Positions 1-64,000 of a DNA stretch of 64,000 bases are shown here, piece after piece. Each line of letters starts with the position of its first letter. The stretch's first letter is position 1. The translations under genes and the position numbers were made by a program. A model generated the notes under the pieces. The model was given only the letters and a program-made list of their open reading frames with translations, made no database searches and had not been told where the DNA came from. Source of the DNA: Patescibacteria group bacterium (GTDB lineage Bacteria > Patescibacteriota > Patescibacteriia > Magasanikbacterales > JBBTQS01); the NCBI GenBank assembly GCA_038065555.1, contig JBBTQS010000002.1:26399-90398 (forward strand). Direction: 5' to 3'.

Positions 1-1304
1 AAGCAATTCCAAAGATCAAGGAAGTTACACGTGATGTAAGCATTGATGAAGCGACACTTGCGAAGTTTCGCGAAGAAGTACAGTCTTTTGATGCGCTGCG
101 CGCAAAGGTGCAGACAGTCAATACAACGGACGTTGTTGCGCTTGTGCTCGCAAGTGCGGTGAATAATCGCGCTTCTGACGTGCACGTTGAGGCGGAAAAA
201 GAGGGGATTGCGATTCGATTGCGATTGGACGGTGTGCTGCAGGATGTGGCAACGGTGGATGCTTCGCGATGGAAGCAGATTATTTCGCGTATCAAATTGA
301 TCTCTGGTCTCAAAATCAACGTGACCGACAAGCCACAAGATGGACGATTTACCATTCGTATTGATGGAGTGGAAGTTGATGTGCGTGTTTCGACGATTCC
401 AACGGTATTTGGTGAGTCTGTTGTAATGCGATTGCTGCGTCCGATGACAGACAAAATTACAGTGGAGAGTATGGGATTTGCAGGCAAGGCGCTTGCTGAC
501 CTCACCGCAGCGATGAACAAGCCTAATGGCATGATCATCACGACTGGTCCTACTGGTTCTGGTAAAACAACGACGTTGTACACGATGTTGCGTCAGCTCA
601 ATACGTCGGATGTGAAGATCATCACACTGGAGGATCCTGTGGAGTACAAGCTCGAAGGCATTGCGCAAAGTCAGATTGACGCATCGCATGATTACACGTT
701 TGCAAAGGGGTTGCGATCAATCTTGCGTCAGGATCCAGATATTGTGATGGTGGGTGAAATTCGTGATTTGGAGACTGCTGAAGTTGCGATTCAGGCTGCA
801 CTTACTGGTCACTTGATGCTCTCTACGATACATACCAATTCTGCCCCAGGCGCGATTCCGCGCTTCTTGTCCATGGGGGTCAAGCCATTCCTGCTTGCGC
901 CTGCGCTCTCGGTAATCATGGGTCAACGCCTTGCTCGCAAATTGTGTGAGAAGTGCAAAGTGCCTGCGGTTCCTGATGCGGCGCAGTTGGCGCAAGCACA
1001 GGAATTGGTCGCTGCTATTTCGCCCAAAAGCGGAGTAACGGTGGATTTGTCGAAGGCTACATGGATGGGTCCAAAGGGATGCGACGCGTGTGGCAACTTG
1101 GGATTCAAGGGGAGAATTGGTATATTTGAGGTACTGGTAATGAGTGATGCGATCAAGGACATTATGGGAACGGCAGATGTGCCGGAGCATCATGTCTTGC
1201 GTGTCGCGGTCGAAGAGGGAATGGTGCCGATGATAACTGACGGCATTATCAAAGCAAGTCAAGGTGTTACTACCATTGACGAAGTGTTGCGAGTCGCTGC
1301 GTGA
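1..1304 (+). CDS. GspE/PilB-family type II secretion / type IV pilus assembly ATPase; 5-prime partial (runs off the window start)
   Basis: Reading frame is open from nt 3. Walker A GPTGSGKTTT; Asp box and His box context (LEDPVEY, MVGEIRD); C-terminal Zn-binding Cys cluster (CEKC..CDAC) typical of GspE/PilB. Confidence 0.9.
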   Translation, partial: AIPKIKEVTRDVSIDEATLAKFREEVQSFDALRAKVQTVNTTDVVALVLASAVNNRASDVHVEAEKEGIAIRLRLDGVLQDVATVDASRWKQIISRIKLISGLKINVTDKPQDGRFTIRIDGVEVDVRVSTIPTVFGESVVMRLLRPMTDKITVESMGFAGKALADLTAAMNKPNGMIITTGPTGSGKTTTLYTMLRQLNTSDVKIITLEDPVEYKLEGIAQSQIDASHDYTFAKGLRSILRQDPDIVMVGEIRDLETAEVAIQAALTGHLMLSTIHTNSAPGAIPRFLSMGVKPFLLAPALSVIMGQRLARKLCEKCKVPAVPDAAQLAQAQELVAAISPKSGVTVDLSKATWMGPKGCDACGNLGFKGRIGIFEVLVMSDAIKDIMGTADVPEHHVLRVAVEEGMVPMITDGIIKASQGVTTIDEVLRVAA

Positions 1305-1341
1305 CGAAACTTTTTTGATCATTTTTGGAGGGAATTTGTAT

Positions 1342-2682
1342 ATGGCACCACGAAAAAAAATGGATGAGGTAGAGGATATCTTCGCACCAAGTAGCGCCAA
1401 ACGCGTGAAGATTCCAAAGCGTACTACGAGTAGTGCGCGTGCTGAGGCGCCTCGCCCAGAACGTCACACGATTGTATTACAGAGCATGACCGAGGATCGT
1501 GCGCGACGCGAAGAGCGCACCACACGTCCTATGCAAAATCACATTGCGCTCTATCGCAACATTGCGCTGGGGTTCTTTGTGGTGACGTTGTTGTTGCTTG
1601 GTGGGATATTCTTCACATCAGTGCGCAAAGCAACGGTGGATATTACGTACACACCAGCAAAGATTTCGTTCACTGATGTGGTACAGCTGGGGAAGAATCG
1701 TGGACAGGACGGGCGAACCGTTGCAGGAAGTGTGGAGGTGAAGACGGTGACACTCACGAAGACGTATACGCCAAGTGGAAGTGAGAAGTTGGAGATTCCA
1801 ATCACCGGAATAGTACGCATTAAGAATGAAAGTGCGCGCAGTCAGCCACTGGTCAAGACAACACGTCTACTTGCAGCAGATGGCAAGCTCTACCGTCTCA
1901 CCAAGAGCGTTGTAGTGCCTGCTGGTGGCGAGTTGAAGGATGTTGAGGTGTACGCAGACGTTGCTGGTCCTGGGCAAGCAATTGCTGCAGGGACGAATTT
2001 CACTATTCCTGGTTTGTGGGAGCCGGTGCAGAAGAAGATTTATGCGATTGCAGACGCGGAACTCAAGGGTGGTATTGATGAGCGAGGCGTGGTGAGCCAA
2101 TCTGACGTACAAAAAGCAGAAGCGGATATTCGTGCGGCCCTCGTGTCGCAGGCACAAGGAGATGTGCAGAACACGGAGGCAAATGCAGCGTATAATATTT
2201 CAAGTGTGACACTCGATGGGTTGCAGGTAGAGCGTAAAGCAGAGCCGGGAAAGACAGTGGGGCCGTTCGCGATTACAGCGCGCGCAAAGGCAGTTGTAGT
2301 TCGATATAATGGGTCGCAACTTGCAGATCTAGTGCGTGCTCGCATTGCTACGCAACCAGTCGAGCCGTATGCCAAGGTTGATTTCGATGCAGCACAGATG
2401 ACGGTACGCGTAGAATCATATGACACGATTCGTGGTGAAGCGCAGTTGTCTTTGCTCGTGCCGCTGGTAAAAATGCTGCGTGCTGACGCGGGAGCATTGG
2501 CACCAGAACAGTTCGCTGGGAAGACCCGCGAGGATATTGATGCGTTGGTGAAAGAGTTCCAAGGGGTTGAAAATGTCCGAACCGATGTTACATTCTTCCC
2601 ATATTGGATTTCCAAGGTTCCATCGGTGGGCGGCACGGTGGAAGTGCAGCTCCATGTAGTGCCAGAGACCTCGAAAAAATAG
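1342..2682 (+). CDS. Hypothetical single-pass membrane protein: cytoplasmic Arg/Glu-rich N-terminus, one TM helix, large extracytoplasmic domain
   Basis: GGAGG 10 nt upstream of the ATG at 1342, which lies 38 nt after the ATPase stop. TM segment IALGFFVVTLLLLGGIFF. No recognisable motif. Confidence 0.5.
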   Translation: MAPRKKMDEVEDIFAPSSAKRVKIPKRTTSSARAEAPRPERHTIVLQSMTEDRARREERTTRPMQNHIALYRNIALGFFVVTLLLLGGIFFTSVRKATVDITYTPAKISFTDVVQLGKNRGQDGRTVAGSVEVKTVTLTKTYTPSGSEKLEIPITGIVRIKNESARSQPLVKTTRLLAADGKLYRLTKSVVVPAGGELKDVEVYADVAGPGQAIAAGTNFTIPGLWEPVQKKIYAIADAELKGGIDERGVVSQSDVQKAEADIRAALVSQAQGDVQNTEANAAYNISSVTLDGLQVERKAEPGKTVGPFAITARAKAVVVRYNGSQLADLVRARIATQPVEPYAKVDFDAAQMTVRVESYDTIRGEAQLSLLVPLVKMLRADAGALAPEQFAGKTREDIDALVKEFQGVENVRTDVTFFPYWISKVPSVGGTVEVQLHVVPETSKK

Positions 2683-2685
2683 ATA

Positions 2686-2904
2686 CTATTCAATCAGTGT
2701 TGCTTCGTACCCGACCGTGCGGATCCTTTCGATAATTTCTGCGGGGGTGATGAGGTCTGGATCAAAGGTAACGATCGTTTTTTGTGCTGCGTAGTTGGTC
2801 GATGCAGAGATCACGCGTCCTGTGTCTTCAAGTTCTCCATCAATACTCATTGCACAACTTGAGCAGTGCATGCCGACAACGTTGAGCACTATTTTTTGTG
2901 TCAT
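2686..2904 (-). CDS. copZ: CopZ-like copper chaperone (HMA domain)
   Basis: GMHCSSC metal-binding motif in a 72-aa ferredoxin-like HMA fold. Last gene of the copper operon. Confidence 0.85.
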   Translation of the reverse strand: MTQKIVLNVVGMHCSSCAMSIDGELEDTGRVISASTNYAAQKTIVTFDPDLITPAEIIERIRTVGYEATLIE

Positions 2905-2905
2905 A

Positions 2906-3898
2906 CTAGATGATGGTTATTGTTCCGGTGTACATCCCCATGCTGCAGGCAAAGGTGAGTTTGCCGGGCTTCGTCGGAGCGACGAATGTAACAGTGCTAG
3001 ATTGTCCTGGTGCGACCGTTCTCTGGATACCCAGCTTTGGTATTGTGAATGCTTGAGCGCAAGAATACGCATTGGTATTGTTGAGTCGAACGATCACTAC
3101 TGATCCTGCTTTGACGGAAAAGTTTCTGGGGCTGTACCCAGATGGTTGGATAGTAATGGTAACCTCAGATTGGGGTATGTCTGATGTTGTACTCAGGTTC
3201 TTCGTTGGGCCAGAAAGGTCAACGCCACTGAGAACAAATGCTCCTTTGAGACCGTAAAGTGCGAGGAGGAGAATCGCAACACCCGCAACCTTGAAAAAAC
3301 GTTTCTGGTACGCATCGCCGAGCTTTGTGGCAAAGTACCCAAGGATAAAGAAGAGTGGGGCAGTGCCTGCGACAAATGCGAACAGGATTGCTGCACCGGT
3401 GAGTGGGTTCCCTGTAGCGATCGCAAGCGCCATCATTGCCTGTGTTGTGCCACAAGGAATGAAGACGGTGAACGCGCCAAGGAGGGCTGGTGCGAAGACG
3501 TCCTTGCTCTTCGATTGGTTACGTACGAGTCGGGTAAGAAATTTCGGCGGTTGTAGTGCAAAGTGACGGAAGAATGGATGGACATTGAGCAGGTTGAGTG
3601 CTGTGCCGATCATAAAGATGGCGACAACGAAGAGCATGATTGACTGTGCTTGTACGGAGAGGGTGAACAGTGAACCGAACCAGCCAAGCAAAAATCCGAG
3701 AATCGTGTAGGCAATGAGTTTGGCAAGGAGAAAGTACAAGATAGGCATAGCATTGCCATGCTTGATTCCTTCCTGGAGTCGCTCTTGTTCACGTTGGGAA
3801 ATTGTACTCGCAAGGAGCCCGCCTTGTACCGCAAGACAGGTAAGTCCTCCTGTAATGAGTCCTGTTAAGAAAATAACGAACAAGTTGGTATTCTCCAT
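2906..3898 (-). CDS. Polytopic membrane permease (TauE/SafE- or CcdA-like) fused to a C-terminal cupredoxin-like domain; probable copper-handling membrane protein
   Basis: Multiple TM helices with GGLTCLAVQGG and FIPCGTT motifs. C-terminal beta-rich domain with Cys/Met (SCAQAF...FACSMGMYTG). The ATG at 3898 sits 2 nt after the copA stop; the ORF-track extension overlaps copA and was trimmed. Confidence 0.55.
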   Translation of the reverse strand: MENTNLFVIFLTGLITGGLTCLAVQGGLLASTISQREQERLQEGIKHGNAMPILYFLLAKLIAYTILGFLLGWFGSLFTLSVQAQSIMLFVVAIFMIGTALNLLNVHPFFRHFALQPPKFLTRLVRNQSKSKDVFAPALLGAFTVFIPCGTTQAMMALAIATGNPLTGAAILFAFVAGTAPLFFILGYFATKLGDAYQKRFFKVAGVAILLLALYGLKGAFVLSGVDLSGPTKNLSTTSDIPQSEVTITIQPSGYSPRNFSVKAGSVVIVRLNNTNAYSCAQAFTIPKLGIQRTVAPGQSSTVTFVAPTKPGKLTFACSMGMYTGTITII

Positions 3899-3900
3899 AC

Positions 3901-6174
3901 TTAGAGTTTTGTGCTTTTGAGACGCAGTGAATTGAGGAGAACGGAAACCGAGCTCAACGCCATAGCAGCACCTGCAAATACAGGGCTGAGCAGCCATCCG
4001 AATATAGGGAAGAACAGACCGCTTGCCACAGGTATGCCGATACCATTGTACACGAATGCCCAGAAAAGATTCTGCTTGATACCACGCATCGTCAATCGGG
4101 AGAGGCGAATTGCTTTGCTGATCTTCGAGATATCGCCGTGGAGTAGCACAATGCCTGCGGATTCGAGAGCAACGTCGGTGCCTGTAGCCATTGCGATGCC
4201 TACATCAGCTTGTGCGAGCGCTGGAGCATCATTAATACCGTCTCCAGCCATGGCCACAATTTCTCCAGCCTTTTGTAGTGCCTTAATCTTGTCCATTTTC
4301 ATTTCTGGCAAGACACCAGCAACAATGTCGGCTATACCCACCTGCGCGCCAACAAAACGCGCGGTGTTCTCTGTATCACCAGTGAGCATCACCACAGTGA
4401 TCCCTAGGTTTTGCAACGCTTGCACTGCATCCTTTGCTTCGGGCTTGATTGCATCGGCTACAAATACTACACCGAGTAACGCCGTTGCTGTCGCGAGCAT
4501 CACGGGAGTTTTGCCTTGTCTGGTGGCGGTATCAATGTAGGATTGATCGAATTTGATTTTCAAGTCATTCATGAGTGTACTGTTGCCTGCCCAGAATGAG
4601 ATGCCTTTGATGGTGCCTGTTACTCCTTTGCCTTTGAGGGCTTCAAACTTTTCTACGGTATGTGTGGCCCATTTCTGCTCCACGGCATACGCCGTGATTG
4701 CGTGTGCGATTGGATGCTCCGATGTGCCTTCGAGAGAGGCAAGGATGGAGAGAATTTCTTCCTCCGTTGCATCGGAAAATGATTGAATGGAAATTAATTC
4801 TGGCTTTCCTTTGGTGAGGGTTCCTGTCTTGTCGACAACCACGGTTGTTACGTGGTGTAGCTTTTCCAGTGATGCTGCGTCTTTGACGAGGATGCCTTCT
4901 GCAGCGCCTTTGCCAACGCCCACGATAACAGCGGTAGGGGTGGCAAGGCCTAATGCGCAAGGGCATGCAATCACAAGAATACCAACGAAGGAAACGAGAC
5001 CGCCGGAGAGTGCCTGTGAAAAGCCGAGATACGATGTACCTACCGCAAGCCATAGCGCGAATGAGAGACAGGCTATTACGATGACAACCGGAACAAATAC
5101 TGACGAAATCTTGTCTGCGAGCGCTTGGATTGGTGCCTTGCTGCCCTGCGCATTTTGCACCATGGTGATGATAGAAGCGAGCATAGTTTCTGCGCCGACT
5201 TTTGTGGCGCGGAAGACGAAGGATCCTGTCGTGTTGATGGTTCCAGCAATGACCGCATCACCTTGCTGTTTTTCCTCGGGGATTGGTTCGCCGGTCACCA
5301 TGGATTCATCGACAAAAGACGAACCTTCAGTGATCACGCCGTCTACAGGGATCTTGGATCCTGGCTTTACAACGACTAGGTCGCCGTGGACTACGGTTTC
5401 GATGGGGACTGTGTGTTCTTTTCCGTCACGGAGCACGAATGCGGATTTTGCCTGTAGGTTGAGGAGTTTTTCGATGGCGTCACCTGTTCGGAGCTTTGCC
5501 TTTGTTTCTAAATACTTTCCAAGTGTAATGAATGCGATGACGATGATTGTAACGTCGTAGTAGTTGTTCTCCACATTGAGAAAGGGACGCAGAGTGTCCT
5601 CGAAGGCGGTAACAGCAAAACTGTAGATGAAGGCTGCTAGTGTACCGATACCAATAAGCGTATCCATGTTTGCTTTGCCATATCGGAAGAAGCGATATAC
5701 GCCCATGAGGTACGGTGTGCCTACAACGAAAAGAGTGTACGTGGCAAAAAGAGGGAGAAGGTGGTGGAAGAATTCCATCCAAACAGGCGGAAGCTTTGGT
5801 ATGGTATTTAGCTGTGCAGCGATATCCCAGGTCATGAGTAACGCACTGAAGATAGCGAGGGGGATCATTGTGAAAACACTTGTCCGGAGGGTAGTAATTT
5901 CTTTCAATTTGTCGTTGCGTGACTGCTGCGCACCGGTATGTAGGGAGTGGTCTTCATTTGTGCTGGTAGCGAATGAGTACCCGAGCGGCTCAACAACCTT
6001 GGAAAGTTGGTGCGGTGTTGTTTTTTCTGTGTCAAAGGTGATGCGGGCGGTTTCGGTGCCATAATTCACATCCACAGCCGTTACTCCCTCGTGTTTCTTG
6101 AGTGTGCGGGTGATGATATTTGCACAGGATGCGCAGTGCATGCCTTTTACTGGGAAGTTTTGTGTGGTTTGCAT
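3901..6174 (-). CDS. copA: Copper-translocating P1B-type ATPase
   Basis: N-terminal HMA (GMHCASC), TM CPC motif ([11 protein letters not shown]), DKTGTLT phosphorylation site, GDGINDAP hinge. Confidence 0.95.
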
Positions 6175-6175
6175 A

Positions 6176-6442
6176 TTATGATTTTTTTATGATCCCCATG
6201 ATTTCATCGATCGCCTTTTTCTCTCGGCCTTCACGAATCGCCTGTGCAGCACAGGTATTCAGGTGGTGCTCGAGAATAACATGGTCAGTCTCGCGCAATG
6301 CCTTCTGTACGGCCTTGGACTGGTGAATAATGTCAACGCAGTACGCGCCTTCTTCAACCATTGCTACGATTTTTTTGAGGTGACCGAGTGAAATTTTGAA
6401 GCGGTGTGCGATGCGTTCTTTTTCTGTTTTTGGTTTGTACAT
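6176..6442 (-). CDS. csoR: CsoR/RcnR-family metal-sensing transcriptional repressor
   Basis: 88-aa all-helical protein with the conserved C-H-C ligand pattern (YCVDIIHQ ... HHLNTCAA). Directly upstream of copA with a 2-nt gap. Confidence 0.85.
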
Positions 6443-6451
6443 GTGTTTTGG

Positions 6452-6476
6452 TTAAGTCTCCCTCTGGGGGATATAG
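6452..6476. promoter_or_regulatory. Candidate CsoR operator: GC-rich pseudo-palindrome TCCCTCTGGGGGA just upstream of the csoR start
   Basis: Imperfect inverted repeat of the C-rich/G-rich type bound by CsoR-family repressors, positioned at the predicted promoter of the csoR-copA-copZ operon. Confidence 0.3.
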
Positions 6477-6597
6477 TACGCGTAGTGGAAATCGTTGTCA
6501 AAAGAAGAGATGGTCGAGAACTACATTTTGTTGACAGTGCGAGAAACGGGATGGTACCGTGACGATACGGGATCTCCCGTTTTTTCTTAGATTTGTT

Positions 6598-8343
6598 ATG
6601 CAAGATGAACAGGTGAGCCATTTGCGACATTCACTCGCGCACCTTTTGGCTGCGGCAGTGCTGGAGTTGTATCCGGACACGAAGCGTGCAATTGGTCCGG
6701 CGATTGAAGATGGGTTTTATTATGATTTTGAGTTCTCGACGCCATTGCCAGAGTCTGCACTGCCTACGATTGAGGCAAAGATGCGCGAGATATTGAAGAC
6801 ATGGAGCACCTTCGAGCGACGCGAAGTTACAGCAGATGAGGCTCGTGTGATTTTTGCAGGAAATCCGTACAAGTTGGAATTGATTGAGGAATTCTCGACA
6901 GGTGGGCAGATGCTCACGACGTACACCTCTGGAACGTATGTAGATCTTTGTCGTGGAGGACACACGGAGAATGCGCGAGCAATTGATCCGAAATGTTTTG
7001 CACTTGATCGCGTCGCTGGAGCGTATTGGCGAGGGGATGAGAACAACACCATGCTCACGCGTGTGTATGGATTGGCTTTTGCAACAAAGGATGAACTCGT
7101 GGCGCATCAGGCGATGCTTGTTGAAGCTGCAAAGCGCGATCATCGCAAGTTGGGACAAGAGCTGGATCTTTTTGCATTTAGTCCACTGGTTGGATCTGGA
7201 TTGCCGCTCTTCACGCCGCGCGGAACTATCATGCGCAAGTTGTTGGAAGAATTTGTATGGGATCTCATGCGCCCGTACGGCTATGATCGTGTGACCATTC
7301 CGCACATGGCAAAAGTGGATCTCTACAAGACCAGCGGTCATTGGGACAAATTCCAGGACGATATTTTTCACGTGAAGAGCAAGAAGACGGATGATTTGTT
7401 CATCATGAAGCCGATGAACTGCCCGCACCATACACAGATCTATGCATCGCGACCTCGATCGTATCGTGATTTGCCGTTGCGCTACTCAGAAGTAACAACG
7501 GTGTATCGTGATGAGAATACTGGGCAACTCGCAGGACTCACGCGCGTGCGATCGATTACTCAGGACGATGCGCATATCTTTTGCCGCATGGATCAAATCC
7601 AGCAGGAGGTGGAGAGTGTGTATCAAATTGTCACCAAGTTCTACGAAACTTTTGGCATGTCACTGCGCATTCGGCTCTCCACACACGATCCAGAGAAAAT
7701 GGAAAACTATCTTGGGTCTGATGCGTTGTGGGAGAGTTCTGTAGGAATGCTGCGCGCCATGTTGGAGGAAAAGGGGAAGGCGTATGAGACTGGTGTTGGC
7801 GAAGCAGCGTTCTATGGTCCGAAGATCGATTTCATGGCAAAGGATGCCATTGGTCGTGAATGGCAGCTCGCAACCGTGCAGCTCGACTTCAACCAGCCTG
7901 AGCGGTTTGAACTAGAATACGCGGCAGCTGACGGGACAAAGCAGCGCCCTGTGATGGTGCATCGCGCAATTTCTGGATCGCTCGAGCGGTTCATGGCGGT
8001 GGTTATTGAGCATTACGCTGGAGCATTCCCTGTGTGGCTTGCGCCTGTGCAGGTGCTGTTGTTGCCTGTGGGAGAAGGACATCGTGACGCAGCAAGTGAG
8101 ATTGCTACAGCGTTGAACATGATTGGTATTCGTACAGAAGTTGATCTCTCGGACGAGACCGTTGGTAAGAAGATTCGCGCAGCAGAAAAGAGCAAAGTTC
8201 CGTACATGGTAGTTGTAGGAGATAAGGAAGTTGCTGGCGAGCCATGGCAAGTGCGTCGTCATGGTCAGCCAGAGCAGGTCGCCCTGACACGTGAGGCATT
8301 CACAGAACAGGTGCTGCGGGAATCCAAGGAACGATCCGCGTAA
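6598..8343 (+). CDS. thrS: Threonyl-tRNA synthetase (short form lacking the N-terminal TGS domain)
   Basis: Editing-domain HxxxH (RHSLAHLL), class II motifs, C-terminal anticodon-binding domain. The ORF track starts at GTG 6559; the ATG at 6598 follows a hairpin plus T-run and is preferred. Confidence 0.9.
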   Translation: MQDEQVSHLRHSLAHLLAAAVLELYPDTKRAIGPAIEDGFYYDFEFSTPLPESALPTIEAKMREILKTWSTFERREVTADEARVIFAGNPYKLELIEEFSTGGQMLTTYTSGTYVDLCRGGHTENARAIDPKCFALDRVAGAYWRGDENNTMLTRVYGLAFATKDELVAHQAMLVEAAKRDHRKLGQELDLFAFSPLVGSGLPLFTPRGTIMRKLLEEFVWDLMRPYGYDRVTIPHMAKVDLYKTSGHWDKFQDDIFHVKSKKTDDLFIMKPMNCPHHTQIYASRPRSYRDLPLRYSEVTTVYRDENTGQLAGLTRVRSITQDDAHIFCRMDQIQQEVESVYQIVTKFYETFGMSLRIRLSTHDPEKMENYLGSDALWESSVGMLRAMLEEKGKAYETGVGEAAFYGPKIDFMAKDAIGREWQLATVQLDFNQPERFELEYAAADGTKQRPVMVHRAISGSLERFMAVVIEHYAGAFPVWLAPVQVLLLPVGEGHRDAASEIATALNMIGIRTEVDLSDETVGKKIRAAEKSKVPYMVVVGDKEVAGEPWQVRRHGQPEQVALTREAFTEQVLRESKERSA

Positions 8344-8365
8344 AGCAGCCAGTTTACAGAAAAAT

Positions 8366-8401
8366 ACAAAAGGGGTACCGTTCATTCTGTACCCCTTTTG
8401 T
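8366..8401 (+). terminator. Rho-independent terminator after thrS
   Basis: 13-bp perfect stem ACAAAAGGGGTAC/GTACCCCTTTTGT followed by a T-rich tract. Overlaps the miaA start region. Confidence 0.5.
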
Positions 8402-8403
8402 AT

Positions 8404-9333
8404 ATGGAAGCACCTACACTCCCAAAGCTGATAGCCATTGTCGGCCCAACCGCATCGGGAAAAACCAACTTGTCACTTGCTGTTGCCAAAGCCATTGGGG
8501 GTGAAATTATTAATGCGGATTCGCGTCAGTTGTATCGTGGAATGGATATTGGGACAGCGAAGGAGTTGAATGATGGAAGTGTGCCTGGTGCATATGCCGT
8601 GCAAGGAGTTGTCCACCACCTTATTGACATCGCAGATCCGGATCAGGAGATTACGCTTGCGCATTATCAGACGCTTACATTTCGTGCGATTGAAGACATA
8701 ACAGCACGTGGCAAAGTACCAATGCTAGTAGGTGGAACAGGACTCTACGTTCAGGCAATTATTGATAATCTTGATATTCCTCGTGTACCACCCAATGCCG
8801 CACTGCGTCATGAACTCGAGAGCCTGACAACCGAAGCGCTCATGGACATCCTCACTGCTGAAGATCCTGAGGCATCTGAGACTATGGATCCATTCAATCG
8901 TCGCTATATTATTCGTGCGATCGAAATCGTGCGCACAACCGGCGCATCAAATGCGTCACAAAAGAAATGCGGTGAGCCGAAGTGCTGCGTGTTGCTGCTC
9001 GGTGTACAGCGTGATCGGGAAGAACTTGCGGTGCGTATTCATGCACGCATTATGAGCATGCTCGAAGCAGGATTGGTGGACGAGACGAAGCGTCTCATGA
9101 GTAAGTACGGATTTCACCTCTCTGCCATGAGCTCGATTGGGTATTGTGAAATGGAATCATACCTTCGCGGAGAAATTTCGCTCGAAGCGGCGATTGAGCG
9201 CATGGAAGCACGCACTCGCCAGTTCGCACGAAGACAACTCACGTGGTGGCGTCGACCAGGGACGCGGGATGTGGTGTGGGTAGAGTCGGATGCTGAGGCT
9301 ATTGGGTTGGCTGAGAAGTTCTTGCGTGCATAG
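8404..9333 (+). CDS. miaA: tRNA dimethylallyltransferase
   Basis: P-loop GPTASGKT followed by DSRQLYRGMDIGTAK, the canonical MiaA N-terminus. Confidence 0.9.
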   Translation: MEAPTLPKLIAIVGPTASGKTNLSLAVAKAIGGEIINADSRQLYRGMDIGTAKELNDGSVPGAYAVQGVVHHLIDIADPDQEITLAHYQTLTFRAIEDITARGKVPMLVGGTGLYVQAIIDNLDIPRVPPNAALRHELESLTTEALMDILTAEDPEASETMDPFNRRYIIRAIEIVRTTGASNASQKKCGEPKCCVLLLGVQRDREELAVRIHARIMSMLEAGLVDETKRLMSKYGFHLSAMSSIGYCEMESYLRGEISLEAAIERMEARTRQFARRQLTWWRRPGTRDVVWVESDAEAIGLAEKFLRA

Positions 9334-9345
9334 ATTCGCGTAACT

Positions 9346-9514
9346 CCAAAAATAAAGAGTGCTTGGTGCGTCGGGGTACAACGTTCCATTCCCTAACCGG
9401 GAATGGCCGTCTCGTTCTCGGCTGATCGGACAATGTATTACGCCTTGCGGCAAATGCAGCTGGCCGATCAGCCTGCGAAAGCCCCCTCGTGCACCAAGCA
9501 CTCTTTGTTTTTGG
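9346..9514 (+). repeat. Structured repeat element, copy A (candidate ncRNA / 3-prime-end element)
   Basis: Roughly 30-bp terminal stem (with G-U pairs) enclosing the conserved core GGGGUACAACGUUCCAUUCCCUAACCGGGAAUGGCCGUCUCGUUCUCGG ... CCUGCGAAAGCCCCC. Immediately 3-prime of miaA. Confidence 0.6.
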
Positions 9515-9599
9515 CGTCGCGCACATCCACGCACCCCAGAGCTTCTGAGTAAGTCTGACAGTGTTTGTGGTATGACACGTCTGTATGAGTGTGCGCGTG

Positions 9600-9772
9600 G
9601 TTACGGGTAGTGTGGTTCCCTCTGTGAAAGGGGGCCAACGGAGGCCGACCGGCCAGCCAGATCCGCCGTTAGGCGATCCGCGTTGTCCGGTCGACCGAGT
9701 TAGAGACCCAATTTCTCGGTTAGAGAAATTGAGGTTGTACCCCGTCACAGAGGGAACCACAGTACCCGTAAC
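9600..9772 (-). repeat. Structured repeat element, copy C (same family, opposite strand, diverged with compensatory changes)
   Basis: The reverse complement aligns helix-by-helix with copies A and B (GGGG UACAAC ... AAUUUCUC UAACCG AGAAAUU ... CCCCC). Paired positions co-vary (ccattccc/ggaatgg becomes aatttctc/agaaatt). The roughly 33-bp terminal stem is unrelated to those of A and B. Confidence 0.55.
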
Positions 9773-9812
9773 AATGAATACACCTCATAAAGATGTGTTA
9801 TACTAAAAACCT

Positions 9813-10280
9813 ATGGGAAGACCTCTACCATCTCGCCCCGACCCCTCAGCCCTGCGCAACCAAATTCGTTTTGGTAGCTCGATTTCGGATATGGCAGCCA
9901 ATCGCGTGCTCAAGAATGCGAATTTGCCCACGGATCGGCCACTGACACTGCACGAACAAGCAGAGGTTCGACGCAAGGCGGCGCGTATGCAGCGCAATAT
10001 TACGTATGACCGTCGCAAGGAGAACTACGAATCGTACAAAGCAGAAATCGCCGCAGAACAATCTGGCCAAGCCTCACAACAAAAAACGCCCGGTGGTCCG
10101 GTACGTCAGGTGGCTCACGGTGTAGCTGCGCAGGCAGATGCAGCAATGAAAAGTCACGGTGTCAGTGCAAAAAGCGCGGGAACTACAGGACTAGCAGGCG
10201 CACCAGGCGCCATGAAGAAAGCATCGTCACCTGTTCAACCATCAACACCGCCACCGCTACTCAAGGACATCATGTTTTGA
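9813..10280 (+). CDS. Hypothetical low-complexity (Ala/Gln/Lys-rich) protein; coding status uncertain
   Basis: ORF with ATG at 9813 preceded by a TATACT -10-like box; no motif. The 3-prime end overlaps convergent rpe by about 45 nt. Confidence 0.3.
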   Translation: MGRPLPSRPDPSALRNQIRFGSSISDMAANRVLKNANLPTDRPLTLHEQAEVRRKAARMQRNITYDRRKENYESYKAEIAAEQSGQASQQKTPGGPVRQVAHGVAAQADAAMKSHGVSAKSAGTTGLAGAPGAMKKASSPVQPSTPPPLLKDIMF

Positions 10281-10924
10281 TTGAGACGTTCGAGTGTGCC
10301 AACAGGATCAGCAGCACTAAATATTTCACTTGCCATCACGAGTTCATCGGCACCGAGCGCCACCAAGTGCTCGGTGTTGGTTTCGTGCACACCACCATCA
10401 ACGATGAATCGTTGTGATTGAGGGAATGCAGTTCGCACTTGTGTCATGAGTGAGGCGAGCTCTGGCAAATGCATGCGCTGTCCGGAAAATCCAATGTTCT
10501 CGATACCCATAACGAGGTGCCCAGCGGGGGACATGGGCGCAATGACAGCTGCGTAAGGTGCAGGATTGGTGAGTAATCGCCATCCGATAAAAAGTTCTGC
10601 ATTGAGTTGTTTGCATGCTGCGACAATGCGAGCACTATCAAAAGTTGTCGCCTCTGCGTGCACGATCACGCGCGCAACATCTCGCACCCCGGACCAGGAT
10701 TCTAGAACCAGATCAGGTCGGTCAACCATGAGGTGTAATTCCAGACGTGGTCTGGGTTCTGTCCATGATGCGAGTATTGCAGGATCTGCCCATGATGTAC
10801 GCGGAACGAACGATCCGTCACACACATCAATATGCACAACGTCGGTATGACCAGTGCACAGTGCGAGCCGCTCGTGAAAAACCGCTGGGCTGTCTACAAG
10901 AATGGAAGGAATGACCCGCGGCAT
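10235..10924 (-). CDS. rpe: Ribulose-phosphate 3-epimerase
   Basis: HIDVCDGSFVP metal-binding motif and C-terminal GxD/ELVMASEIF TIM-barrel signature. Start trimmed to ATG 10924, 20 nt after the rpiB stop; the ORF-track N-terminal extension overlaps rpiB by about 290 nt. Confidence 0.85.
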   Translation of the reverse strand: MPRVIPSILVDSPAVFHERLALCTGHTDVVHIDVCDGSFVPRTSWADPAILASWTEPRPRLELHLMVDRPDLVLESWSGVRDVARVIVHAEATTFDSARIVAACKQLNAELFIGWRLLTNPAPYAAVIAPMSPAGHLVMGIENIGFSGQRMHLPELASLMTQVRTAFPQSQRFIVDGGVHETNTEHLVALGADELVMASEIFSAADPVGTLERLNQNMMSLSSGGGVDG

Positions 10925-10943
10925 AGCGATTTTGGTTGTAGGA

Positions 10944-11414
10944 TTATTCGCCCGAAGCTTCGATAGCTTCGATTTTTGCAAGACGACGCTTGAAACGACC
11001 TTCTTCTGTGAAAGGAGTCTCGAGCCAAATGCGTGTGATGGCGCGCGCGTATTCGTGGGAGAGCACTTTGCCAGCAAGACAGAGAATATTGGTGTTGTCG
11101 TCTGAGCGCATGGTGCGTGCTGCGAGTGTGTTGTATCCGATTCCTGCGCGGATTCCCTTGAACTTGTTGGCTGCAATGCAGACGCCGATGCCGTTGGCAC
11201 AGATGAGGATGCCGAAATTGGTTTTGCCACGTCGGACCTTCTTCACTACTTTTTCGGCAATATCTGGGAAGTCGTCGTCAGCAACCATGGTAGCGGAACC
11301 CACGTCTTCGATCTCAAAAGGAGCGATACCATTAACGGTTTGCTCGGAGAGATGTTTGATGAGGTCGGCTTTGAGATCGAATCCCGCGTGATCCGCGCCG
11401 ATGTAGATCTTCAT
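10944..11414 (-). CDS. rpiB: Ribose-5-phosphate isomerase B
   Basis: MKIYIGADHAGFDLK N-terminus and NTNILCLAG motif of the RpiB/LacAB family. Confidence 0.9.
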   Translation of the reverse strand: MKIYIGADHAGFDLKADLIKHLSEQTVNGIAPFEIEDVGSATMVADDDFPDIAEKVVKKVRRGKTNFGILICANGIGVCIAANKFKGIRAGIGYNTLAARTMRSDDNTNILCLAGKVLSHEYARAITRIWLETPFTEEGRFKRRLAKIEAIEASGE

Positions 11415-11463
11415 ATAGGGGTGTGTTCAAGATGAAAATAGTATAGCACAGGTTGGGGTGGAG

Positions 11464-11492
11464 TTGACATTCCTGGCCAGAATTGCTATATT
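11464..11492 (+). promoter_or_regulatory. Near-consensus sigma70-type promoter (TTGACA, 17 nt, TATATT) driving the two-gene island
   Basis: Exact TTGACA -35, 17-nt spacer and TATATT -10, followed by an AGGAGG RBS 5 nt before the ATG at 11565. Confidence 0.5.
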
Positions 11493-11564
11493 TCATCGTC
11501 ATTTGCGACGTCGTGTCGCAGGTGTTCAATCGCAAAACCAGCAGAAATGCAAGAGGAGGTGTCT

Positions 11565-12236
11565 ATGTTGGCACATTGCTGGACCGCGACGGATCTGGGT
11601 ATTCGACACGGAGTTCATCTCGTGGACAGAGGTGATGGATGGCCGCACATTCCACTGGGCATTCCCGGTGCAGACGAGCGCAGCGAGCGGCGGTTCGATC
11701 TCATCGTCGATTCGCAGTATTCTCCACCGTTCTACGGGGAGATGGGCGATGATCTTCGGGAGGTCGCCGTGTTCGGGGACAAGAATTTCGTTAAGCTCGC
11801 ACATCCCAGCCTGCTCAACAAGGATGAGAAGGAGGTCGACTACGTGCTGCTGTTCGTCGATACCCGATGTACGAACGTGCAGCCAATGATCGATGGCTGC
11901 TTCAAGTTCCATACAGGCTCGCTTCGCGGCAAGACGGCGCGAGTCGTTGGCCGGATCGGGCATGGTACGTACAACGATGGTGGCTATCGGTGGCAGCACC
12001 TGGCCATTGCATTGCCTCCAGGGAGCGCGGTGTGCATTCGGTTCGCCGGTGGTGAGACCGAGAACACGTTCTTCCATGAGCCGTACCCACTGCTCGAGCG
12101 GATGCGGCTCGTGGAGATGAGCAAGGCCGACTGGCGGCGACGTCTGGGACGCAATGCGCGCCACGCGGCAGTTCTGGAGCAAGAGCGTGCGCGATTGGGT
12201 GCGTGGCGGTACCCGCAGGCGGAGGCTGGTCAGTAG
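11565..12236 (+). CDS. Hypothetical protein (island gene 1), no recognisable domain
   Basis: Strong RBS. Codon usage (GTC, CTC, GAG, GAC, CGG preferred) differs from flanking housekeeping genes (GTG, TTG, GAA, CGT). Confidence 0.55.
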   Translation: MLAHCWTATDLGIRHGVHLVDRGDGWPHIPLGIPGADERSERRFDLIVDSQYSPPFYGEMGDDLREVAVFGDKNFVKLAHPSLLNKDEKEVDYVLLFVDTRCTNVQPMIDGCFKFHTGSLRGKTARVVGRIGHGTYNDGGYRWQHLAIALPPGSAVCIRFAGGETENTFFHEPYPLLERMRLVEMSKADWRRRLGRNARHAAVLEQERARLGAWRYPQAEAGQ

Positions 12237-12417
12237 ACTGGCTTCGCGACGTCGCGCACAACAACACAACGCCAACACACCCTCGGATCAACACGGTCCG
12301 GGGGTGCGTTCTTTTGCAGGTTGACTTTTTTGGTAGATTTGGTCTACTGGTGGCAGCACGAATGGTTCGAGGCTCGTGCACGATCTGTGCGCACAACCAC
12401 CGAAAGGGAGAGTAAGC

Positions 12418-13677
12418 ATGGCAAGACGACGTGGGAGTAATCCACCGCCGAATCCTCCTCCAGATGATGAACGCGGGTTCCTGGAGCGATTGGCCTGGGA
12501 AATCTTCTGCGACTGGGATTTCCTGTCCGTCATGGGTAAGCTGGTCGCCGCGGTATTTGTTGCGGTGTGGATGGGCTTCTTCGGGAAGGATGATCCACCC
12601 GAGCCTGAGACATCGGTCGAGCAGACCACGACTCCAGTCGAGGCAACAGTCACGACGCCAATCGAGAACCTCAAGGACTGGAAAATCCAGGATGTACGGA
12701 CCCCGGACGAAGTCGACAAGCAACTCGCGGTCGAGTTCAGTGTGTGTTTGCTCGGGCAAGGACTCGCGCAACGCACCTCGGACATCGAGTTCTGGTTCGA
12801 AAGAACTCTCGCGACAACGCGTCCACTCTCGCTCCGACGAGAGGGTCAGGGAATCGTGAGTCGGTTTTGTTCCAGTGCGTTCACCCTTGCATCATCCATC
12901 GAGATGAGGGAGGTGTGGCGCTACGGAATTTCGCCGACTGACTCGTTGGCGATCACCGCTTTGCCATATAGTTGGGAGTGGTGGTCGCGTCCAGTTGGCA
13001 CACCGGAGTGGAGACTCCTGGGGGAAGTACCTGGGACAGGGATGACGAAAGTCGTCGCGGTCTACGGCCCTTTTCCCGAAGTGCGACAAGGAGAATCCGT
13101 CATCACACCGCAGGCTTCGTCCGGGACAGCGACACCGGATCAGCCCAGCAGTGCACCTGTTCAGGTCTACCGTATCGGAGATATTCGAACGCCCAAACAG
13201 CGCGAGCGCGGCGCAAAGGTGGAATTCGCCTTCTGTCTCGAAGAGGTAGAGCGAAAGCGTCGCAAGAGTATTACGCTCTACTTCGGTAGGACTGGTGAGC
13301 AGGTTCGAGATCTGACGCTTGTTCGTGAGAAGACTGAGGGCGGCGACATGTTCTTTTGCTCGAAGTCGTTCGTTCTCTCTTCTGAGAAGGCGATGATGGA
13401 AGATTGGGTGTATGAAATTGCAGCAGCACAACGCGCTGATTTGCAAGAGCAACCGCCCAAAATGGTGTGGTGGACCAGGGTGCGGAACTCTGGGAGTGAT
13501 TGGACGCCAATCGCGACCCACCATTTCGATGTACACAGGAGTCACGCCTTTCGCGTGAGCTACACCATGACGTCCCCGACGCACAGTAGTAGCGGGGCAA
13601 AGCCGAAAGCGAAGAAGATCAAGCCGTTGGCCACAAAGAAGGAGTCTTTCCAGATTAAAGGGCTCGGCGCGATTTGA
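12418..13677 (+). CDS. Hypothetical membrane-anchored protein (island gene 2) with two tandem copies of an uncharacterised roughly 130-aa domain
   Basis: RBS AAGGGAGAG. N-terminal TM helix (LSVMGKLVAAVFVAVWMGFFG), Thr/Pro linker, then two repeats sharing the pattern TP..EF..CL...W..RT...L.R...G...FCS.F.L.SS.EM.E.W.YEI...W.W. Confidence 0.6.
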   Translation: MARRRGSNPPPNPPPDDERGFLERLAWEIFCDWDFLSVMGKLVAAVFVAVWMGFFGKDDPPEPETSVEQTTTPVEATVTTPIENLKDWKIQDVRTPDEVDKQLAVEFSVCLLGQGLAQRTSDIEFWFERTLATTRPLSLRREGQGIVSRFCSSAFTLASSIEMREVWRYGISPTDSLAITALPYSWEWWSRPVGTPEWRLLGEVPGTGMTKVVAVYGPFPEVRQGESVITPQASSGTATPDQPSSAPVQVYRIGDIRTPKQRERGAKVEFAFCLEEVERKRRKSITLYFGRTGEQVRDLTLVREKTEGGDMFFCSKSFVLSSEKAMMEDWVYEIAAAQRADLQEQPPKMVWWTRVRNSGSDWTPIATHHFDVHRSHAFRVSYTMTSPTHSSSGAKPKAKKIKPLATKKESFQIKGLGAI

Positions 13678-13693
13678 TCACCAACCAACACGG

Positions 13694-13731
13694 ACTCCGG
13701 TTACCAACAAGGTAGCCGGAGTACTGTTTTT
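13694..13731 (+). terminator. Rho-independent terminator closing the island
   Basis: Stem ACTCCGGTTACC/GGTAGCCGGAGT followed by ACTGTTTTT. Confidence 0.5.
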
Positions 13732-13762
13732 ACTAGACAAAATCACGGATTTCGCGGTAAAG

Positions 13763-16702
13763 TTGGATATATCTGAACTGACTATGCCTACCGCGCCGTT
13801 TGCACAATGGGAGAAGGAAATCGCTCAATACTGGGATGATTCTGATGCGTTCAAGAAGTCGCTCGAGCTTCGACGCGCTGGGAAGCCGTATGTTTTTTAT
13901 GATGGCCCTCCTTTTGCGACTGGGCTGCCTCATTATGGGCATTTGTTGGCGTCTACAATCAAGGATATTTTCCCACGGTTTGAGACCATGCGCGGACGGT
14001 ATGTGGAACGCGTGTGGGGTTGGGATTGTCACGGATTGCCGATTGAGAACATTGTAGAGAAGGATCGTCAGCTTGCGACCAAGAAGGATATCGAAGCGTT
14101 CGGCGTGGCAGCGTTCAATGACGCATGCCGCGACACCGTGCTCACGTACGCAGGAGAGTGGAAAAAAACGATTCGCAGACTCGGACGTTGGGTCGACATG
14201 GATCGCGCGTACAAAACCATGGATACCACGTTCATGGAATCAACGTGGTGGGTCTTTGCGCAATTGTGGAAGAAGGGGCTCATCTACGAAGGACACAAGG
14301 CAATGCATATTTGTCCACGATGTGTGACGCCGCTGTCTAATTTTGAAGTTGCACAAGGATATAAGGATGTGAAGGATCTCAGTGCTACGGCGAAATTCCG
14401 CGTACGCAATGCGAGCGAAAAGCTCGGTGTCGAAGGTGATGTGCGCGTGCTTGCGTGGACCACAACACCATGGACATTTCCAGGAAATGTGTTGCTTGCG
14501 GTGGGTGCGGAGATTGTGTATGCCGTGGTGAAGATCGAAGGTGATGAGACAGTGTATATTGCTGCGAAGGAGCGTCTCAATGAGATGATCGACAACAAGA
14601 AGTACGAAGTGGTGCGTGAGTTGCCTGGCTCTGCGCTTGTTGGTCTGACGTATGAACCGCTCTTCTCATACTATGCGTCGACGCCTAACGCGTTTCGCGT
14701 CGTTGCAGCAGATTTCGTGACCACAGAGAGTGGTACTGGCGTGGTGCACATTGCACCGGCATTTGGTGAAGATGACTACAATGTAGGCAAACGTGAAGAC
14801 GTGGGGATGGTGCAGCACGTGGGGATGGACGGCGTGTTCCGTCCCGAAGTCACAGACTTCGCCGGGCGTGAAGTGAAACCCAAAGATGATCCAACAGCAA
14901 CTGATGTCGAGATCATCAAATGGCTTGCGCATCATGACGCGCTCTTTTCCAAGGCGAAGTATGAGCATAGCTATCCGCATTGCTGGCGTTGTGATACGCC
15001 ACTGCTCAACTACACAACGAGTAGTTGGTTCGTGAAGGTGACGCACCTCACGGATGATTTGCTTGCGACCAATGAGAAGACGCACTGGGTGCCAGGACAC
15101 ATCAAGGACGGACGATTCGGAAAGTGGCTTGAGGGTGCTCGCGACTGGGCAGTGTCTCGTAATCGATTCTGGGGAACGCCATTGCCAATATGGAAGTCTG
15201 AAGATGGTGATGTGCTGTGCTTTGGGTCGGTCGCAGAGCTCGAGGAAGCATGTGGAAAACCTGTGGACGATTTGCACAAGCAACATGTGGACGCAATTGT
15301 GATCGAAAAAGATGGAAAGACATACCGTCGCATACCAGAAGTACTCGACTGCTGGTTCGAGTCTGGTTCGATGCCGTACGGACAGTTGCATTATCCATTC
15401 GAGAATAAGGCGAAGTTTGAGGCAGGATTTCCTGCAGAATTTATTGGCGAAGGTCAGGATCAGACGCGTGGTTGGTTCTACACGTTGCATGTACTTGCAA
15501 CAGCGCTCACGCGTGGAGAGAATCCATCGATCACTGTGGAAGGTGGAATGGTTCCTGCGTTTCGTAACGTCATTGTTAACGGTATTATTCTTGCCGAGGA
15601 TGGCAAGAAAATGTCCAAGCGCCTGAAGAACTATCCAGATCCTGTGGAGATTGTTGAGAAGTATTCTGCGGATGCACTTCGCTGGTATCTCGCTGCATCT
15701 CCTGTGGTACGTGCGGAGGAGCTGCGATTCTCCGAGCGCGAAGTGGACGAAGTCTACAAGAAGACCATGCTCATCTTCTGGAACGTTGTAGAATTCTTGC
15801 AGCTCTACACCAAGGATGGTGCGCTTGCAGGTGGAACCGTGGCTGGCACAGGAAATGTGCTCGACCGCTGGATTATGGCGCGCTTGCACCAACTCACCGG
15901 TACGGTAACGCGCTCACTCGAAGCGTACGATTTGGTTACGGCAACGCATAGCATCGCAGATTTCATCACCGAGTTGTCGCAGTGGTATGTGCGTCGTTCG
16001 CGTGATCGATTCAAGGAACCTACGGACGACGCGCGCGCAGCTGCAGCAACACTGCACGATGTTGTAATGACGGTTGCGAAGTTGATGGCACCGTTTGCGC
16101 CGTTCATTAGTGAGAAGGCGTACATGACACTCGGTGGCGAGAAGGCGTCGGTGCATCATGAGGATTGGCCGACAGCAGGAGCAGTAGATGCTGGTGTTAT
16201 TGAACAGATGGAGAGCGCGCGCAAGATTGTAGAAATGGGACTTGCAGCGCGCGCAGAGGCGAAGATGAAGATTCGTCAGCCGCTTGCAGCACTCCATGTC
16301 ACCGGTGTTGCGGTAGATGCCGCATTTGCAGAAATCATTGCTGATGAATTGAATGTGAAGGTAGTGGATGCTTCGACGGATGAATCTGGTATCACCAAGG
16401 AAGCCGCTGGAATTCGCATTGTGCTTGATATCACAATCACGGATAGCTTGCGCCAAGAAGGTGTTGCGCGTGAGTTGGTTCGCGCTATTAATGAGCAGCG
16501 CAAGCAACTCGGATTCACGATTGCCGATCACGCTGTGGTGTCCGTAGCGAGTGAGTCATCGTGGTTGCGCGATGCGATTGCAGCACATATGAATACCATG
16601 AGTACTCAGGCGCGGGCAACGATCACTGTGCAGGCCGAAGTTGCTGGTGAACCAACGCTCATCTTCGATGAAGGTGCTGTGCATATTACTGTAACGAAAT
16701 AA
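13763..16702 (+). CDS. ileS: Isoleucyl-tRNA synthetase (eukaryote/archaeal-like type)
   Basis: PPFATGLPHYGH (HIGH-class motif), KMSKRLKNYPDP (KMSKS), CP1 editing region, 979 aa. Confidence 0.9.
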   Translation: MDISELTMPTAPFAQWEKEIAQYWDDSDAFKKSLELRRAGKPYVFYDGPPFATGLPHYGHLLASTIKDIFPRFETMRGRYVERVWGWDCHGLPIENIVEKDRQLATKKDIEAFGVAAFNDACRDTVLTYAGEWKKTIRRLGRWVDMDRAYKTMDTTFMESTWWVFAQLWKKGLIYEGHKAMHICPRCVTPLSNFEVAQGYKDVKDLSATAKFRVRNASEKLGVEGDVRVLAWTTTPWTFPGNVLLAVGAEIVYAVVKIEGDETVYIAAKERLNEMIDNKKYEVVRELPGSALVGLTYEPLFSYYASTPNAFRVVAADFVTTESGTGVVHIAPAFGEDDYNVGKREDVGMVQHVGMDGVFRPEVTDFAGREVKPKDDPTATDVEIIKWLAHHDALFSKAKYEHSYPHCWRCDTPLLNYTTSSWFVKVTHLTDDLLATNEKTHWVPGHIKDGRFGKWLEGARDWAVSRNRFWGTPLPIWKSEDGDVLCFGSVAELEEACGKPVDDLHKQHVDAIVIEKDGKTYRRIPEVLDCWFESGSMPYGQLHYPFENKAKFEAGFPAEFIGEGQDQTRGWFYTLHVLATALTRGENPSITVEGGMVPAFRNVIVNGIILAEDGKKMSKRLKNYPDPVEIVEKYSADALRWYLAASPVVRAEELRFSEREVDEVYKKTMLIFWNVVEFLQLYTKDGALAGGTVAGTGNVLDRWIMARLHQLTGTVTRSLEAYDLVTATHSIADFITELSQWYVRRSRDRFKEPTDDARAAAATLHDVVMTVAKLMAPFAPFISEKAYMTLGGEKASVHHEDWPTAGAVDAGVIEQMESARKIVEMGLAARAEAKMKIRQPLAALHVTGVAVDAAFAEIIADELNVKVVDASTDESGITKEAAGIRIVLDITITDSLRQEGVARELVRAINEQRKQLGFTIADHAVVSVASESSWLRDAIAAHMNTMSTQARATITVQAEVAGEPTLIFDEGAVHITVTK

Positions 16703-16706
16703 ATCT

Positions 16707-18164
16707 ATGCAGTGGACCATTCGTACTGCGCCGCTACCATCAGAGATTTTGCCACTGCTTGTTGTTCCTGTTTTTACGGGGGACAAGGCGCTCAAGGATT
16801 ATCCTGTCGTGAGTGAGGATTTTGATGCAAAATTTGGCAAAACACAGCTCCTGTATACCGATCCAGGTATGGGTGCAGCACGTGTGTTGTTGGTGGGGCT
16901 GGGTGAGCGAAAAGCGTTCAACATCATTCGCCTACAGCGTGCGTTAGGTATTGCAACAATCACTGCGCAGAGCAAGAAGCTCAGTACATTCGGTATTCTC
17001 ATGCACGAGGCGTTCTTCAAGAAGTGCAAGCCGTTGGAGTTGGGTGAGCATATTGCGCGTGCAGTGAAGGGGGCGGCGTATAGTTATGACGCATACAAGA
17101 GTAACGAGGAGCGACATGTACCTGCGGTTGAGGCTGTGACGTTGTTGCAAGTTCCAGCAGTGCGTCGCACCGCGATTGAACGGGGACTGGTTGCCGGAAC
17201 GAGCATTGCAAATGCGATTGCACTCGTGCGCGACCTGGGCAACACGCCACCAATGATCATGACACCAACCAAGTTGGCAGAAGCTGCGATGGATGTAGCG
17301 TCTGAGTATCCCAAGACTGTGAAGTGTGAAGTCATGGATCGCGAGCAGATGCTCGAGCTCGGTATGGGCGGAGTGCTCGGTGTGGCAGCAGGATCGGCAG
17401 AACCGCCGAAGTTCATCATCATGGAGTACAACAATACACCAAAGGCTGGCGCGCCGATTGTGCTCGTGGGCAAGGGGATTACCTTTGACTCTGGTGGAAT
17501 TTCGATCAAACCTGCGGACAAAATGGATGAGATGAAGTTCGATATGCTCGGCGGTGCGACGGTGATCGGCACGATCGCAGCTATTGCCGCATTACAATTG
17601 CGCGTGCGTGTTATTGGTCTCATTCCTGCAACAGAAAACTTGCCAGGTGGGAGTGCGTATCGACCAGGAGATATTTTGCGCACAATGAGTGGTAAGACGA
17701 TCGAAGTACTGAATACGGATGCTGAGGGGCGCATTATTCTTGCTGATGCATTGTCGTATGCAACAACACTCAAGCCACGCATGTGCGTGGATCTCGCAAC
17801 ACTCACGGGTGCGTGTGTTGTAGCGCTTGGTACTGAGCGCGCAGGACTCTTCAGTCAGGATACAAAAGTAGTGAACCTCATCGAGGCAGCGGCAGCATAT
17901 ACGGGAGATCAGGTGTGGCGTATGCCGCTGGGCGAGGAGTATAGCGAAGCGATTGTCTCGGAGATTGCTGATGTGAAGAATATTAGTGGCCGAGATGGTA
18001 GCTCGAGCGCAGCTGCTGCATTTCTTGCAGAGTTCGTGGACTATCCATGGGCGCATCTGGATATTGCGGGGACTGCATGGAATATGAAATCCAAGCCGTG
18101 GTTGCGTGCAGGAGCAACAGGTCACGGAGTGCACCTCATGGTGGAATTTCTTCGCAACGTATGA
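16707..18164 (+). CDS. pepA: Leucyl aminopeptidase (M17)
   Basis: NTDAEGRIILADAL active-site signature and VGKGITFDSGG motif. Confidence 0.9.
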   Translation: MQWTIRTAPLPSEILPLLVVPVFTGDKALKDYPVVSEDFDAKFGKTQLLYTDPGMGAARVLLVGLGERKAFNIIRLQRALGIATITAQSKKLSTFGILMHEAFFKKCKPLELGEHIARAVKGAAYSYDAYKSNEERHVPAVEAVTLLQVPAVRRTAIERGLVAGTSIANAIALVRDLGNTPPMIMTPTKLAEAAMDVASEYPKTVKCEVMDREQMLELGMGGVLGVAAGSAEPPKFIIMEYNNTPKAGAPIVLVGKGITFDSGGISIKPADKMDEMKFDMLGGATVIGTIAAIAALQLRVRVIGLIPATENLPGGSAYRPGDILRTMSGKTIEVLNTDAEGRIILADALSYATTLKPRMCVDLATLTGACVVALGTERAGLFSQDTKVVNLIEAAAAYTGDQVWRMPLGEEYSEAIVSEIADVKNISGRDGSSSAAAAFLAEFVDYPWAHLDIAGTAWNMKSKPWLRAGATGHGVHLMVEFLRNV

Positions 18165-18748
18165 TCGTGCGCATCACAGGCGAAGTGGTAGAAAAGAGCG
18201 AAGCTGCGCTTGTGATACTTGCTGGAGGGCTCGGATATGAGGTGCTTGTGAATCCATCGGTTATCGAAGTCGCTCGCGTGGGAGAGTCGATCACACTCTC
18301 GACGTATTTCTCGATTCGAGAAAGTTCGCAGGAGCTCTTCGGGTTCACTTCGCGTGATTCATTAGGTCTCTTCAAACAACTGATTACTATTAGTGGTGTT
18401 GGTCCCAAGACTGCGCTGCATATTTTGTCACTTGGATCTGTTGAGGAGCTCACCGGTGCGATTAGTCGAGGAGACTTGGGGTATCTCACGAAGGTTGCGG
18501 GCGTGGGCAAGAAGACTGCGGAGCGCATTGTTGTGGAGCTTAAGGGCAAAGTTGCAGCAGTGAGCGCGACAACAGCGATGGCAGGTGGTAATACAGATGG
18601 CACAGCAGATCTCGTGGAGTTGCTTGCACAAATGGGGTATTCGCCAGAGGAAGCGCGTGATGCTGCGCGACACGCGATGGTGCTCTTGCCCGAAGCGTCG
18701 CTCGAAGTTCGGTTGCGCGCGGCGTTGCAATCTCTGGCGCGATCATAG
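18161..18748 (+). CDS. ruvA: Holliday junction DNA helicase RuvA
   Basis: OB-fold N-terminus, tandem HhH (ISGVGPKTALHIL, VAGVGKKTAERIV), C-terminal RuvB-interaction helix. ATGA start/stop overlap with pepA. Confidence 0.9.
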   Translation: MIVRITGEVVEKSEAALVILAGGLGYEVLVNPSVIEVARVGESITLSTYFSIRESSQELFGFTSRDSLGLFKQLITISGVGPKTALHILSLGSVEELTGAISRGDLGYLTKVAGVGKKTAERIVVELKGKVAAVSATTAMAGGNTDGTADLVELLAQMGYSPEEARDAARHAMVLLPEASLEVRLRAALQSLARS

Positions 18749-18751
18749 TCT

Positions 18752-19648
18752 ATGTCTCGATCCTTCCTCCAATCTTCTCAGTGGCTGCATTTCCTAGCAA
18801 CTGAAGGTCAGCAGATTCATGGTCAGCCACCTGAGTGGCAGTGGGTTGCGCGAAGTCTTGGGGTTTTTGGTACGTTTTGGTACGGCGGGCTGGTGCGCGG
18901 TGGTGGCGAAGATGTCACCCGTACGATACGTGAGGCACGTGCATCGGGGGCGATATTTCTGCGTGTGTCACCAGCTGATACAGAGACGTTCGATGCATTG
19001 GTGCTGTCTGCGCCGCGGATTGTTCGGGTGAGTGACGCACAGCCATCCACATCGTTGGTATTGGATTTGCGACCTGACGAAGCCACGCTCCTGAGCCAGT
19101 TCAAAACCAAAACGCGTTACAACATTGGCGTTGCGCAGCGACATGGTGTGCGTGTGGAAGTAGTACGCGCGCCGCTTGACGCTGAGACATTTGCGAAGGT
19201 GTGGGAGTTGTACGCAGACACAGCAAAGCGACATGGTATTCGTAATCATCCGCGTGCACACTACGAACAAGCGCCAGGTGAGTGGGTGTTGGCATGGCTC
19301 GGGGATGAGTTACTCAACGCGCATTTCTGTGTTGGGTATGATGGTGTGTATACCTATTTGTATGGCGCGTCGTCTGCAGCGCATAAGGATGTGATGGCGT
19401 CGTATCTCACGCAGTGGGTTACTATTCAACATGCGAAAAGTGCGGGGTACACTCACTATGATTTTTGGGGCATTGCGCCTGCAACTGCTGATGCGTCGCA
19501 TCCCTATCATGGGATCACGCGGTTCAAGGTGGGATTTGGTGGCGATGTTGTATCGTATCCAGGCACGTTTGAGATTCCTGTTGCACGCGGGCGTTACGCC
19601 TTGTATCGCGTTGCAAAATTAGTGCGATCATTGCTGCGAGGTAAATAG
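18752..19648 (+). CDS. FemAB-family peptidoglycan bridge aminoacyltransferase (FemX/MurM-like)
   Basis: Acyl-CoA N-acyltransferase-like tandem fold with TKTRYNIG and FKVGFGG motifs typical of the FemABX family. Confidence 0.8.
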   Translation: MSRSFLQSSQWLHFLATEGQQIHGQPPEWQWVARSLGVFGTFWYGGLVRGGGEDVTRTIREARASGAIFLRVSPADTETFDALVLSAPRIVRVSDAQPSTSLVLDLRPDEATLLSQFKTKTRYNIGVAQRHGVRVEVVRAPLDAETFAKVWELYADTAKRHGIRNHPRAHYEQAPGEWVLAWLGDELLNAHFCVGYDGVYTYLYGASSAAHKDVMASYLTQWVTIQHAKSAGYTHYDFWGIAPATADASHPYHGITRFKVGFGGDVVSYPGTFEIPVARGRYALYRVAKLVRSLLRGK

Positions 19649-19654
19649 CAAATC

Positions 19655-19726
19655 GCCTTCGTCGTTCAATGGATAGGACACAGGTTTCCGGTACCTGTGA
19701 TAGAGGTTCGATTCCTCTCGAGGGCA
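19655..19726 (+). tRNA. tRNA-Arg (anticodon CCG)
   Basis: Hand-folded cloverleaf: 7-bp acceptor GCCTTCG/CGAGGGC (one G-U pair), D-stem GTTC/GGAC, anticodon stem CAGGT/ACCTG with loop TTCCGGT, T-arm AGAGG-TTCGATT-CCTCT, discriminator A, no encoded CCA. Confidence 0.85.
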
Positions 19727-19877
19727 CAGCCATTCATTCTTTCTGGGGTACAACGTTCCATTCCCTAACCGGGAATGGCCGTCTCGTTCTCGGTCGGCCG
19801 GACAACGGTCCGTCTTTTTGCGTTTTCTGCTGACCGGCCGTCCTGCGAAAGCCCCCAGAAAGAATGAATGGCTGTGC
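19724..19877 (+). repeat. Structured repeat element, copy B; its terminal stem overlaps the last 3 nt of tRNA-Arg
   Basis: Perfect 25-bp terminal stem GCACAGCCATTCATTCTTTCTGGGG/CCCCCAGAAAGAATGAATGGCTGTGC enclosing a core whose first 49 nt are identical to copy A. The internal helix differs from copy A by compensatory changes (CTGATCGG/CCGATCAG becomes TCGGCCGG/CCGGCCGT). Confidence 0.6.
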
Positions 19878-19955
19878 TCCGTTGCATCGTTGACAAGTGG
19901 CGAGAATTTGAGTAGTGTGCGTGAGATACGCGGTGGATTCAAATAGGAGGGCACC

Positions 19956-20366
19956 ATGTACCAAGGCGATGTCCTGATCGTTGTCGAGGAAGTCACGCAC
20001 GCGCTCGAGTACTCCTGCAATGTATTTTTGGGAGAGTCTGGGTTCGCGTGCATTGTCCGATTTCGTATTTCACTGCTCGAGCTGGAGGGGAAACGGCCTG
20101 CAGGTCCGCAGGAGGTTAGAGATGTGTGCAAGTTCTCAGTGGGTGAGCGTGAGTCTGATACCTTAGATGAAGAGGTCTACTGGTTCTGTTACTCTGTGTT
20201 CATTCCTGTTCTGAATAGGCTCTATGTCATGCGTGAAAGTGCCAGAAAGAAAGGCAAGTTATCCGCTATTCCACACGTGTTAGCGGTAGTGGTTCCTGGG
20301 ACTGTCCCGGATACAACCATCGCCAAACTTCGTGAATGCGGCTTCACCCAAAAGCATGAGGCCTGA
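19956..20366 (+). CDS. Hypothetical protein
   Basis: ORF downstream of repeat copy B; no motif recognised. A terminator-like hairpin (AGGTCGATCG...CGGTCGACCT plus TTTTTT) lies at about 20400-20435. Confidence 0.4.
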   Translation: MYQGDVLIVVEEVTHALEYSCNVFLGESGFACIVRFRISLLELEGKRPAGPQEVRDVCKFSVGERESDTLDEEVYWFCYSVFIPVLNRLYVMRESARKKGKLSAIPHVLAVVVPGTVPDTTIAKLRECGFTQKHEA

Positions 20367-20470
20367 GGCAGAACTCACTTCGATTCATAACCAACGCAGG
20401 TCGATCGTAACAACGGTCGACCTCGTGCATTTTTTGGGCACATGTTACTGTGAATGAAAAGTAAATAACA

Positions 20471-20833
20471 GTGACTATGCAAATTATTCTCCCAGACTCA
20501 GTAGATGTGCAGCGATATACAGGCCCTGGTGGATACCAGGTAGCACTAACAAAAGTGGGAATTGACCGACAGGTTGATGTCTTTGGATTCCATGACATTG
20601 TGATTCCGGCTGGACAGTTTAGTAAGGAGCACCATCACACAAAATTTATTGAGTTGTTCTATTGTCTTACGGCAATGCGGTTAAAGATCAATGATGAAAT
20701 GCATTCTGTGCCCGCAGGGGCTATGGTTGTGTTGCAGCCGGGGGATCGGCACGAAGTGTACGCGGACGATGAGGTTCGGTTCTTCGCCATGAAGTTCCCA
20801 CACGTGGATGGAGACAAGGTTGTTACTTCGTAG
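20471..20833 (+). CDS. Cupin-domain protein
   Basis: Two-motif cupin pattern (G..E.HHH...E..Y and PAGAMVVLQPGDRHEV). Confidence 0.65.
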   Translation: MTMQIILPDSVDVQRYTGPGGYQVALTKVGIDRQVDVFGFHDIVIPAGQFSKEHHHTKFIELFYCLTAMRLKINDEMHSVPAGAMVVLQPGDRHEVYADDEVRFFAMKFPHVDGDKVVTS

Positions 20834-20846
20834 CAGTGTAGAAGGA

Positions 20847-21908
20847 TCACTTCGTCGTTGCAGGTAATGGACGCAGGAGTGGCACGATTGCTGCCATGTT
20901 CATGAACGAATAATCATCGTTGAGCGTCTTGTCTTTGTCGTCTCGCCAGACAAGTCGATTGGGGTGCGTGCGGTCAATGAAGCCACGATTGGCTGATTCT
21001 TGGAGCCAGTAGCGCTCCCAAGTTGTCGTGCGCAAATAGCGTTCGGTTGTTGCGCGCAAGAGAACGGTCTGGAGTCCGATTCCAGTGGGCCGACCTGAGC
21101 CGCGCCACGTGAGTTGACCCAGCGGATACCGATTGTGTACATACTGTGCCATGCGGCGTGCTGTTGCGGTGTACTTGGGCTCGTTGAGCTCTTGCCCGAC
21201 AATCGCGAGCATCACGGTTGCCACAAGATGATAGTGAAGTGAATAGGTTGCAGGCGTCCCTTCGCGGTAGATGCCTGATTTGTCGACGCTGCGAAGTGCG
21301 GTGGTGACCTTGGAACGGATAAGCTGTTCGTATTGTGAACGTTCGTCTTCGGTGAAGGAGAGGAGTGAGTGTCGCAAGATGAGTGTTCCGTACGCAGCAC
21401 CCAGAAGTGCTCGGTTCTCGGTGTCTGGTGCACGTAATATCCACGGGAACATCTCCTTCATATTCCGAAGTGCAAGTGCGTGTTCTTCGGGTGTTAGCAC
21501 ATCAGGATGTGCTTCGAGAATGCGCAATCCTAGGTAGAGTCCGATGGCGTCGTGGAAGGATCGCGTGGAGATTTGTGTGTCGTTGCGTCGGATCCAGTTC
21601 GCTTCCTTTGCTCGGCGTGTGATGAGGACATCGCGCAGTGCGGTAGCAACCTTTTCTCGGCTCGCGTCGTCGGTACGGTTCTGGTAGGCGAACGCAAATG
21701 TCATCTGCATGCGCAGATTATGTGTACTGTGCTTCCCACCTTCATTGTACGAGCGTGAAGGCACTGAGGATTTCCACCCACTACCTGTCCACACAATGTC
21801 GAGATACTTGGTGTACTGTGTTGGAATGCTGTGGAGTTGTAGTTGCATGCTCGACGCAGCATGAGCAGGTACAAAAAAGAGGCTGCACTGCAGGGTGAGT
21901 AGCAGCAT
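20847..21908 (-). CDS. Secreted alpha-helical protein, polysaccharide lyase-like (alginate lyase / heparinase II-III-like fold suspected)
   Basis: N-terminal signal peptide (MLLLTLQCSLFFVPAHA). Helix-rich with conserved-looking W/Y/H/R residues. Weak family-level guess only. Confidence 0.4.
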   Translation of the reverse strand: MLLLTLQCSLFFVPAHAASSMQLQLHSIPTQYTKYLDIVWTGSGWKSSVPSRSYNEGGKHSTHNLRMQMTFAFAYQNRTDDASREKVATALRDVLITRRAKEANWIRRNDTQISTRSFHDAIGLYLGLRILEAHPDVLTPEEHALALRNMKEMFPWILRAPDTENRALLGAAYGTLILRHSLLSFTEDERSQYEQLIRSKVTTALRSVDKSGIYREGTPATYSLHYHLVATVMLAIVGQELNEPKYTATARRMAQYVHNRYPLGQLTWRGSGRPTGIGLQTVLLRATTERYLRTTTWERYWLQESANRGFIDRTHPNRLVWRDDKDKTLNDDYSFMNMAAIVPLLRPLPATTK

Positions 21909-21956
21909 GGCAACTACATACTTTTGGAGCGTGTTGATGCGGCGAATAACGGCGGA

Positions 21957-23864
21957 TTAATCACCCAGCTCAATCGCTGCAGAGCTGCGCTGGATCGAGC
22001 GGTTGATAACCGTGTCTGTTGCCTCGAGTGCAGTTGCAGTCATGAGGAGTTGCTGGCCAGCTGTTTGTGATTTGAGACGTACTACGAATGCGGCGCGTTC
22101 GATCTTGTTGCCGCTGGAAAGTGCTGGGATAGTCCAGCGTGCAGACTTGGACTTGGCGTCGAAGGTGAGTGAACCATTCTGGAGTTCCTGTCCGAGCCAT
22201 TCTACCTCACCAACGAGGGATGACTTCACGACAATATCCTTGATCGCATGAGTGTCGTTCTTGACGGTCCAGGTGATGCGGTAGGTGTCACTCGCGTTCA
22301 CAGGTTCGAGCGTCTCAGCGTTCACTGGAACTGCGTCTGCATCAATCGTTGTGTCAGACCCTACAGTGATCGTGATAGGTTGTGTCTGCAACGACACTTG
22401 TGTCCCGTTGTCATACGATCCTTCCGCGATTGCGGTGATGGTGAACTGTGTGAGCTTCGTATAATCCAGGCTCGATTTCGGGAGGAGGCTCAGCGAGAAG
22501 GGAATCGTGTCTTCCTTTTGTGGTTCGAGGTTGCCAAGTGGTGCGCGTTCTTTGCTGGTCCAGGTGAGTGTGACGCGGCGGGTGTCTGGATTCACTTGCT
22601 CGCCAGCGATCTTGGGTTCGCTGCCAGCGTTGAGTGAGTTGATGGCGAGGATAGATTTGTTCTGGAATGACGGCGTGTCGAGCACAGCGCGAATGGTGAG
22701 ATTCTTGATCGCTTTCTCGCTCGTGTTCTTCGAGAACAAGGAGAATGTGAGATTGCCCTCAGGCGCGACAAGCACATCGGAGCTGGAGCCGTTTGCGATG
22801 AGTGAGAGCACAAGGGAGCTGTGTGCAATGGGGAGCTCGTGTTGGTTGCTCGCAACCACGTATTCCTGGCCACCATCTACGAGGGACACTGTGGTGGTGA
22901 TCTTCTCTGTGTCTGTTGAGTCGCCAGTGAATGAGCCAACACCGGTGAGCGTGATAGGTTTGCCTGGAGTGAGAGTTGTTACGAGCCAGATGTTCTTGTC
23001 GATACGCTGTACTCCGTCAACACGAGCTTCGGTCTTCTTCGCCTCATTGAATGTGAAGTGGTCTCCAGCAGCAATCACTACACGGAGTGTTCCTGTCGTT
23101 GCTGTAGATGCGCTGAGCGTGATAGGAAGGGACACGATCGAACCAGGTGAAGCGGTCTTGGGGAATGCATTGGTCAGAGTAATAGGAGATTGGCTGATGG
23201 TCTGGGTGCTCGACGCAATAGATTGGAAGTCAGAATTGAAATTGCTTGGGCGATAGGTGAAGAATGCGCGCAATGATTGTTGCGATCCTGTGGAGCCGAC
23301 GAGAATTCCAGTGATCTCGAGTTCGGCGGTCTTGCTGCCTTCGATAACACCGAATTTCCATTTGGATTTTTCGCTATCAATGGGGAGGAGCGAAGTGTTG
23401 GTGACAGTGAACCCCTCTGGATAGGCGAGTGTGAGCTCGGTTTGTGCTAATTCGAGTCGCTGCCCATTGCGGATTCGAATGCGGTAGGTGATGGTGTCGC
23501 CTGCGGTGACGTTCTCCGGCGCTTGGATTTCGATGGCTACTGATTGTTCGGCGAAATCACTCTGGAATGACGTGAAGACGAAGAATCCCGCCCACGCAGC
23601 ACCACACGCCAAAAGCAAGAAAATGATTGATCCAACAAGGAATCGGCGCCACGTGTGCGACGTTCCATGTGTGAAGTGCTTCATGTCGGGCACTTTGCCA
23701 TTTTCGTCTTTATAAATCGAATGCAGTTGTTCAGACCGCTCGTCGTGCGCCGTAGCCTGTTGTGCTCGCGTGGCACGTGCGATAACAGGTTCTTTTTTTT
23801 GTGCAGCTGTTGCTTTGGTCTTCGGTAGGGGCTTGGCGGTGAATCGGTGGTCTTCGGTAGGCAT
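21957..23864 (-). CDS. Membrane-anchored surface protein with repeated beta-rich (Ig-like/DUF11-like) domains
   Basis: Trimmed to the internal Met (MPTEDHRF) to avoid a 120-nt overlap with the upstream gene. Lys-rich cytoplasmic tail, TM helix (LVGSIIFLLLACGAAWAGFFVF), long Thr/Ser-rich extracellular region. Confidence 0.5.
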   Translation of the reverse strand: MPTEDHRFTAKPLPKTKATAAQKKEPVIARATRAQQATAHDERSEQLHSIYKDENGKVPDMKHFTHGTSHTWRRFLVGSIIFLLLACGAAWAGFFVFTSFQSDFAEQSVAIEIQAPENVTAGDTITYRIRIRNGQRLELAQTELTLAYPEGFTVTNTSLLPIDSEKSKWKFGVIEGSKTAELEITGILVGSTGSQQSLRAFFTYRPSNFNSDFQSIASSTQTISQSPITLTNAFPKTASPGSIVSLPITLSASTATTGTLRVVIAAGDHFTFNEAKKTEARVDGVQRIDKNIWLVTTLTPGKPITLTGVGSFTGDSTDTEKITTTVSLVDGGQEYVVASNQHELPIAHSSLVLSLIANGSSSDVLVAPEGNLTFSLFSKNTSEKAIKNLTIRAVLDTPSFQNKSILAINSLNAGSEPKIAGEQVNPDTRRVTLTWTSKERAPLGNLEPQKEDTIPFSLSLLPKSSLDYTKLTQFTITAIAEGSYDNGTQVSLQTQPITITVGSDTTIDADAVPVNAETLEPVNASDTYRITWTVKNDTHAIKDIVVKSSLVGEVEWLGQELQNGSLTFDAKSKSARWTIPALSSGNKIERAAFVVRLKSQTAGQQLLMTATALEATDTVINRSIQRSSAAIELGD

Positions 23865-23875
23865 ACACGTGGAGG

Positions 23876-26326
23876 TTAGTTTTGGACAGCCGTCATTCCA
23901 AAGAAGGTATCTTGCTCGAATTGGAATTCGGTCATGACGCCGTTCTCGAGCTGTCGAGTGGATGCGGGATTGCCAGAATGCCAAATACTGCGCCATGCTG
24001 GTGGCACAATGACATGAGATCGCACGACGAAGTTGCGCAATCCTGGTTGGCGCTCGAGGAACACGCTGTAGCGAAATGCAGGATCGTACAATGTCGCAGC
24101 GTGTGCAGCGCGCACAAGAACGTTTTGTGTCTTCTGGACTGAGAATGCGGAGAAAGGTAGGCGATAGGTGATGCGCGCAACACTTGTCTCACGCGGTTTG
24201 GTTACCACCCAGTTGCCAAATACGGTTTTGCCGAACTCTTCTGTAACGCGTGTTCCTGATGCTGCATCAAATGCTTCAGCTTGCTCTGTTGCGGTGAGTT
24301 GCTCGTTCTTGTTGGCGTAAGAAAGTGGTTTGTGGAACTGGCTCTCTGCAGGGAATGTGAACCCGGATGCTTCGATCAATGTGCTGCCTTTTGGTACATA
24401 CATACGCACGTAGCTGATACTGCTTGCGTCACTAGTCGTACCATCATGTGTGCGGATGAAATTGACGGTGTTGATGATCGAACCGTCTGGCTGAATCCAT
24501 GCTTGGTGCTCGATGCGGCCAGTCAAATCTGCATCTGACTTTTGTCCGCCGATGTTGCTGATGTTCACGTGGAGATAGTCGCCAGTGGTAGTGCGTAGCG
24601 CGCCATCCCATCCGAGTGTCTGGATCGTGTCCTGTGTATTGGTGTCGGCGCTGTAGATCAGGATGTCACCACGGGTGAGTCCAGCGCTCACAGCACCTGC
24701 TGCAGTTGCCTTGGCTGCGATTGGTGAGTGTGCGAGGCGATCGAGGAGAATCGGTCCGAGCTCTGCGAGCACTGACTTCGGTGTTTTGCTGCCTGCTACA
24801 CGTGCCTGAGCAATATGCGTCTGGAGTGCATCACGAAATGATGTTGCGGTGATTTGCAATCCACCACTCATCGTCACAGGTCCTGTTGCAGTGAGAATAT
24901 CGCTGATGACCTGGTCGTTGATTGCGATGACGCCGTCAACCGTCGGTCCACCTGAGCGTTCGTAGAACCACATCAGGTTGCGTGCCGAAGAAGGGAAGTC
25001 TGGATACCAGTTCGCATCTTGGAATTCCCAGCGGCTATTCACGAGCGAAAGTGGTTGTGGCGGCTCTTGGTGTACTGAGAGTTGTCCTTGCAAATCGTAT
25101 GATCCGCCTTTGGCGATTTCCATACGTTTGATCTCGCCCTGGTCAATGTCAACGAGTGCGTAGGAACCAATAAATCCACCCGTTGCGCGAAGTTCTGCGG
25201 AATTCTGGAGTACAATGAGGTATCGGCGCAGTGACTGTGCTCCCAGTGCGTCGAGTACTGTGGGCATGTTTTTGCGCAGAAGCGCCACGTCGTTGCGTGT
25301 TGCAGTCACTGCTGCGGTGAGTGTTGTTACTGTGTCACGCATGTCAGCTGGGACTGCCTCGAGATCTACAGATTTGAGCGCTTCGTCTGCGCTCACGATA
25401 CGTGGGTACACTCGCGTGAGTGCGTCATTCCAGTAGCTGAGTCGTGTGGTGAGAGGTGAAGAGGTTGGTGCCTGATTCTGTGCGTACAAGAGTTGGGAAG
25501 CAACAAGGGTGAGATCTTCGCCTGCAGTGAGGAGCGCCTCGCCACTACTCACCTTCGTTCCAACATACGGAACCATGCTGAGTAATGTCTTGCTCATGGT
25601 GTCTACTGACGCAAGTGACGCTTGTGCTTGCTCAAATGAAGTGAGCGCTGATACAAGAAGTGATCCGCCCAGTGCGGTGTTGCCTGTTGCGAGTGCGTCC
25701 TTGCTAGCACGAAGCGCTGAGACTGCCTCACCTCCGCGCATTGTAATCGTGTCGCGAACCTGAGTGAGCTCTGGATACGTCGTGAGCGCGTAAATCGGCA
25801 TGGTGAAAAGCAGCGCAAGACTGGTGAATCCAACCGTAAGCGGCTTGCGGATTTTGCCGAATCCTCGTAGGTCCTTGGTAAATCGTCGGTACCAAGATTG
25901 GGTCGAATCGACGCGTTTTTCCTCAGTGAGGAAGTTCTGGCGGGTGAATGTCGACGCTGGGATGACGCGGTCACGTGTAGGAAGGAGCTCAGGGAGTGGC
26001 TTCTTCGTAATTTGATAAGGAGTATCAATGGATTGTTCGGTCAGTGCTTGTGCACGTTCACGAAACGCTTGGAGATTGGGTCGAAATCCGCCTGGTTGCG
26101 CAATGGGAAGGATGGATGGCGGTGCAGGATTGATCTGCGAACGGATTGGTTCAACGGCGTGGAGTACGCTTGCGGTGCGTGGCTTGAGATCTACGATGTG
26201 TGATGAAAGTGGCGCAGCGTCGTGGTCAACAATGACGACAGGAATTCGGCGTACTCGATGAGACGCCGAGCTGTTCGGATTGGATTGGGGAGCGACAAGC
26301 TTCTCCCTGGGCATTTTTGAAAACAA
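23876..26326 (-). CDS. Large membrane-anchored protein of a glycan locus (DUF4012-like architecture)
   Basis: Cytoplasmic N-terminus, one TM (TVGFTSLALLFTMPIYALTTY), roughly 600-aa extracytoplasmic domain. Stop is 1 nt before the glycosyltransferase gene stop/start boundary. Family assignment is from memory of the architecture, not a search. Confidence 0.5.
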   Translation of the reverse strand: MFSKMPREKLVAPQSNPNSSASHRVRRIPVVIVDHDAAPLSSHIVDLKPRTASVLHAVEPIRSQINPAPPSILPIAQPGGFRPNLQAFRERAQALTEQSIDTPYQITKKPLPELLPTRDRVIPASTFTRQNFLTEEKRVDSTQSWYRRFTKDLRGFGKIRKPLTVGFTSLALLFTMPIYALTTYPELTQVRDTITMRGGEAVSALRASKDALATGNTALGGSLLVSALTSFEQAQASLASVDTMSKTLLSMVPYVGTKVSSGEALLTAGEDLTLVASQLLYAQNQAPTSSPLTTRLSYWNDALTRVYPRIVSADEALKSVDLEAVPADMRDTVTTLTAAVTATRNDVALLRKNMPTVLDALGAQSLRRYLIVLQNSAELRATGGFIGSYALVDIDQGEIKRMEIAKGGSYDLQGQLSVHQEPPQPLSLVNSRWEFQDANWYPDFPSSARNLMWFYERSGGPTVDGVIAINDQVISDILTATGPVTMSGGLQITATSFRDALQTHIAQARVAGSKTPKSVLAELGPILLDRLAHSPIAAKATAAGAVSAGLTRGDILIYSADTNTQDTIQTLGWDGALRTTTGDYLHVNISNIGGQKSDADLTGRIEHQAWIQPDGSIINTVNFIRTHDGTTSDASSISYVRMYVPKGSTLIEASGFTFPAESQFHKPLSYANKNEQLTATEQAEAFDAASGTRVTEEFGKTVFGNWVVTKPRETSVARITYRLPFSAFSVQKTQNVLVRAAHAATLYDPAFRYSVFLERQPGLRNFVVRSHVIVPPAWRSIWHSGNPASTRQLENGVMTEFQFEQDTFFGMTAVQN

Positions 26327-27454
26327 TTATCCAGCCCAGTATACCATATTGGCAGTATCGTGTGCCATGCGTTGCCACGAATACTTCGCGAGTGTTGTTG
26401 GTGCGGCAGCGAGTGTGCGTTTGCGCGTCTCTTCGTCGGTGAGCAGTGTGGTAATTCCGGAAGCAATAGCATCGATTGATGTTGGGTCTGTGTACACTGC
26501 AGCGTCTCCAAGAATTTCTGGGAGACAGGAGGTGTTGCTTGCGAGAACTGGCACGCCGTATGCGAGCGCTTCTAGAGGTGGCAATCCGAATCCTTCGGAG
26601 AGCGACACATAGGCTACGCCGCGTGCTCCACAGTAGAGATCGCGCAGTTGGCGATCTGAGACTGCGCCGCGGATTTCGATGGTGTGGCCTAGTGCACGCG
26701 GGAATTGAGAAGCAATTTTCTCCTCTAATTGTAGATAAAAACGGTTTCTTTCGCCTACGAGGATGAGACGGGTTTTGTCCTCAGGTCTGCTGTCTTTGTA
26801 CCGCATGAATGCGCGAACGAGACGCAACAAGTTCTTGTGTGGATAGGCAACGCCAACGTAGAGCAAGTAGGGGGATGTGGACTTTTGTGTTGTTGCTGGT
26901 TCAACGTGTGGTGCGCCTTCGGTGATCACCGTGATTGGTGTTTTTGCTGATGGATACCAATGGCGGATTTCCTCAGCGACGAATTTCGAGGGTGTAATAA
27001 TGTGTTGACTGCGATAGATTGCGTGGCGAAGCGCGAGTCGATAGCCGATTTTTTTGAAGCAATAGAGCAGGTATCCGCGCGTGGATGTGTCGCGACCTGG
27101 GAAGCGGCGCAATGTGAGATCGTGGATCGTGGTGACAAAGGGGCCACGATAGCGTAGTGGGATATTCCAGTGTGGGAAATGCATGAGATCTACACCGGCA
27201 GCTTCGATGATTTTGGGGAATTCGGTTTGTTCGCGCAGGGTGTACCAGGGAATGTCAGCGGTAACAAGGGTGAATTTCTTACTGGGAAGATGTGTGAATA
27301 GCGCACGGTCGGTTTCAAGAACAAAAAGCGTATACACCGTCTCAGGTGCGTCAGGTGGTGGGGTGAGTGTCGCAAGATTGGTGATGAGGTGACGCAGATA
27401 CCGGCCATGTCCTCCATGAATTCCGGCCATGCGTGCGTCGATGCCGATGCGCAT
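26327..27454 (-). CDS. Glycosyltransferase family 4
   Basis: GT-B fold with the C-terminal EGFGLPPLEA motif. Start set at MRIGIDAR (ATG 27454). Confidence 0.8.
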   Translation of the reverse strand: MRIGIDARMAGIHGGHGRYLRHLITNLATLTPPPDAPETVYTLFVLETDRALFTHLPSKKFTLVTADIPWYTLREQTEFPKIIEAAGVDLMHFPHWNIPLRYRGPFVTTIHDLTLRRFPGRDTSTRGYLLYCFKKIGYRLALRHAIYRSQHIITPSKFVAEEIRHWYPSAKTPITVITEGAPHVEPATTQKSTSPYLLYVGVAYPHKNLLRLVRAFMRYKDSRPEDKTRLILVGERNRFYLQLEEKIASQFPRALGHTIEIRGAVSDRQLRDLYCGARGVAYVSLSEGFGLPPLEALAYGVPVLASNTSCLPEILGDAAVYTDPTSIDAIASGITTLLTDEETRKRTLAAAPTTLAKYSWQRMAHDTANMVYWAG

Positions 27455-27651
27455 AGGTCTACCGTTTGATTTTGGCACGCAGAGAAGCGATGTTTTGTGC
27501 ATCACTTGCAGCGCGCACTGTTGTTTTGAGTTTTTTAATCTTTTGTTCGACTGCGGCAATGTGTTGCTGGATTTTCGCAAGCGTGGAGCTGTTGCTAGTG
27601 GGCATATGGGCGTTTGTGCTATAGTTTGAACAAATATATCATGTCACATCT

Positions 27652-28305
27652 ATGAAACATACTCCAGAAGGGAGCCAAGGCGAACAGGTTGAGGGCGCAG
27701 TGGTTGATCAGGCAGCAACAGCACCAGAGGCTGTTGAACAGAAGAGTCACGAATCACAGTTGCATGAGCAAATTGCAGCACTCCGAGCAAAGACTGCTGA
27801 GGTGCGTGAAATGGTGCAGCGTGCAGATCTGTCTGGTGCGCTTCGTGATGTTGCGCAAGAGGATCTTGCTGACTTAGAGTCAGAACTTCGAGCGCTTGAA
27901 GTTGAACAAAAGGCGGAGATTGCTGCAGAGCATGTTGCTGCGGATGAAGCAGCAAGAATGGAACATGCACAGGAAGTCCTCCAGATAGGAGAACGCATGC
28001 TTGCAAATCTCAAAGAGCGCTTTCCTGATGCGGATCCGACGGTATTTGGTAATTTGGGTCAAGTGATGTCGGGTGAACCGAAGTTGCGATCTGTTGAAGC
28101 AGTGGGGAAGGGTCACGTCAAGAATTGGAGCATGAAAACACTACCAGATTATGCGAGAATAGGAGGAGACGCGATTCAAGCTACGTTGGACGGACAGGTG
28201 GCACAAGCTGGAGCGAGACTTCAAGAGGCATATGCAGCGAATAGTGCTCGCGAACAAGAGCGACTTACTGCGTTGGAGACTCCGTCTGCTGAAGGACAGA
28301 AGTAA
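27652..28305 (+). CDS. Hypothetical coiled-coil protein
   Basis: ATG preceded by an AT-rich TATATCAT -10-like box. Glu/Ala/Gln-rich heptad-like sequence. Confidence 0.4.
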   Translation: MKHTPEGSQGEQVEGAVVDQAATAPEAVEQKSHESQLHEQIAALRAKTAEVREMVQRADLSGALRDVAQEDLADLESELRALEVEQKAEIAAEHVAADEAARMEHAQEVLQIGERMLANLKERFPDADPTVFGNLGQVMSGEPKLRSVEAVGKGHVKNWSMKTLPDYARIGGDAIQATLDGQVAQAGARLQEAYAANSAREQERLTALETPSAEGQK

Positions 28306-29428
28306 GGAGAAGTCTCGCAGAGTCTGACCAATCAAATGCGCGTGCGCGGGCAAACCCACGTGCGCGCATTTCGTTTTGTAGGGCGGAATCAGTGAGGAGT
28401 GTGTGTATGGTGTCTGCGAGCATGTCTGGGCGCCAAGGAAGCGCGAAGAGTGCAGCGTCACCAGCTGTTTCTGCGAGTGCTGAACCGTAGCTCGTTATCA
28501 CTGGCACGCCTGCAGCAAACGCTTCTAATAGTGGAATGCCGAATCCTTCGTACCAGGAAGGGTATAGACAGATTGTAGCGTGTGCGATGGCTGCAGACTT
28601 GGTTGCTTCATCAGCAAAACCAAGGATTTGTACGCGCGAGCTGACTTCTGGATGGTTATCAAGGAATTGCTGTGCTTCATCCCATCCGTATCCAGCGGTG
28701 CCTAGGAGTATCAGGCGCGCCGTAGGAAGTTGGCGCAGTACCAATTCGAATGCAGTGAGCGCGCCGAGAATATTCTTGCGCTTCTCACGCGTGCCAATCA
28801 TGAGAATGCTCGGTTCGTTGGTGTGCGCAAAGACACAGGTTGGCTCGCAGTTGTGTGTGGGAAGTGGCGGCGCGGCAGGTGAGATGGTAGTACTGTGCTG
28901 CGACGCAACGCCGAAATAGGTTTGCAAATCTGTGCGCGTGCTCTCGGATACACTGAACACGTGCGTAGCTTGTTGCAAGAGTCGTGGCAGATTGACTGCG
29001 CGATGCCAGAGCCTCGCCCTGAGAGAGAAGAGGTCTGGGGCGATCTGCATCGATACATCGTGTATGGTCAGGAAGAATGGAATACCTGGAGTGACACTCA
29101 AGAAATGAGGGTTGAGTGCGATCACTGCGTCTACTGTGCCGCCTCCGGCACGGCGCACGAGTGTATCAATCGTTGGGCGACCTGTTAACACAATTCCTGC
29201 ATGCAACAGTTTGTTGGGGTATCGAGTGTGCAGGCTGCGTACGTGCGCATATGACCACTGTGGCGCGCGCGCCGTCATCGCAGCAGAGGCGCTGTTGGTG
29301 TATACAATGAATTCGTGTTCGCGTGCCTCAGGTAATGCAAAAAGCGCGTCCAGTAAGTGACGAGCATATCGCGACACGCCTGTAGGCTGCGCCTCAAGCA
29401 GTGGTCGTCCGTCGATGAGGATCCGCAT
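28265..29428 (-). CDS. Glycosyltransferase family 4
   Basis: MRILIDGRPL N-terminus and EGFGIPLLEA C-terminal motif. Confidence 0.8.
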   Translation of the reverse strand: MRILIDGRPLLEAQPTGVSRYARHLLDALFALPEAREHEFIVYTNSASAAMTARAPQWSYAHVRSLHTRYPNKLLHAGIVLTGRPTIDTLVRRAGGGTVDAVIALNPHFLSVTPGIPFFLTIHDVSMQIAPDLFSLRARLWHRAVNLPRLLQQATHVFSVSESTRTDLQTYFGVASQHSTTISPAAPPLPTHNCEPTCVFAHTNEPSILMIGTREKRKNILGALTAFELVLRQLPTARLILLGTAGYGWDEAQQFLDNHPEVSSRVQILGFADEATKSAAIAHATICLYPSWYEGFGIPLLEAFAAGVPVITSYGSALAETAGDAALFALPWRPDMLADTIHTLLTDSALQNEMRARGFARARAFDWSDSARLLLTSVLQQTESPTQ

Positions 29429-30542
29429 ACGTTGCCTCGTTAGCTGTGACTACCTGGTTCACGAAGGTGCGGATGCGCTCTTTGAATCGTTCCTTGGAAT
29501 AGGGCGCTGCAGAGCGTGCAATATCAGCAGGAGATGCAAGGTTTGTTGGATCAAAGTGGAGTACAGCATCGAGCAAACTCTCCCATGTTTGTTCTTGGAA
29601 TAGCACGCCGTTCACGCCGTGCTGCACGATCTCCGTTGCACCATCTTTGCCATAGGCAATGACAGGGCACCCTTGCATGAGCGCCTCGGTCATCGTGATG
29701 CCGAAATCTTCTGCTTGTGGGTTGATGAATGCTTTTGCATTTGCGTAGAGGCGAGATTTCTCCTCCTCACTTACTTGCCCGATAAATTCAATGAGTGGGG
29801 AAGTAGTAGCTTTGCGTAATTGCTCGAGTGCTCGGCCTGTGCCAAAGATCTTGAGCGGGAGGCCGAGGCGATTGAATACTTCAATCACAAGATCGACACG
29901 TTTGTATTCAACCAGTCTGCCACCAGCGAGGAAATACGGGCGAGAATCATGTGATGCAGGGGTTGCAACTGGGACCATATCAATCGGTGGCTCAATCACA
30001 GTGCTCGTGCGTCCGTACCATCGGCTAATGCGCTGCGCAACCGTGTGCGAGTTCGCAATGAAATAGTCCACACGTTCTCGCGCTGCTCGTAAATCCCAGA
30101 CACGTTGGAACGTGATTACGGGAGAAAGAAGCCATTTGATCGGCTGTGGTTGGGACAACTCTTTGAGATATGATTCCGTGTCAGACCAGAGATAGCGCGT
30201 TGGAGTGTGGCAATAACAAATATGTACGGTGTTGGGACCAACCTTGATTCCTTTTGCGTAGGCGCTGGTGGACGAAATCACCACGTCAAACTCGGACAGA
30301 TCGTATGACTGCGTTGCCCACGGCATGAATGGCATGTACCACTGATACTTCTTGCGGGCGAGCGGCCATGATGCGATGACGCTCTCACGAACATCTGCCC
30401 GCGCAAATTCATTGCCGAATTTGTCGCGGTCGAAGAAGAGTGTGTAGATCGGTGCATCAGGCCAGAGTTCGTGAAATACTCGCAGTACTCGCTCTGCGCC
30501 GCCGTCTTGCGAAAGATAGTCGTGTACTAGGGCAATGCGCAT
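29394..30542 (-). CDS. Glycosyltransferase family 4
   Basis: MRIALVHDYL N-terminus and GT4 C-terminal E..G..MTEA motif. Confidence 0.8.
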   Translation of the reverse strand: MRIALVHDYLSQDGGAERVLRVFHELWPDAPIYTLFFDRDKFGNEFARADVRESVIASWPLARKKYQWYMPFMPWATQSYDLSEFDVVISSTSAYAKGIKVGPNTVHICYCHTPTRYLWSDTESYLKELSQPQPIKWLLSPVITFQRVWDLRAARERVDYFIANSHTVAQRISRWYGRTSTVIEPPIDMVPVATPASHDSRPYFLAGGRLVEYKRVDLVIEVFNRLGLPLKIFGTGRALEQLRKATTSPLIEFIGQVSEEEKSRLYANAKAFINPQAEDFGITMTEALMQGCPVIAYGKDGATEIVQHGVNGVLFQEQTWESLLDAVLHFDPTNLASPADIARSAAPYSKERFKERIRTFVNQVVTANEATYADPHRRTTTA

Positions 30543-30544
30543 AC

Positions 30545-31966
30545 TTATTCAACCTTACGTCGGCGCAATACCGCCCACGGTGTTTTGATAAGAATCGCGA
30601 TGTCCATAAGGAGTGACCAGTTCTCAATGTAGAATGTGTCGAGTCGGATTTCATCTTCGAACGACAAGTCGCTGCGCCCAGAGATTTGGGCGAGTCCGGT
30701 GATGCCTGGACGTACATTGTGTACTTCGCGATGCTCGGGTGCGTAGCCTGCAACTTCGCGGATTTGGTGCGGGCGCGGGCCAACAAGGCTCATCGATCCG
30801 CTCAGGACATTGAAGAACTGTGGAAGTTCGTCAATGCTCCAGCGACGTAGGAATCGACCTACGCGAGTAATGCGTGGATCATCCTGGATTTTGTATAGCG
30901 GTCCTGTCTTGCTGTTCTTTGTTGCAATGAGTTCTTGTTCGTAGGCGAGTGCCTTTCGCTGGTTCTTGAATTGCGTTCCGATCGAGTAGTGTTGGTACAT
31001 GGAGCGGAATTTGAGCGTGGCAAATGTTCGGCCGTTTTCGCCCACGCGTTCGTTGCGGAAGATGATGGGGAAACCAGTTTCGATCAGCGTTGCGATGGCT
31101 GCAAGGAGCATGATTGGCGAGAAGGTCACTAAGAAAAACACCGCGCCAATAATATCCATGAGGCGCTTGAGAATTCCACCCCATCCCTCGAGTCGTGTGC
31201 GCTTGAGTTCGATGATTGGGATGCCGGCGATGGTATCAACTCCTGTTGCGCGTTGATGCATGCCGAACACATCAGGAAGGAACTTGAGTGTGAGATGGTG
31301 AAGTTGGCAGAATTGCAACACGCGCGTGGCATGTGCGCGGTCTGTGGTGTTGACGAAGAGTACTTCCGTGATGAATTGTTTTGCAACGGTGTTAGCAAGA
31401 GCAAGCGCGTTGGAGTTGGTGAGTGTGTCTACGCGCTTTACCACTGTGTAGCCGTAGCTGGGGGAGTCCTTGAGTGCTCGAGTGATGACATCAGACACTT
31501 CGGAGGCGCCAATGAGCAGAAGTCGACGGCTGCCAATCCCTGCACTCAGAAGCACGACTCGCAACAGACGCAACAGTAATCGTCCGACCAGGACAAAGAT
31601 CGTAGCAAAGAATGCGCTTGCAAGCACGAGGAATCGTGAATCAAATCGCTCTCCACTGAAGAAGATAATGAGTGCAAGCACCGCAAGTCCTGCAAAGCAC
31701 GCAGTGATCGTTCGCTTGAGCTCTTCGGAGAATTTCTTGTTTGCTTCAAATGAGTAGAGACCGTTGAGTGCAAAAAGCAGGATCCACAACGCAGCAGTAG
31801 GGATCACGATTTCGAGAAACTTCCCGAGCGTGAGAGAGAACTGCACGGGTCGCAATCCAGTAATGGGGGATGCGAATCGCAAGTACCATGCACAGACGCC
31901 GGCCAGAAGCAGGAGTAGGTAATCGAGCGGGACGCGCAGTGCAATAAGGAGGGTATCGAGTCGCAT
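30545..31966 (-). CDS. Polyprenyl-phosphate sugar phosphotransferase (WbaP/bacterial sugar transferase family)
   Basis: Multiple N-terminal TM helices. C-terminal catalytic domain with PGITGLAQISGRSDLSFEDEIRLD. Confidence 0.85.
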   Translation of the reverse strand: MRLDTLLIALRVPLDYLLLLLAGVCAWYLRFASPITGLRPVQFSLTLGKFLEIVIPTAALWILLFALNGLYSFEANKKFSEELKRTITACFAGLAVLALIIFFSGERFDSRFLVLASAFFATIFVLVGRLLLRLLRVVLLSAGIGSRRLLLIGASEVSDVITRALKDSPSYGYTVVKRVDTLTNSNALALANTVAKQFITEVLFVNTTDRAHATRVLQFCQLHHLTLKFLPDVFGMHQRATGVDTIAGIPIIELKRTRLEGWGGILKRLMDIIGAVFFLVTFSPIMLLAAIATLIETGFPIIFRNERVGENGRTFATLKFRSMYQHYSIGTQFKNQRKALAYEQELIATKNSKTGPLYKIQDDPRITRVGRFLRRWSIDELPQFFNVLSGSMSLVGPRPHQIREVAGYAPEHREVHNVRPGITGLAQISGRSDLSFEDEIRLDTFYIENWSLLMDIAILIKTPWAVLRRRKVE

Positions 31967-32036
31967 ACAAGATAGGCCCAGTGTACCGCGGTTAGGTATT
32001 GCTGGTCAAAACGCAAACCGCTCCACCCAAGAAGGG

Positions 32037-32465
32037 GGAGCGGTTGCAGCCATCATACGCCGAATTCTGTCGCATCTGCACGGATGCAGACGGGGCGATC
32101 ATATATCTTGGTCTGACATTGCTGGCAGACTCTTTGCGAACGAACTTTTCGGATGTCGCAACCTTGCGGTCGGACAAACGCTGCTCTTGCACCAGGAAGG
32201 GTTTACCACGTTGTGACCCGAAGGACACAGCGAGTCGCGTAGCTGCTGAGATTTGGATATCCGGAACCTCAGAACCTCACGACACTTTTCACCTTTCACG
32301 CACGCGAACGTGCGCTAGTATTGTCTCTGTGGCACTGTCCCGCGCGACGCATCGCTGCGCCGCGGATGGGTGTTACCCACTTCCACGACATGGCCCGAAG
32401 GCCAAGGGTGTTCGGACGTTCCTCTATGCACGCGAGGTGCACAGCGATCGCCGATGGCGGACCAA
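32037..32465 (-). ncRNA. rnpB: RNase P RNA (bacterial type A)
   Basis: Minus-strand transcript carries the P4 5-prime strand AGAGGAACGUCCG (consensus AGGAAAGUCCGGGC), GUGGGUAACACCC (GGUAACGCC), AGUGCCACAGAGACAAUAC (AGUGCAACAGAGAGCAAAC), GUGAAAGGUGAAAAGUG (GGGUGAAAGGGUG), GUGGUAAACCC...GGUGCAAG (CGGUAAACUCC...GGAGCAAG) and the P4 3-prime strand GACAGAAUUCGGCGUA (ACAGAACCCGGCUUA). A short P1 is formed by GCCAUC/GAUGGC. Ends are approximate (plus or minus 15 nt). Confidence 0.75.
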
Positions 32466-32496
32466 GAGTACCATTTGGTGGCACAAATGTCAATGG

Positions 32497-33741
32497 TTAG
32501 GCAGCTTTGCGAGAAGAGAGATCAGGGGCTTGTTCTGCGGCTGGCCGACGCATCGCAACGACGTTGTCTTTTGTCGTATCAATCGCACCGTATTCAGCAC
32601 GGAGTTTTGCAATTTCGGAAGTCATCATTTCTTTCATTACAGTGTTTGATGCTTTGAACACTTCGCTGGCGTTGAGCTTGGCTTCGCCTTCGGGGGTGAT
32701 GAGTTCGTTGGGATCTGCAAATCCCATTTCAGCAGCAGTGAAGGTGCGTCCGAAAACTCGCTTGATTGTAGGCGACGCGCCTAACGCGCCAAGGCGAATG
32801 GTGAGGAATTGTACGTCGCGCTTGAGCTTGTCTGCACGCAATTGCGCCTCGGACTTTTCGTCGTCTGTTTGTGCCGCTTCTTGTTGTGCTTTTGCTTCGG
32901 ATTCACGTGTGATTTCTGCGCGACGTTCGCGTACTTCTGCGGCGGCTTTCTTGAATTCGCCGAGGTCTACGGTGCCGTTTTCTTTGCGCGCTTCGGTTGC
33001 GAGTTGATTGGCTTTTGCTTCGAGTTCTGCGAGCTTTGCGTCGCTGGGGCCAGGTTCGCTGCTGCGTACTGGTCGATTGCGCGTGTCTGTCGCAGGTGCT
33101 TCAGTGAGTTTTTCTCCGCGCTTGAGTGCTGCGATTTCTGCTTCGAGTTCGTCGATGCGTTGCTTCTTTTCCACAGCAGCAACTCCGGCTGAAACTTCAG
33201 GTGATTTGGACTCCTTTTTTTGATCAGCAAGAAGCGCTTCTCGGGAACGCAATTGCACTTGTTCTTGCGAGCTTGCCACTGCCTCTTTTGCAGCTGCGTC
33301 AGCAGCCTTTGACTGTTCGACGTCGAAAATTTCTTTTGCGCGCTCTTGGAATTTTGCGTCTTTTTGGCTCTCGATAATCTTTGCACCTTCTTGCACGAGG
33401 GCAGCGTCTGCAGCGAGTGTCTCCTTTGTGACAGGTTGTGTACTGGTTTCGAGTGCCCGCAATTCAGCGCGCAAATCTGACCGGCGTTTGCTTTCCTGGA
33501 TGCCAGCGGGGGAGTTCATTTGCAGTTCCATGGTTTTGTCCATGGATTTGCGAATTTCAGCTTTTAATTCCGCGATGCGTTGGCTGCGCTGCTGCTCTGG
33601 GGATGGTCCTGCAGATTCTGGAGCGGGAGTATCTTCAGCGGGTTCGTGCTCTGCGCGCGCTTCTGCGTCATGTTCATCCATTTTTTCACTCATTTCTTGC
33701 GCAGAGATGACCTGAGTGGCTTCGAATGATTCTCTTCCCAT
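32497..33741 (-). CDS. Hypothetical acidic coiled-coil protein (Glu/Ala/Lys-rich)
   Basis: Long low-complexity helical sequence; no catalytic motif. Confidence 0.45.
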   Translation of the reverse strand: MGRESFEATQVISAQEMSEKMDEHDAEARAEHEPAEDTPAPESAGPSPEQQRSQRIAELKAEIRKSMDKTMELQMNSPAGIQESKRRSDLRAELRALETSTQPVTKETLAADAALVQEGAKIIESQKDAKFQERAKEIFDVEQSKAADAAAKEAVASSQEQVQLRSREALLADQKKESKSPEVSAGVAAVEKKQRIDELEAEIAALKRGEKLTEAPATDTRNRPVRSSEPGPSDAKLAELEAKANQLATEARKENGTVDLGEFKKAAAEVRERRAEITRESEAKAQQEAAQTDDEKSEAQLRADKLKRDVQFLTIRLGALGASPTIKRVFGRTFTAAEMGFADPNELITPEGEAKLNASEVFKASNTVMKEMMTSEIAKLRAEYGAIDTTKDNVVAMRRPAAEQAPDLSSRKAA

Positions 33742-33750
33742 AGATCAAGG

Positions 33751-34803
33751 TTATCGCACGCCAATACGGGTGCGGAGTTGTTGCATCGTTGCGCGGGCGA
33801 CAGTCTGTGCACGGGTAGTTGATGGTTCGAGGAGTTCCAGAATCTGCGCTGGCTTCTTGAGAAGTGCTTTGCGCTTCGCGCGGTAGTCTGCGAAGAATTC
33901 GCCGATGTGATGCGCGAGAGTTTTCTTGAGATCGCCGTAACGAATTGGTCCGTGTGCAAATTGCGTATTCACCTCCGGTGGCGCGAAGTGGTGGAGCATG
34001 GACAACAAGCTCTCCACACCACGAACGCCTCGCTGTTGCGCTGCATCCATCTTCGCGATCGCTGCCTCGTCCGCTGTCCAGCCTTTCTTCGCAGAGTAGG
34101 AGAGTGGGACGGTGCCTGTGGTCTCGGTTACTGCACGCTTGAGCTTGTCGAGAATGATATCTGGTTCGTCAGTGAGCGCGATGTAATGCTGAATACCCAA
34201 TGATTTGCTCATTTTTTTCGTTGGCTCTGCGAGACTCAAGACCTTCGGGATGTCGGTGAGCAGCGCCTTGGGTTCGCGCAATTTCGTCGAGTAACGACGG
34301 TTGAACCAGCGCACGATGTCGCGTGTGAGTTCGATGTGTTGCACCTGATCCTGACCAACAGGCACGAACGACGCGCCATAGAGAGCGATATCCGCTGCCT
34401 GTAGCACAGGGTAGTCGAACAATCCGACATTGATGTTCTGTACTTGGCGCGCGGACTTGTCTTTGTACTGCGTCATGCGCTCAAGCTCACTCATCGGTGT
34501 CACACAATTGAAATACCACGCCAGCTCCACGTGCTCCGGAACCATCGACTGAATAAAGAGTGTAGATTTTTGTGGATCCAGTCCGAGGGCGAGTAGCGAC
34601 GCCACAGCCTCGAGCGTACCCGCAAACTTCTTCTTCGGATCATAGTCCTGCGTCAGCGAGTGCAAATCTGCCACAAAGAAAAAGCAGTCGTATTTGCTAG
34701 ATTCTTGCAGCGCCACGCAGTTCTTGAGCGCGCCCAAGTAATTGCCAATGTGAATGTCGCCGGAAGGTTGGATGCCAGTGATTGCAACGGGTTTCTGTGC
34801 CAT
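33751..34803 (-). CDS. trpS: Tryptophanyl-tRNA synthetase
   Basis: N-terminal GIQPSGDIHIGNYLGA (HIGH-class motif) and KMSKS. Confidence 0.9.
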   Translation of the reverse strand: MAQKPVAITGIQPSGDIHIGNYLGALKNCVALQESSKYDCFFFVADLHSLTQDYDPKKKFAGTLEAVASLLALGLDPQKSTLFIQSMVPEHVELAWYFNCVTPMSELERMTQYKDKSARQVQNINVGLFDYPVLQAADIALYGASFVPVGQDQVQHIELTRDIVRWFNRRYSTKLREPKALLTDIPKVLSLAEPTKKMSKSLGIQHYIALTDEPDIILDKLKRAVTETTGTVPLSYSAKKGWTADEAAIAKMDAAQQRGVRGVESLLSMLHHFAPPEVNTQFAHGPIRYGDLKKTLAHHIGEFFADYRAKRKALLKKPAQILELLEPSTTRAQTVARATMQQLRTRIGVR

Positions 34804-34885
34804 AGGGGTTTTGGGCAGTATACCATGGGTATTTTGCTCAACAAAAGTGCGGGCATCAGACAGGCGCTAACCCTAGGGTGAAGTT

Positions 34886-34955
34886 AGGTCAGGAGAGTGC
34901 TCCCCCAAGTCGCACTAGCAACCGAAAGCGACTTGGGGGAGCACTCTCCTGACCT
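34886..34955. repeat. Perfect 28-bp hairpin H1 with 14-nt loop ACTAGCAACCGAAA
   Basis: Arms AGGTCAGGAGAGTGCTCCCCCAAGTCGC / GCGACTTGGGGGAGCACTCTCCTGACCT with no mismatch. Confidence 0.6.
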
Positions 34956-35087
34956 CTCTCCATCACAGGGCCAGTGACCGCCCGATGGTCGCGCCTCTGG
35001 TGAACGAAGTCTCCTGGCACACGCCTCGCCTCGACACCGCGTATGCGATGTGTTGTGCATCTGCGCCGTGTGGTGCGCTGTTGCGAG

Positions 35088-35157
35088 AGCTTCAGACACA
35101 TTGTTCCCAACCCGCTTTCGGTTGCTAGTGCGGGTTGGGAACAATGTGTCTGAAGCT
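35088..35157. repeat. Perfect 28-bp hairpin H2; loop TTTCGGTTGCTAGT is the exact reverse complement of the H1 loop, and stems are unrelated except near the loop
   Basis: Arms AGCTTCAGACACATTGTTCCCAACCCGC / GCGGGTTGGGAACAATGTGTCTGAAGCT. Loop-proximal stem bases (CCCAA.yCGC) are shared with H1. Confidence 0.6.
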
Positions 35158-35178
35158 ACCACACCGGTGGACCAACGA

Positions 35179-35221
35179 CGCAAAAACACAACACCCCCGC
35201 AAAAGCGGAGGTGTTGTTGTG
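35179..35221 (-). terminator. Rho-independent terminator of the RNase J gene
   Basis: On the minus strand the stem CACAACAACACCUCCGC/GCGGGGGUGUUGUG closes with a G-U pair and is followed by UUUUUG. On the plus strand the same position would be a C-A mismatch, which assigns the strand. Confidence 0.55.
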
Positions 35222-35228
35222 GGGTGTT

Positions 35229-37205
35229 TTAGACTTCGATCAACACCGGCAAAATCATTGGTCGGCGCTTGGTCTTGGTGTAGAGATACTCTCCCAAGTC
35301 ATCGCGCAACTTGTTCTTGATGATGTTGGCGTCAGAACGCGCTGCTTCATCGCTCTTTTCGATGAGTGTGCGTGCGCGCTTGCGGACGTCTTCGATGAGA
35401 TCTTTTTGTTCTTTGAGATGCACGAATCCGCGAGAGATAATGTCAGGATTCTGCGTGAGCTTGCCTGTTGAGTGAGACATGGTGGCGATGATCACGACCA
35501 TGCCGTCTTCAGAAAGCGCTTGGCGATCGCGCAGAACCACTGCGCCAACGTCACCAACTCCCAGTCCGTCTACGAACACGTATTCTGTGTCTACTTTGTC
35601 CTTGAGCAACACGCCCTTGCCTGTGGAATCGAATTCCATGACCTGGCCGTTGTCTGCGACAAAGATATTTTCTTCAGGCCATTTCATTGCGCGTGCTGCC
35701 TTGGCATTGTAGCGCAACATGAAGTGGTTGCCGTGGATAGGCACGAAGTACTTCGGACGAATGAGCTGAAGCATCAATTTGATGTCCTCAGTCTTTGCGT
35801 GACCACCGGAGTGGACATCCATCATGGTGTAGTTGATCACATTGGCGCCACGGCGGAAGAGTACATCCATGAGACGCTGTACACTGCGCTCGTTACCCGG
35901 AATGACCGAGGATGAGAACACGACCGTGTCGCCTGGAATGATCTTCGCGAATCGGTGTTCATTGCTTGCAATGCGCATGAGCACTGCAGACTTCTCACCC
36001 TGCGCGCCGGTGCACATGATAATGACTTTTTCCTTTGGATAATCGTCGATTTCATCAATGCCGATCATGACGCTCTTCGGTACCTCCATGTACTTGAGCA
36101 TCTTCATGATTTCGACGTTGGTCTTCATGCTGTAGCCGTCGATGGCGAGCTTCTTGCCGAGCTTGGTCGCGATCTCGATGACTTGCTGTACGCGCGAGAG
36201 CAAAGAAGCAAATGTGCCGATAATGATGCGACCTTGTGCTTTCACGAAGATTGCTTCGAGTGCTTGGCCGATCGTGTGCTCTGAGATCTGGTGTCCTTCG
36301 CAGTTTGCGTTGGTGCTGTCTGAGAGAAGCGCGAGAACACCTTTGCTGCCGATTTCTGCGAGTCGTCCGAGGTTGGCAGGTTTGTTATCCACCGGCTGGA
36401 AATCGAACTTCCAGTCGCCGGTGTGAATAATGGTTCCTGCCGCCGTGTGAATCACCACACCCATTGAGTCAGGAATATTGTGGTTGACGTGGAAGAATTC
36501 AATGCGGAAGTGTCCGAGCTGCAACGTCTCTTCAAGTGTCACTGAGCGCAAGTTGAGCTCGTAACCACCGAAATCTTCTTGGCGCTTCTTGATAATCGCG
36601 AGTGTGAGGGGGAGTCCGTATACAGGGGGATTGCCCATCTCTGGAACAATATGTGGGATACCTCCGATGTGGTCGTAGTGACCGTGCGTGATGATTACAC
36701 CACGAACATTCTTTTCTTTGCCCTTCACGTACGAAACGTTCGGGATGATGTAGTCGATACCTGGCATGTCTTCGTCAGGGAATTGGAGTCCCATGTCAAC
36801 GAAGATAATGTCGTTCTTGTATTCAATCAGTGTGCAGTTGCGGCCGACTTCCTCGAGTCCGCCAAGTACAATTACTCGAACCTTGTCTGCGCCAGAACCA
36901 AACGACTGTTCGCGCATGACCTGTGGACGTGCACCGCCAGCGCCACGAGGGTGGCGACCACCATCGTGCATTGGTTGGCGAGGGCCGCGATCGTTGCCGC
37001 GCTGTGGGAGCAATGTGCGGCGAGCTTCAATAATTTGAGGTGGAACCTCAGACGCTTCGGTTTGCATTGGACGCGCTGAAGGCGCGGGGCCACTTGCAAG
37101 ACGCTTTTGCACCGAATTACGCATCGGGCGAGCGCGCAGTCCATGCATCGGGGCGTTGCCTCGATGTCCCATTCTGCGTGGGGAAGTTCCTTCTGATGTT
37201 TGCAT
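35229..37205 (-). CDS. rnj: Ribonuclease J (metallo-beta-lactamase/beta-CASP RNase) with an Arg/Pro/Gly-rich N-terminal extension
   Basis: HGHYDHIGG motif, beta-CASP and C-terminal domain. The ORF-track start 37280 overlaps tRNA-Leu; trimmed to ATG 37205. The true start could be further downstream. Confidence 0.85.
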   Translation of the reverse strand: MQTSEGTSPRRMGHRGNAPMHGLRARPMRNSVQKRLASGPAPSARPMQTEASEVPPQIIEARRTLLPQRGNDRGPRQPMHDGGRHPRGAGGARPQVMREQSFGSGADKVRVIVLGGLEEVGRNCTLIEYKNDIIFVDMGLQFPDEDMPGIDYIIPNVSYVKGKEKNVRGVIITHGHYDHIGGIPHIVPEMGNPPVYGLPLTLAIIKKRQEDFGGYELNLRSVTLEETLQLGHFRIEFFHVNHNIPDSMGVVIHTAAGTIIHTGDWKFDFQPVDNKPANLGRLAEIGSKGVLALLSDSTNANCEGHQISEHTIGQALEAIFVKAQGRIIIGTFASLLSRVQQVIEIATKLGKKLAIDGYSMKTNVEIMKMLKYMEVPKSVMIGIDEIDDYPKEKVIIMCTGAQGEKSAVLMRIASNEHRFAKIIPGDTVVFSSSVIPGNERSVQRLMDVLFRRGANVINYTMMDVHSGGHAKTEDIKLMLQLIRPKYFVPIHGNHFMLRYNAKAARAMKWPEENIFVADNGQVMEFDSTGKGVLLKDKVDTEYVFVDGLGVGDVGAVVLRDRQALSEDGMVVIIATMSHSTGKLTQNPDIISRGFVHLKEQKDLIEDVRKRARTLIEKSDEAARSDANIIKNKLRDDLGEYLYTKTKRRPMILPVLIEV

Positions 37206-37248
37206 AGGAAAAAAGAGAATCGTTAAAAATAAAATGTGAACCTCTTTG

Positions 37249-37332
37249 TGCCGTGGGCGGGACTTGAACCCGCACACCACAGGTGGTACAGCGCTCTGAA
37301 CGCTGCGTGTCTACCAATTTCACCACCACGGC
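37249..37332 (-). tRNA. tRNA-Leu (anticodon CAG), long variable arm
   Basis: Acceptor GCCGTGG/CCACGGC, D-loop AAATTGGTAGA, anticodon stem CAGCG/CGCTG with loop TTCAGAG, 16-nt variable arm, T-arm GCGGG-TTCAAGT-CCCGC, discriminator A. Confidence 0.85.
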
Positions 37333-37354
37333 GATGCTCCTTGTGATTGTTGTG

Positions 37355-39199
37355 TTACTTCCACGCGCCTGATGTCTCGATATACCACGAAGTCACAGAG
37401 GTAAATCGATCAGCAGGTGTGATGAGACGTGTAGGAATCATCGTGTGCACCGATTTGCGCTGTACGTAGACGTATGACGGATTGTACAGGAAGATCGCGG
37501 GAATATCTTTGTCGAGTTGCTCCTGGAACGACTGGTATCGTTGCGCTTTCACAGTGAGGTCATCTGTTGCGCGGGCCTGATCGAGAGCGACATCAGCGCG
37601 GCCACTGCTCACGTATTGCGCAAAGTTGAGTCCGGGGTACTTCGCTTGCGACGAGTGCCAGAATGGATATGGATCCAAATCCTCTCCAAGCACCTGTCCG
37701 AAAAGAAGTACATCGTACGAACGATCTTTGAGTATCTGATCACGAAGTGCATCTGGTGCGACACGCTTGATCGTCACCATAACACCGATACGCTGCCAAT
37801 AGGTCTGCACTGCTTGGGCAGATTCGATTGCTTCTGGTGTATCTACGGTCGTGATTGCCACGGTCAGAATATCACCCTTTTTGTTTTTTCGGAAGACTTG
37901 TTGTGACGCAGGTGCGCCAAGGGTGTCGTCCTCTGTGAGCACGGTGCGACTGATCTCACTCCATCCAGCGGTGGTGAGTTCTTTGGACGCTTGTTCAACG
38001 TTGTAGCTGAGTGGATCTGTGCCAGATCGGTATCCTGGGGTTCCAGGAGGCATCGGGCCAGAGAGCGCGGTGCCCTTGTTGAGCAATACGCGGTTGACGA
38101 TCTCTTGCTTGTTCACAGCGAGTGCAAGCGCACGACGTACACCAACCGATTGCGCCGCAGTGAACTGTGTTGTGTTGAAGAACAACGCAGTGTATTGCGG
38201 CAAGGGGAGCGTGTGCACGTCTACACTACGCTTTTGCACATCATCTACGCGCGATCGAGGGACGAAATGAATGCCATCAATCTGCTGATTGGTGAATGCG
38301 ACGAGCGTAGACTCGATATCTGGGAAGTATGCAAATGAAAGGGTTTCGATGAACGGTGCGCTGCGATGATACTGCGTGTTGCGCGTGAGACTATATCGAA
38401 GGATCGAACCAGTGCGGCTCTTGGTCAGCGCATTGAACATAAATGGACCTGCACCAATAGGATGCAAATTAGCATCTGCAAGGCGCATGGACTGAGGCGC
38501 AACGTCTTTCCACACATGTCGTGGCAAAATACCCGTGGTCAGCAAATACGGAAACGCTGGATAGTTGCGATTGACGGTGAATACAACGGTGCGGTCGTCG
38601 GATTTGCGCGCACTGACTCCTTGCCACCCTGAGCGCTGTGGAGAACCTGCAGTGCCGTCCTGTATGCGCTCAACAGTGAAGATAACATCGTCAGCTGTGA
38701 TGGGTTCTCCATCATGCCAACGCAAGTGCTCACGCAATGTCACGGTATAAGTTGCGCTGCTCGTAGTCACATGGAACTGCTCTGCAAGATCAGGTTCGAG
38801 TGTTCCATCTGCATTGGTAGCGAGCAGTCCTGCAAAGATGAGACGAGACAGATCTCGATCCGCGTCAGTTGTGGCAAACAGCGGATTCACAAAGCGTGGC
38901 GATCCTACAACACCCTCGGTGTATTCACCGCCGACTGCCGGGACAATGATCCGATGCGTACGCGCATATCCAAGAAATGCGAGGACGCATCCAATCACCA
39001 GAATCGAACAGCCAGCAGCCCACATCCAGAATTCACGTCGCGTCATGAAGCGAAAGAAGTAGCGAAATTGAGCCCGCGTGGGTATGCGGGTACGGGCTGC
39101 ACTTGCAACCAATTGTCGATCATGACGTCTCAGGCGTGCAAGGCGCACAGCCATGGCGCCAGTACGAGCGCGCGAGCGCAAAAAGCGCATACGGTGCAA
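37355..39199 (-). CDS. ABC transporter substrate-binding protein, family 5 (peptide/nickel/opine type), membrane-anchored
   Basis: SBP_bac_5-like length and motifs. N-terminal Arg-rich segment plus TM anchor instead of a lipobox. Confidence 0.7.
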   Translation of the reverse strand: MHRMRFLRSRARTGAMAVRLARLRRHDRQLVASAARTRIPTRAQFRYFFRFMTRREFWMWAAGCSILVIGCVLAFLGYARTHRIIVPAVGGEYTEGVVGSPRFVNPLFATTDADRDLSRLIFAGLLATNADGTLEPDLAEQFHVTTSSATYTVTLREHLRWHDGEPITADDVIFTVERIQDGTAGSPQRSGWQGVSARKSDDRTVVFTVNRNYPAFPYLLTTGILPRHVWKDVAPQSMRLADANLHPIGAGPFMFNALTKSRTGSILRYSLTRNTQYHRSAPFIETLSFAYFPDIESTLVAFTNQQIDGIHFVPRSRVDDVQKRSVDVHTLPLPQYTALFFNTTQFTAAQSVGVRRALALAVNKQEIVNRVLLNKGTALSGPMPPGTPGYRSGTDPLSYNVEQASKELTTAGWSEISRTVLTEDDTLGAPASQQVFRKNKKGDILTVAITTVDTPEAIESAQAVQTYWQRIGVMVTIKRVAPDALRDQILKDRSYDVLLFGQVLGEDLDPYPFWHSSQAKYPGLNFAQYVSSGRADVALDQARATDDLTVKAQRYQSFQEQLDKDIPAIFLYNPSYVYVQRKSVHTMIPTRLITPADRFTSVTSWYIETSGAWK

Positions 39200-39202
39200 C
39201 CA

Positions 39203-39415
39203 TTAAGCAACGAGCAAGTGGAGCGTTGTCGTTCCGAAGAAGAGAACCGCAAACACAATCGTTGCGTAGAAAATGCTTTTTTCAATACCACGCTTGGTGC
39301 TGTATACCGCACCGGAGCCACCAAAAGCGCTTCCAAGGCCGGAGCCCTTTTGCTGTACAAGAATGCACGCAATGAGTCCAATAGCGAATAACCACTCTAA
39401 AATCTGGAAAGTCAT
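39203..39415 (-). CDS. secG: Preprotein translocase subunit SecG
   Basis: MTFQILEWLFAIGLIACILVQQKGSGLGSAFGG matches the SecG N-terminal helix plus glycine-rich loop. Start taken at the internal Met. Confidence 0.7.
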   Translation of the reverse strand: MTFQILEWLFAIGLIACILVQQKGSGLGSAFGGSGAVYSTKRGIEKSIFYATIVFAVLFFGTTTLHLLVA

Positions 39416-39514
39416 ACAGGAATTCAGTGGGCTCACTATACCAATGAGAGGCAAAATCGTCAAGAACTGCCGCCAGATTCGCATCTATGGTATAATCTGC
39501 TCGTTCTCTTTTCT

Positions 39515-40261
39515 TTGTATACTATGGAGGAATCTGGAGGGGTAGCGAAGCACGGGATTCATCGTCATCCGTGGCATTGGGTGGCGTTGGCTCTTGTTAT
39601 TTTGATCGCCATTCTCTTTTTTGTGGTTAGCTTCTTGCGCTCGTATGCGCAAATTGTCCGTGCGCAGCGTGATGGAGTGTCTACTGGTCTTGTAACGAAG
39701 GCTCCACAGAGTACACAAAAAGCTGCAGAGACATTTGGTCCACAACGTCAGGTGTCAGAAGGGGATTTCGCCGCACTTGGACCCGCTGATGCAAAAGTAA
39801 CGATTGTTGAATTCGGCGATTTTGAATGTCCATACTGTGGTCGCAGCTATCCGATCGTGCGATGGATCAAGGAGCGCTACGGCGATCGTGTGCGTCTCGT
39901 CTATCGCCATTTTCCGATTGCCACGATCCATCCCAACGCCGCCTATGCTGCCGAAGCATCAGAATGTGCGCGCGAACAAGGGAAATTCTGGGAATATCAT
40001 GATGCGCTCTATGAGCATCAGGACGCGCTGAGCAAGAATGATCTGGTGAGTTACGCAGCACTTGTCCGACTCGATGTACCCAAGTTCCAGGAGTGTATTG
40101 CCAGTGGCCGCATGCAGCCGCGTGTGCGAGCTGACGTGCAAGCTGCGCTGCAAGCAGGCGTGACTGGTACTCCGACATTTTTCATTAATGGACATCGTTG
40201 GGAAGGATTTGTTTCGCAGCAGCAATGGGAGCAAATTCTTGAGAACTTGTTGAACGTATGA
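39515..40261 (+). CDS. DsbA-family thiol:disulfide oxidoreductase, membrane-anchored
   Basis: N-terminal TM helix. Thioredoxin fold with active site FECPYCGRSYP (CPYC). Confidence 0.8.
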   Translation: MYTMEESGGVAKHGIHRHPWHWVALALVILIAILFFVVSFLRSYAQIVRAQRDGVSTGLVTKAPQSTQKAAETFGPQRQVSEGDFAALGPADAKVTIVEFGDFECPYCGRSYPIVRWIKERYGDRVRLVYRHFPIATIHPNAAYAAEASECAREQGKFWEYHDALYEHQDALSKNDLVSYAALVRLDVPKFQECIASGRMQPRVRADVQAALQAGVTGTPTFFINGHRWEGFVSQQQWEQILENLLNV

Positions 40262-43200
40262 TGACTGTCGTGCGCAGGTTCGCCATTCTCGCTGTAGTTG
40301 TCACCGCGATGCTTTTGCCTCGCGGTGCTTCGGCGTCTACTGCAGCCTGCTGCATTGTGAAGAACAACTACACCAAGAACACCATGGGGTGTCTTGCGCG
40401 TCAGATTCCAGATTCAGAAATCAGCAAGGTGAAGGCGAATCCTGCGCAGTTCGCAGCTAGTTATTGCAACATCTCACTTCCGACAGTATCGCTCACTGCA
40501 ACACTCGCCATCGGTGCGTGTGACACGCAGCCCGCAGCAACCAAGTGCAGCGCGCCGCCAGACCAGAACAAACCATTTTTGGATTTCAAGAAGCAGTGGG
40601 AAGTGGGAGGATTTTGCGCGTACAAGGGGACTGGATCGACGTCATATGATGCGTGCAGTGAAGTGACCAACAATGTTTGTCCAGGTGGATTCAACTACGG
40701 AAATGGTGAGTTCTTTTCTGGTCCGAGAAATGGCGCATTTTGCCCAGCATCCAATCCTGCAGATTTCTCCGCAGCAATCGCAGCGGGTAATAACATCGTT
40801 CCGGGTAAGGAAGTTGTAGCGGATTCCATGGATGCCTGCGTGTATTACGTGGGAGACAAATATTCGGACGAAGCAGTTGTTACGTGTTCGGAACCAGAAG
40901 CAGTACAGGGAAAGAAAGTTTGCCCTATTGCGCCTACAGGCCAAGGGCTGCAGCCTTCGCCGCAGCATCCAACAGAGATCAAGGCGTGTCAGTTGTCGCA
41001 GCATTGCTGTGTGGTGTATGAGGATACGGATAACAGCGATTCCGTAGCAGCGGGTGAAGTGCGTCAGTGTAGTCCAGCAAATGTGAGCTGTAGTACGTTT
41101 GTGTATACCAAGGATGCTGCGGTGACAACCGCGAACACCAAGGATGCGGGCACGGCGTATGACAAGGTGCTCTATCGGACAGATTCTGTACAAAAGACAT
41201 GCGGAGAGGTTCCCGTGTGCTCAGGCAAAACGATTTCCACAGCGCAGGCTCTAGCGAATTTGATCAAGAATGCTGGCCAAACACCTGCAAGTGGTCTCAC
41301 TCCAGAACAAAAGGCAGAACTCGAGGCAGCGTCGAAAAATGGTCCAGTGTGGACACAAGCGTTGTGTGAAGTCGAGGCAAATAATGTGTGGTCTCCACCG
41401 AATCCATCGATCACTGTTGGGCCATATTGCTACACGAATCCAGACAAAGCAAAGACATCTTTGGCTATTCCTATTGCAGGACTCTCTGTTGCGTCGCTTG
41501 CGACCTACATTCCAAATTTGTTCAACTACGGACTTGGATTGCTTGCAACCATGACTGTTCTCGCAATTATTTTCGCAGGATTCCAGTGGGCAACTGCGGC
41601 AGGGAATGCTTCTGCGGTTGGAAACGCGAAGGAAATCATGATCAGCGCTTTTGCAGCGCTCTTTGTGGCGCTGGGAAGTTTCACATTGCTCCAGACGATT
41701 TCGCCAAGTCTCTTGGAATTCAAGTTACCGCCGATAGCCGCGATCCTGCCAATAGAATTTTACGGCAAGGGTGATGAATTCATGTGCTGCAACGAACGTG
41801 GTGTGTGTCTGCAAGTAGAAGCAACTGGCCCGAATACCTTTGTAGTGCTACGCGATGGAACAAAAATGGAAGTAGGAAAAAATGTAGATCAGGCCAAGTG
41901 CCTGCCATTCAGGGCAAATGGTGAATTCTGCCGACAGGACGGTCCAACAGGGGATGCATGTCGTAAGGTGGGTGGAACGTGCACGGTGGGGAGCGCTGAG
42001 GATCTGACGTCGATCACTTCTATTGCAGGGGATAAGGCAACACAAGGAATGTGCTCTATTTTCTTGGAGAGCTACGTTGGTGGTGCAGCAACGTCTGTAT
42101 TCACTCTCGCAAATAGCTACAGCTTTGGAATAACGGGGTGGCTGGGTGGCAAGGTTGGAAATGCTTTCAAGAGTGAAGAAGATTTGATCGCAGGGTCGAC
42201 CGATGTTGGACGCTGCTACAAAAATGTGGATCGGCGCGTTGCTGGGCAGTATTGTCGTGCCAACTCGGAATGTGCCTCTGGCACATGTGTACGATTGCCG
42301 GATTCCGATGGGTGTTATGTTGATCGCGAGATTGGTATTTGCAGTGATGGTAACAAGGGAGATGTCTGCGATCCACTTGGACACACGTTGGTTGGCGGTG
42401 TGAATACCTACGTGAACAAGAATATTTGTAGGAGTGGACTTTCATGCAATTTCGTTCGAAATACGACAGGCGGTCAGGTGTTTGCTGATCGCAATTTGAA
42501 AGTGGTTGGCAATTATTTTGAGTGCGGTGACGGTAGTATGAATTCTGCCTGTGGCAATGCGATTGCAGAGTGCAAAGACCCTGCGCAGCAGGGCAAGGGT
42601 GGTACATACCTCACAGATGATGTTTGTGAAACTTGGCCAGAAATGTTGAATGTCGCAAAGTGCAAATATGAAGGCAAACGCATTGTAGTAGAAGAAATGG
42701 TACAGAATGCAGGAATTCTCAACAGTACAGTCAATGTCGCGTGGGGTGCAGATTTGACTCTCGCAGTTGGGTCACTTGCAGGCGGTGGACTTGCAAAACT
42801 AAACAAGGCAGTAGGTGGCTATGCGACAGCAGTCGCAGCTGGATTGACGCTGGCAAATGGTGTCTCCCAGGCAGAGCTCTCGCGCAATATCGCGGAGATG
42901 CAGCGGTATGCATATGCTGTAGCGTTCACTGGACCTGATGTGAAGAACTGTTCATTGAGCAAAGGCACGCCCAATGACGCCAACTGTAAGAATGGAATGG
43001 TGTGTACACCAACAGGAGCACTCAAGGAATTGCGCTGTCAGATCAAGGATGGTGGTAAGAAGGAAGGTGATATCTGTTCATACATTGGTGCCATGTCGCA
43101 TGAGTTCAATGGTTTGACCAACTCAGTGTCCAACGGCGACAACTGTGACGAAAGTCTCGGGTTGCGCTGTTCAGTTGCTCGCATTGGCGAAGGCGAAGAG

Positions 43201-43896
43201 CGTGCGGGATTCTGTACGCGCGCAAGTTGGGGTAGTAAGTGCATACTCGCAGAAGGAAAGACATGGGATTACGAAGAAAAAGATTGTAGCGAAGTGTCCA
43301 AAACAGCGCCAAGTGATTTGGGCAAAGATAATGTTGCAGATCCATCGTCTCTAGGCGAGCTTCATCGTGCTTGTTACCGAGATCCATCGAGCACTAATCC
43401 AACTGTGGGCAAGTGTGGAGCGGTTCGCAATCTCTACGAAGAAGATATCGCAGGATTCAAAGTTTCACTCGACAAGATGATTCTGTTCAAGATTCCAGGC
43501 GGCACAGGTTCGCAAGCTCCGCAAATCGTCGAAGCGCCAAAGAAGACCATCGGCAGTCTCTGCTCACGTCGTCCGATGTACGAGGACAACAAGACTACAG
43601 ACGCGCTCGAGCTCGACTGCGCACCGGGTCTTGCGAGCACTGGGTTCGCCGAATGGGCAAAGGCAAAATCATACGCGGCCCAGACGCCATTTGGTATGGG
43701 GAGTGGAACAACATATTTTGCTGATAAATACGTGTTCAACCCTGTTTGCCATTTCGATACACCACAAACTACCATTGGTAAGTGCGCGATTCTCGTAGGC
43801 GGGCTCCAGAAGGATGCGGCAAAGGGCGGCTACCTCCGTACGCTGTACGCACCGTTCGATTCGTCGGCTCATAGCATCGTTGAATACATCAAATAA
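40258..43896 (+). CDS. Giant cysteine-rich secreted/surface protein (1212 aa) with central hydrophobic helices
   Basis: ATGA-coupled to the DsbA gene. Signal peptide (MMTVVRRFAILAVVVTAMLLPRGASAS). Many Cys, including CC pairs, in both halves. Two to three hydrophobic helices around residues 395-475 (…LATMTVLAIIFAGFQWATAAG…FAALFVALGSFTLL). Confidence 0.7.
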   Translation: MMTVVRRFAILAVVVTAMLLPRGASASTAACCIVKNNYTKNTMGCLARQIPDSEISKVKANPAQFAASYCNISLPTVSLTATLAIGACDTQPAATKCSAPPDQNKPFLDFKKQWEVGGFCAYKGTGSTSYDACSEVTNNVCPGGFNYGNGEFFSGPRNGAFCPASNPADFSAAIAAGNNIVPGKEVVADSMDACVYYVGDKYSDEAVVTCSEPEAVQGKKVCPIAPTGQGLQPSPQHPTEIKACQLSQHCCVVYEDTDNSDSVAAGEVRQCSPANVSCSTFVYTKDAAVTTANTKDAGTAYDKVLYRTDSVQKTCGEVPVCSGKTISTAQALANLIKNAGQTPASGLTPEQKAELEAASKNGPVWTQALCEVEANNVWSPPNPSITVGPYCYTNPDKAKTSLAIPIAGLSVASLATYIPNLFNYGLGLLATMTVLAIIFAGFQWATAAGNASAVGNAKEIMISAFAALFVALGSFTLLQTISPSLLEFKLPPIAAILPIEFYGKGDEFMCCNERGVCLQVEATGPNTFVVLRDGTKMEVGKNVDQAKCLPFRANGEFCRQDGPTGDACRKVGGTCTVGSAEDLTSITSIAGDKATQGMCSIFLESYVGGAATSVFTLANSYSFGITGWLGGKVGNAFKSEEDLIAGSTDVGRCYKNVDRRVAGQYCRANSECASGTCVRLPDSDGCYVDREIGICSDGNKGDVCDPLGHTLVGGVNTYVNKNICRSGLSCNFVRNTTGGQVFADRNLKVVGNYFECGDGSMNSACGNAIAECKDPAQQGKGGTYLTDDVCETWPEMLNVAKCKYEGKRIVVEEMVQNAGILNSTVNVAWGADLTLAVGSLAGGGLAKLNKAVGGYATAVAAGLTLANGVSQAELSRNIAEMQRYAYAVAFTGPDVKNCSLSKGTPNDANCKNGMVCTPTGALKELRCQIKDGGKKEGDICSYIGAMSHEFNGLTNSVSNGDNCDESLGLRCSVARIGEGEERAGFCTRASWGSKCILAEGKTWDYEEKDCSEVSKTAPSDLGKDNVADPSSLGELHRACYRDPSSTNPTVGKCGAVRNLYEEDIAGFKVSLDKMILFKIPGGTGSQAPQIVEAPKKTIGSLCSRRPMYEDNKTTDALELDCAPGLASTGFAEWAKAKSYAAQTPFGMGSGTTYFADKYVFNPVCHFDTPQTTIGKCAILVGGLQKDAAKGGYLRTLYAPFDSSAHSIVEYIK

Positions 43897-43960
43897 CTTT
43901 CGTTGACAGGGTCTGGACTTCGTGGTACGCTGTACACCGTTTCATAATTGAACTTGGCGT

Positions 43961-46819
43961 ATGGCTCAACCGAAGAAAGATGTGCTGTCGATTCGTGGTG
44001 CTCGTGTCCATAATCTCAAGAACATCTCGGTAGAGATTCCCAAGAATAGCCTGGTGGTAATCACGGGTCTCTCAGGCTCGGGCAAGTCATCGCTCGCGTT
44101 TGATACCATCTATGCAGAGGGTCAGCGCCGCTACGCAGAGTCACTCTCGGCCTATGCGCGCCAGTTCATGGATCTCCAGGACAAGCCAGACGTAGACGAG
44201 ATCCGTGGCCTCTCTCCAACCATTGCCATTGACCAAAAATCCACAGCGCGAAATCCGCGTTCCACTGTAGGAACGGTAACCGAAGTGTATGACCACTTGC
44301 GGTTGCTTTTTGCACGCATCGGTCGCCAGTTTTGCCCAGATTGTAATATTGAAGTCACGCGCTACAGCACTGGTTCCATGGTAGAAGCGATCCGCAAAAT
44401 GGGACGCTCAGGTCACGAGTTGCTCGTGCTCGCGCCAGTGCTTGTTGATGTCACAATTGATAAGAAAACATTACTCTCGCATGTCGAGGGTTCTGGCTAC
44501 GAGTATCTGCGATTCGATGGCGTACTCATGCAGAAGAGCGAATTGGATGCCATTGAGATCATGTCCAAGGTTCCACATACACTCGATGTAGTTGTAGGAC
44601 GTGTTTCGGATGTGAAGAAGGCAAATATTGCTTCGTTTGTTGATGCGGCGTTGCGATTGGGCAATGGCCACGTGCTCGTGTACGACACAGACGAGGACGA
44701 AGACACGTCATTCTCCGAACAGTTCGTGTGCAAGAAGTGTAATCGCGAAATGGCAGAGATTGAGGCGCGCACCTTCTCGTTCAACAGTCCTCATGGCGCG
44801 TGCCCACGGTGTACTGGACTTGGTGTTGTGCTCGACGTAGACAAGGACCTCGTGATCCCGAACCAAAAGCTCACACTTGCCGAAGGTGCGATCCAGCCAT
44901 GGACACGCATCACCGGCAACCAAGCGCAGTACCAAAAGGTGCTCGCAGCAGTAGCGGCAGCGCATGGATTCTCCATGGACAAACCTGTGAAGGATTTGTC
45001 GAAAAAAGTGTTGGATATTTTGTTCTTCGGAACGGACGGCCAGGAATACGATGTAGATGGCAAGAAAGTGCAGTACGAAGGTATTGTGCCCAATCTCACG
45101 TTGCGCCACGCAGACACAACGAGCGAGTACATCCGCAAAGAGATCGAAGCGTACATGCGCGAAAGCACGTGTCCGATTTGCGCTGGCAAGCGTTTGCGCA
45201 AAGAAGCGCTCGCGGTGCGCATCGGTGGCAAGAATATTGCTGATGTAGTAGAGATGAGCATCGATGAATCCGCTGTGTTCTTCGACACCATGAAGAAAGG
45301 CAAGGTCGGGGACACAGAACTTGATGATCGCGAACTCAAGATCTCTGGCCCAGTAACGCGCGAGATTCTCTTGCGTATCGCTGACCTCAATCGCGTTGGT
45401 CTCGAGTACCTTACGCTCGATCGCTCTATGGCCACGCTCTCAGGCGGTGAGGCGCAGCGCGTACGTCTCTCCACACAGCTCTCCACAGGCCTCACAGGCG
45501 TTATTTATATCCTGGACGAGCCATCTATCGGCTTGCACCCTCGCGACAACGAGAAACTCATTGAGACGCTCAAGGCGCTTCGCGACCTGGGCAACTCCGT
45601 GATTGTCGTAGAACACGACGAAGCCATGATGGAACAAGCAGATTATCTCATGGACATCGGACCAGGCGCTGGCGTGTATGGCGGCGAACTCATGGCAGCT
45701 GGAACTGTCGCTATGGTGAAGAAGTCGGCGAAGTCGCTCACGGCCAAGTATCTCACTGGCAAGCTCTCCATCACCGCACCCAAGAAACCAAGCGAAGGCA
45801 ATGGCAAGTACATCACGGTTCTTGGTGCGCGCGCATTCAACCTCAAGAACATTGATGTGAAGATCCCGCTTGGCCGCCTCGTGTGTGTCACGGGTGTTTC
45901 TGGCTCTGGTAAATCATCGCTTGTCATCGATATTCTTTCGAAGGCACTCTCCGCTGAGTACCATGGCAGCAAGGCAATGCCAGGCGAGTACAAGGACATT
46001 AAGGGCATTGAGAACGTAGACAAGGTTATTGCCATCGACCAGACACCAATTGGCCGAACACCTCGCAGCAACCCCGCGACGTATACTGGCGTGTTCACGC
46101 TCATTCGCGATCTCTTCACTGAAGTACCAGAGGCGCAGTTGCGTGGCTATGATGCTGGCAAGTTCTCATTCAATGTGAAAGGCGGCGGTCGCTGCGAAGC
46201 ATGTTCTGGTGACGGCTCGGTTCGCATTCCAATGCAATTCCTCTCTGACGTATTCGTAGAATGCGCAGAATGTGGCGGCAAGCGCTACAACCAGGAAGCA
46301 CTCGAGATCCACTACAAAGGTAAGACCATTGCCGACGTGCTCGGTATGACTGTGGAAGAGTCTGCACGCTTCTTCAGCGACATTCCAGCCATCGCTGACA
46401 AGATGCAGATCCTGCGCGATGTGGGCCTCGGCTACGTGTCTCTTGGCCAATCTGCAACCACGCTCTCAGGCGGTGAAGCGCAGCGCATCAAGCTCGCAAC
46501 CGAACTCTCTCGCCGCGCGACAGGCAAGACACTCTACATTCTTGACGAGCCTACAACCGGTCTCCACTTCGCAGACATTGAGCAATTGCTCGGCGTGTTG
46601 CGCCAGCTCGTAGACAAGGGCAACTCTGTCCTCGTGATCGAGCACAACTCCGATGTGATCCGCTGCGCAGACTGGATCATCGACATGGGACCAGAAGGCG
46701 GCAAACGTGGTGGTGAAGTTGTTGCCGAAGGTACGCCAGCTGACATCATGAAGAACAAGAAGAGTATGACTGGCTTGTATCTCAAGAGTTACAAGGAGTC
46801 ACGCGCCAAAGCAGCGTAA
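43961..46819 (+). CDS. uvrA: Excinuclease ABC subunit A
   Basis: Two ABC ATPase modules ([25 protein letters not shown]), Zn-finger Cys clusters, 952 aa. A TTGACA-17-TACGCT promoter lies upstream at about 43905-43935. Confidence 0.95.
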
Positions 46820-46834
46820 GCGAGGTGCTTGCGC

Positions 46835-46872
46835 AAAACAAAACACCGGCGGCCGCCGGTGTTTTGTTTTTG
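46835..46872. terminator. Bidirectional terminator between convergent uvrA and rplS
   Basis: AAAACAAAACACCGGCGGC/GCCGCCGGTGTTTTGTTTT: a perfect stem flanked by A-run and T-run on both sides. Confidence 0.6.
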
Positions 46873-46883
46873 TGATCACGTTT

Positions 46884-47264
46884 TTATTTCGTCGCAGCCG
46901 CTTTCTTTTCGCTTGGCGCCTTGATCTCTTTCATTTTCTTTTTAAATTTCGGATCGCGGACGTAAGCAATCTTTGCGCGGCGGACTTTGTACTGAGCGAC
47001 CAACTCGATTTCTGCGATAACTGGCGAGTGGATCGGGAGGATCTTCTCAACGCCTACACCTTCGGATACCTTGCGGACCGTAATGGTCGCACCTGGCTCA
47101 GAACCGTGCTTGCGGGCGATCACGAGGCCTTCGAAGACCTGGATACGCTCCTTCTCTTCACCTTTCTTATTCACGTCCTTAATGCGCAACGAAACACGGA
47201 CCTTGGAACCGGTCACGATGTGGTCGTATTTGCTAGGAGTTGCAGCGAGTACTGGGCTTGGCAT
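46884..47264 (-). CDS. rplS: 50S ribosomal protein L19
   Basis: KVRVSLRIKDVNKKGEEKERIQVFEGLVIARKHGSEPGATITVRK matches the conserved L19 core. Confidence 0.9.
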   Translation of the reverse strand: MPSPVLAATPSKYDHIVTGSKVRVSLRIKDVNKKGEEKERIQVFEGLVIARKHGSEPGATITVRKVSEGVGVEKILPIHSPVIAEIELVAQYKVRRAKIAYVRDPKFKKKMKEIKAPSEKKAAATK

Positions 47265-47299
47265 ACGAGTTTTCTGATACGAGGCCTAGTGTACGGCCG

Positions 47300-47857
47300 T
47301 TAGGATTTTTTGTCAAGAAAGGCCAAAATTGCCTGGAACGTCTCCTCTGGAGTGATGGTCGATGTGTCGAGCCAGAGGTCATAGTTGGCGGGTTCGAGGT
47401 GGTTGAGACCGTTGTAATATTTGGCGTAGCGGGCTACATCTGAGGCGTCTCGGGCCTCGATATTGGTGCGCAGTTCCTCCGGTGTCTTGAATTTGCCTTC
47501 ATTTCGAGTCTCGGGATTGGCTTGGAGATCCTTCCAGATGCGCGCAACTGATGCGTCGCGGCTGCAATCAAGGAAAATCTTCACAGAATGCGGGATGAAA
47601 TGGAATCCCAGTCGGCCCTGAATAATGAAATTATCCTTGGTTTCGCCCAGTTCGCACTGGAAATTGTCAACATCTGTATCTGTGGATGGGTCAGTCTCGC
47701 CGAGCTTGTTGTATTCGGCCAGCGTGAGGCCACGGCGGCGGGCGATTTCGCGGCGCATGATGCCGATGTCGTAGGTCTCGTATCCGAAATGCTCTGCGAG
47801 CATCGTTCCAACAGTGGTTTTGCCAGATCCTGGGCGGCCGGAGAGGGTGATAATCAT
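47300..47857 (-). CDS. P-loop nucleoside monophosphate kinase, cytidylate kinase-like (archaeal-type Cmk)
   Basis: GRPGSGKTT Walker A at the N-terminus; 185 aa. Start overlaps the rluD stop (ATGA). Confidence 0.55.
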   Translation of the reverse strand: MIITLSGRPGSGKTTVGTMLAEHFGYETYDIGIMRREIARRRGLTLAEYNKLGETDPSTDTDVDNFQCELGETKDNFIIQGRLGFHFIPHSVKIFLDCSRDASVARIWKDLQANPETRNEGKFKTPEELRTNIEARDASDVARYAKYYNGLNHLEPANYDLWLDTSTITPEETFQAILAFLDKKS

Positions 47858-48873
47858 ACAAGTTTTGCCAAAGCTGCTTCGAGGACCTCTGGCAACGGGC
47901 TCGTGTACTTCACTGTTGCGCCTGTGGCATCTGTGAAGGAGAGTTCTGTTGCGTGGAGGAAAATGCGGGGGAGGGTGCGGTCCATGGTGTCCTGCTCGTA
48001 CGAAGGGAGCTGGTAGATTGGATCTGCAACAATAGGCATGCCCAGGGCGTAGAGGTGGACGCGGATTTGGTGCGTACGACCGGTCTTCGGTTCAACGTGG
48101 AGCAAGGTTTTCTTCTGGAAACGGCGGGTCACGCAGTAATAGGTGTGCGCAGGGCGTCCAGCTTGGTTGAGTGGGCGTGCAGCCATGGCAGCGCGGGTCT
48201 GTGAGCGTGCGATCGGGAAGTTGATGTCGCCATCTTCTGCAGCAGGTGCGCTGTGCACGAGGGCTGTATACACTTTGTGTACTTCGCGGTTTTTGAACTG
48301 GGCCTTGAGTGCGTCAAACATCTTTTGTGTGCGCGCCACAACCATCACACCGGAGACGTCGCGGTCGAGGCGGTGCACAATACCAGGGCGGTCTGCGACG
48401 CCCACTTTCGCAATCTCGGGATAGCGCGCAACAGCCCAATCCGAAAGCGTGATGCTCTTGGAGTGCTCGGTGCGATGCACAAGCATGCCAGAAGGCTTTT
48501 GTACGATGATGTACTCGTCTGTCTCGGCGAGGATCACAGGCTCTTCTGTCTGAGGCTTGGCTGCAGTGCGGTGTGTGCGACGTGCGCGGGTTGGGCGCTT
48601 CGCAGGCTCTGTTGGTGCCGGTGGTGTTGCGTCAGCGTCAATGGAGACTTCGTCCTGTGGGCGAAGCGCGTAATGCTTGGTCTTTGCTGTGTTGTTGACG
48701 GTTACAGCTCCTGCCTCGATGAGTTGCTGCACTTTCGAGCGCGACAACTCAGCCATGCGGGTTGCGAGGTAGAGATCGAGGCGCGTGCCAGCGTCGCCTT
48801 CTTCAACTGTGAATATCTTTTTTGACATGGTGTGTAGTGCTAGTACAATGCGTAATTGTAGTGCGTAACGCAC
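47854..48873 (-). CDS. RluA/RluD-family 23S rRNA pseudouridine synthase with N-terminal S4 domain
   Basis: HRLDRDVSGVMVVA catalytic Asp motif and S4-like N-terminus. Confidence 0.85.
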   Translation of the reverse strand: MRYALQLRIVLALHTMSKKIFTVEEGDAGTRLDLYLATRMAELSRSKVQQLIEAGAVTVNNTAKTKHYALRPQDEVSIDADATPPAPTEPAKRPTRARRTHRTAAKPQTEEPVILAETDEYIIVQKPSGMLVHRTEHSKSITLSDWAVARYPEIAKVGVADRPGIVHRLDRDVSGVMVVARTQKMFDALKAQFKNREVHKVYTALVHSAPAAEDGDINFPIARSQTRAAMAARPLNQAGRPAHTYYCVTRRFQKKTLLHVEPKTGRTHQIRVHLYALGMPIVADPIYQLPSYEQDTMDRTLPRIFLHATELSFTDATGATVKYTSPLPEVLEAALAKLV

Positions 48874-49153
48874 AGGAGGGGGCCCCTTGCGGCCTGCTCA
48901 ACTGTGTTCCTCAGACGTCGACCCTCCCGACGTCCTCTTTTTTTAGAGTGATTGTAGTATGAGGGAGCGGGGGGAAAGTTGCAACCTTGGGGGTATCAAA
49001 CGTACGAAATTCTCCTGGGAATTGATTGTTTAATTGTCCACAGATAGTGTTGTTGACAGCGCAGATCGATCCATTGTCTACTGTTGTGTGGCAGCGTTCG
49101 GAATGTTGAGTAGGTGCTCAGCAGGATGTCCGCTTCAACACGAGGAGAGTGCG

Positions 49154-49276
49154 ATGATCTGCAACGGCAAGGGCGGCGGCTCTGGTGGTCACGGCGGCGG
49201 CAACGGCGGCTCTGGCGGCCAGAGTGGCGGCAAGGGTGGCTCGACCGGCGGGACGACCGGAACGCGCGGCAAGTAA
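49154..49276 (+). CDS. Small glycine-rich peptide (40 aa from the ATG; in-frame upstream extension to TTG 49034 is possible); candidate ribosomal precursor peptide
   Basis: RBS GAGGAGA 8 nt upstream of the ATG. Sequence MICNGKGGGSGGHGGGNGGSGGQSGGKGGSTGGTTGTRGK with mixed GGC/GGT/GGG codons and 3-nt periodicity. Followed by a hairpin plus T-run, then an M16 peptidase gene. Confidence 0.35.
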   Translation: MICNGKGGGSGGHGGGNGGSGGQSGGKGGSTGGTTGTRGK

Positions 49277-49305
49277 CCAGAACCCGAGGTTCGGGTGATG
49301 GTGCT

Positions 49306-49346
49306 ACGGGGGTGTGCTGTAACGGTGCGCCCCCGTTTCATTTTTG
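49306..49346 (+). terminator. Terminator/attenuator hairpin between the small peptide ORF and the peptidase gene
   Basis: ACGGGGGTG ... CGCCCCCGT stem followed by TTCATTTTTG. The peptidase ATG is 6 nt further on, so read-through is required for its expression. Confidence 0.45.
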
Positions 49347-49351
49347 TAATT

Positions 49352-50578
49352 ATGACATCAGCAAAAATCATTTTTGATGCAAAAAGGAATTTGTTAGTGT
49401 GTGTTGATCCACGCGTTTCACTCGCATCGGTTTCGATTTGGTTTCGAGCTGGATCTCGATTTGACGCGGTAGGGAAGGAAGGTGTGGCACATCTTTTTGA
49501 GCATGTGTTGTTGCGTGGAGATGATGTGAATGGTGCAGATGCCTCATTGCGGGAACAAGAATCGCGTGGCGTTGTCGGTGGGGCGTATACGAATTACGAA
49601 ACGTCATATGTCTTCGGTATTGGCGCGCCAAATGACGCAGGCATCATGCTGCGTGAGTTATTGCGTGCTGTACAAACTGTTGCAGTCACCCCAGCAGCAC
49701 TGCGCAAAGAGAAACAGGTGGTTGTTGCAGAAATGAATGAGGCACAACAGGATGCAATGCAGATGGTCCGTGTTCTCTCTAATCAGGCAGTGTGGCCCAA
49801 CAGCGTACTTGGAAGAAATCTGTATGGCACGCCAACTTCACTTCAAAAGGTGCGAGTAGGTGATTTGTCATCGTTTTGGCGCGATCAATATCAATCACCA
49901 ATGATTGTGTGTGTTGTTCCTGATGAGGGGTTGGCTCAGCAGGTGCAGAAGCTTGTCAAAGGAGCCAAGCCCGCGCCAGCAAACCCAACAACAGAACTCA
50001 ACACCGTACTTCCTGAAATTGTACGAGAACGCGATGGGGACAGTACCGCAGTCTGTGTTGCGTATCGAATTGCGCCGCAAGGAGATTGGAAATCACATGC
50101 AGTGGCTGCTGTTGTGCGTGATTATCTAGCGAACTTTTGGTCATCGCGGTTGAATCAGGAACTACGGAGCAACAAGTCGCATGCGTATTGGGTGCGTGGT
50201 GAGACAACACATCTTTCTGATACGGGTGTATTGCGGATTTTGTTTGAAGTCGACACTTCATTAGTGGAACAATGTCGAAAGACTATTTCTCGAGAAATTG
50301 CATTACTGCGTTTGGGTACATGTGACGCAGTGTTATTGCGCACGTGCAAAAAAATGATACGTCTCACCCAGCAGCGCGCGTGGAGTGATCCAGAGGAATT
50401 GATGTGGTGGTATGGATGGCCGACGTCCCTTGGTATAGAGCCGATGACAACAGATGCTTGGTTGGAGATTCTTCAGTCGGTGACCGCTCGTGATGTTACA
50501 CGTTTTGCACAGACGTGGTTACAGGAAGAGCACTGCTCAGTGGCGCTATATGGTGCAGTTGGAAAAATGAAAAAATAA
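49352..50578 (+). CDS. M16-family (pitrilysin/insulinase-like) zinc peptidase
   Basis: Inverted zinc-binding motif HLFEHVLL (HxxEH) near the N-terminus; about 410 aa two-lobed architecture. Confidence 0.8.
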   Translation: MTSAKIIFDAKRNLLVCVDPRVSLASVSIWFRAGSRFDAVGKEGVAHLFEHVLLRGDDVNGADASLREQESRGVVGGAYTNYETSYVFGIGAPNDAGIMLRELLRAVQTVAVTPAALRKEKQVVVAEMNEAQQDAMQMVRVLSNQAVWPNSVLGRNLYGTPTSLQKVRVGDLSSFWRDQYQSPMIVCVVPDEGLAQQVQKLVKGAKPAPANPTTELNTVLPEIVRERDGDSTAVCVAYRIAPQGDWKSHAVAAVVRDYLANFWSSRLNQELRSNKSHAYWVRGETTHLSDTGVLRILFEVDTSLVEQCRKTISREIALLRLGTCDAVLLRTCKKMIRLTQQRAWSDPEELMWWYGWPTSLGIEPMTTDAWLEILQSVTARDVTRFAQTWLQEEHCSVALYGAVGKMKK

Positions 50579-50602
50579 AGAAGTCTTCTTGCTAGTAAAA
50601 GA

Positions 50603-50640
50603 ACAACACCCCCGGCGTGGTCGCGCAGGGGGTGTTGGTT
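50603..50640. terminator. Bidirectional terminator between the M16 peptidase and the convergent thioredoxin-like gene
   Basis: AACAACACCCCC/GGGGGTGTTGGTT stem. Confidence 0.5.
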
Positions 50641-50641
50641 G

Positions 50642-51229
50642 TCAGCGTTGCTGGATTCTGCCGAGCACTTGCGTCGTGCATTCTTCGATGCCAGACGCGA
50701 CGTGCGTTGGTGTCTTCCCAGAAGCGCCGGGGTATCTGATGCTCTTTGGCACGAGAACACAGGAGGGTAATTCCATTTCCGTATTTCGCGTGAGCATGGT
50801 GTAGGCGCGCTGGAATTCTTCGGTGAACGTCCAGTGTTCTTCTGTTTCGTCGTGCCATAGGACGACGTGTACAGGTAGACCTGTGTTGCCGCGTTCCTTC
50901 CAGAATTCCTTGACGAAGATGCATGGGCCGCACCAGCGCGAGCTCAGGATGACCAGGACATTGTCGCTGTTGTTCCGGAGTTGCTCGCGAAGCTCGACGA
51001 GTGAGCTGACGCGGGTCATTGCTGGTGGTTCGTCGATATCAGCGATGTTGTTTTTGTTGGCATCCTCGCACCCTCGGGTCTGCCGTGGGCCGCGAGTTTC
51101 CATGCATCGGTCGTCAGCATTGAGGACGCCATCGCCATCAATGTCGTTGGCTGGATACATGCTGATTACCGTCGCACACGCGCCGAGGCACAACATCATG
51201 AAAAAAAGTGGAATGATCGATTGTCGCAA
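50642..51229 (-). CDS. Thioredoxin-like lipoprotein with N-terminal calcium-binding-like Asp repeats
   Basis: Signal peptide plus lipobox (MMLCLGAC), DIDGDGVLNADD repeat, thioredoxin active site WCGPC. Confidence 0.7.
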   Translation of the reverse strand: MRQSIIPLFFMMLCLGACATVISMYPANDIDGDGVLNADDRCMETRGPRQTRGCEDANKNNIADIDEPPAMTRVSSLVELREQLRNNSDNVLVILSSRWCGPCIFVKEFWKERGNTGLPVHVVLWHDETEEHWTFTEEFQRAYTMLTRNTEMELPSCVLVPKSIRYPGASGKTPTHVASGIEECTTQVLGRIQQR

Positions 51230-51330
51230 GAGGCTCTCCTTGGATTGTATTCGACTACCACAGCGAACCCGTCGGGTACGTGCGAGGTAGACGGGGGATA
51301 CTACGATGTTTGATCGTATTTGTCAATATG

Positions 51331-51404
51331 TGGGCGCGCATGGACTCGAACCATGGACCAGTCGTGTATAAGACGACCGCTCTAACCACCTGAGCTACGC
51401 GCCC
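51331..51404 (-). tRNA. tRNA-Ile (anticodon UAU)
   Basis: GGGCGCG acceptor, GTAGCTCAGGTGGTTAGAGCG D-arm (classic tRNA-Ile), anticodon stem GTCGT/ACGAC with loop CTTATAC, T-arm CATGG-TTCGAGT-CCATG. Confidence 0.8.
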
Positions 51405-51417
51405 GTGTGTGGGGAAT

Positions 51418-52614
51418 TTACCACTTCCCATCAGCAACAACAAGGTTGCGTATGAGCTCAGTATGGATACGGTCGTGCACTTCGGAGAGTGGCGCAGCGA
51501 TGCGGCAAGATGCTGCGGTGGCGTTGCCGACAGCGCCAAAGATGGCGAGGATTTCTCGTGCATGGATACGACGGTTGGTGGTCGCGAGCACGTGAGTTTC
51601 GTCGCCGTGGTCCGGATGTGTATACACCACCACACACGCATTGATCTCCGGAGAGCTTGCGAGAATTTCGTCCGTGATTTCGCCGAGCCATTCTGGTGTA
51701 CACCCTGTTGCTGCAAAAATATCTTTGGTGAGCACAACAGTCGCAAACGCACGCGCTGCATCATGCTGCATACGCGTAAGCACTTCGCCCCAGAGACGCA
51801 ACATCGCAATGCTGCGCTGGCGGAAAAGATGATCAACAATGACTTCGCGAGACGCGCCATCGTGGATGAGATTGGCAACGAGTTTGAACGTGCGCTCGTT
51901 CATGGTGTGCGAGCGGAATGAATGCGTGCGGCCGAGAATCCCGGCGAGCATGAGTGTCGCATTCTCCGGTGTGTACCATGCTGGCGCGAGTTCGCGAGCC
52001 GTGATGCCGATGATTTCGGAAAGTGATGCTGCGGTCGGATCAATAAGGTTGATTGCGCCAGAGCGGTCATTGGCAAACGCGGTATCGATCACAACAGTTG
52101 GTGTGTGGTCGAGCAAATATTGGTGTGTGGTCGCAACGCGTCCGAGTGACTTGCGATCGTGCGCGCCGAGAATCCAAATCGTGTCGTACTGGAGCTGCGT
52201 CGCGTCAGTTGCGATCGTCGAAGGATCGATTGGTGCTGTCGAAGGTGCAACGGTGAATTGCAATGTATGTGTCGTGCGCTCGGGGATCGTAGTGAGAATC
52301 GAAGTCGACTCAGGAATGAACGCAAGCGCTGATTGTGCGACGTACGCATCAGCAACAATATCACATGCTCGAGGACGATGGAGCGCGATGAGTCGCGACA
52401 GTGCCGCCGCAGACGCAACAAGATCAGCGCGACTGCGCAAGCGAATGTGCTCCGAGAATTCCGGCAACAAAATCAAATGCCGCGTTGCAGGTGCGAGGAG
52501 ACGTGTAAGTTGTTCAATCAGGCTCAGTGCCATGGTGGTCTTGGTGGCTCCTTTGTGCGATTCCGTCTCCCCACGGAAGAGGGGTAGCTTACCTGGCCTT
52601 CGCGGATGTGTCAA
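51418..52614 (-). CDS. Hypothetical protein (about 370-398 aa), no confident domain assignment
   Basis: Long ORF divergent from the PP2C gene. A DHH-like phosphoesterase relationship was considered but the key motifs were not found. Confidence 0.4.
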   Translation of the reverse strand: MTHPRRPGKLPLFRGETESHKGATKTTMALSLIEQLTRLLAPATRHLILLPEFSEHIRLRSRADLVASAAALSRLIALHRPRACDIVADAYVAQSALAFIPESTSILTTIPERTTHTLQFTVAPSTAPIDPSTIATDATQLQYDTIWILGAHDRKSLGRVATTHQYLLDHTPTVVIDTAFANDRSGAINLIDPTAASLSEIIGITARELAPAWYTPENATLMLAGILGRTHSFRSHTMNERTFKLVANLIHDGASREVIVDHLFRQRSIAMLRLWGEVLTRMQHDAARAFATVVLTKDIFAATGCTPEWLGEITDEILASSPEINACVVVYTHPDHGDETHVLATTNRRIHAREILAIFGAVGNATAASCRIAAPLSEVHDRIHTELIRNLVVADGKW

Positions 52615-52646
52615 CGGGGCAATCCTCTGTAAAGTAAAAAGGGGCG

Positions 52647-54221
52647 ATGGTATACTTGCACCACATTTTTCTTTCTATGCCTCGGCATCCTGAATCAGAC
52701 CCCCATGCACGTCGTGAGCGTGCGCATAATGTGATGCCATTGTATATCGGTCGCGCGACACAGGCGTGTGAAACGCATCCAAACCGCAACGAGGATAGTT
52801 CAGTCGTGTGGGGTACAGAACGAGGGGCGAATATCATCGGTGTTTTTGATGGCATGGGAGGGCATCCAAATGGCGATATTGCATCGCGTGTTGCTGGGGA
52901 AGTAGTCCTTGAATCGATAGCTGCACAGGAGGCGCAGATGACACATGATGACCAGTATTTTGAGATGGTCGCCAACGCTTTGCGTCGTGCACATGAATCA
53001 GTTCAAAGAGAACAGCAGCGTCTTGAAGCTACCGGTCAAGTAGCACGCGGGTCTTTGCACATGGGTACAACCGCATGTGTCGTTACATTTGCGCCAGAGC
53101 GTGATGGCAATCGTCGAGCATATCTCGGGCATATTGGCGATTCGCGCGTGTATCGGTATCGACGCGGACAGCTGGAGCATCTCACACTTGATCACAGTGG
53201 ATTGCGCAAACAAAAGAAGGGGAAAGCTCCTGTTGATTATCGGCGGTTACATGATCCGAATCTTCGTCCTGGAACGGTTGACCAAGAGTTACTCAGGGGG
53301 CAGCAAGAATTGGGAAAAACAGTTATTCCTGAAGAACGAGAGGGTGAATTTAGATTTCGTAATGTCGTTGCTCAATCACTGGGCATCGGTGAAATCAATC
53401 CTGATGTTTTTGAAGTCGATTGTGAGCCGGATGATGTATTTCTTGTACTCACGGATGGAATCACAGATCCACTTACTAAAAATAAAATAGCGAAGATTGT
53501 TGAACTCTACCGTGGCCGACCAATGGAAATGATGCATGCGTTGGTTGCTGCGGCAGATGCGGTGAAAGGTGCGCGCGCAAAGCCTGATGATCGGACTGGA
53601 ATTGTCGTGGAGACATACAATGCAGAGAAAGCAAAAGAGGAGTTGTCACGCCGGGCTCCCGCTCCAAGAGATACACGAAATGATGCCACAGATCTTGCTG
53701 CTATCGATCAGACAGCAACGCAGGCACGTTCTGCTCGAAGACGTGTTGCTTCCGAGGAGCAAGAGCATGGAGCAAGTAGAATAAAGAAACGATCACTTAC
53801 TGTTGGTGAGAGAGTTCGTATTCCCGGTCGCCGTGGAGAATTCGAGATTGTTAAATTTAATTCAAGTACTGGTGACGCGCAACTTATTGCTGTGACCGTG
53901 GGTAATCGGTGGGATCGTTGGCTTTTAGATGCGCCGCCGGTTGGTGTTGTTGTGGAACATCCGCGGATGGAACTGATAGAAGCAAACCCACAACCTGATC
54001 TTCGTGCGATTAAGCGCATAACTTCTATACGGCCACTGGCGCAGTTTTTGGAGCAGTTTCCTTCGATTCCCGTGTATGGGACAGAGACACCTGGTGCTGA
54101 TTTGGCAAAGTTGGTCTTACGGGTGCTGGAATATCCAGGATATGTCGTGAATCTTCCAGACACATATGGTCTTCGCGCTCACGTGGAAAAATTGTTGAAA
54201 AAGGAGAAAGAAGCCAAGTAG
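52647..54221 (+). CDS. PP2C-family (PPM) Ser/Thr protein phosphatase with a C-terminal extension domain
   Basis: GVFDGMGGHPNGDIAS motif, later DG..D metal-binding residues. Alternative start at ATG 52734. Confidence 0.8.
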   Translation: MVYLHHIFLSMPRHPESDPHARRERAHNVMPLYIGRATQACETHPNRNEDSSVVWGTERGANIIGVFDGMGGHPNGDIASRVAGEVVLESIAAQEAQMTHDDQYFEMVANALRRAHESVQREQQRLEATGQVARGSLHMGTTACVVTFAPERDGNRRAYLGHIGDSRVYRYRRGQLEHLTLDHSGLRKQKKGKAPVDYRRLHDPNLRPGTVDQELLRGQQELGKTVIPEEREGEFRFRNVVAQSLGIGEINPDVFEVDCEPDDVFLVLTDGITDPLTKNKIAKIVELYRGRPMEMMHALVAAADAVKGARAKPDDRTGIVVETYNAEKAKEELSRRAPAPRDTRNDATDLAAIDQTATQARSARRRVASEEQEHGASRIKKRSLTVGERVRIPGRRGEFEIVKFNSSTGDAQLIAVTVGNRWDRWLLDAPPVGVVVEHPRMELIEANPQPDLRAIKRITSIRPLAQFLEQFPSIPVYGTETPGADLAKLVLRVLEYPGYVVNLPDTYGLRAHVEKLLKKEKEAK

Positions 54222-54285
54222 CATTTACCGAGCGTTTAGGCGGCGTTGTTGTCAATGCATAAAGGGTTCTATACAATGCCCCTAT

Positions 54286-56955
54286 ATGCAAAACGCCATC
54301 CCAAAAGCCTACGAACCGAAAGACTACGAGGACCAGATGTATGGACGCTGGGAGGCGTCGGGGTTTTTCAATCCAGATGTGTGCGTGGAGCGGGGAGTGA
54401 CAGCGGAGGACGCGGAGCCGTTCACGATTGTGTTGCCGCCGCCGAATGTCACAGGAACGTTGCACATGGGCCACGCGGCGATGCTCGCGATCGAAGACGT
54501 GATGATTCGTTACGCGCGCATGCGCGGCAAGCGCACGCTCTGGCTCCCGGGCACAGACCATGCGGCAGTTGCGACCGAGGTGAAGGTCGAAGGGCTCCTC
54601 ATCAAGGAGGAAGGATTCAAGAAGCCGAAGGAAGAACTTGGCCGCGATGCATTCCTCGCGCGCGTGCACAAATTCGCGAAGGACTCGCACGACACGATTG
54701 TGAATCAATCGAAGAAAATGGGCTCGTCGCTCGACTGGTCGCGCGAAGCGTACACACTCGACGACCAGCGCAACCTCGCCGTGCGCACAGTCTTCAAGCA
54801 GATGTACGACGACGGGCTCATCTATCGCGGCTATCGCGTGGTGAACTGGTCAGTGAAAGGACAATCCACGTGCAGCGACGACGAGCTCGTCTACGTCGAG
54901 CGCCCAGGTAAGCTCTACTTCTTCAAATACTCTCACGATTTCCCAATCCCGATCGCGACCACGCGTCCGGAGACCAAGCTTGGTGACACTGCGGTTGCAG
55001 TGCATCCGGAAGGGAAGTGGAAGCAATACATTGGACAGACATTCACTGTTGCAGACTTCGGTCAGCCTGGCCACACGCTCACGATTCATGTGATCGGTGA
55101 CGACGGCATCGACGAAACATTTGGTACTGGCGCACTCGGCGTGACCACTGCACACAGCCCAATCGACTTCGAAATGTACATGCGCGAAAAAGCGCGTGGT
55201 AATGACATTGGTATTGTCCAAGTGATTGGCGAAGACGGTCGCATGACTGCAAATGCTGGTGCTGCGTATGTTGGACTCACCGTCGCAGAAGCTCGCGAAA
55301 AAGTTGTTGCGTGGTTGCGTGAGCAGAATCTCCTCACCGAAGAGAAGGACGTCATGCAGAACGTCGGTACGTCCGACCGTTTCACTGACGTTGTCGAACC
55401 ACTCCCGAAGACACAATGGTTCGTGGACGTGAACAAAAAGATCCCTGGCAAAGGCCGCTTCGCTGGCCGCGAAGTCTCGCTCAAAGAAATGATGAGCGAA
55501 GTAGTCCGTGACGGCTCCATCGAAATCCTCCCCGATAAGTTCAATCGGACCTACTTCAGCTGGATCGATAATCTGCGCGACTGGTGCATCAGCCGCCAGG
55601 TTTGGTTTGGACATCAGATTCCCGTGTGGTATCGCGGCACCGAAGTCTATTGCGGTGTGAACGCACCAGAAGGCGAGGGGTGGACACAGGATCCGGATTC
55701 TCTTGATACTTGGTTCAGCGCTGGATTGTGGACGTTCTCAGCGCTCGGCTGGCCTGAGAAAACAAAAGATTTCGAGACGTTTCACCCAACCACAGTCCTC
55801 GAAACCGGCTATGACATTATTTTCTTCTGGGTCGCGCGCATGATTCTCATGACGACGTACACGCTCGGCGAAGTGCCGTTCAAGACCGTGTACTTGCATG
55901 GCCTCGTGCGCGATGAGCAGGGTCGCAAGATGAGCAAGTCGCTCGACAACATCATCAACCCGCTCGACATGATCGAGAAGTATGGTACCGACGCCACGCG
56001 TCTCTCGTTGTTGCTCGGGAGTACGCCAGGAAATGATGTGAAACTTTCCGAAGAAAAAATCGCTAGTTTCCGCAACTTCACCAACAAGCTCTGGAACATT
56101 GGCCGCTATATCCTCTCGACTGAAGGTGTTGCAGAAGCGACAGCGTCGTGGGAATGCAAGACGCTTGCAGACCGCTGGATTGTTGCGCGTATGCACGCGG
56201 TGACTGAAGAAGTTACCAAGGCACTCGACACCCACGCATTCTCCTACGCTGGTGAACGTTTGCGTGACTTCACGTGGAGTGAACTTGCAGATTGGTATCT
56301 CGAGGCAAGCAAGGTTGCGCCCAATCCCGCGCTCTTGCGTCAGTTGCTCAGCACGTTGGTCCGCTTGTGGCACCCCTTCATGCCCTTCGTCACCGAAGTC
56401 ATCGCCGACATGATGCGCGACACTACATCATCGGAATTCGTGATGGTCAGTCGCTGGCCAGATGCGAGTGAGATTCCGTCGGACGACACCGCAATGCGGG
56501 AGTTCGCGCTCGTGCAAGAGTGTGTCACCGCTGTACGTGCAATGCGCCAGACTTATCAGATGAGTCCGAGCGCGGCGGTTGTCGCGCACGTCATGGCCGA
56601 AGAATCGACCTGGTCCCACATTACCGCGCAAACAGAACTCATCTGCAAACTCGCCCGCGTCAGCTCGATCGAACGCGTCACTGCTGTTGCTGACAACACA
56701 GCGACCACTGCATTTGGTTGGGGAAGTGTTTCCATTCCACTTGAAGGCCAAATCGACGTCGCTGCACAGCGCACTCGCATCGAGAAAGATCTCGCTGATG
56801 TTACGCGCTACATCGATACCCTCCACAAGAAATTAGACAACGCAGACTTTGTTGCTCGTGCGGCAGCAGACGTTGTAGACAAAGAGCGAGAGAAGCTCGC
56901 CGAAGCCACGACGCGGCGCGATGCGCTCACAGCGCAACTCGTACAGCTTGGATAA
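54286..56955 (+). CDS. valS: Valyl-tRNA synthetase
   Basis: PPPNVTGTLHMGHA (HIGH), KMSKSLDNII (KMSKS), C-terminal coiled-coil, 889 aa. Confidence 0.95.
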   Translation: MQNAIPKAYEPKDYEDQMYGRWEASGFFNPDVCVERGVTAEDAEPFTIVLPPPNVTGTLHMGHAAMLAIEDVMIRYARMRGKRTLWLPGTDHAAVATEVKVEGLLIKEEGFKKPKEELGRDAFLARVHKFAKDSHDTIVNQSKKMGSSLDWSREAYTLDDQRNLAVRTVFKQMYDDGLIYRGYRVVNWSVKGQSTCSDDELVYVERPGKLYFFKYSHDFPIPIATTRPETKLGDTAVAVHPEGKWKQYIGQTFTVADFGQPGHTLTIHVIGDDGIDETFGTGALGVTTAHSPIDFEMYMREKARGNDIGIVQVIGEDGRMTANAGAAYVGLTVAEAREKVVAWLREQNLLTEEKDVMQNVGTSDRFTDVVEPLPKTQWFVDVNKKIPGKGRFAGREVSLKEMMSEVVRDGSIEILPDKFNRTYFSWIDNLRDWCISRQVWFGHQIPVWYRGTEVYCGVNAPEGEGWTQDPDSLDTWFSAGLWTFSALGWPEKTKDFETFHPTTVLETGYDIIFFWVARMILMTTYTLGEVPFKTVYLHGLVRDEQGRKMSKSLDNIINPLDMIEKYGTDATRLSLLLGSTPGNDVKLSEEKIASFRNFTNKLWNIGRYILSTEGVAEATASWECKTLADRWIVARMHAVTEEVTKALDTHAFSYAGERLRDFTWSELADWYLEASKVAPNPALLRQLLSTLVRLWHPFMPFVTEVIADMMRDTTSSEFVMVSRWPDASEIPSDDTAMREFALVQECVTAVRAMRQTYQMSPSAAVVAHVMAEESTWSHITAQTELICKLARVSSIERVTAVADNTATTAFGWGSVSIPLEGQIDVAAQRTRIEKDLADVTRYIDTLHKKLDNADFVARAAADVVDKEREKLAEATTRRDALTAQLVQLG

Positions 56956-57025
56956 TTGCATTGACGCGCAGCGCTAGCCTTGGTAGGCTGGCGCTGGTTT
57001 TTCATGCTCTTCCTGTGGAGGGGAA

Positions 57026-57424
57026 ATGCGCAATCAGCAGAGGCCAACGACTGTCGAGAGATTCGAGAGTCAGTTGGCGCAACCGATGGGTATTCTCAAA
57101 TACGAGATGTGGTATGGCGAACATGCCATGCGGCATCTCGTGGAGGAGATGGCCGCGCTGGAAGTGTACTCTGTCGATCTTGCAGTACTGCTTGATCTTA
57201 GAGAGCTTCTGCTTCGGAAATTCAGTAACACAGGAATCATCTGGGCACTGGGACCTATGCGAACCTCGGGGTTCATGCCTGTGCTCAGTACAGTTGTTGC
57301 TGGTCTTTCGACCGACGAGGGTCTGGAAGGAATCGTGCATGCAACTGTTTCGCCGTACGGATTCGATTGCCCGCAGGTCGCGCGGTACTCGTTTCTCGTA
57401 CGTTGTTCCAACCGCGTTGCATAA
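57026..57424 (+). CDS. Hypothetical protein (second island, gene 1)
   Basis: RBS GGAGGGG before the ATG. Preceded by a TTGACG-17-TAGGCT promoter at 56961-56989. GC3-rich codon usage. Confidence 0.45.
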   Translation: MRNQQRPTTVERFESQLAQPMGILKYEMWYGEHAMRHLVEEMAALEVYSVDLAVLLDLRELLLRKFSNTGIIWALGPMRTSGFMPVLSTVVAGLSTDEGLEGIVHATVSPYGFDCPQVARYSFLVRCSNRVA

Positions 57425-57450
57425 CGCGAGTCACAAAAGGAAAGACAAAA

Positions 57451-57885
57451 ATGATCAAGTACGAACTTCTCCGTGTCGAAGGTGCGCCACAGCGCAACGG
57501 TCGTGTGCTCGCGTTCCTGCGAGCGATCATCACGCCGGACGAAACGCATCACACGGTGGTCGAGCTCGCGCAAGCAGCTCGTGCTCGTGATCTAGTTCTA
57601 CCTGAGTGGGATCTGCTGGTTGGGCTCGTCCAAACTGGTACGCTGCCAGGCCACCAGGCGTTCGTGGATGCATTCGACAAACTGACAGAGGGTATCACGT
57701 CTCAGCTCCTCGTATTGCCGCAGGAGGTTGCAGACGACAACGAAGTGGCCGTGTGCGTCTGGGGCTTCCAGTTGCGCATGGTCCAGTTCTGGCTCAATGG
57801 ACCGTCGAATGTCGAGATCGACTGGATCAACCCGCCGCCGCTCTACCTTTTCGTCTGGGCGCTCCCTGTAGCTGCCCCCAACTGA
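57451..57885 (+). CDS. Hypothetical protein (second island, gene 2)
   Basis: RBS AAAGGAAAG before the ATG; no motif. Followed by a terminator at 57888-57937 (ACCGCCCGCAC...GTGCGGGCGGT plus TTCGTTTTTTC). Confidence 0.45.
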   Translation: MIKYELLRVEGAPQRNGRVLAFLRAIITPDETHHTVVELAQAARARDLVLPEWDLLVGLVQTGTLPGHQAFVDAFDKLTEGITSQLLVLPQEVADDNEVAVCVWGFQLRMVQFWLNGPSNVEIDWINPPPLYLFVWALPVAAPN

Positions 57886-57887
57886 AC

Positions 57888-57937
57888 ACCGCCCGCACCG
57901 CTTCTCAACTGAGGCGCGTGCGGGCGGTTCGTTTTTT
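57888..57937 (+). terminator. Rho-independent terminator closing the second island
   Basis: 11-bp GC-rich stem plus T-run. Confidence 0.55.
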
Positions 57938-57987
57938 CTGGACGTTTGGGCCTTATTCTATTAAGGTAGGTGTATATCGAAACCCGT

Positions 57988-59205
57988 ATGTCTGTATCCA
58001 CCGACCCCTCAGCTATTGCGAATCTTCTCACGCGCGGCGTAGAGAACGTCTATCCGTCTCGCGAATATCTCGAGGCGCGTCTGCGCGAGGGCAAGCAGCT
58101 CACGCTCTATTGTGGCTACGATCCAACGGCGCCGACGCTGCACATTGGTCACGGCATCACGCTACTCAAATTGCGTCAGTTCCAAGATCTCGGACACAAG
58201 ATCATCATGCTCATCGGCGATTTCACCGGCATGATCGGCGATCCGACGGACAAATCTGCAACTCGCAAGCGTCTCACGCACGACGAAGCAATTGCGAATT
58301 GCAAACGCTACCAGGACCAAGTTGTGTCGATTTTGCGTTTTGATGGCGACAACGCGGCGGAGATGCGATTCAACAATGACTGGCTCGGCAAGATGTCCTT
58401 CGCAGATGTTGTCGAACTCGCAGCGCACTTCACCGTACAGCAGATGATGGAGCGCGATATGTTCGAGCGCCGCATCGAAGAAGGGAAGCCGATCTATCTC
58501 CACGAATTCTTGTACCCGCTCATGCAGGGGTATGACACTGTCGCGATGGATGTGGACGGCGAAGTTGGCGGCAATGACCAGACATTCAACATGCTCGCTG
58601 GCCGCACACTCATGAAGGAAATGAAAGGCAAGGAGAAGTTCGTGCTCACGTCGAAATTGCTTGTCGCAGCTGACGGCAAGAAGATGGGCAAGTCTGAAGG
58701 CAACATGATCTCGCTCGAGGATTCGGCAGAGGACATGTTCGGCAAGGTAATGCGTTGGGAGGATGGCATGATCGACCTCGGATACGAATTGTGTACACGT
58801 GTGTCGCTCGAGGAGATCGCAGCAATGCGCGACGCGCGCGCTGCAGGCACAAATCCTCGTGATCACAAATTGCGCCTCGCCTTCGAAGTCACGCGCACGT
58901 TCCTTGGTGACAAGGCGGCCGAGGATGGTCGCGCGTACTTCTCACAGGTTATCCAGCAGCGGCAGACACCTGATGACATGCCAGTCATCGAAATTCGTGA
59001 ACCGGAAATGAACATCGTTGACTTGCTGGTTCGCGCAGGACTCACCGAGAGCAAGAGTGAAGCACGTCGCGTTGTCGAAGAAGGTGGGGTAACAGTGGAA
59101 CAACAGACAGTTCGCGACATTTCTACGATTGTGAAAATCGGTACCGGCGTGACCATCCAGAAGGGCAAACGCCATTTCACCCGCGTCATGCCGCGCAACG
59201 ACTAA
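57988..59205 (+). CDS. tyrS: Tyrosyl-tRNA synthetase
   Basis: PTAPTLHIGHG (HIGH), KMGKS, C-terminal S4 RNA-binding domain. Confidence 0.9.
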   Translation: MSVSTDPSAIANLLTRGVENVYPSREYLEARLREGKQLTLYCGYDPTAPTLHIGHGITLLKLRQFQDLGHKIIMLIGDFTGMIGDPTDKSATRKRLTHDEAIANCKRYQDQVVSILRFDGDNAAEMRFNNDWLGKMSFADVVELAAHFTVQQMMERDMFERRIEEGKPIYLHEFLYPLMQGYDTVAMDVDGEVGGNDQTFNMLAGRTLMKEMKGKEKFVLTSKLLVAADGKKMGKSEGNMISLEDSAEDMFGKVMRWEDGMIDLGYELCTRVSLEEIAAMRDARAAGTNPRDHKLRLAFEVTRTFLGDKAAEDGRAYFSQVIQQRQTPDDMPVIEIREPEMNIVDLLVRAGLTESKSEARRVVEEGGVTVEQQTVRDISTIVKIGTGVTIQKGKRHFTRVMPRND

Positions 59206-59209
59206 CGCT

Positions 59210-60949
59210 ATGGCACTCTTCTTGCATTTGCGCGAAACACTTGCGGACGCAATAGCTGCAGCAACCGAGCACATGGCAATTGCGCCTACAGAAATCATGC
59301 GCCCACCCAAGCCAGAGATGGGTGATTTTGCGTGGGGAGCTTTTGCAGTTGCAAAGGAGCGCAAGCAAAGTCCTGCACAAGTTGCACAAGACGTTGCGGC
59401 ACAGCTCTCGACTGCGCAGTTGCGTCTGGTGGAGCGTGTCGAAGCCGCAGGTCCATATGTGAATTTCACACTCAACACCGATGCGCTCATGCGCGAGCTC
59501 TTCGCAGAGATCGATCGCAGTAATGGACGGTTCGGATGTCTGGGCGCTGACACTGGCGAGAAGATTATCTTTGAATATTCTGGTCTCAACACGCACAAGG
59601 AGGTGCACATTGGCCATTTGCGCAATCACGCGCTTGGCGCGGCGCTCGTCTCGATTTGGCGCAGCCAGGGACACGAAGTACATCCAGTGAACTTCACCAA
59701 TGACATGGGCGCGCATGTGGCGAAATGCCTCTGGTGGCTCATGAAGAAATACGACGGCAAACTTCCAGAAACAGATCCCGTGAAGCGCATGGAAGCACTT
59801 GCTGATGTATATGTAGAAGCGTCAAAGGCGTTTGCAGATGCAGAAGAATCAGGAGACACGGCACCACGACAGGAAGTATCTCGTATTTTGCTCGCCATCG
59901 AAGAAGACGCAGCATCACCCGAAGCAGCGCTCTGGAAGGAGACGCGTCAGTGGAGCTTGGATGGATTTGTCGCTGTGTACAAAGAATCTGATATTGAGTT
60001 CGAACATTGGTTCCTCGAGTCTGATGTGAAGATGAACGGCAAGAAGCGTGTGATGGAAATGCTCGACAAAGGAATTGCGCAGCATTCACAAGGTGCGATT
60101 ATTGCCGATCTCACCACACCAGAGAATCTCGATATCATGCTGTTGCTCAAGTCTGATGGAACAGGACTGTACGCAACCACGGATATTGCGCTCATGGATG
60201 CGAAGTTCGCGGTTTTCCCAGAGGCGACGAAGTGTGTTGTGCTCACAGACATGCGTCAGGCACATCACTTTGCGCAACTTTTTGCCTTGCTGCGCCGCGA
60301 TGGTGCGACGCAGGGATTTGGGCACATTGGGTATGAGTTGGTGACAACACCTGAGGGAATGATGAGTTCGCGCAAGGGGACGATCGTGCGCTATCGCGAT
60401 ATGCGCGATGCGCTCATTGAGCGCTCGAGTACTGAATTGCGTGAGCGTCATCCAGAGTGGCCAGCAGAGCAGGTGGCACAGACTGCGCGCGCAGTTGCAT
60501 TTGGCGCGATGAAATTCACGATGCTGACGGTGAGCAGTCACCAGAAGATTGTGTTCGATATGGCTGCAGCGTTGTCGCTCACTGGAATGAGTGCACTCTA
60601 TCTCCAGTATTCATACGCACGCATCCGCACATTACTTACGCGCGTGAATAATGCGAAAGGTGAGATTGCAACAACACCTCTCACACATCCTACGGAGCGC
60701 GCACTCTTGCTGCATCTCTTGTGGTTTGCAGACGCACTCGCGATGGCGTCTGCAGAGAATGATCCATCAGTGCTCGCACGGTATCTCTATGAACTCTGTC
60801 AGAAGATGAGCACGTGTTACGAGGTGTGTCGTGTGATTGAAGAGGATGGAACCGTGCAGCAGTGGCGCGCGAGTTTGCATGCGCACACAGGTGAGGTGTT
60901 GGCACAAGGTTTGCAGATGTTGGGAATTCCAGTAGTAAACGCCTTATAA
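59210..60949 (+). CDS. argS: Arginyl-tRNA synthetase
   Basis: HIGHLRN motif, MSSRKG (KMSK-like), C-terminal DALR anticodon-binding domain. Confidence 0.9.
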   Translation: MALFLHLRETLADAIAAATEHMAIAPTEIMRPPKPEMGDFAWGAFAVAKERKQSPAQVAQDVAAQLSTAQLRLVERVEAAGPYVNFTLNTDALMRELFAEIDRSNGRFGCLGADTGEKIIFEYSGLNTHKEVHIGHLRNHALGAALVSIWRSQGHEVHPVNFTNDMGAHVAKCLWWLMKKYDGKLPETDPVKRMEALADVYVEASKAFADAEESGDTAPRQEVSRILLAIEEDAASPEAALWKETRQWSLDGFVAVYKESDIEFEHWFLESDVKMNGKKRVMEMLDKGIAQHSQGAIIADLTTPENLDIMLLLKSDGTGLYATTDIALMDAKFAVFPEATKCVVLTDMRQAHHFAQLFALLRRDGATQGFGHIGYELVTTPEGMMSSRKGTIVRYRDMRDALIERSSTELRERHPEWPAEQVAQTARAVAFGAMKFTMLTVSSHQKIVFDMAAALSLTGMSALYLQYSYARIRTLLTRVNNAKGEIATTPLTHPTERALLLHLLWFADALAMASAENDPSVLARYLYELCQKMSTCYEVCRVIEEDGTVQQWRASLHAHTGEVLAQGLQMLGIPVVNAL

Positions 60950-61002
60950 CTAGACGCGCGGACGTTCCAGCGCTATCATGAGGATACGATCACACACTTT
61001 TT

Positions 61003-61494
61003 ATGTTCAAATCACGATATACAGAATACGAAGACCAAGATGAGACGTCAGCAGCCAGCGCAGCACCAACCGGAGTATCTGCAGCTGATGATACAGTAGA
61101 GACTATTGTTGGACCGTCAGTAGAAGTAGAAGGTGATTTCAACAGCAAGGGGAACATGGTGGTGCAAGGAACTGTTGCGGGTAATGTTCGTACCGAGAAG
61201 AATTTGCGCGTAGAGCGTGGTGCGCGCATCCTCGCCAACGTCTTTGCACAGAATGCAAAAATCTCCGGCGAAATTCGTGGCAATATCAAAGCATCTGACA
61301 CGCTCGAGCTCACCCCAACTGCTGTGGTAGTGGGGGACGTCGAAGCATCAACACTTATCATCGCAGCAGGCGCAATCTTGCACGGCAAGTGTATGATGCC
61401 AGGGTCACACGTGACCGATGCAAAAGCGTCCACCAAATCTTCGCGCGCTCGTACGCGTCAGACAGGGGACGTGGACGCAGAAGCTGCGGCATAG
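61003..61494 (+). CDS. Bactofilin (polymer-forming cytoskeletal protein)
   Basis: Repetitive beta-helical pattern V.G.V.G.V...L.V..GA.I.G.V typical of the bactofilin domain. Confidence 0.75.
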   Translation: MFKSRYTEYEDQDETSAASAAPTGVSAADDTVETIVGPSVEVEGDFNSKGNMVVQGTVAGNVRTEKNLRVERGARILANVFAQNAKISGEIRGNIKASDTLELTPTAVVVGDVEASTLIIAAGAILHGKCMMPGSHVTDAKASTKSSRARTRQTGDVDAEAAA

Positions 61495-61529
61495 GCCACA
61501 GCACGTGATTTCTTAATTCTCAGGCGCGT

Positions 61530-62297
61530 ATGCACGTGTATCTGTACGACGCCTTTGTGCGCACAGGGCCCTACGCACGTGTCATGAAGACGATCGAGAA
61601 TCGTCTCACTGACTTGGAGCTCTCGGGCAAGATGATCAAGCTCGCGGCGTTTAGTAATCCGCGCAGCATGCTCCTCGATGAACTTCGCAGTGGTGCCAAG
61701 ACTGCGATTGTTATTGGTGACGAAAATACATTCGGACGTGTACTTACTAAGTGCGCGGACGTAGAGATGGTGTTCGGGTGGATTCCGATTGGTCGAGATG
61801 TGTCGACTCGCGAACAACTCGATGTGCCCTATGGCGAAGAATCCTGCCGCACGATCGCAGCGCGTCGTGTGATTGAGTTGCCTGTGCTCAAGGTGAATGA
61901 TCGATATGCGATCGCTCTTGCGCACGTCCCTATGACACGCGTGTGGATCTCGGTAGACGGCAAATATGCACTTGGTCCGATGGGTGAGTCCATGGAAGTG
62001 GCTATCTGTAATTTGCGCTCACTTCCTTGGTGCGAAGAGGCGCATGCACAATTCATGAACCAGGAGGATCTGTACGTACACATTCGTCCACTTGCGGCAG
62101 GCAAGCAATCCCGCTGGCGTCCACAGTATGCACCCTTGACGTCGTTGCCGTTTTCCCGTATGACTATGTATGGAAAGGCGCCCTTCGAGCTGTTCCTGGA
62201 TGGCCAGCGCAGCAAGGAGACCCGCGTCACCATTGAGCGTGCCGCGCATTCAATCCGAATCATCGCTGGCAAAAATCGCGTACGTGTGGCATCATAG
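61530..62297 (+). CDS. Hypothetical protein, weakly diacylglycerol/lipid kinase catalytic domain-like
   Basis: AIVIGDENTFGRVL resembles the GGDG(T) nucleotide-binding loop of DAGK_cat proteins. Low-confidence family guess. Confidence 0.35.
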   Translation: MHVYLYDAFVRTGPYARVMKTIENRLTDLELSGKMIKLAAFSNPRSMLLDELRSGAKTAIVIGDENTFGRVLTKCADVEMVFGWIPIGRDVSTREQLDVPYGEESCRTIAARRVIELPVLKVNDRYAIALAHVPMTRVWISVDGKYALGPMGESMEVAICNLRSLPWCEEAHAQFMNQEDLYVHIRPLAAGKQSRWRPQYAPLTSLPFSRMTMYGKAPFELFLDGQRSKETRVTIERAAHSIRIIAGKNRVRVAS

Positions 62298-62337
62298 TGT
62301 CCACATGCCGCACGCGGCCCTAGGCCGCATCCCTCAT

Positions 62338-62421
62338 GCTGAGGTGGCGAAATTGGTAGACGCACTACCTTGAGGTGGTAGCTCCCGCAAGGGAATGGAG
62401 GTTCGAGTCCTCTCCTCAGCA
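62338..62421 (+). tRNA. tRNA-Leu (anticodon GAG), long variable arm
   Basis: Acceptor GCTGAGG/CCTCAGC, D-arm GCG-AAATTGGTAGA-CGC, anticodon stem CTACC/GGTAG with loop TTGAGGT, T-arm GGAGG-TTCGAGT-CCTCT. Followed by a long terminator hairpin at 62423-62485. Confidence 0.85.
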
Positions 62422-62422
62422 C

Positions 62423-62485
62423 AGACAAAAATAAAAGATTCCTGGAGTACAACGTTGGTCCCCAGGAATCTTTTATTTTTGTCTG
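62423..62485. terminator. Long perfect hairpin terminator after tRNA-Leu(GAG)
   Basis: ACAAAAATAAAAGATTCCTGG ... CCAGGAATCTTTTATTTTTGT. Confidence 0.55.
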
Positions 62486-62617
62486 AATCTGTGCACAGTG
62501 CTTTAGCTTGACGTGCGCCTTGTTTTCAGATATTGTACAGTGTTCGTGGAAACGAACTGAGGCGCATTCGCTCCTTAGTCGTAGCCCGAATCACCAGTGC
62601 CACAGGGGGGAAGTGCC

Positions 62618-64000
62618 ATGGGGAACACCTATTCGTTGAACCAGGTTGTTCCTGGTCACTGCATCGACGATCGATACGAGATCATCGATACGTTGGGTAG
62701 TGGTGGGATGAGTGTCGTACATCGCGCTCGCCATCTGGTTCTGGATCGCATAGTCGCGATCAAGTTCATTCGCAAGGATTTGCTTGGTCCAGAGAACGCT
62801 GAACACGGGTTCGCTGAGCGATTCAAGCAAGAAGGTCGCGCGATGGCGAAAGTCAGGCATCCCAACAGCATCGCGATCTACGATCTGGGTGAGTTGGGGA
62901 ACGGAACACAGTACATGGTCATGGAGTACTTCCAAGGCGTGACACTGGGTGATGTTCTCGACAAGTCGGAAAATGGTGCGATCGATCAACTCTATGCGCT
63001 TGATATTACGCACCAGCTCTTGCAAGCGCTCGCTGCAGTGCATAGCGCAGGGATCACGCACTACGACATCAAGCCGCCCAACATCATGATCGGCAAAGAT
63101 GCTGACGGTGGACTTCATGTCAAGTTGCTCGATTTCGGCATCGCAAAGATCCGATCGCCTGACACAAGTGGGAACACTCGAGAGAGTGCAGATGATGGAA
63201 GACGTCTTCGCATCGTACCACCTGGGCGAAAGGAGGTCTTCCAGACTGCAGCGTTTGCCATTTTGGGAACGCCGGACTACATGGCGCCCGAAGCAACGGC
63301 TGGACTCCGGGTTTCTACGTCCTCTGACATCTACTCGCTCGGAGCCGTGCTCTTCGAGATGCTCACGGGGCGTACGCCGTACCTTCCTTCGGAGGAGGCA
63401 CGAGAGGCAGGTCCACAGGCAGTGGCATTGGACCACTTCGTGCAGCATCGTACTTCGCCAGTCCCTAACGCCGCTACCATCGATCCGTCGTTGGATTCTG
63501 CGCTGGTTGATCTGGTGCAGATCATGATGGCAAAGGCGCCAGATGAGAGACTGACTGCAGCCGAACTTCTTCCGATGGTCGATGGCATCAGAGATCGACT
63601 CCGACGTCAGCGTGAGCAACCGTCGGTGGGAGGGCGCATTCGCAGTGCGACGGTGGCCTTTGTCGGGAAGGTGCAGGATCTGGATCGAGCGCTCGCGGAA
63701 CAAGTCGTCGCAAATCGGATTGCTGCATCGGACACAGGTTCGCTGGGGCAAGAGGCGGATGACGATGTCAAACCTCCAACGTTCATGGAACGCTGGGGGC
63801 CGTGGGTTCGAGAAAAGATCACACAGTGGGCGCAACGCTGGCGACTGTTGCTGGCGATGGTGGGAGCGGTCTTGCTGGCTGGAACTTGTGGATACTTGTA
63901 CAAGTACTTCACACAGCACGAGACCATCTCTCCAGAGGACGAAGTGATTTCGGACGGGGAGCGTACAGTGCCCCAAGCCGAACCAATTCGCATCGCGACT
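62618..64000 (+). CDS. Hanks-type Ser/Thr protein kinase with C-terminal TM segment; 3-prime partial (runs off the window end). Not present in the supplied ORF track
   Basis: RBS GGGGGGAAG. Motifs LGSGGMSVVHRA (Gly loop), VAIKFIRK (VAIK Lys), HYDIKPPNIM (catalytic loop), DFGIAK (DFG), GTPDYMAPE (APE). Frame is open to nt 64000. The track ORF 62591..63976 on the minus strand is antisense to this gene. Confidence 0.85.
   Translation, partial: MGNTYSLNQVVPGHCIDDRYEIIDTLGSGGMSVVHRARHLVLDRIVAIKFIRKDLLGPENAEHGFAERFKQEGRAMAKVRHPNSIAIYDLGELGNGTQYMVMEYFQGVTLGDVLDKSENGAIDQLYALDITHQLLQALAAVHSAGITHYDIKPPNIMIGKDADGGLHVKLLDFGIAKIRSPDTSGNTRESADDGRRLRIVPPGRKEVFQTAAFAILGTPDYMAPEATAGLRVSTSSDIYSLGAVLFEMLTGRTPYLPSEEAREAGPQAVALDHFVQHRTSPVPNAATIDPSLDSALVDLVQIMMAKAPDERLTAAELLPMVDGIRDRLRRQREQPSVGGRIRSATVAFVGKVQDLDRALAEQVVANRIAASDTGSLGQEADDDVKPPTFMERWGPWVREKITQWAQRWRLLLAMVGAVLLAGTCGYLYKYFTQHETISPEDEVISDGERTVPQAEPIRIAT

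Follow-up and report, generated by a model that had tools for sequence, protein, structure and literature searches.

A large Cys-rich protein with a central VirB2-like hairpin, encoded next to a DsbA-type enzyme in Patescibacteria, as a candidate host-contact protein

Patescibacteria, which account for a considerable fraction of bacterial diversity, spend their lives attached to other microorganisms. No adhesin by which they would recognise their hosts has been found (PMC12102498). In the window analysed here, the whole stretch of 64 kb taken from a Patescibacteria MAG, that of an ultra-small bacterium, a gene for a very large Cys-rich protein with hydrophobic helices in its middle is preceded by, and overlaps, a gene for a DsbA-type oxidoreductase. 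The question raised by this arrangement is what such a protein may do, and why it should be tied to an oxidative-folding enzyme. We favour, with a probability of about 0.5, the reading that it is an exposed host-contact protein, folded with the help of DsbA and displayed on a VirB2-like module, a function that we infer from the features described below.

A conserved gene pair among housekeeping genes

The layout of the locus (Table 1) bears out what the earlier note had described, namely a membrane-anchored DsbA with a CPYC motif, overlapping an ORF of 1212 aa by ATGA, and the genes for SecG and a family-5 solute-binding protein upstream on the opposite strand, for which positions and Pfam matches agree. 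The large gene itself sits among housekeeping genes.

Table 1. Features of the dsbA/large-gene locus and its neighbours, numbered from the first nucleotide of the window
Feature	Position (nt)	Strand	Product or residues	Remarks
Family-5 solute-binding protein gene	37355..39199	-		Pfam SBP_bac_5 5.5e-66
secG	39203..39484	-		Divergently transcribed; Pfam SecG 5.4e-11; context only
dsbA-type gene	39524..40261	+	245 aa	ORF 39515-40261 opens at TTG 39515; likely start ATG 39524
ATGA overlap, dsbA stop and large-gene start	40258..40261	+		Read from sequence
Gene of the large protein	40258..43896	+	1212 aa, 60 Cys	NCBI MEK7647992.1, 'hypothetical protein'
Sec-type signal peptide of the large protein	40258..40338	+	aa 1-27	...PRGASA/ST; from hydrophobicity
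N-terminal ectodomain	40339..41454	+	aa 28-399, 22 Cys	
Hypervariable segment	40958..43640	+		Sharply bounded; nt comparison with the L001 strain
VirB2-like (PF18895-type) module	41341..41772	+	aa 362-505	
C-terminal ectodomain	41725..43893	+	aa 490-1212, 38 Cys	
uvrA	43961..46819	+		Conserved downstream neighbour; divergence yardstick

The 245-aa form of the DsbA-type enzyme is the one annotated by NCBI (MEK7647991.1). It matches the Pfam families Thioredoxin_4 (1.7e-28, 100.4 bits) and DSBA (4.3e-20, 72.8 bits), both in excess of their cut-offs, and weakly TraF (E 0.019). The CPYC active site (nt 39827-39838) and a cis-Pro motif, GTPTFF, close to the C-terminus can be read in the sequence. 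As a single TM segment (approximately nt 39578-39637) precedes the catalytic domain at the N-terminus, that domain is probably extracytoplasmic. A DsbB or VKOR re-oxidant was not recognised among the ORFs of the window.

In all of the 13 related loci examined, which extend down to 54% UvrA identity and encode proteins of approximately 490-1212 aa, a DsbA-type gene lies directly upstream on the same strand, and UvrA is encoded downstream wherever the downstream gene was identified; the neighbourhood is largely syntenic in related genomes (uvrA, rplS, cmk), so that less can be concluded about functional linkage from gene order by itself than it might seem. The pairing persists in L010, where the other upstream neighbours differ and secG is missing at the corresponding position; the SBP_bac_5 neighbour is also present in L009, L011, L013 and L019. 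The overlap between the two genes is kept in each of the eight full-length homologues, measuring either 4 nt (ATGA) or 1 nt (TGATG/TAATG). CP[YF]C is retained in the 7 other full-length DsbA genes, while that of L007 is truncated before the active site. It had been proposed that the large protein needs dedicated disulfide formation, and both the upstream DsbA and the overlap argue in favour of this; a locus devoid of the upstream DsbA-type gene was not encountered among the 13. In the literature searched, a pair of dsbA and a giant client has not been described for Patescibacteria.

TraF and TrbB are thioredoxin-fold proteins of F-like type IV secretion systems, and a DsbA specialised for pertussis toxin is also known (PMC12724015). 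In these cases, as at the present locus, an exported assembly that depends on disulfides has a thioredoxin-fold oxidoreductase genetically linked to it. Unlike them, the enzyme described here belongs to the Thioredoxin_4 type of DsbA, is anchored in the membrane and appears to be translationally coupled to a single giant client.

The central hairpin and its relation to pilins

Hydropathy analysis identified two strongly hydrophobic helices in the centre of the large protein (approximately aa 425-448 and 457-480). When aa 362-505 were modelled by AlphaFold with 49 homologues (pLDDT 86.5), a small beta piece and a two-helix hairpin were obtained, with helix 1 at aa 414-446 (nt 41497-41595) and helix 2 at aa 451-481 (nt 41608-41700). 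The transmembrane hairpin on which the earlier note relied is thus found by both approaches. That note had left open whether there is a pair or a triple of helices; the pair stands and the triple does not, as a weaker hydrophobic stretch (aa 400-419) was modelled as a beta strand. The module comprises the beta piece (W..C...W.PP...GPYC, with C370 and C391), a short AAGN loop between the helices, and a tail, LLQTISP...PPI.

The similarity to pilins is weak when the protein is considered on its own. It matches PF18895 (T4SS_pilin) over aa 411-472 with E 4.4e-4 and 20.7 bits, under the cut-off of 26.6 bits, and the NCBIfam family of Mycoplasma ICE pilin-like proteins at E 0.065, and there is no match to PF04956 (TrbC/VirB2) at E<=1. 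A profile of its own family retrieves 7141 proteins at E<=1e-3, all but five of which share only profile positions approximately 365-475, that is, the hairpin module. PF18895 was detected in 83 of 93 profile matches scanned (E<=1e-3) and PF04956 in 8, the best of these at E 6.7e-8. Among the positional orthologues, P0025 exceeds the PF18895 cut-off (28.0 bits), and P0018 and P0012 carry this domain according to precomputed annotation. The positions that are invariant or nearly so in the family are all kept (Y417, G441, G449, A457, K458, L468, L478, P483). In a Foldseek search against the PDB (best E 1.2), helical hairpins of a generic kind were matched and pilins did not stand out.

Since the orthologues and the great majority of the profile matches belong to PF18895, homology of the two helices to the VirB2-like pilins of Patescibacteria is well supported by transitivity, and the large protein would be a divergent fringe member of that family. 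The pilin likeness suggested earlier for the hairpin gains from these profile results and from the model alike. With respect to topology, we expect both termini, and with them the two Cys-rich domains, to lie outside the cell, with only a four-residue loop and the invariant Ala-Lys at the cytoplasmic face.

The protein thus resembles the PF18895 pilins in having a signal peptide and a two-helix hairpin with the same invariant residues, and in belonging to the same bacterial group. Those pilins are small, often arrayed beside virB4, and essential in Southlakia epibionticum (PMC12102498), whereas here the hairpin lies in the middle of 1212 aa, between two Cys-rich ectodomains, in a gene located between dsbA and uvrA, and scores under the Pfam cut-off. 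In common with TrbC/VirB2/TraA pilins (PF04956) it has the hairpin, whose two ends are predicted to be outside, and a loop that is short and basic, and some of its relatives match that family. It differs from them in the missing direct match, in its huge added domains and in coming from a presumed monoderm organism (PMC12857230); for the cyclisation, acetylation and polymerisation of those pilins there is no evidence in the case of this protein.

The 370 or so residues ahead of the hairpin and the 720 or so behind it take the protein beyond the size of the pilin class. The earlier note had considered that this would be an unusual pilin fusion, which is not so in this branch of the family, where long parts after the hairpin are common: among the best 150 representatives (median length 473 aa), 144 continue for >100 aa beyond the hairpin, with at least 4 Cys in that part in 142 of them. 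Some relatives fuse the hairpin to cell-wall hydrolases (SLT, VanY, Amidase_2, NlpC/P60) and to a GDSL lipase, which suggests that the module is widely used for the display of extracellular domains.

Two Cys-rich ectodomains that diverge rapidly

The large protein begins with a hydrophobic signal peptide, which points to export through Sec, and its mature chain would start just before the first of three CC doublets (aa 31, 250 and 510). Of 153 family proteins, 143 have a hydrophobic N-terminus and 23 carry a CC doublet among their first 50 residues. The description of the protein as secreted, with cysteines and CC doublets on both sides of the central helices, proved accurate. There are no cysteines in aa 401-500. 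Overall they make up 4.95% of the protein, whereas in the window's 43 other ORFs their share is 1.06%.

Across eight homologues, the farthest of which are only 27-34% identical to this protein, 53 of the 60 cysteines are invariant, including 18 of those in the N-terminal ectodomain. The number of cysteines in each ectodomain is even, and CxxC or CxxCH spacing does not occur in the protein, making metal or haem sites unlikely. Taken together, this argues for structural disulfides. In the C-terminal ectodomain there are two Cys-free, Gly/Ala-rich stretches (approximately aa 600-650 and 803-897) which were modelled as helical. Outside the hairpin, invariant polar residues are few if Cys and Gly are disregarded. 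The ectodomains have no match among Pfam, PDB or NCBIfam profiles and no detectable relatives of known function, and their AlphaFold model is unusable (pLDDT 38).

The divergence of the large protein is far out of proportion to that of its neighbours. It is 27-33% identical where UvrA is 75-77% and DsbA 44-57% identical, and 75% identical where UvrA is 99.5% identical. Between near-identical strains, divergence is concentrated in a segment inside the gene, which has 43-83% nucleotide identity to the L001 strain while its flanks mostly have 94-100%. The hairpin part within this segment stays approximately 98% identical at the amino acid level, and no other part of the protein is as well conserved as the hairpin module. 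Judged by these comparisons, the ectodomains evolve very fast. The protein recalls the Cys-rich variant surface proteins known from parasites, such as the Giardia VSPs, in that it has many cysteines at conserved positions, is anchored in the membrane and would expose a surface that varies fast. This is an analogy only: the sequences are unrelated, CxxC is missing, and a single-copy gene takes the place of a switching family.

These features bear on two further interpretations. The protein might be an abundant, disulfide-braced coat of the envelope or S-layer type, anchored by the hairpin and varying under pressure from phages or predators rather than through host recognition. It is indeed large, secreted and fast-evolving, it appears to have a dedicated folding enzyme, and in all relatives examined its gene belongs to the core genome, occurs once and lies among housekeeping genes. 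Nevertheless, we consider this improbable: a search for internal repeats found none, known S-layer or anchoring domains are missing, a mere anchor would not be expected to conserve its hairpin residues so strictly, and the wide size range of the relatives, with their non-homologous extensions, argues against a conserved lattice. Very improbable, in our view, is a surface enzyme or toxin directed against the host, whose ectodomains would have a catalytic activity that has escaped recognition, such as the degradation of walls or membranes. The hydrolase and lipase fusions of its relatives would fit such an activity, but Pfam, NCBIfam and PDB profiles reveal no catalytic domain or motif, and the scarcity of invariant polar residues also speaks against it.

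A possible role in host contact

According to the explanation that we favour, one gene of the pair would encode an enzyme dedicated to oxidative folding and the other its main client. The two would be translated in a coupled manner from one mRNA, and the membrane-anchored DsbA would oxidise the emerging chain, giving approximately 30 structural disulfides; that it acts on the large protein is deduced from the adjacency and the overlap of the genes. The hairpin module would be more than a passive anchor, as every family-invariant residue is kept and it therefore probably still makes pilin-type contacts, whether among its own copies, with small pilins or with the machinery of type IV secretion. 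Since each subunit carries approximately 1070 ectodomain residues, the large protein cannot be a major subunit of a pilus, and so it most likely resides in the membrane at or beside a secretion or pilus apparatus. There it would display two rigid, fast-diversifying domains that may make contact with the host cell or with further ligands outside, and would in effect be an adhesin or host-recognition protein. The term adhesin reflects only the topology and the evolutionary pattern, given that the ectodomains have neither detectable relatives of known function nor a usable model. The hypervariable segment may be the outcome of selection by host or phage on an exposed surface.

Rather unlikely is that the protein is a pilus-tip or priming subunit, its hairpin being extracted by the type IV secretion machinery like a VirB2-type pilin and incorporated first, with a few copies capping the growing pilus and the Cys-rich domains at its tip acting as host-binding adhesin. 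In the solved conjugative pili, both pilin termini are on the outer surface, so that the terminal domains of a tip subunit would point outward. The strict conservation of the module and the hypervariability of the ectodomains are compatible with such a role, as is the wide occurrence of VirB2-like pilins in Patescibacteria, for which a separate adhesin is not known (PMC12102498). On the other hand, VirB4, VirB6, VirD4, PrgI and other pilin genes are all missing from the window, and virB4, virB6, prgI and other pilin genes were not found in the flanks of the 13 related loci (up to 10 kb per side, contig permitting). Furthermore, the machinery would have to extract a subunit whose hairpin has a large, disulfide-locked domain on either side, for which we know of no precedent. 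The logic proposed here, with a pilin-type module for assembly and a variable part for receptor binding, is that of two-domain pilus adhesins such as FimH of type 1 pili and of tip proteins of the VirB5 or PilY1 type; there is no sequence or fold relationship, and the analogy is a functional one.

VirB2-like pilins and type IV secretion systems are widespread in Patescibacteria and essential in the only species tested, while a PrgB-like adhesin has not been found (PMC12102498, PMC12857230, PMC10633639). In a bolder interpretation, which we regard as unlikely, the PF18895 hairpin would be a true pilus-assembly module and the large protein the missing adhesin of this secretion system or pilus. 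Its role would be to prime or cap the pilus, or to dock at the base, with only a few copies involved. The choice of host cell would depend on the hypervariable ectodomains with their disulfide locks, and the pair of dsbA and pilin fusion would be a host-range locus conserved in a large part of the radiation. If this were true, many of the 'pilins' that have been counted would be anchors for displayed domains, including cell-wall hydrolases.

The pairing with DsbA raises the question of how this enzyme is re-oxidised in organisms that are reported to be without a respiratory chain (PMC12857230). The finding that a 'pilin' hairpin widely carries large extracellular domains changes the reading of pilin counts in these genomes. 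The locus itself provides a concrete and conserved candidate for host contact, a pilin-module protein with two diversifying, probably disulfide-stabilised domains and what appears to be its own oxidase.

A gene pair retained across relatives

The 60-cysteine large protein is encoded in a Patescibacteria (CPR) metagenome-assembled genome by the second of two same-strand genes, the first of which specifies a DsbA-type oxidoreductase; the pair is flanked by divergent secG and SBP_bac_5 genes on one side and by uvrA on the other. The oxidoreductase is identified by its Pfam matches (Thioredoxin_4, 1.7e-28; DSBA, 4.3e-20) and carries one transmembrane segment at its N-terminus, the active-site sequence CPYC and, as cis-proline motif, GTPTFF. 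Pfam and sequence reading thus confirm, at the positions tabulated, what the earlier note had described: a membrane-anchored CPYC DsbA overlapping the large gene by ATGA, with secG and a family-5 solute-binding protein as divergent neighbours. A promoter and terminator scan of 39300-44100 returned no more sites than shuffled sequence.

Features of the window, and of compared loci where a locus is named
Feature	Position	Strand	Details
DsbA gene	39515-40261	+	probable start ATG 39524, giving 245 aa as in the NCBI annotation
ATGA overlap, DsbA stop/large-gene start	40258-40261	+	
Large gene	40258-43896	+	1212 aa; MEK7647992.1, annotated only as hypothetical
Divergent block in large gene	40958-43640		
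T2SSE (PilB/PilT-type) ATPase	108-1304	+	
Membrane protein without family	1264-2682	+	472 aa
DsbD_2/CcdA-like membrane protein	2906-3997	-	fused to cupredoxin domain
Cu-type P-ATPase	3901-6174		
DUF11 and DUF4012 proteins	21957-26326	-	679 and 816 aa
Glycosyltransferase cluster	26327-31966		
RNase J ORF as mechanically called	35229-37280	-	683 aa, GTG start
tRNA-Leu(CAG)	37248-37332		
Family-5 solute-binding protein	37355-39199	-	
Perfect palindrome AAAACAAAACACCGGCGGCCGCCGGTGTTTTGTTTT	46835-46870		36 nt
Lipoprotein-like ORF (..MMLCLGAC..)	50642-51229	-	195 aa; thioredoxin-type WCGPC motif; no Pfam match
DsbA-type gene of locus L019	2409-3155		
Hairpin protein P0013	L011		876 aa, 40 Cys
Hairpin protein P0025	L012		687 aa, 56 Cys
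Hairpin protein P0018	L013		586 aa, 48 Cys
Hairpin protein P0012	L014		502 aa, 40 Cys
Unnamed hairpin protein, ORF read from DNA	L019		491 aa, 19 Cys

All eight members of the full-length family set (P0001-P0008, reaching down to 27% identity) show the gene order DsbA, large gene, uvrA, with a junction overlap of 4 nt or 1 nt. At locus L010 the secG and solute-binding protein neighbours are gone and the pair is retained. Between-locus comparison places more distant cysteine-rich hairpin proteins (L011-L014 and L019) in the same position; P0025 scores 28.0 bits, above the cut-off, against the Pfam pilin family PF18895 (T4SS_pilin), to which P0018 and P0012 belong by precomputed annotation. The UvrA proteins of loci with these more distant hairpin proteins are just 54-57% identical to that of the window. 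A DsbA-type gene lies directly upstream on the same strand, at a spacing of -4 to +100 nt, in 13 out of 13 loci, and no homologue among these lacks such a gene; loss of the DsbA coupling was what the earlier note had named as contrary evidence. Neighbourhoods are in general well conserved among these genomes, uvrA, rplS and cmk included, so that gene order alone is a weaker argument for the pairing. Because the overlap persists and the cysteine content of the putative client is extreme, we regard an enzyme-substrate relation as the simplest reading, and the pairing itself is old and conserved.

Profile scans for further loci yielded one truncated locus among genome contigs and four loci among metagenome contigs. 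One contig labelled ‘uncultured Gammaproteobacteria’ (L006, CAZVGV010000005.1) breaks off 159 codons into a gene whose product is homologous to the large protein and 69% identical to it; the contig is probably a mis-binned one from Patescibacteria.

Several neighbouring features deserve mention. The DsbA-type protein encoded upstream of the 491-aa hairpin protein at L019 has the active site CPFS, a single-cysteine variant, rather than CxxC. Within the window, the WCGPC lipoprotein-like ORF and the DsbD_2/CcdA-like fusion, which adjoins the P-ATPase gene, might together complement DsbA as a branch for reduction or isomerisation outside the cytoplasm. The solute-binding protein gene, which no ABC permease or ATPase gene adjoins, persists beside the pair in distant relatives (L009, L011, L013, L019) and may be a further part of the same surface module. 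The called RNase J ORF runs over the tRNA gene; its true start must lie further downstream, as homologues measure 573-662 aa. The palindrome, between convergent uvrA and rplS, is conserved in the near-identical strain (L001) and in L003, and probably acts as an intrinsic terminator in both directions. Other envelope-related features are the T2SSE ATPase followed by the membrane protein, and the DUF11 and DUF4012 proteins beside the glycosyltransferase cluster.

The central hairpin and its wider family

Hydropathy identifies two strongly hydrophobic helices in the large protein (approximately aa 425-448 and 457-480). A third, weaker stretch (aa 400-419) is a beta strand in the AlphaFold model, so of the ‘pair or triple’ of helices proposed previously the pair stands and the triple does not. 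Modelled with a 49-sequence alignment (mean pLDDT 86.5), the module at aa 362-505 opens with a small beta piece, which C370/C391 close, and continues into two helices (414-446 and 451-481) with a four-residue loop between them; the transmembrane hairpin that had been put up for checking is thus present in both predictions.

The sole Pfam match of the large protein is to PF18895 (aa 411-472, E 4.4e-4), at 20.7 bits and so below the curated cut-off of 26.6 bits, and NCBIfam adds a faint match to the Mbov_0395 pilin-like conjugal transfer protein (aa 414-481, E 0.065). When homologues of the central 124 aa were sought by word index, not even the query itself was retrieved, and the eight-sequence alignment retrieved just the four close homologues. 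Decisive was an exhaustive search of representatives, using a profile built from the four closest homologues: 7141 proteins matched at E<=1e-3, of which 598 reached E<=1e-10. Full-length relatives number just five of the 7141, and the remainder share just profile positions ~365-475, corresponding to the hairpin and a short upstream motif. When 93 of the matches were scanned, PF18895 was found in 83 (best 1.8e-25) and TrbC/VirB2 PF04956 in eight (best 6.7e-8). The large protein keeps every invariant or near-invariant module position of the 49-sequence alignment (Y417, G441, G449, A457, K458, L468, L478, P483). Foldseek comparison of the model with the PDB was non-discriminating (best E 1.2, to generic hairpins), and a PDB profile search with the module alignment gave a chance match only (Rho GDI, E 1). 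The structural test is compatible with pilin homology, not diagnostic of it, and the case for homology therefore rests on sequence profiles; these mark the hairpin as a pilin module of VirB2-like type, in line with the resemblance to VirB2/TrbC-type pilins first noticed.

The earlier note had called the fusion unusual, which does not hold, as proteins so built are frequent in this branch: 144 of the 150 best representatives carry >100 aa behind the hairpin, 142 of these with at least four cysteines there, and 48 proteins of the same set also have >100 aa ahead of it. A signal-peptide-like N-terminus is present in 143 of 153 family proteins. VanY, Amidase_2, NlpC/P60 or M15 peptidase domains each occur in single members, and in some members a lytic transglycosylase (SLT) domain follows two to four hairpins arranged in tandem. 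In three of the latter (P0010, P0017, P0029) the tandem hairpins match PF18895 and the SLT domain is C-terminal; in these proteins pilin modules carry cell-wall enzymes. Immediately upstream of P0010, at L015, is a gene for a YkuD L,D-transpeptidase. By its domain combinations the hairpin is a widely used carrier of extracellular domains in this branch. The large protein is the largest form seen in the family, and no one-off.

Cysteines and divergence of the ectodomains

The large protein begins with a hydrophobic signal peptide (aa 1-27). Its cysteines make up 4.95% of residues, as against 1.06% for the window's remaining 43 ORFs; 22 lie ahead of the cysteine-free centre and 38 behind, with CC doublets at 31, 250 and 510, which agrees with the secreted protein originally described as carrying cysteines, doublets included, on both sides of its centre. 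Of the 60, 53 are invariant across the eight aligned sequences, and about half of all invariant columns are cysteines, as structural disulfides would predict. The need for dedicated disulfide formation, at first deduced from the coupling, is supported by this invariance and by the pairing at every locus. Haem or metal binding is unlikely, as there is no CxxC or CxxCH spacing and the protein has just 7 His. A Tat signal, suggested by RRF at aa 6-8, was likewise rejected: the motif is missing from distant homologues, and a protein whose 60 cysteines are to be oxidised by an extracytoplasmic DsbA would be expected to cross the membrane unfolded. Three other seemingly cysteine-rich ORFs (56961-57590, 57606-58343, 62591-63976) look like non-coding frames, being Arg/Ser-rich and without family match, one of them overlapping tyrS.

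Outside the hairpin, Pfam, NCBIfam and PDB profile searches, the last with the whole-protein alignment, found no match. AlphaFold gave an unusable model of the whole mature protein with eight sequences (pLDDT 38, pTM 0.23); two cysteine-free Gly/Ala-rich stretches (~aa 600-650 and 803-897) are helical in this low-confidence model. No convincing internal repeat or domain duplication was found by self-BLAST or by hhalign among six sub-regions (best probability 21%). That the large protein is a hidden enzyme or toxin we consider very improbable.

At the loci of the distant full-length members P0005-P0008, UvrA is 75-77% identical to its window counterpart, DsbA 44-57% (the 57% value being that of a 67-aa fragment in L007) and the large protein 27-33%. 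The near-identical strain (ENA ERZ27247837 k141_2348930) has values of 99.5%, 99.2% and 75%, respectively. A 150-nt sliding comparison with this strain reveals a block inside the large gene of 43-83% nucleotide identity, flanked by ~6 kb and ~4 kb that are mostly 94-100% identical; the hairpin is ~98% identical at the protein level. The allele of P0002 is locally nearer to P0003/P0004 than to that of the window. The block is a segment of the ectodomains, hypervariable or replaced between alleles and with sharp boundaries, and looks like allelic replacement by recombination. The pattern is that of an exposed protein on which diversifying selection acts, while its hairpin is kept by purifying selection. 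A structural coat protein seems to us an unlikely reading.

Predicted role at the cell surface

From what was observed or directly predicted (gene pair and overlap, signal peptide, hairpin and its homology, cysteine conservation, fast evolution), we infer that the large protein would be exported via Sec and, given the signal peptide and hairpin, would adopt an N-out/C-out topology with both large domains outside the cell. DsbA would be supplied co-translationally and form ~30 disulfides, and the two rigid domains would be displayed on a module still making pilin-type contacts. Packing in conjugative pili is known, and with ~1070 residues of ectodomain on each hairpin the protein is sterically barred from serving as a major pilus subunit. 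That it enters a pilus at the tip or as a priming subunit is possible but doubtful; against any T4SS link stands the lack of virB4, virB6, virD4, prgI or a further pilin module within the 64-kb window. We favour, at a probability of about one half, a host-contact protein that resides in the membrane, depends on DsbA and docks through its pilin module.

VirB2-like pilins (PF18895, PF04956) have been reported from 1948 Patescibacteria assemblies, their genes often near virB4 and sometimes in arrays of 2-11; that survey searched with small pilin size in mind, and a PrgB-like adhesin was not found (PMC12102498). In Southlakia epibionticum the T4SS and pilin array are essential (PMC10633639, PMC12857230). 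Full-text literature searches found no description of cysteine-rich pilin-module fusions or of DsbA pairing in Patescibacteria. For host recognition in Patescibacteria the large protein would be a candidate that is conserved and can be tested.

What the first reader, a model, noticed from the sequence alone, without database searches (positions are those of the whole stretch)
49034..51229. Candidate ribosomal-peptide locus: glycine-rich small ORF, attenuator hairpin, M16 HxxEH peptidase and a convergent thioredoxin lipoprotein
A short ORF with a good RBS encodes MICNGK followed by 34 residues that are nearly all Gly interspersed with Ser/His/Asn/Gln/Lys/Thr (GGGSGGHGGGNGGSGGQSGGKGGSTGGTTGTRGK). 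Its codons vary (GGC, GGT, GGG) while keeping frame, arguing for coding constraint rather than a simple GGC microsatellite. It is followed within 30 nt by a hairpin plus T-run and then an M16 peptidase with the inverted zinc motif HLFEH. M16 peptidases are the dedicated leader or maturation proteases in several peptide natural-product systems (for example PqqF-type). A precursor gene, then an attenuating hairpin, then the processing enzyme is the typical stoichiometry-tuning layout of such operons. A Ca-binding-repeat thioredoxin lipoprotein (WCGPC) lies convergent just downstream. Glycine-rich secreted peptides (microcin-like) are known antimicrobials. Nothing here proves function, but the arrangement is not a standard housekeeping one. 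An in-frame upstream extension from TTG 49034 would add a Cys-containing 40-aa leader-like segment.
Basis: inference. Interest (0 to 1): 0.6.

Follow-up and report, generated by a model that had tools for sequence, protein, structure and literature searches.

The report
Conserved glycine-rich microprotein paired with peptidases
The 40-codon glycine-rich ORF is a real gene from an unannotated family of tiny proteins, found sparsely from CPR bacteria to Proteobacteria, and it usually sits next to a protease gene of one family or another, which points to an undescribed peptide-protease partnership rather than a standard RiPP cluster.

Summary
ORF 49154-49276 (MICNGK...TRGK, 40 aa) has a Shine-Dalgarno site. 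A 14-bp hairpin plus T-run (49306-49345) follows it, then an M16 peptidase gene (HLFEH) and a convergent WCGPC lipoprotein gene.

The ORF is coding. About 40 distinct homologues turned up in Patescibacteria, Proteobacteria, Bacteroidota, Planctomycetota and metagenomes. They share a 30-residue core, GGHGxGxxGSGGQSGGxGGSxGGGTGTRGx-stop, of fixed length. Many synonymous codons encode it, including both TCN and AGY for invariant Ser.

Pfam, NCBIfam, PADLOC, PDB and the searchable literature have nothing on this family. Protein databases hold only over-extended ORF calls.

Every member has its own hairpin terminator. The immediate neighbour is usually a stand-alone cytoplasmic peptidase, and its family varies: M16 (8 lineages, including this one), C39-like, ClpP-like, trypsin-like and MA/YgjP-type.

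No leader, transporter or conserved modifying enzyme is present, so RiPP or microcin membership fails. The thioredoxin-like lipoprotein and the upstream TTG extension are not part of the module.

Most likely this is a dedicated peptide-peptidase pair in which the peptidase acts on the peptide. Whether that cleavage activates or destroys the peptide is untested.

The parts
49053..49082 (+). Possible promoter of the peptide gene: TTGACA (49053-49058), an 18-nt spacer, then TCTACT
   Evidence: Read from the sequence. The -10 box is weak and the consensus scan did not flag it. L006 has TTGACA-17-TAATAA and L007 has TTGACA-17-TATAAT at the equivalent position. This is an inference.
49142..49149 (+). 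Shine-Dalgarno sequence GAGGAGAG, 4 nt before the ATG
   Evidence: L006 has the same GAGGAGAGTG. 26 of 39 family members have a GGAG-type site at this position, whereas most other genes of this window have none.
49154..49276 (+). Gene for a 40-aa glycine-rich basic microprotein (MICNGK + GGGS + a 30-aa conserved core that ends at the stop codon)
   Evidence: Homologues with the same core are encoded by different codons in about 40 loci. The 98%-identical strain L001 differs by one synonymous GGC>GGT change.
49306..49345 (+). Intrinsic terminator of the peptide gene (14-bp G+C-rich stem, loop of 3, T-run). It probably also limits read-through into the M16 gene
   Evidence: In L001, G49329>A turns a U-G pair into U-A. 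An equivalent hairpin plus T-run follows the stop in nearly every family member that has downstream sequence, and it persists in full-length folds in 27 of 38.
49352..50578 (+). M16 (insulinase-type) zinc peptidase, 408 aa, the partner peptidase. Its start codon is 6 nt after the T-run and has no SD
   Evidence: Pfam PF00675 + PF05193. The start is set by the alignment with L002, where the region after the ATG is conserved at protein level through synonymous changes. HxxEH is invariant in the partner M16s that were aligned.
49490..49504 (+). HLFEH, the inverted zinc-binding motif of M16

Best explanation
Window 49154-49276 is a real, separately terminated gene for a 40-residue, glycine-rich, basic, disordered microprotein. 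It belongs to an unannotated family that is phylogenetically broad but sparse.

The family is defined by a 30-residue C-terminal core, GGHGxGxxGSGGQSGGxGGSxGGGTGTRGx. The gene forms a two-gene module with the stand-alone cytoplasmic peptidase encoded next to it, which here is the M16 enzyme at 49352-50578.

The most likely mechanism is as follows. A Shine-Dalgarno-led transcript that ends at its own strong terminator produces the peptide in excess. The neighbouring peptidase takes this small unstructured peptide as its dedicated substrate.

The peptide has no leader, is conserved up to its last residue, and is paired with at least five unrelated peptidase families. I therefore favour cleavage as removal or gating of an intracellular effector peptide (turnover or self-protection) over site-specific maturation of an exported natural product.

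Shown: the ORF is coding, it belongs to the family, it has its own terminator, and it lies next to a peptidase gene.
Inferred: the substrate relationship, the direction of its effect, and any cellular target.
For: Coding and family:
- The peptide search found P0013 and P0014 with the same order of non-Gly residues.
- In the AT-rich L007 the core uses GGT/GGA, TCA/TCC and AGA where the window uses GGC, TCT/AGT and CGC.
- DNA pattern scans found members in Yoonia sediminilitoris DSM 29955, two Gammaproteobacteria MAGs, and Bacteroidota, Zambryskibacteria, Tepidisphaerales and Patescibacteria MAGs. About 35 more came from metagenomes.
- In 34 of 36 distinct genes the core is exactly 30 aa. Invariant Ser14 and Ser20 use both TCN and AGY codons, and Arg28 uses both CGN and AGA.

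Gene anatomy:
- An SD is present in 26 of 39 members, and a hairpin plus T-run lies 10-30 nt after the stop in nearly all.
- AlphaFold2 with an alignment gives pLDDT 55 and no secondary structure.

Peptidase link:
- Neighbour ORFs were clustered without reference to function. The four largest recurrent clusters are M16, C39-like (invariant Cys, His and HDPG), ClpP-like and trypsin-like.
- All 30 ORFs of these clusters are the immediate neighbour of the peptide gene, although adjacent positions are only 85 of 289 ORFs. They fall into 22 groups at 90% identity, with within-cluster identity down to 20-30%.
- Further loci have Peptidase_MA_2, YgjP-like or DUF2268 peptidases.
- Six extra loci reached through the protein search gave two more with M16 directly downstream.

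M16 clade: the peptide is present upstream in the window, L006, L055, L081, L109, L147 and L148, and absent in L002 and L003. The M16 of L014 is only distantly related (40-75 bits), so that pairing arose independently.

None of the partner peptidases examined has an obvious signal peptide or an added sensor domain (read from the sequences).
Against: - No experiment or expression data exist. The substrate relationship rests on gene adjacency only.
- About 40% of non-redundant loci show no recognisable peptidase next door: L013, L019, L020, L091, L146 and the L062/L031/L134/L149/L152 subgroup.
- The closest M16 relative (L002, 64% identity) keeps M16 without the peptide, so this M16 is not strictly dedicated to it.
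- The ClpP-like partners are divergent or convergent rather than in an operon.
- A few loci carry possible modifying enzymes after the peptidase: SET domain, class I methyltransferase, GNAT. That would fit maturation rather than removal.
- The scan patterns fixed some core positions in advance. Neighbour genes were called with a simple longest-ORF heuristic.
Confidence: 0.5

Rival explanations
1. RiPP or bacteriocin-type locus. The peptide is a precursor that the M16 peptidase (or the C39-like and other peptidases elsewhere) matures by site-specific cleavage. It may also be methylated or acetylated in some lineages, and it yields a bioactive glycine-rich peptide.
For: - The layout of precursor gene, hairpin, then peptidase gene recurs.
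- M16 and C39 peptidases are known leader peptidases of RiPPs (review PMC10885120).
- The third gene is a SET-domain protein in L048/L066, a class I methyltransferase in L109/L120 (with a homologue about 3 kb downstream in L055), and a GNAT in L014.
- L081 has an rSAM-SPASM enzyme with a PqqD/RRE domain 1.9 kb downstream.
Against: - There is no leader. The N-terminal extension is as short as MGK or MGP and is not conserved, while the conserved block runs to the stop codon. RiPP precursors show the reverse pattern.
- No modifying enzyme, transporter or immunity gene is shared between loci.
- The rSAM enzyme of L081 has its own Cys-containing precursor ORF next to it and has no homologue in the window or any other locus.
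- The C39-like proteins are about 210 aa, stand-alone, and not fused to ABC transporters.
- Near-identity of the core across phyla is unusual for bacteriocins.
Confidence: 0.2
2. The peptide regulates the peptidase rather than being consumed by it. It acts as an abundant, labile plug or decoy (antitoxin-like) that keeps a potentially harmful cytoplasmic peptidase inactive until peptide synthesis stops.
For: - The small gene lies upstream and has a strong SD.
- A terminator lowers expression of the enzyme.
- The distribution is sporadic and looks horizontally transferred. Some loci sit near recombinases, integrases, ParA, or MutH-like plus methylase genes.
Against: - One conserved 30-residue sequence would have to inhibit five structurally unrelated catalytic types.
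- No PADLOC defence model matches any component, apart from generic trypsin-fold similarity.
- L002 keeps the same M16 without the peptide.
Confidence: 0.12
3. A cis-acting leader peptide. Translation of the 21 Gly codons senses charged tRNA-Gly or ribosome status, and controls terminator read-through into the peptidase gene, in the manner of trpL or hisL attenuators.
For: - The ORF is a run of Gly codons, followed within 30 nt by a terminator whose T-run is followed 6 nt later by the SD-less M16 start codon. L023 shows the same geometry.
- About half of the loci have a peptidase gene on the same strand 40-100 nt downstream.
Against: - Non-Gly residues and the exact length are conserved at the amino-acid level through synonymous change. 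A codon-run sensor does not need that.
- Stand-alone, convergent and divergent members exist.
- The terminator persists in full-length minimum-energy folds in 27 of 38 genes, with no recurrent antiterminator.
- The downstream genes are not glycine-biosynthesis genes.
- A TATAAT-like box often lies between the terminator and the peptidase start.
Confidence: 0.06
4. No functional link in this particular window. A mobile peptide-gene cassette happened to land in the 5' region of a housekeeping M16 gene. The peptide acts elsewhere, for example as a nucleic-acid-binding or protective hydrophilin.
For: - Relative L002 has the same rluD-M16 synteny and the same conserved upstream non-coding element, but it lacks about 300 nt that hold exactly the promoter, ORF and terminator.
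- Many loci have no peptidase.
Against: - Seven of nine members of this M16 clade carry the peptide gene at the same position, despite only 30-40% protein identity. Two losses are more parsimonious than many insertions at one site.
- 30 of 30 recurrent peptidase ORFs are adjacent to the peptide gene.
Confidence: 0.07
5. Non-coding simple sequence: a GGC-rich repeat that happens to be open in this frame.
For: GGC makes up 76% of the Gly codons in the ORF against 36% in long ORFs of the window. There is a 30-nt imperfect tandem unit, and the region is open in several frames.
Against: The peptide is conserved across phyla with a different codon choice in each, and its core length is fixed.
Confidence: 0.01

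Closest known systems
RiPP precursor-plus-peptidase operons that use M16 enzymes (subtilosin AlbE/AlbF, PQQ PqqA/PqqF, class III lanthipeptide PttP1/PttP2; review PMC10885120)
   Same: A small peptide gene lies directly upstream of an M16 peptidase gene, with a hairpin between them. In all these cases the peptide is far shorter than ordinary proteins.
   Different: There is no leader/core split and no modifying enzyme such as rSAM, LanKC or PqqE. The M16 here is a single 408-aa protein, not a heteromeric pair. The peptide's whole conserved part runs to the stop codon. The partner peptidase family is interchangeable.
Microcin B17 precursor McbA (Gly/Ser/Cys-rich) and double-glycine bacteriocins processed by C39-ABC transporters (PCATs)
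   Same: A glycine-rich, ribosomally made small peptide. In a third of the loci the partner is a papain-fold C39-like peptidase.
   Different: The core has no Cys, and no YcaO/McbBCD genes are present. There is no 15-25 residue double-glycine leader. The C39-like proteins are stand-alone, about 210 aa, and lack a transporter.
Self-immunity enzymes of microcin C: MccF peptidase and the MccE GNAT domain (from my own knowledge, not checked here)
   Same: The logic is an intracellular enzyme, a peptidase or an acetyltransferase, that neutralises a small toxic peptide inside the producer. One locus (L014) has a GNAT gene straight after M16.
   Different: There is no homology. Toxicity of the glycine-rich peptide is untested. 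No adenylating MccB-type enzyme is present.
Small acid-soluble spore proteins and their germination protease GPR (from my own knowledge)
   Same: An abundant, small, low-complexity, conserved protein paired with a dedicated protease that removes it.
   Different: There is no homology. The organisms here do not form spores. GPR is one fixed family, whereas the partner here varies.
Leader-peptide transcription attenuators (trpL, hisL, pheL)
   Same: A short ORF enriched in one codon type, followed by an intrinsic terminator just before a downstream gene.
   Different: The peptide sequence itself is under selection. No alternative antiterminator was found. Gene orientation varies. The downstream genes are peptidases, not the biosynthetic operon for the amino acid concerned.

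Membership tests
RiPP biosynthetic locus | Precursor peptide with a recognisable leader (or follower) and a variable core | tested here: not met
   The N-terminal extension is 2-25 aa and not conserved. The conserved 30-aa block ends at the stop codon.
RiPP biosynthetic locus | At least one post-translational modification enzyme encoded with the precursor | tested here: not met
   Neighbour clustering finds only peptidases as widely recurrent partners. Precomputed Pfam hits on neighbour genes of the 98%-identical locus L001 and Pfam scans of window ORFs flanking the peptide gene show no such enzyme. SET, methyltransferase, GNAT and rSAM genes each occur in only one or two lineages.
RiPP biosynthetic locus | Dedicated peptidase next to the precursor | tested here: met
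   The M16 gene starts 75 nt after the stop. Adjacency recurs in about 24 lineages.
Double-glycine bacteriocin / class II microcin | 15-25 aa double-glycine leader, and a C39 domain fused to an ABC exporter | tested here: not met
   There is no such leader. The C39-like partners are stand-alone proteins of 205-225 aa, and no ABC transporter clusters with the peptide.
Microcin B17-type linear azole peptide | Cys/Ser-rich core together with YcaO-type cyclodehydratase and dehydrogenase genes | tested here: not met
   The core has no Cys. No such genes appear among the neighbours.
Leader-peptide attenuator (trpL/hisL type) | Run of regulatory codons followed by a terminator | tested here: met
   21 of 40 codons are Gly, and the terminator starts 30 nt after the stop.
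Leader-peptide attenuator (trpL/hisL type) | Mutually exclusive antiterminator structure; only the codon identity, not the peptide sequence, under selection; a cognate biosynthetic operon downstream | tested here: not met
   The terminator is kept in full-length folds in 27 of 38 genes. Amino-acid-level conservation of His, Asn, Ser, Gln, Thr and Arg positions. The downstream genes are peptidases in variable orientation.
Peptidase family M16 (for the downstream gene) | HxxEH zinc motif together with the M16 N-terminal and M16_C domains | tested here: met
   HLFEH at 49490-49504. PF00675 at 1.8e-11 and PF05193 at 4.6e-13, both above the gathering score.
Glycine-rich microprotein family defined here (no public name) | 30-aa core GGHGxGxxGSGGQ[SR]GGxGGSxGGG[TS]GxRGx ending at the stop codon; total length about 33-55 aa; own SD and own hairpin terminator | tested here: met
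   The window peptide matches every invariant position except Gly24, which is Thr here. SD and terminator are present.
Toxin-antitoxin or anti-phage defence system | Growth inhibition by one component that the other relieves, or a match to a known defence family | tested here: inconclusive
   PADLOC gives no hit for the peptide, M16, the C39-like or the ClpP-like partner, and only generic trypsin-fold hits for the trypsin-like partner. Toxicity cannot be tested with these tools.
Thioredoxin-fold lipoprotein as part of the module | Co-occurrence with the peptide gene across loci | tested here: not met
   A homologue (37% identity) sits beside M16 in L002, which lacks the peptide. It is absent from all other peptide loci.

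The most novel reading that the evidence does not exclude
The glycine-rich microprotein is a universal-target intracellular effector, for example one that acts on the translation apparatus or on nucleic acids. Its invariant GSGGQ and GGH motifs and its strict length would be what matter for that activity. A dedicated cytoplasmic peptidase of whatever family happens to be available gates the effector. This would be a new class of horizontally spread two-gene peptide-peptidase module. Genome annotation has missed it because the gene is under 50 codons and of low complexity.
Probability: 0.3. Interest if true: 0.9.

Novelty: categorically new. Interest (0 to 1): 0.8.

Why it matters
A 30-residue sequence that stays almost unchanged from candidate-phyla bacteria to Alpha- and Gammaproteobacteria, Bacteroidota and Planctomycetota must do something specific. 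Yet it is absent from Pfam, NCBIfam, PADLOC, the PDB and the searchable literature. In a library of 1.84 billion representative proteins it appears only as 14 mis-extended ORF calls.

Its consistent pairing with peptidases of unrelated catalytic types is a pattern I could not find described. It suggests a general peptide-peptidase relationship, which could be turnover, self-protection or activation, and this can be tested directly.

One carrier, Yoonia sediminilitoris DSM 29955, is a cultured strain. The peptide is also short enough to synthesise.

The case also shows how low-complexity genes of under 50 codons escape current annotation pipelines.

Tried and rejected
- Rfam on the whole window and on 48700-49500 at E<=10 found no RNA family at the locus.
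- A genome-contig scan with the M16 protein found no relatives.
- An exact look-up of the 40-aa peptide found nothing in the collection. The contig of P0012, the NCBI call of the same ORF, was not on record.
- Pfam and NCBIfam on seven family members at E<=10 gave nothing. My own profile finds these peptides at 40-60 bits, so HMMER's bias filter is not the reason.
- A PDB profile search gave nothing.
- PADLOC gave nothing specific.
- tblastn of a consensus peptide and blastn of a gammaproteobacterial member against phage, plasmid and E. coli collections found no match. The low-complexity filter may contribute to this.
- A viral contigs pattern scan gave three hits, none a family member.
- Literature searches on sequence strings and topic terms returned nothing relevant.
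- AlphaFold2 gave no confident fold, so I made no fold search.
- I considered a polyglycine-II bundle like snow-flea antifreeze protein, an ATCUN Cu/Ni site created by cleavage before GGH, and mimicry of the release-factor GGQ loop. None could be tested, and I keep them only as ideas.
- The conserved 'ORFs' on the opposite strand downstream of the peptide in L031/L062/L134 (cluster C3) look spurious. The conserved DNA there holds small ORFs on the same strand as the peptide gene, and Rfam finds no RNA family.
- The GTG 49295 start of M16, used by the gene call in L001, is rejected because relatives start at the position of ATG 49352.
Full report
**1. The observation**

- The ORF runs from ATG 49154 to TAA 49276 and encodes MICNGKGGGSGGHGGGNGGSGGQSGGKGGSTGGTTGTRGK. 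GAGGAGAG lies 4 nt upstream.
- Sixteen of its 21 Gly codons are GGC, against 36% GGC in 25 long ORFs of the window.
- Tandem Repeats Finder sees an imperfect 30-nt unit.
- A 14-bp hairpin (49306-49336) plus T-run starts 30 nt after the stop.
- The next gene is an M16 peptidase (PF00675 and PF05193) with HLFEH at 49490-49504.
- A convergent lipoprotein-like gene (50642-51229) carries WCGPC. Its Pfam Thioredoxin hit is sub-threshold (E=0.003).

The G+C-rich repeat is open in several frames. The ORF alone, and its GGC bias, could therefore equally indicate simple sequence.

**2. The ORF is coding**

The organism is a poorly sampled member of the Patescibacteria. NCBI holds the same ORF as a 62-aa hypothetical protein of a 'Patescibacteria group bacterium'.

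A strain with 98% identical M16 (L001) has the same peptide with one synonymous change. It also has a G>A change that turns a U-G pair of the hairpin into U-A.

The decisive evidence came from distant homologues.
- A peptide search returned P0013 and P0014, which have the same order of non-glycine residues.
- In the AT-rich contig L007 the same core is written with GGT/GGA, TCA/TCC and AGA codons.
- Back-translated DNA patterns then found members in Yoonia sediminilitoris DSM 29955, two Gammaproteobacteria MAGs, and Bacteroidota, Candidatus Zambryskibacteria, Tepidisphaerales and Patescibacteria MAGs.
- About 35 more distinct genes came from metagenomes. A profile search added further ones.

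Across 34 distinct genes, the stretch from GGH to the stop is exactly 30 residues. Twenty positions are invariant. Invariant Ser positions use both TCN and AGY codons, and the invariant Arg uses both CGN and AGA.

One caveat applies. The metagenome pattern fixed positions 1-4, 6 and 9-13 in advance. Positions 14-30 were free in that set and are just as conserved.

This excludes repeat slippage and non-coding simple sequence.

**3. Why the family was invisible**
- Pfam, NCBIfam, PADLOC and the PDB give nothing.
- My own profile scores members at 40-60 bits, so HMMER's composition filter is not the cause.
- In 1.84 billion representative proteins, only 14 match, and all are ORF calls of at least 53 aa extended upstream.
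- The exact 40-aa product is not in the 15-billion-protein collection.
- Text searches for the sequence strings and for topic terms found nothing relevant.
- The family is broad but sparse. The strict pattern gave 14 matches among 185,579 species representatives, and only 7 of them are family members.
- None was found in viral contigs, plasmids or E. coli.

**4. Anatomy of the gene**
- Members start 2-25 residues before the core, with starts such as MGK, MSK or MAK. Partners of ClpP-like enzymes have MKxLxxxYG instead.
- Most have a GGAGG-type SD. The exceptions include the loci with ClpP-like partners, one of them from a Bacteroidota MAG.
- In this window most other genes have no SD, which makes the one before the peptide gene stand out.
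- The family comparison places the start at ATG 49154. The TTG 49034 extension and NCBI's GTG 49088 start both lie upstream of the SD. Neither has any counterpart in relatives.
- Nearly every member that has downstream sequence carries a strong hairpin plus T-run 10-30 nt after its stop. This includes stand-alone genes such as L007.
- The hairpin persists in minimum-energy folds of the full transcript in 27 of 38 cases.

The hairpin is therefore first of all the gene's own intrinsic terminator.

In the window, the M16 start codon lies 6 nt after the T-run and has no SD. M16 must therefore be expressed either by read-through or from a promoter overlapping the terminator. I could not decide between these.

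AlphaFold2 with an alignment predicts disorder (pLDDT 55).

**5. The neighbourhood**

I clustered all ORFs of at least 80 aa within 5 kb of about 50 family loci, without regard to function. The largest recurrent clusters are all peptidases:

| Cluster | Evidence | Position relative to the peptide gene | Lineages |
|---|---|---|---|
| C39-like, about 210 aa | weak Pfam hits to C39-like families; invariant Cys, His, HDPG | same strand, 42-78 nt downstream | 9 |
| M16 | Pfam M16 domains | same strand, 1-100 nt downstream | 6 |
| ClpP-like | PF00574, 7e-19 | divergent 36-71 nt upstream, or convergent | 5 |
| Trypsin-like | PF13365, 3e-11 | upstream (L017) or downstream (L059), same strand | 2 |

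All 30 ORFs of these four clusters are the immediate neighbour of the peptide gene, while adjacent positions are 85 of 289 ORFs. Within-cluster identities go down to 20-30%, so these are old, independent pairings.

Other loci add a Peptidase_MA_2, a YgjP-like metallopeptidase and a DUF2268 protease.

The scans used only the peptide as query, so this enrichment is not an artefact of how the loci were found.

As a forward test I fetched six more loci reached through protein hits. Two have an M16 gene 73 and 84 nt downstream.

About 40% of loci show no recognisable peptidase. Several of these sit near integrases, recombinases or ParA. One subgroup (L062/L031/L134/L149/L152) has its own set of small conserved ORFs.

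**6. This window's M16**

The M16 proteins next to the peptide in the window, L006, L055, L081, L109, L147 and L148 form one clade (170-320 bits to each other, 30-40% identity). That clade also contains two members without the peptide, L002 and L003. The M16 of L014 is only distantly related (40-75 bits), so that pairing arose separately.

L002 has 64% M16 identity and the same L19-cmk-rluD-M16 synteny. It keeps a strongly conserved non-coding element upstream. It lacks about 300 nt that correspond exactly to the promoter, ORF and terminator of the peptide gene.

With seven carriers and two non-carriers nested among them, loss in L002 and L003 is more parsimonious than repeated insertion at the same site.

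The thioredoxin-like lipoprotein is conserved beside M16 in L002 (37% identity) and in no other peptide locus. It belongs to the local synteny, not to the module.

**7. What it is not**
- RiPP membership fails on the leader/core criterion and on the modifying-enzyme criterion.
- Double-glycine bacteriocin membership fails on the leader and on the missing C39-ABC fusion.
- Microcin B17-type membership fails on Cys and on YcaO genes.
- A trpL-type attenuator fits the codon run and the terminator. It fails on amino-acid-level selection, on variable gene orientation, and on the absence of an antiterminator.
- The rSAM-SPASM/RRE enzyme near the L081 copy has its own Cys-containing precursor ORF. 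It has no homologue elsewhere.

**8. How it most likely works**

Shown:
- a translated, strongly constrained, disordered, basic microprotein gene with its own SD and terminator;
- non-random adjacency to stand-alone peptidases that have intact catalytic motifs and no signal peptide.

Inferred:
- The peptide is the dedicated substrate of its neighbour.
- M16 'cryptases', ClpP without an unfoldase, and small Cys or Ser peptidases can all deal with a 35-50-residue unstructured chain. This point rests on established knowledge of these families.
- A peptide with no hydrophobic residues is a poor substrate for general quality-control proteases. That could explain the need for a dedicated enzyme.

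I favour removal or gating of an intracellular effector for three reasons. There is no leader to remove. Conservation extends to the last residue. The only property the partners share is proteolysis. I put the overall model at about 0.5. Within it, removal is roughly twice as likely as maturation.

The near-identity of the core across phyla argues for a conserved target other than the (variable) peptidase. I cannot name that target.

Rival models are set out separately: a RiPP-like precursor, a peptidase inhibitor, a cis-acting leader, and chance juxtaposition.

**9. Novelty and limits**

I found no described family or system with these properties. I label it categorically new at the level of family and architecture. 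Function is unproven, and the eventual mechanism may turn out to be a variant of known logic, such as a RiPP-like system, a toxin-antidote pair, or a protectant-protease pair.

Limits:
- pattern-based ascertainment;
- heuristic ORF calling of neighbours;
- Pfam support for the C39-like cluster is below the gathering score;
- no expression or biochemical data.

Noticed in passing
window 48822-48995 (+): A conserved non-coding element lies between rluD and the peptide gene. It has a promoter-like TTGACA-16-TACAAT (11 of 12 matches), then about 90 nt that fold (z=-2.3) and end in hairpin 48914-48934 plus T7. After that comes AGTGATTGTAGTATGAGGGAG...GAAAGTTGCAACCTTGGGGG, which contains the palindrome GTTGCAAC. 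The element is nearly identical in L002, where M16 is only 64% identical, and the terminator-like hairpin is retained there despite sequence changes. ATTGTAGT occurs only twice in the 64-kb window, both times here. Rfam has no hit. It may be a small RNA or a regulatory leader of the M16 locus, and it is independent of the peptide.
   Followed up: partly
window 51330-51404 (-): A tRNA-Ile with anticodon TAT (UAU), which is unusual for bacteria. Most bacteria read AUA with a lysidine-modified CAU tRNA.
   Followed up: no
window, start regions of 25 long ORFs: Most genes lack a Shine-Dalgarno sequence. Many have -10-like boxes (TATAAT, TATACT, TACACT) only a few nt before the start codon, which suggests short-leader or leaderless mRNAs. 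The peptide gene and the thioredoxin-like gene are among the few with a clear SD.
   Followed up: no
L001 7083-8005 versus window 51230-51417: The 98%-identical strain carries HIT and NUDIX genes between the thioredoxin-like gene and the next gene, at the place where the window has tRNA-Ile. This is a strain-level insertion or deletion.
   Followed up: no
L062, L031, L134, L149, L152 (downstream of the peptide gene): A subgroup of family loci has no adjacent peptidase downstream. Instead it has a second SD-led mini-ORF, MI[LY]GI[QD]GDDGGC[IV]RxGGGKG[RK], and a conserved ORF of about 66 aa (MGxYSYKRG...QQRLADEI...). Unannotated genes of 371, 217 and 915 aa follow. A YgjP-like metallopeptidase lies 483 nt upstream in L062.
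   Followed up: partly
L081 (oriented coordinates 4640-6112): Right after the M16 gene of this peptide locus lies an ordinary-looking rSAM RiPP cluster. It has an SD-led 60-aa ORF, MKQYEKPAVVSPGYSPEPVEAGCCLTSCGGSPGG..., with its own terminator. An rSAM-SPASM protein with a PqqD/RRE domain follows.
   Followed up: partly
L048/L066, L109/L120, L055, L014, L051: The gene after the partner peptidase is sometimes a protein-modifying or second proteolytic enzyme. Examples are a SET domain (L048/L066), a class I methyltransferase (directly after M16 in L109/L120, and about 3 kb downstream in L055), a GNAT Acetyltransf_3 (L014) and a DUF2268 zinc protease (L051). None is conserved across the family.
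   Followed up: partly
L006 760-850: The peptide ORF of L006 has one extra C in a CCCC run. Without it the ORF would end GTRGK-stop, like the rest of the family. As assembled, it runs on for 27 codons and abuts the M16 ATG. This is either a frameshift mutation or an assembly error.
   Followed up: partly
L007 9111-10528 and L081 (upstream of the peptide gene): Two loci with different partner peptidases (ClpP-like and M16) both have a MutH-like endonuclease gene and an N6/N4 DNA methylase gene next to the module. This is a restriction-modification or defence-island type of setting.
   Followed up: no
window 32045-32458 (-): Bacterial RNase P RNA class A (131.5 bits), an ordinary housekeeping RNA.
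   Followed up: no
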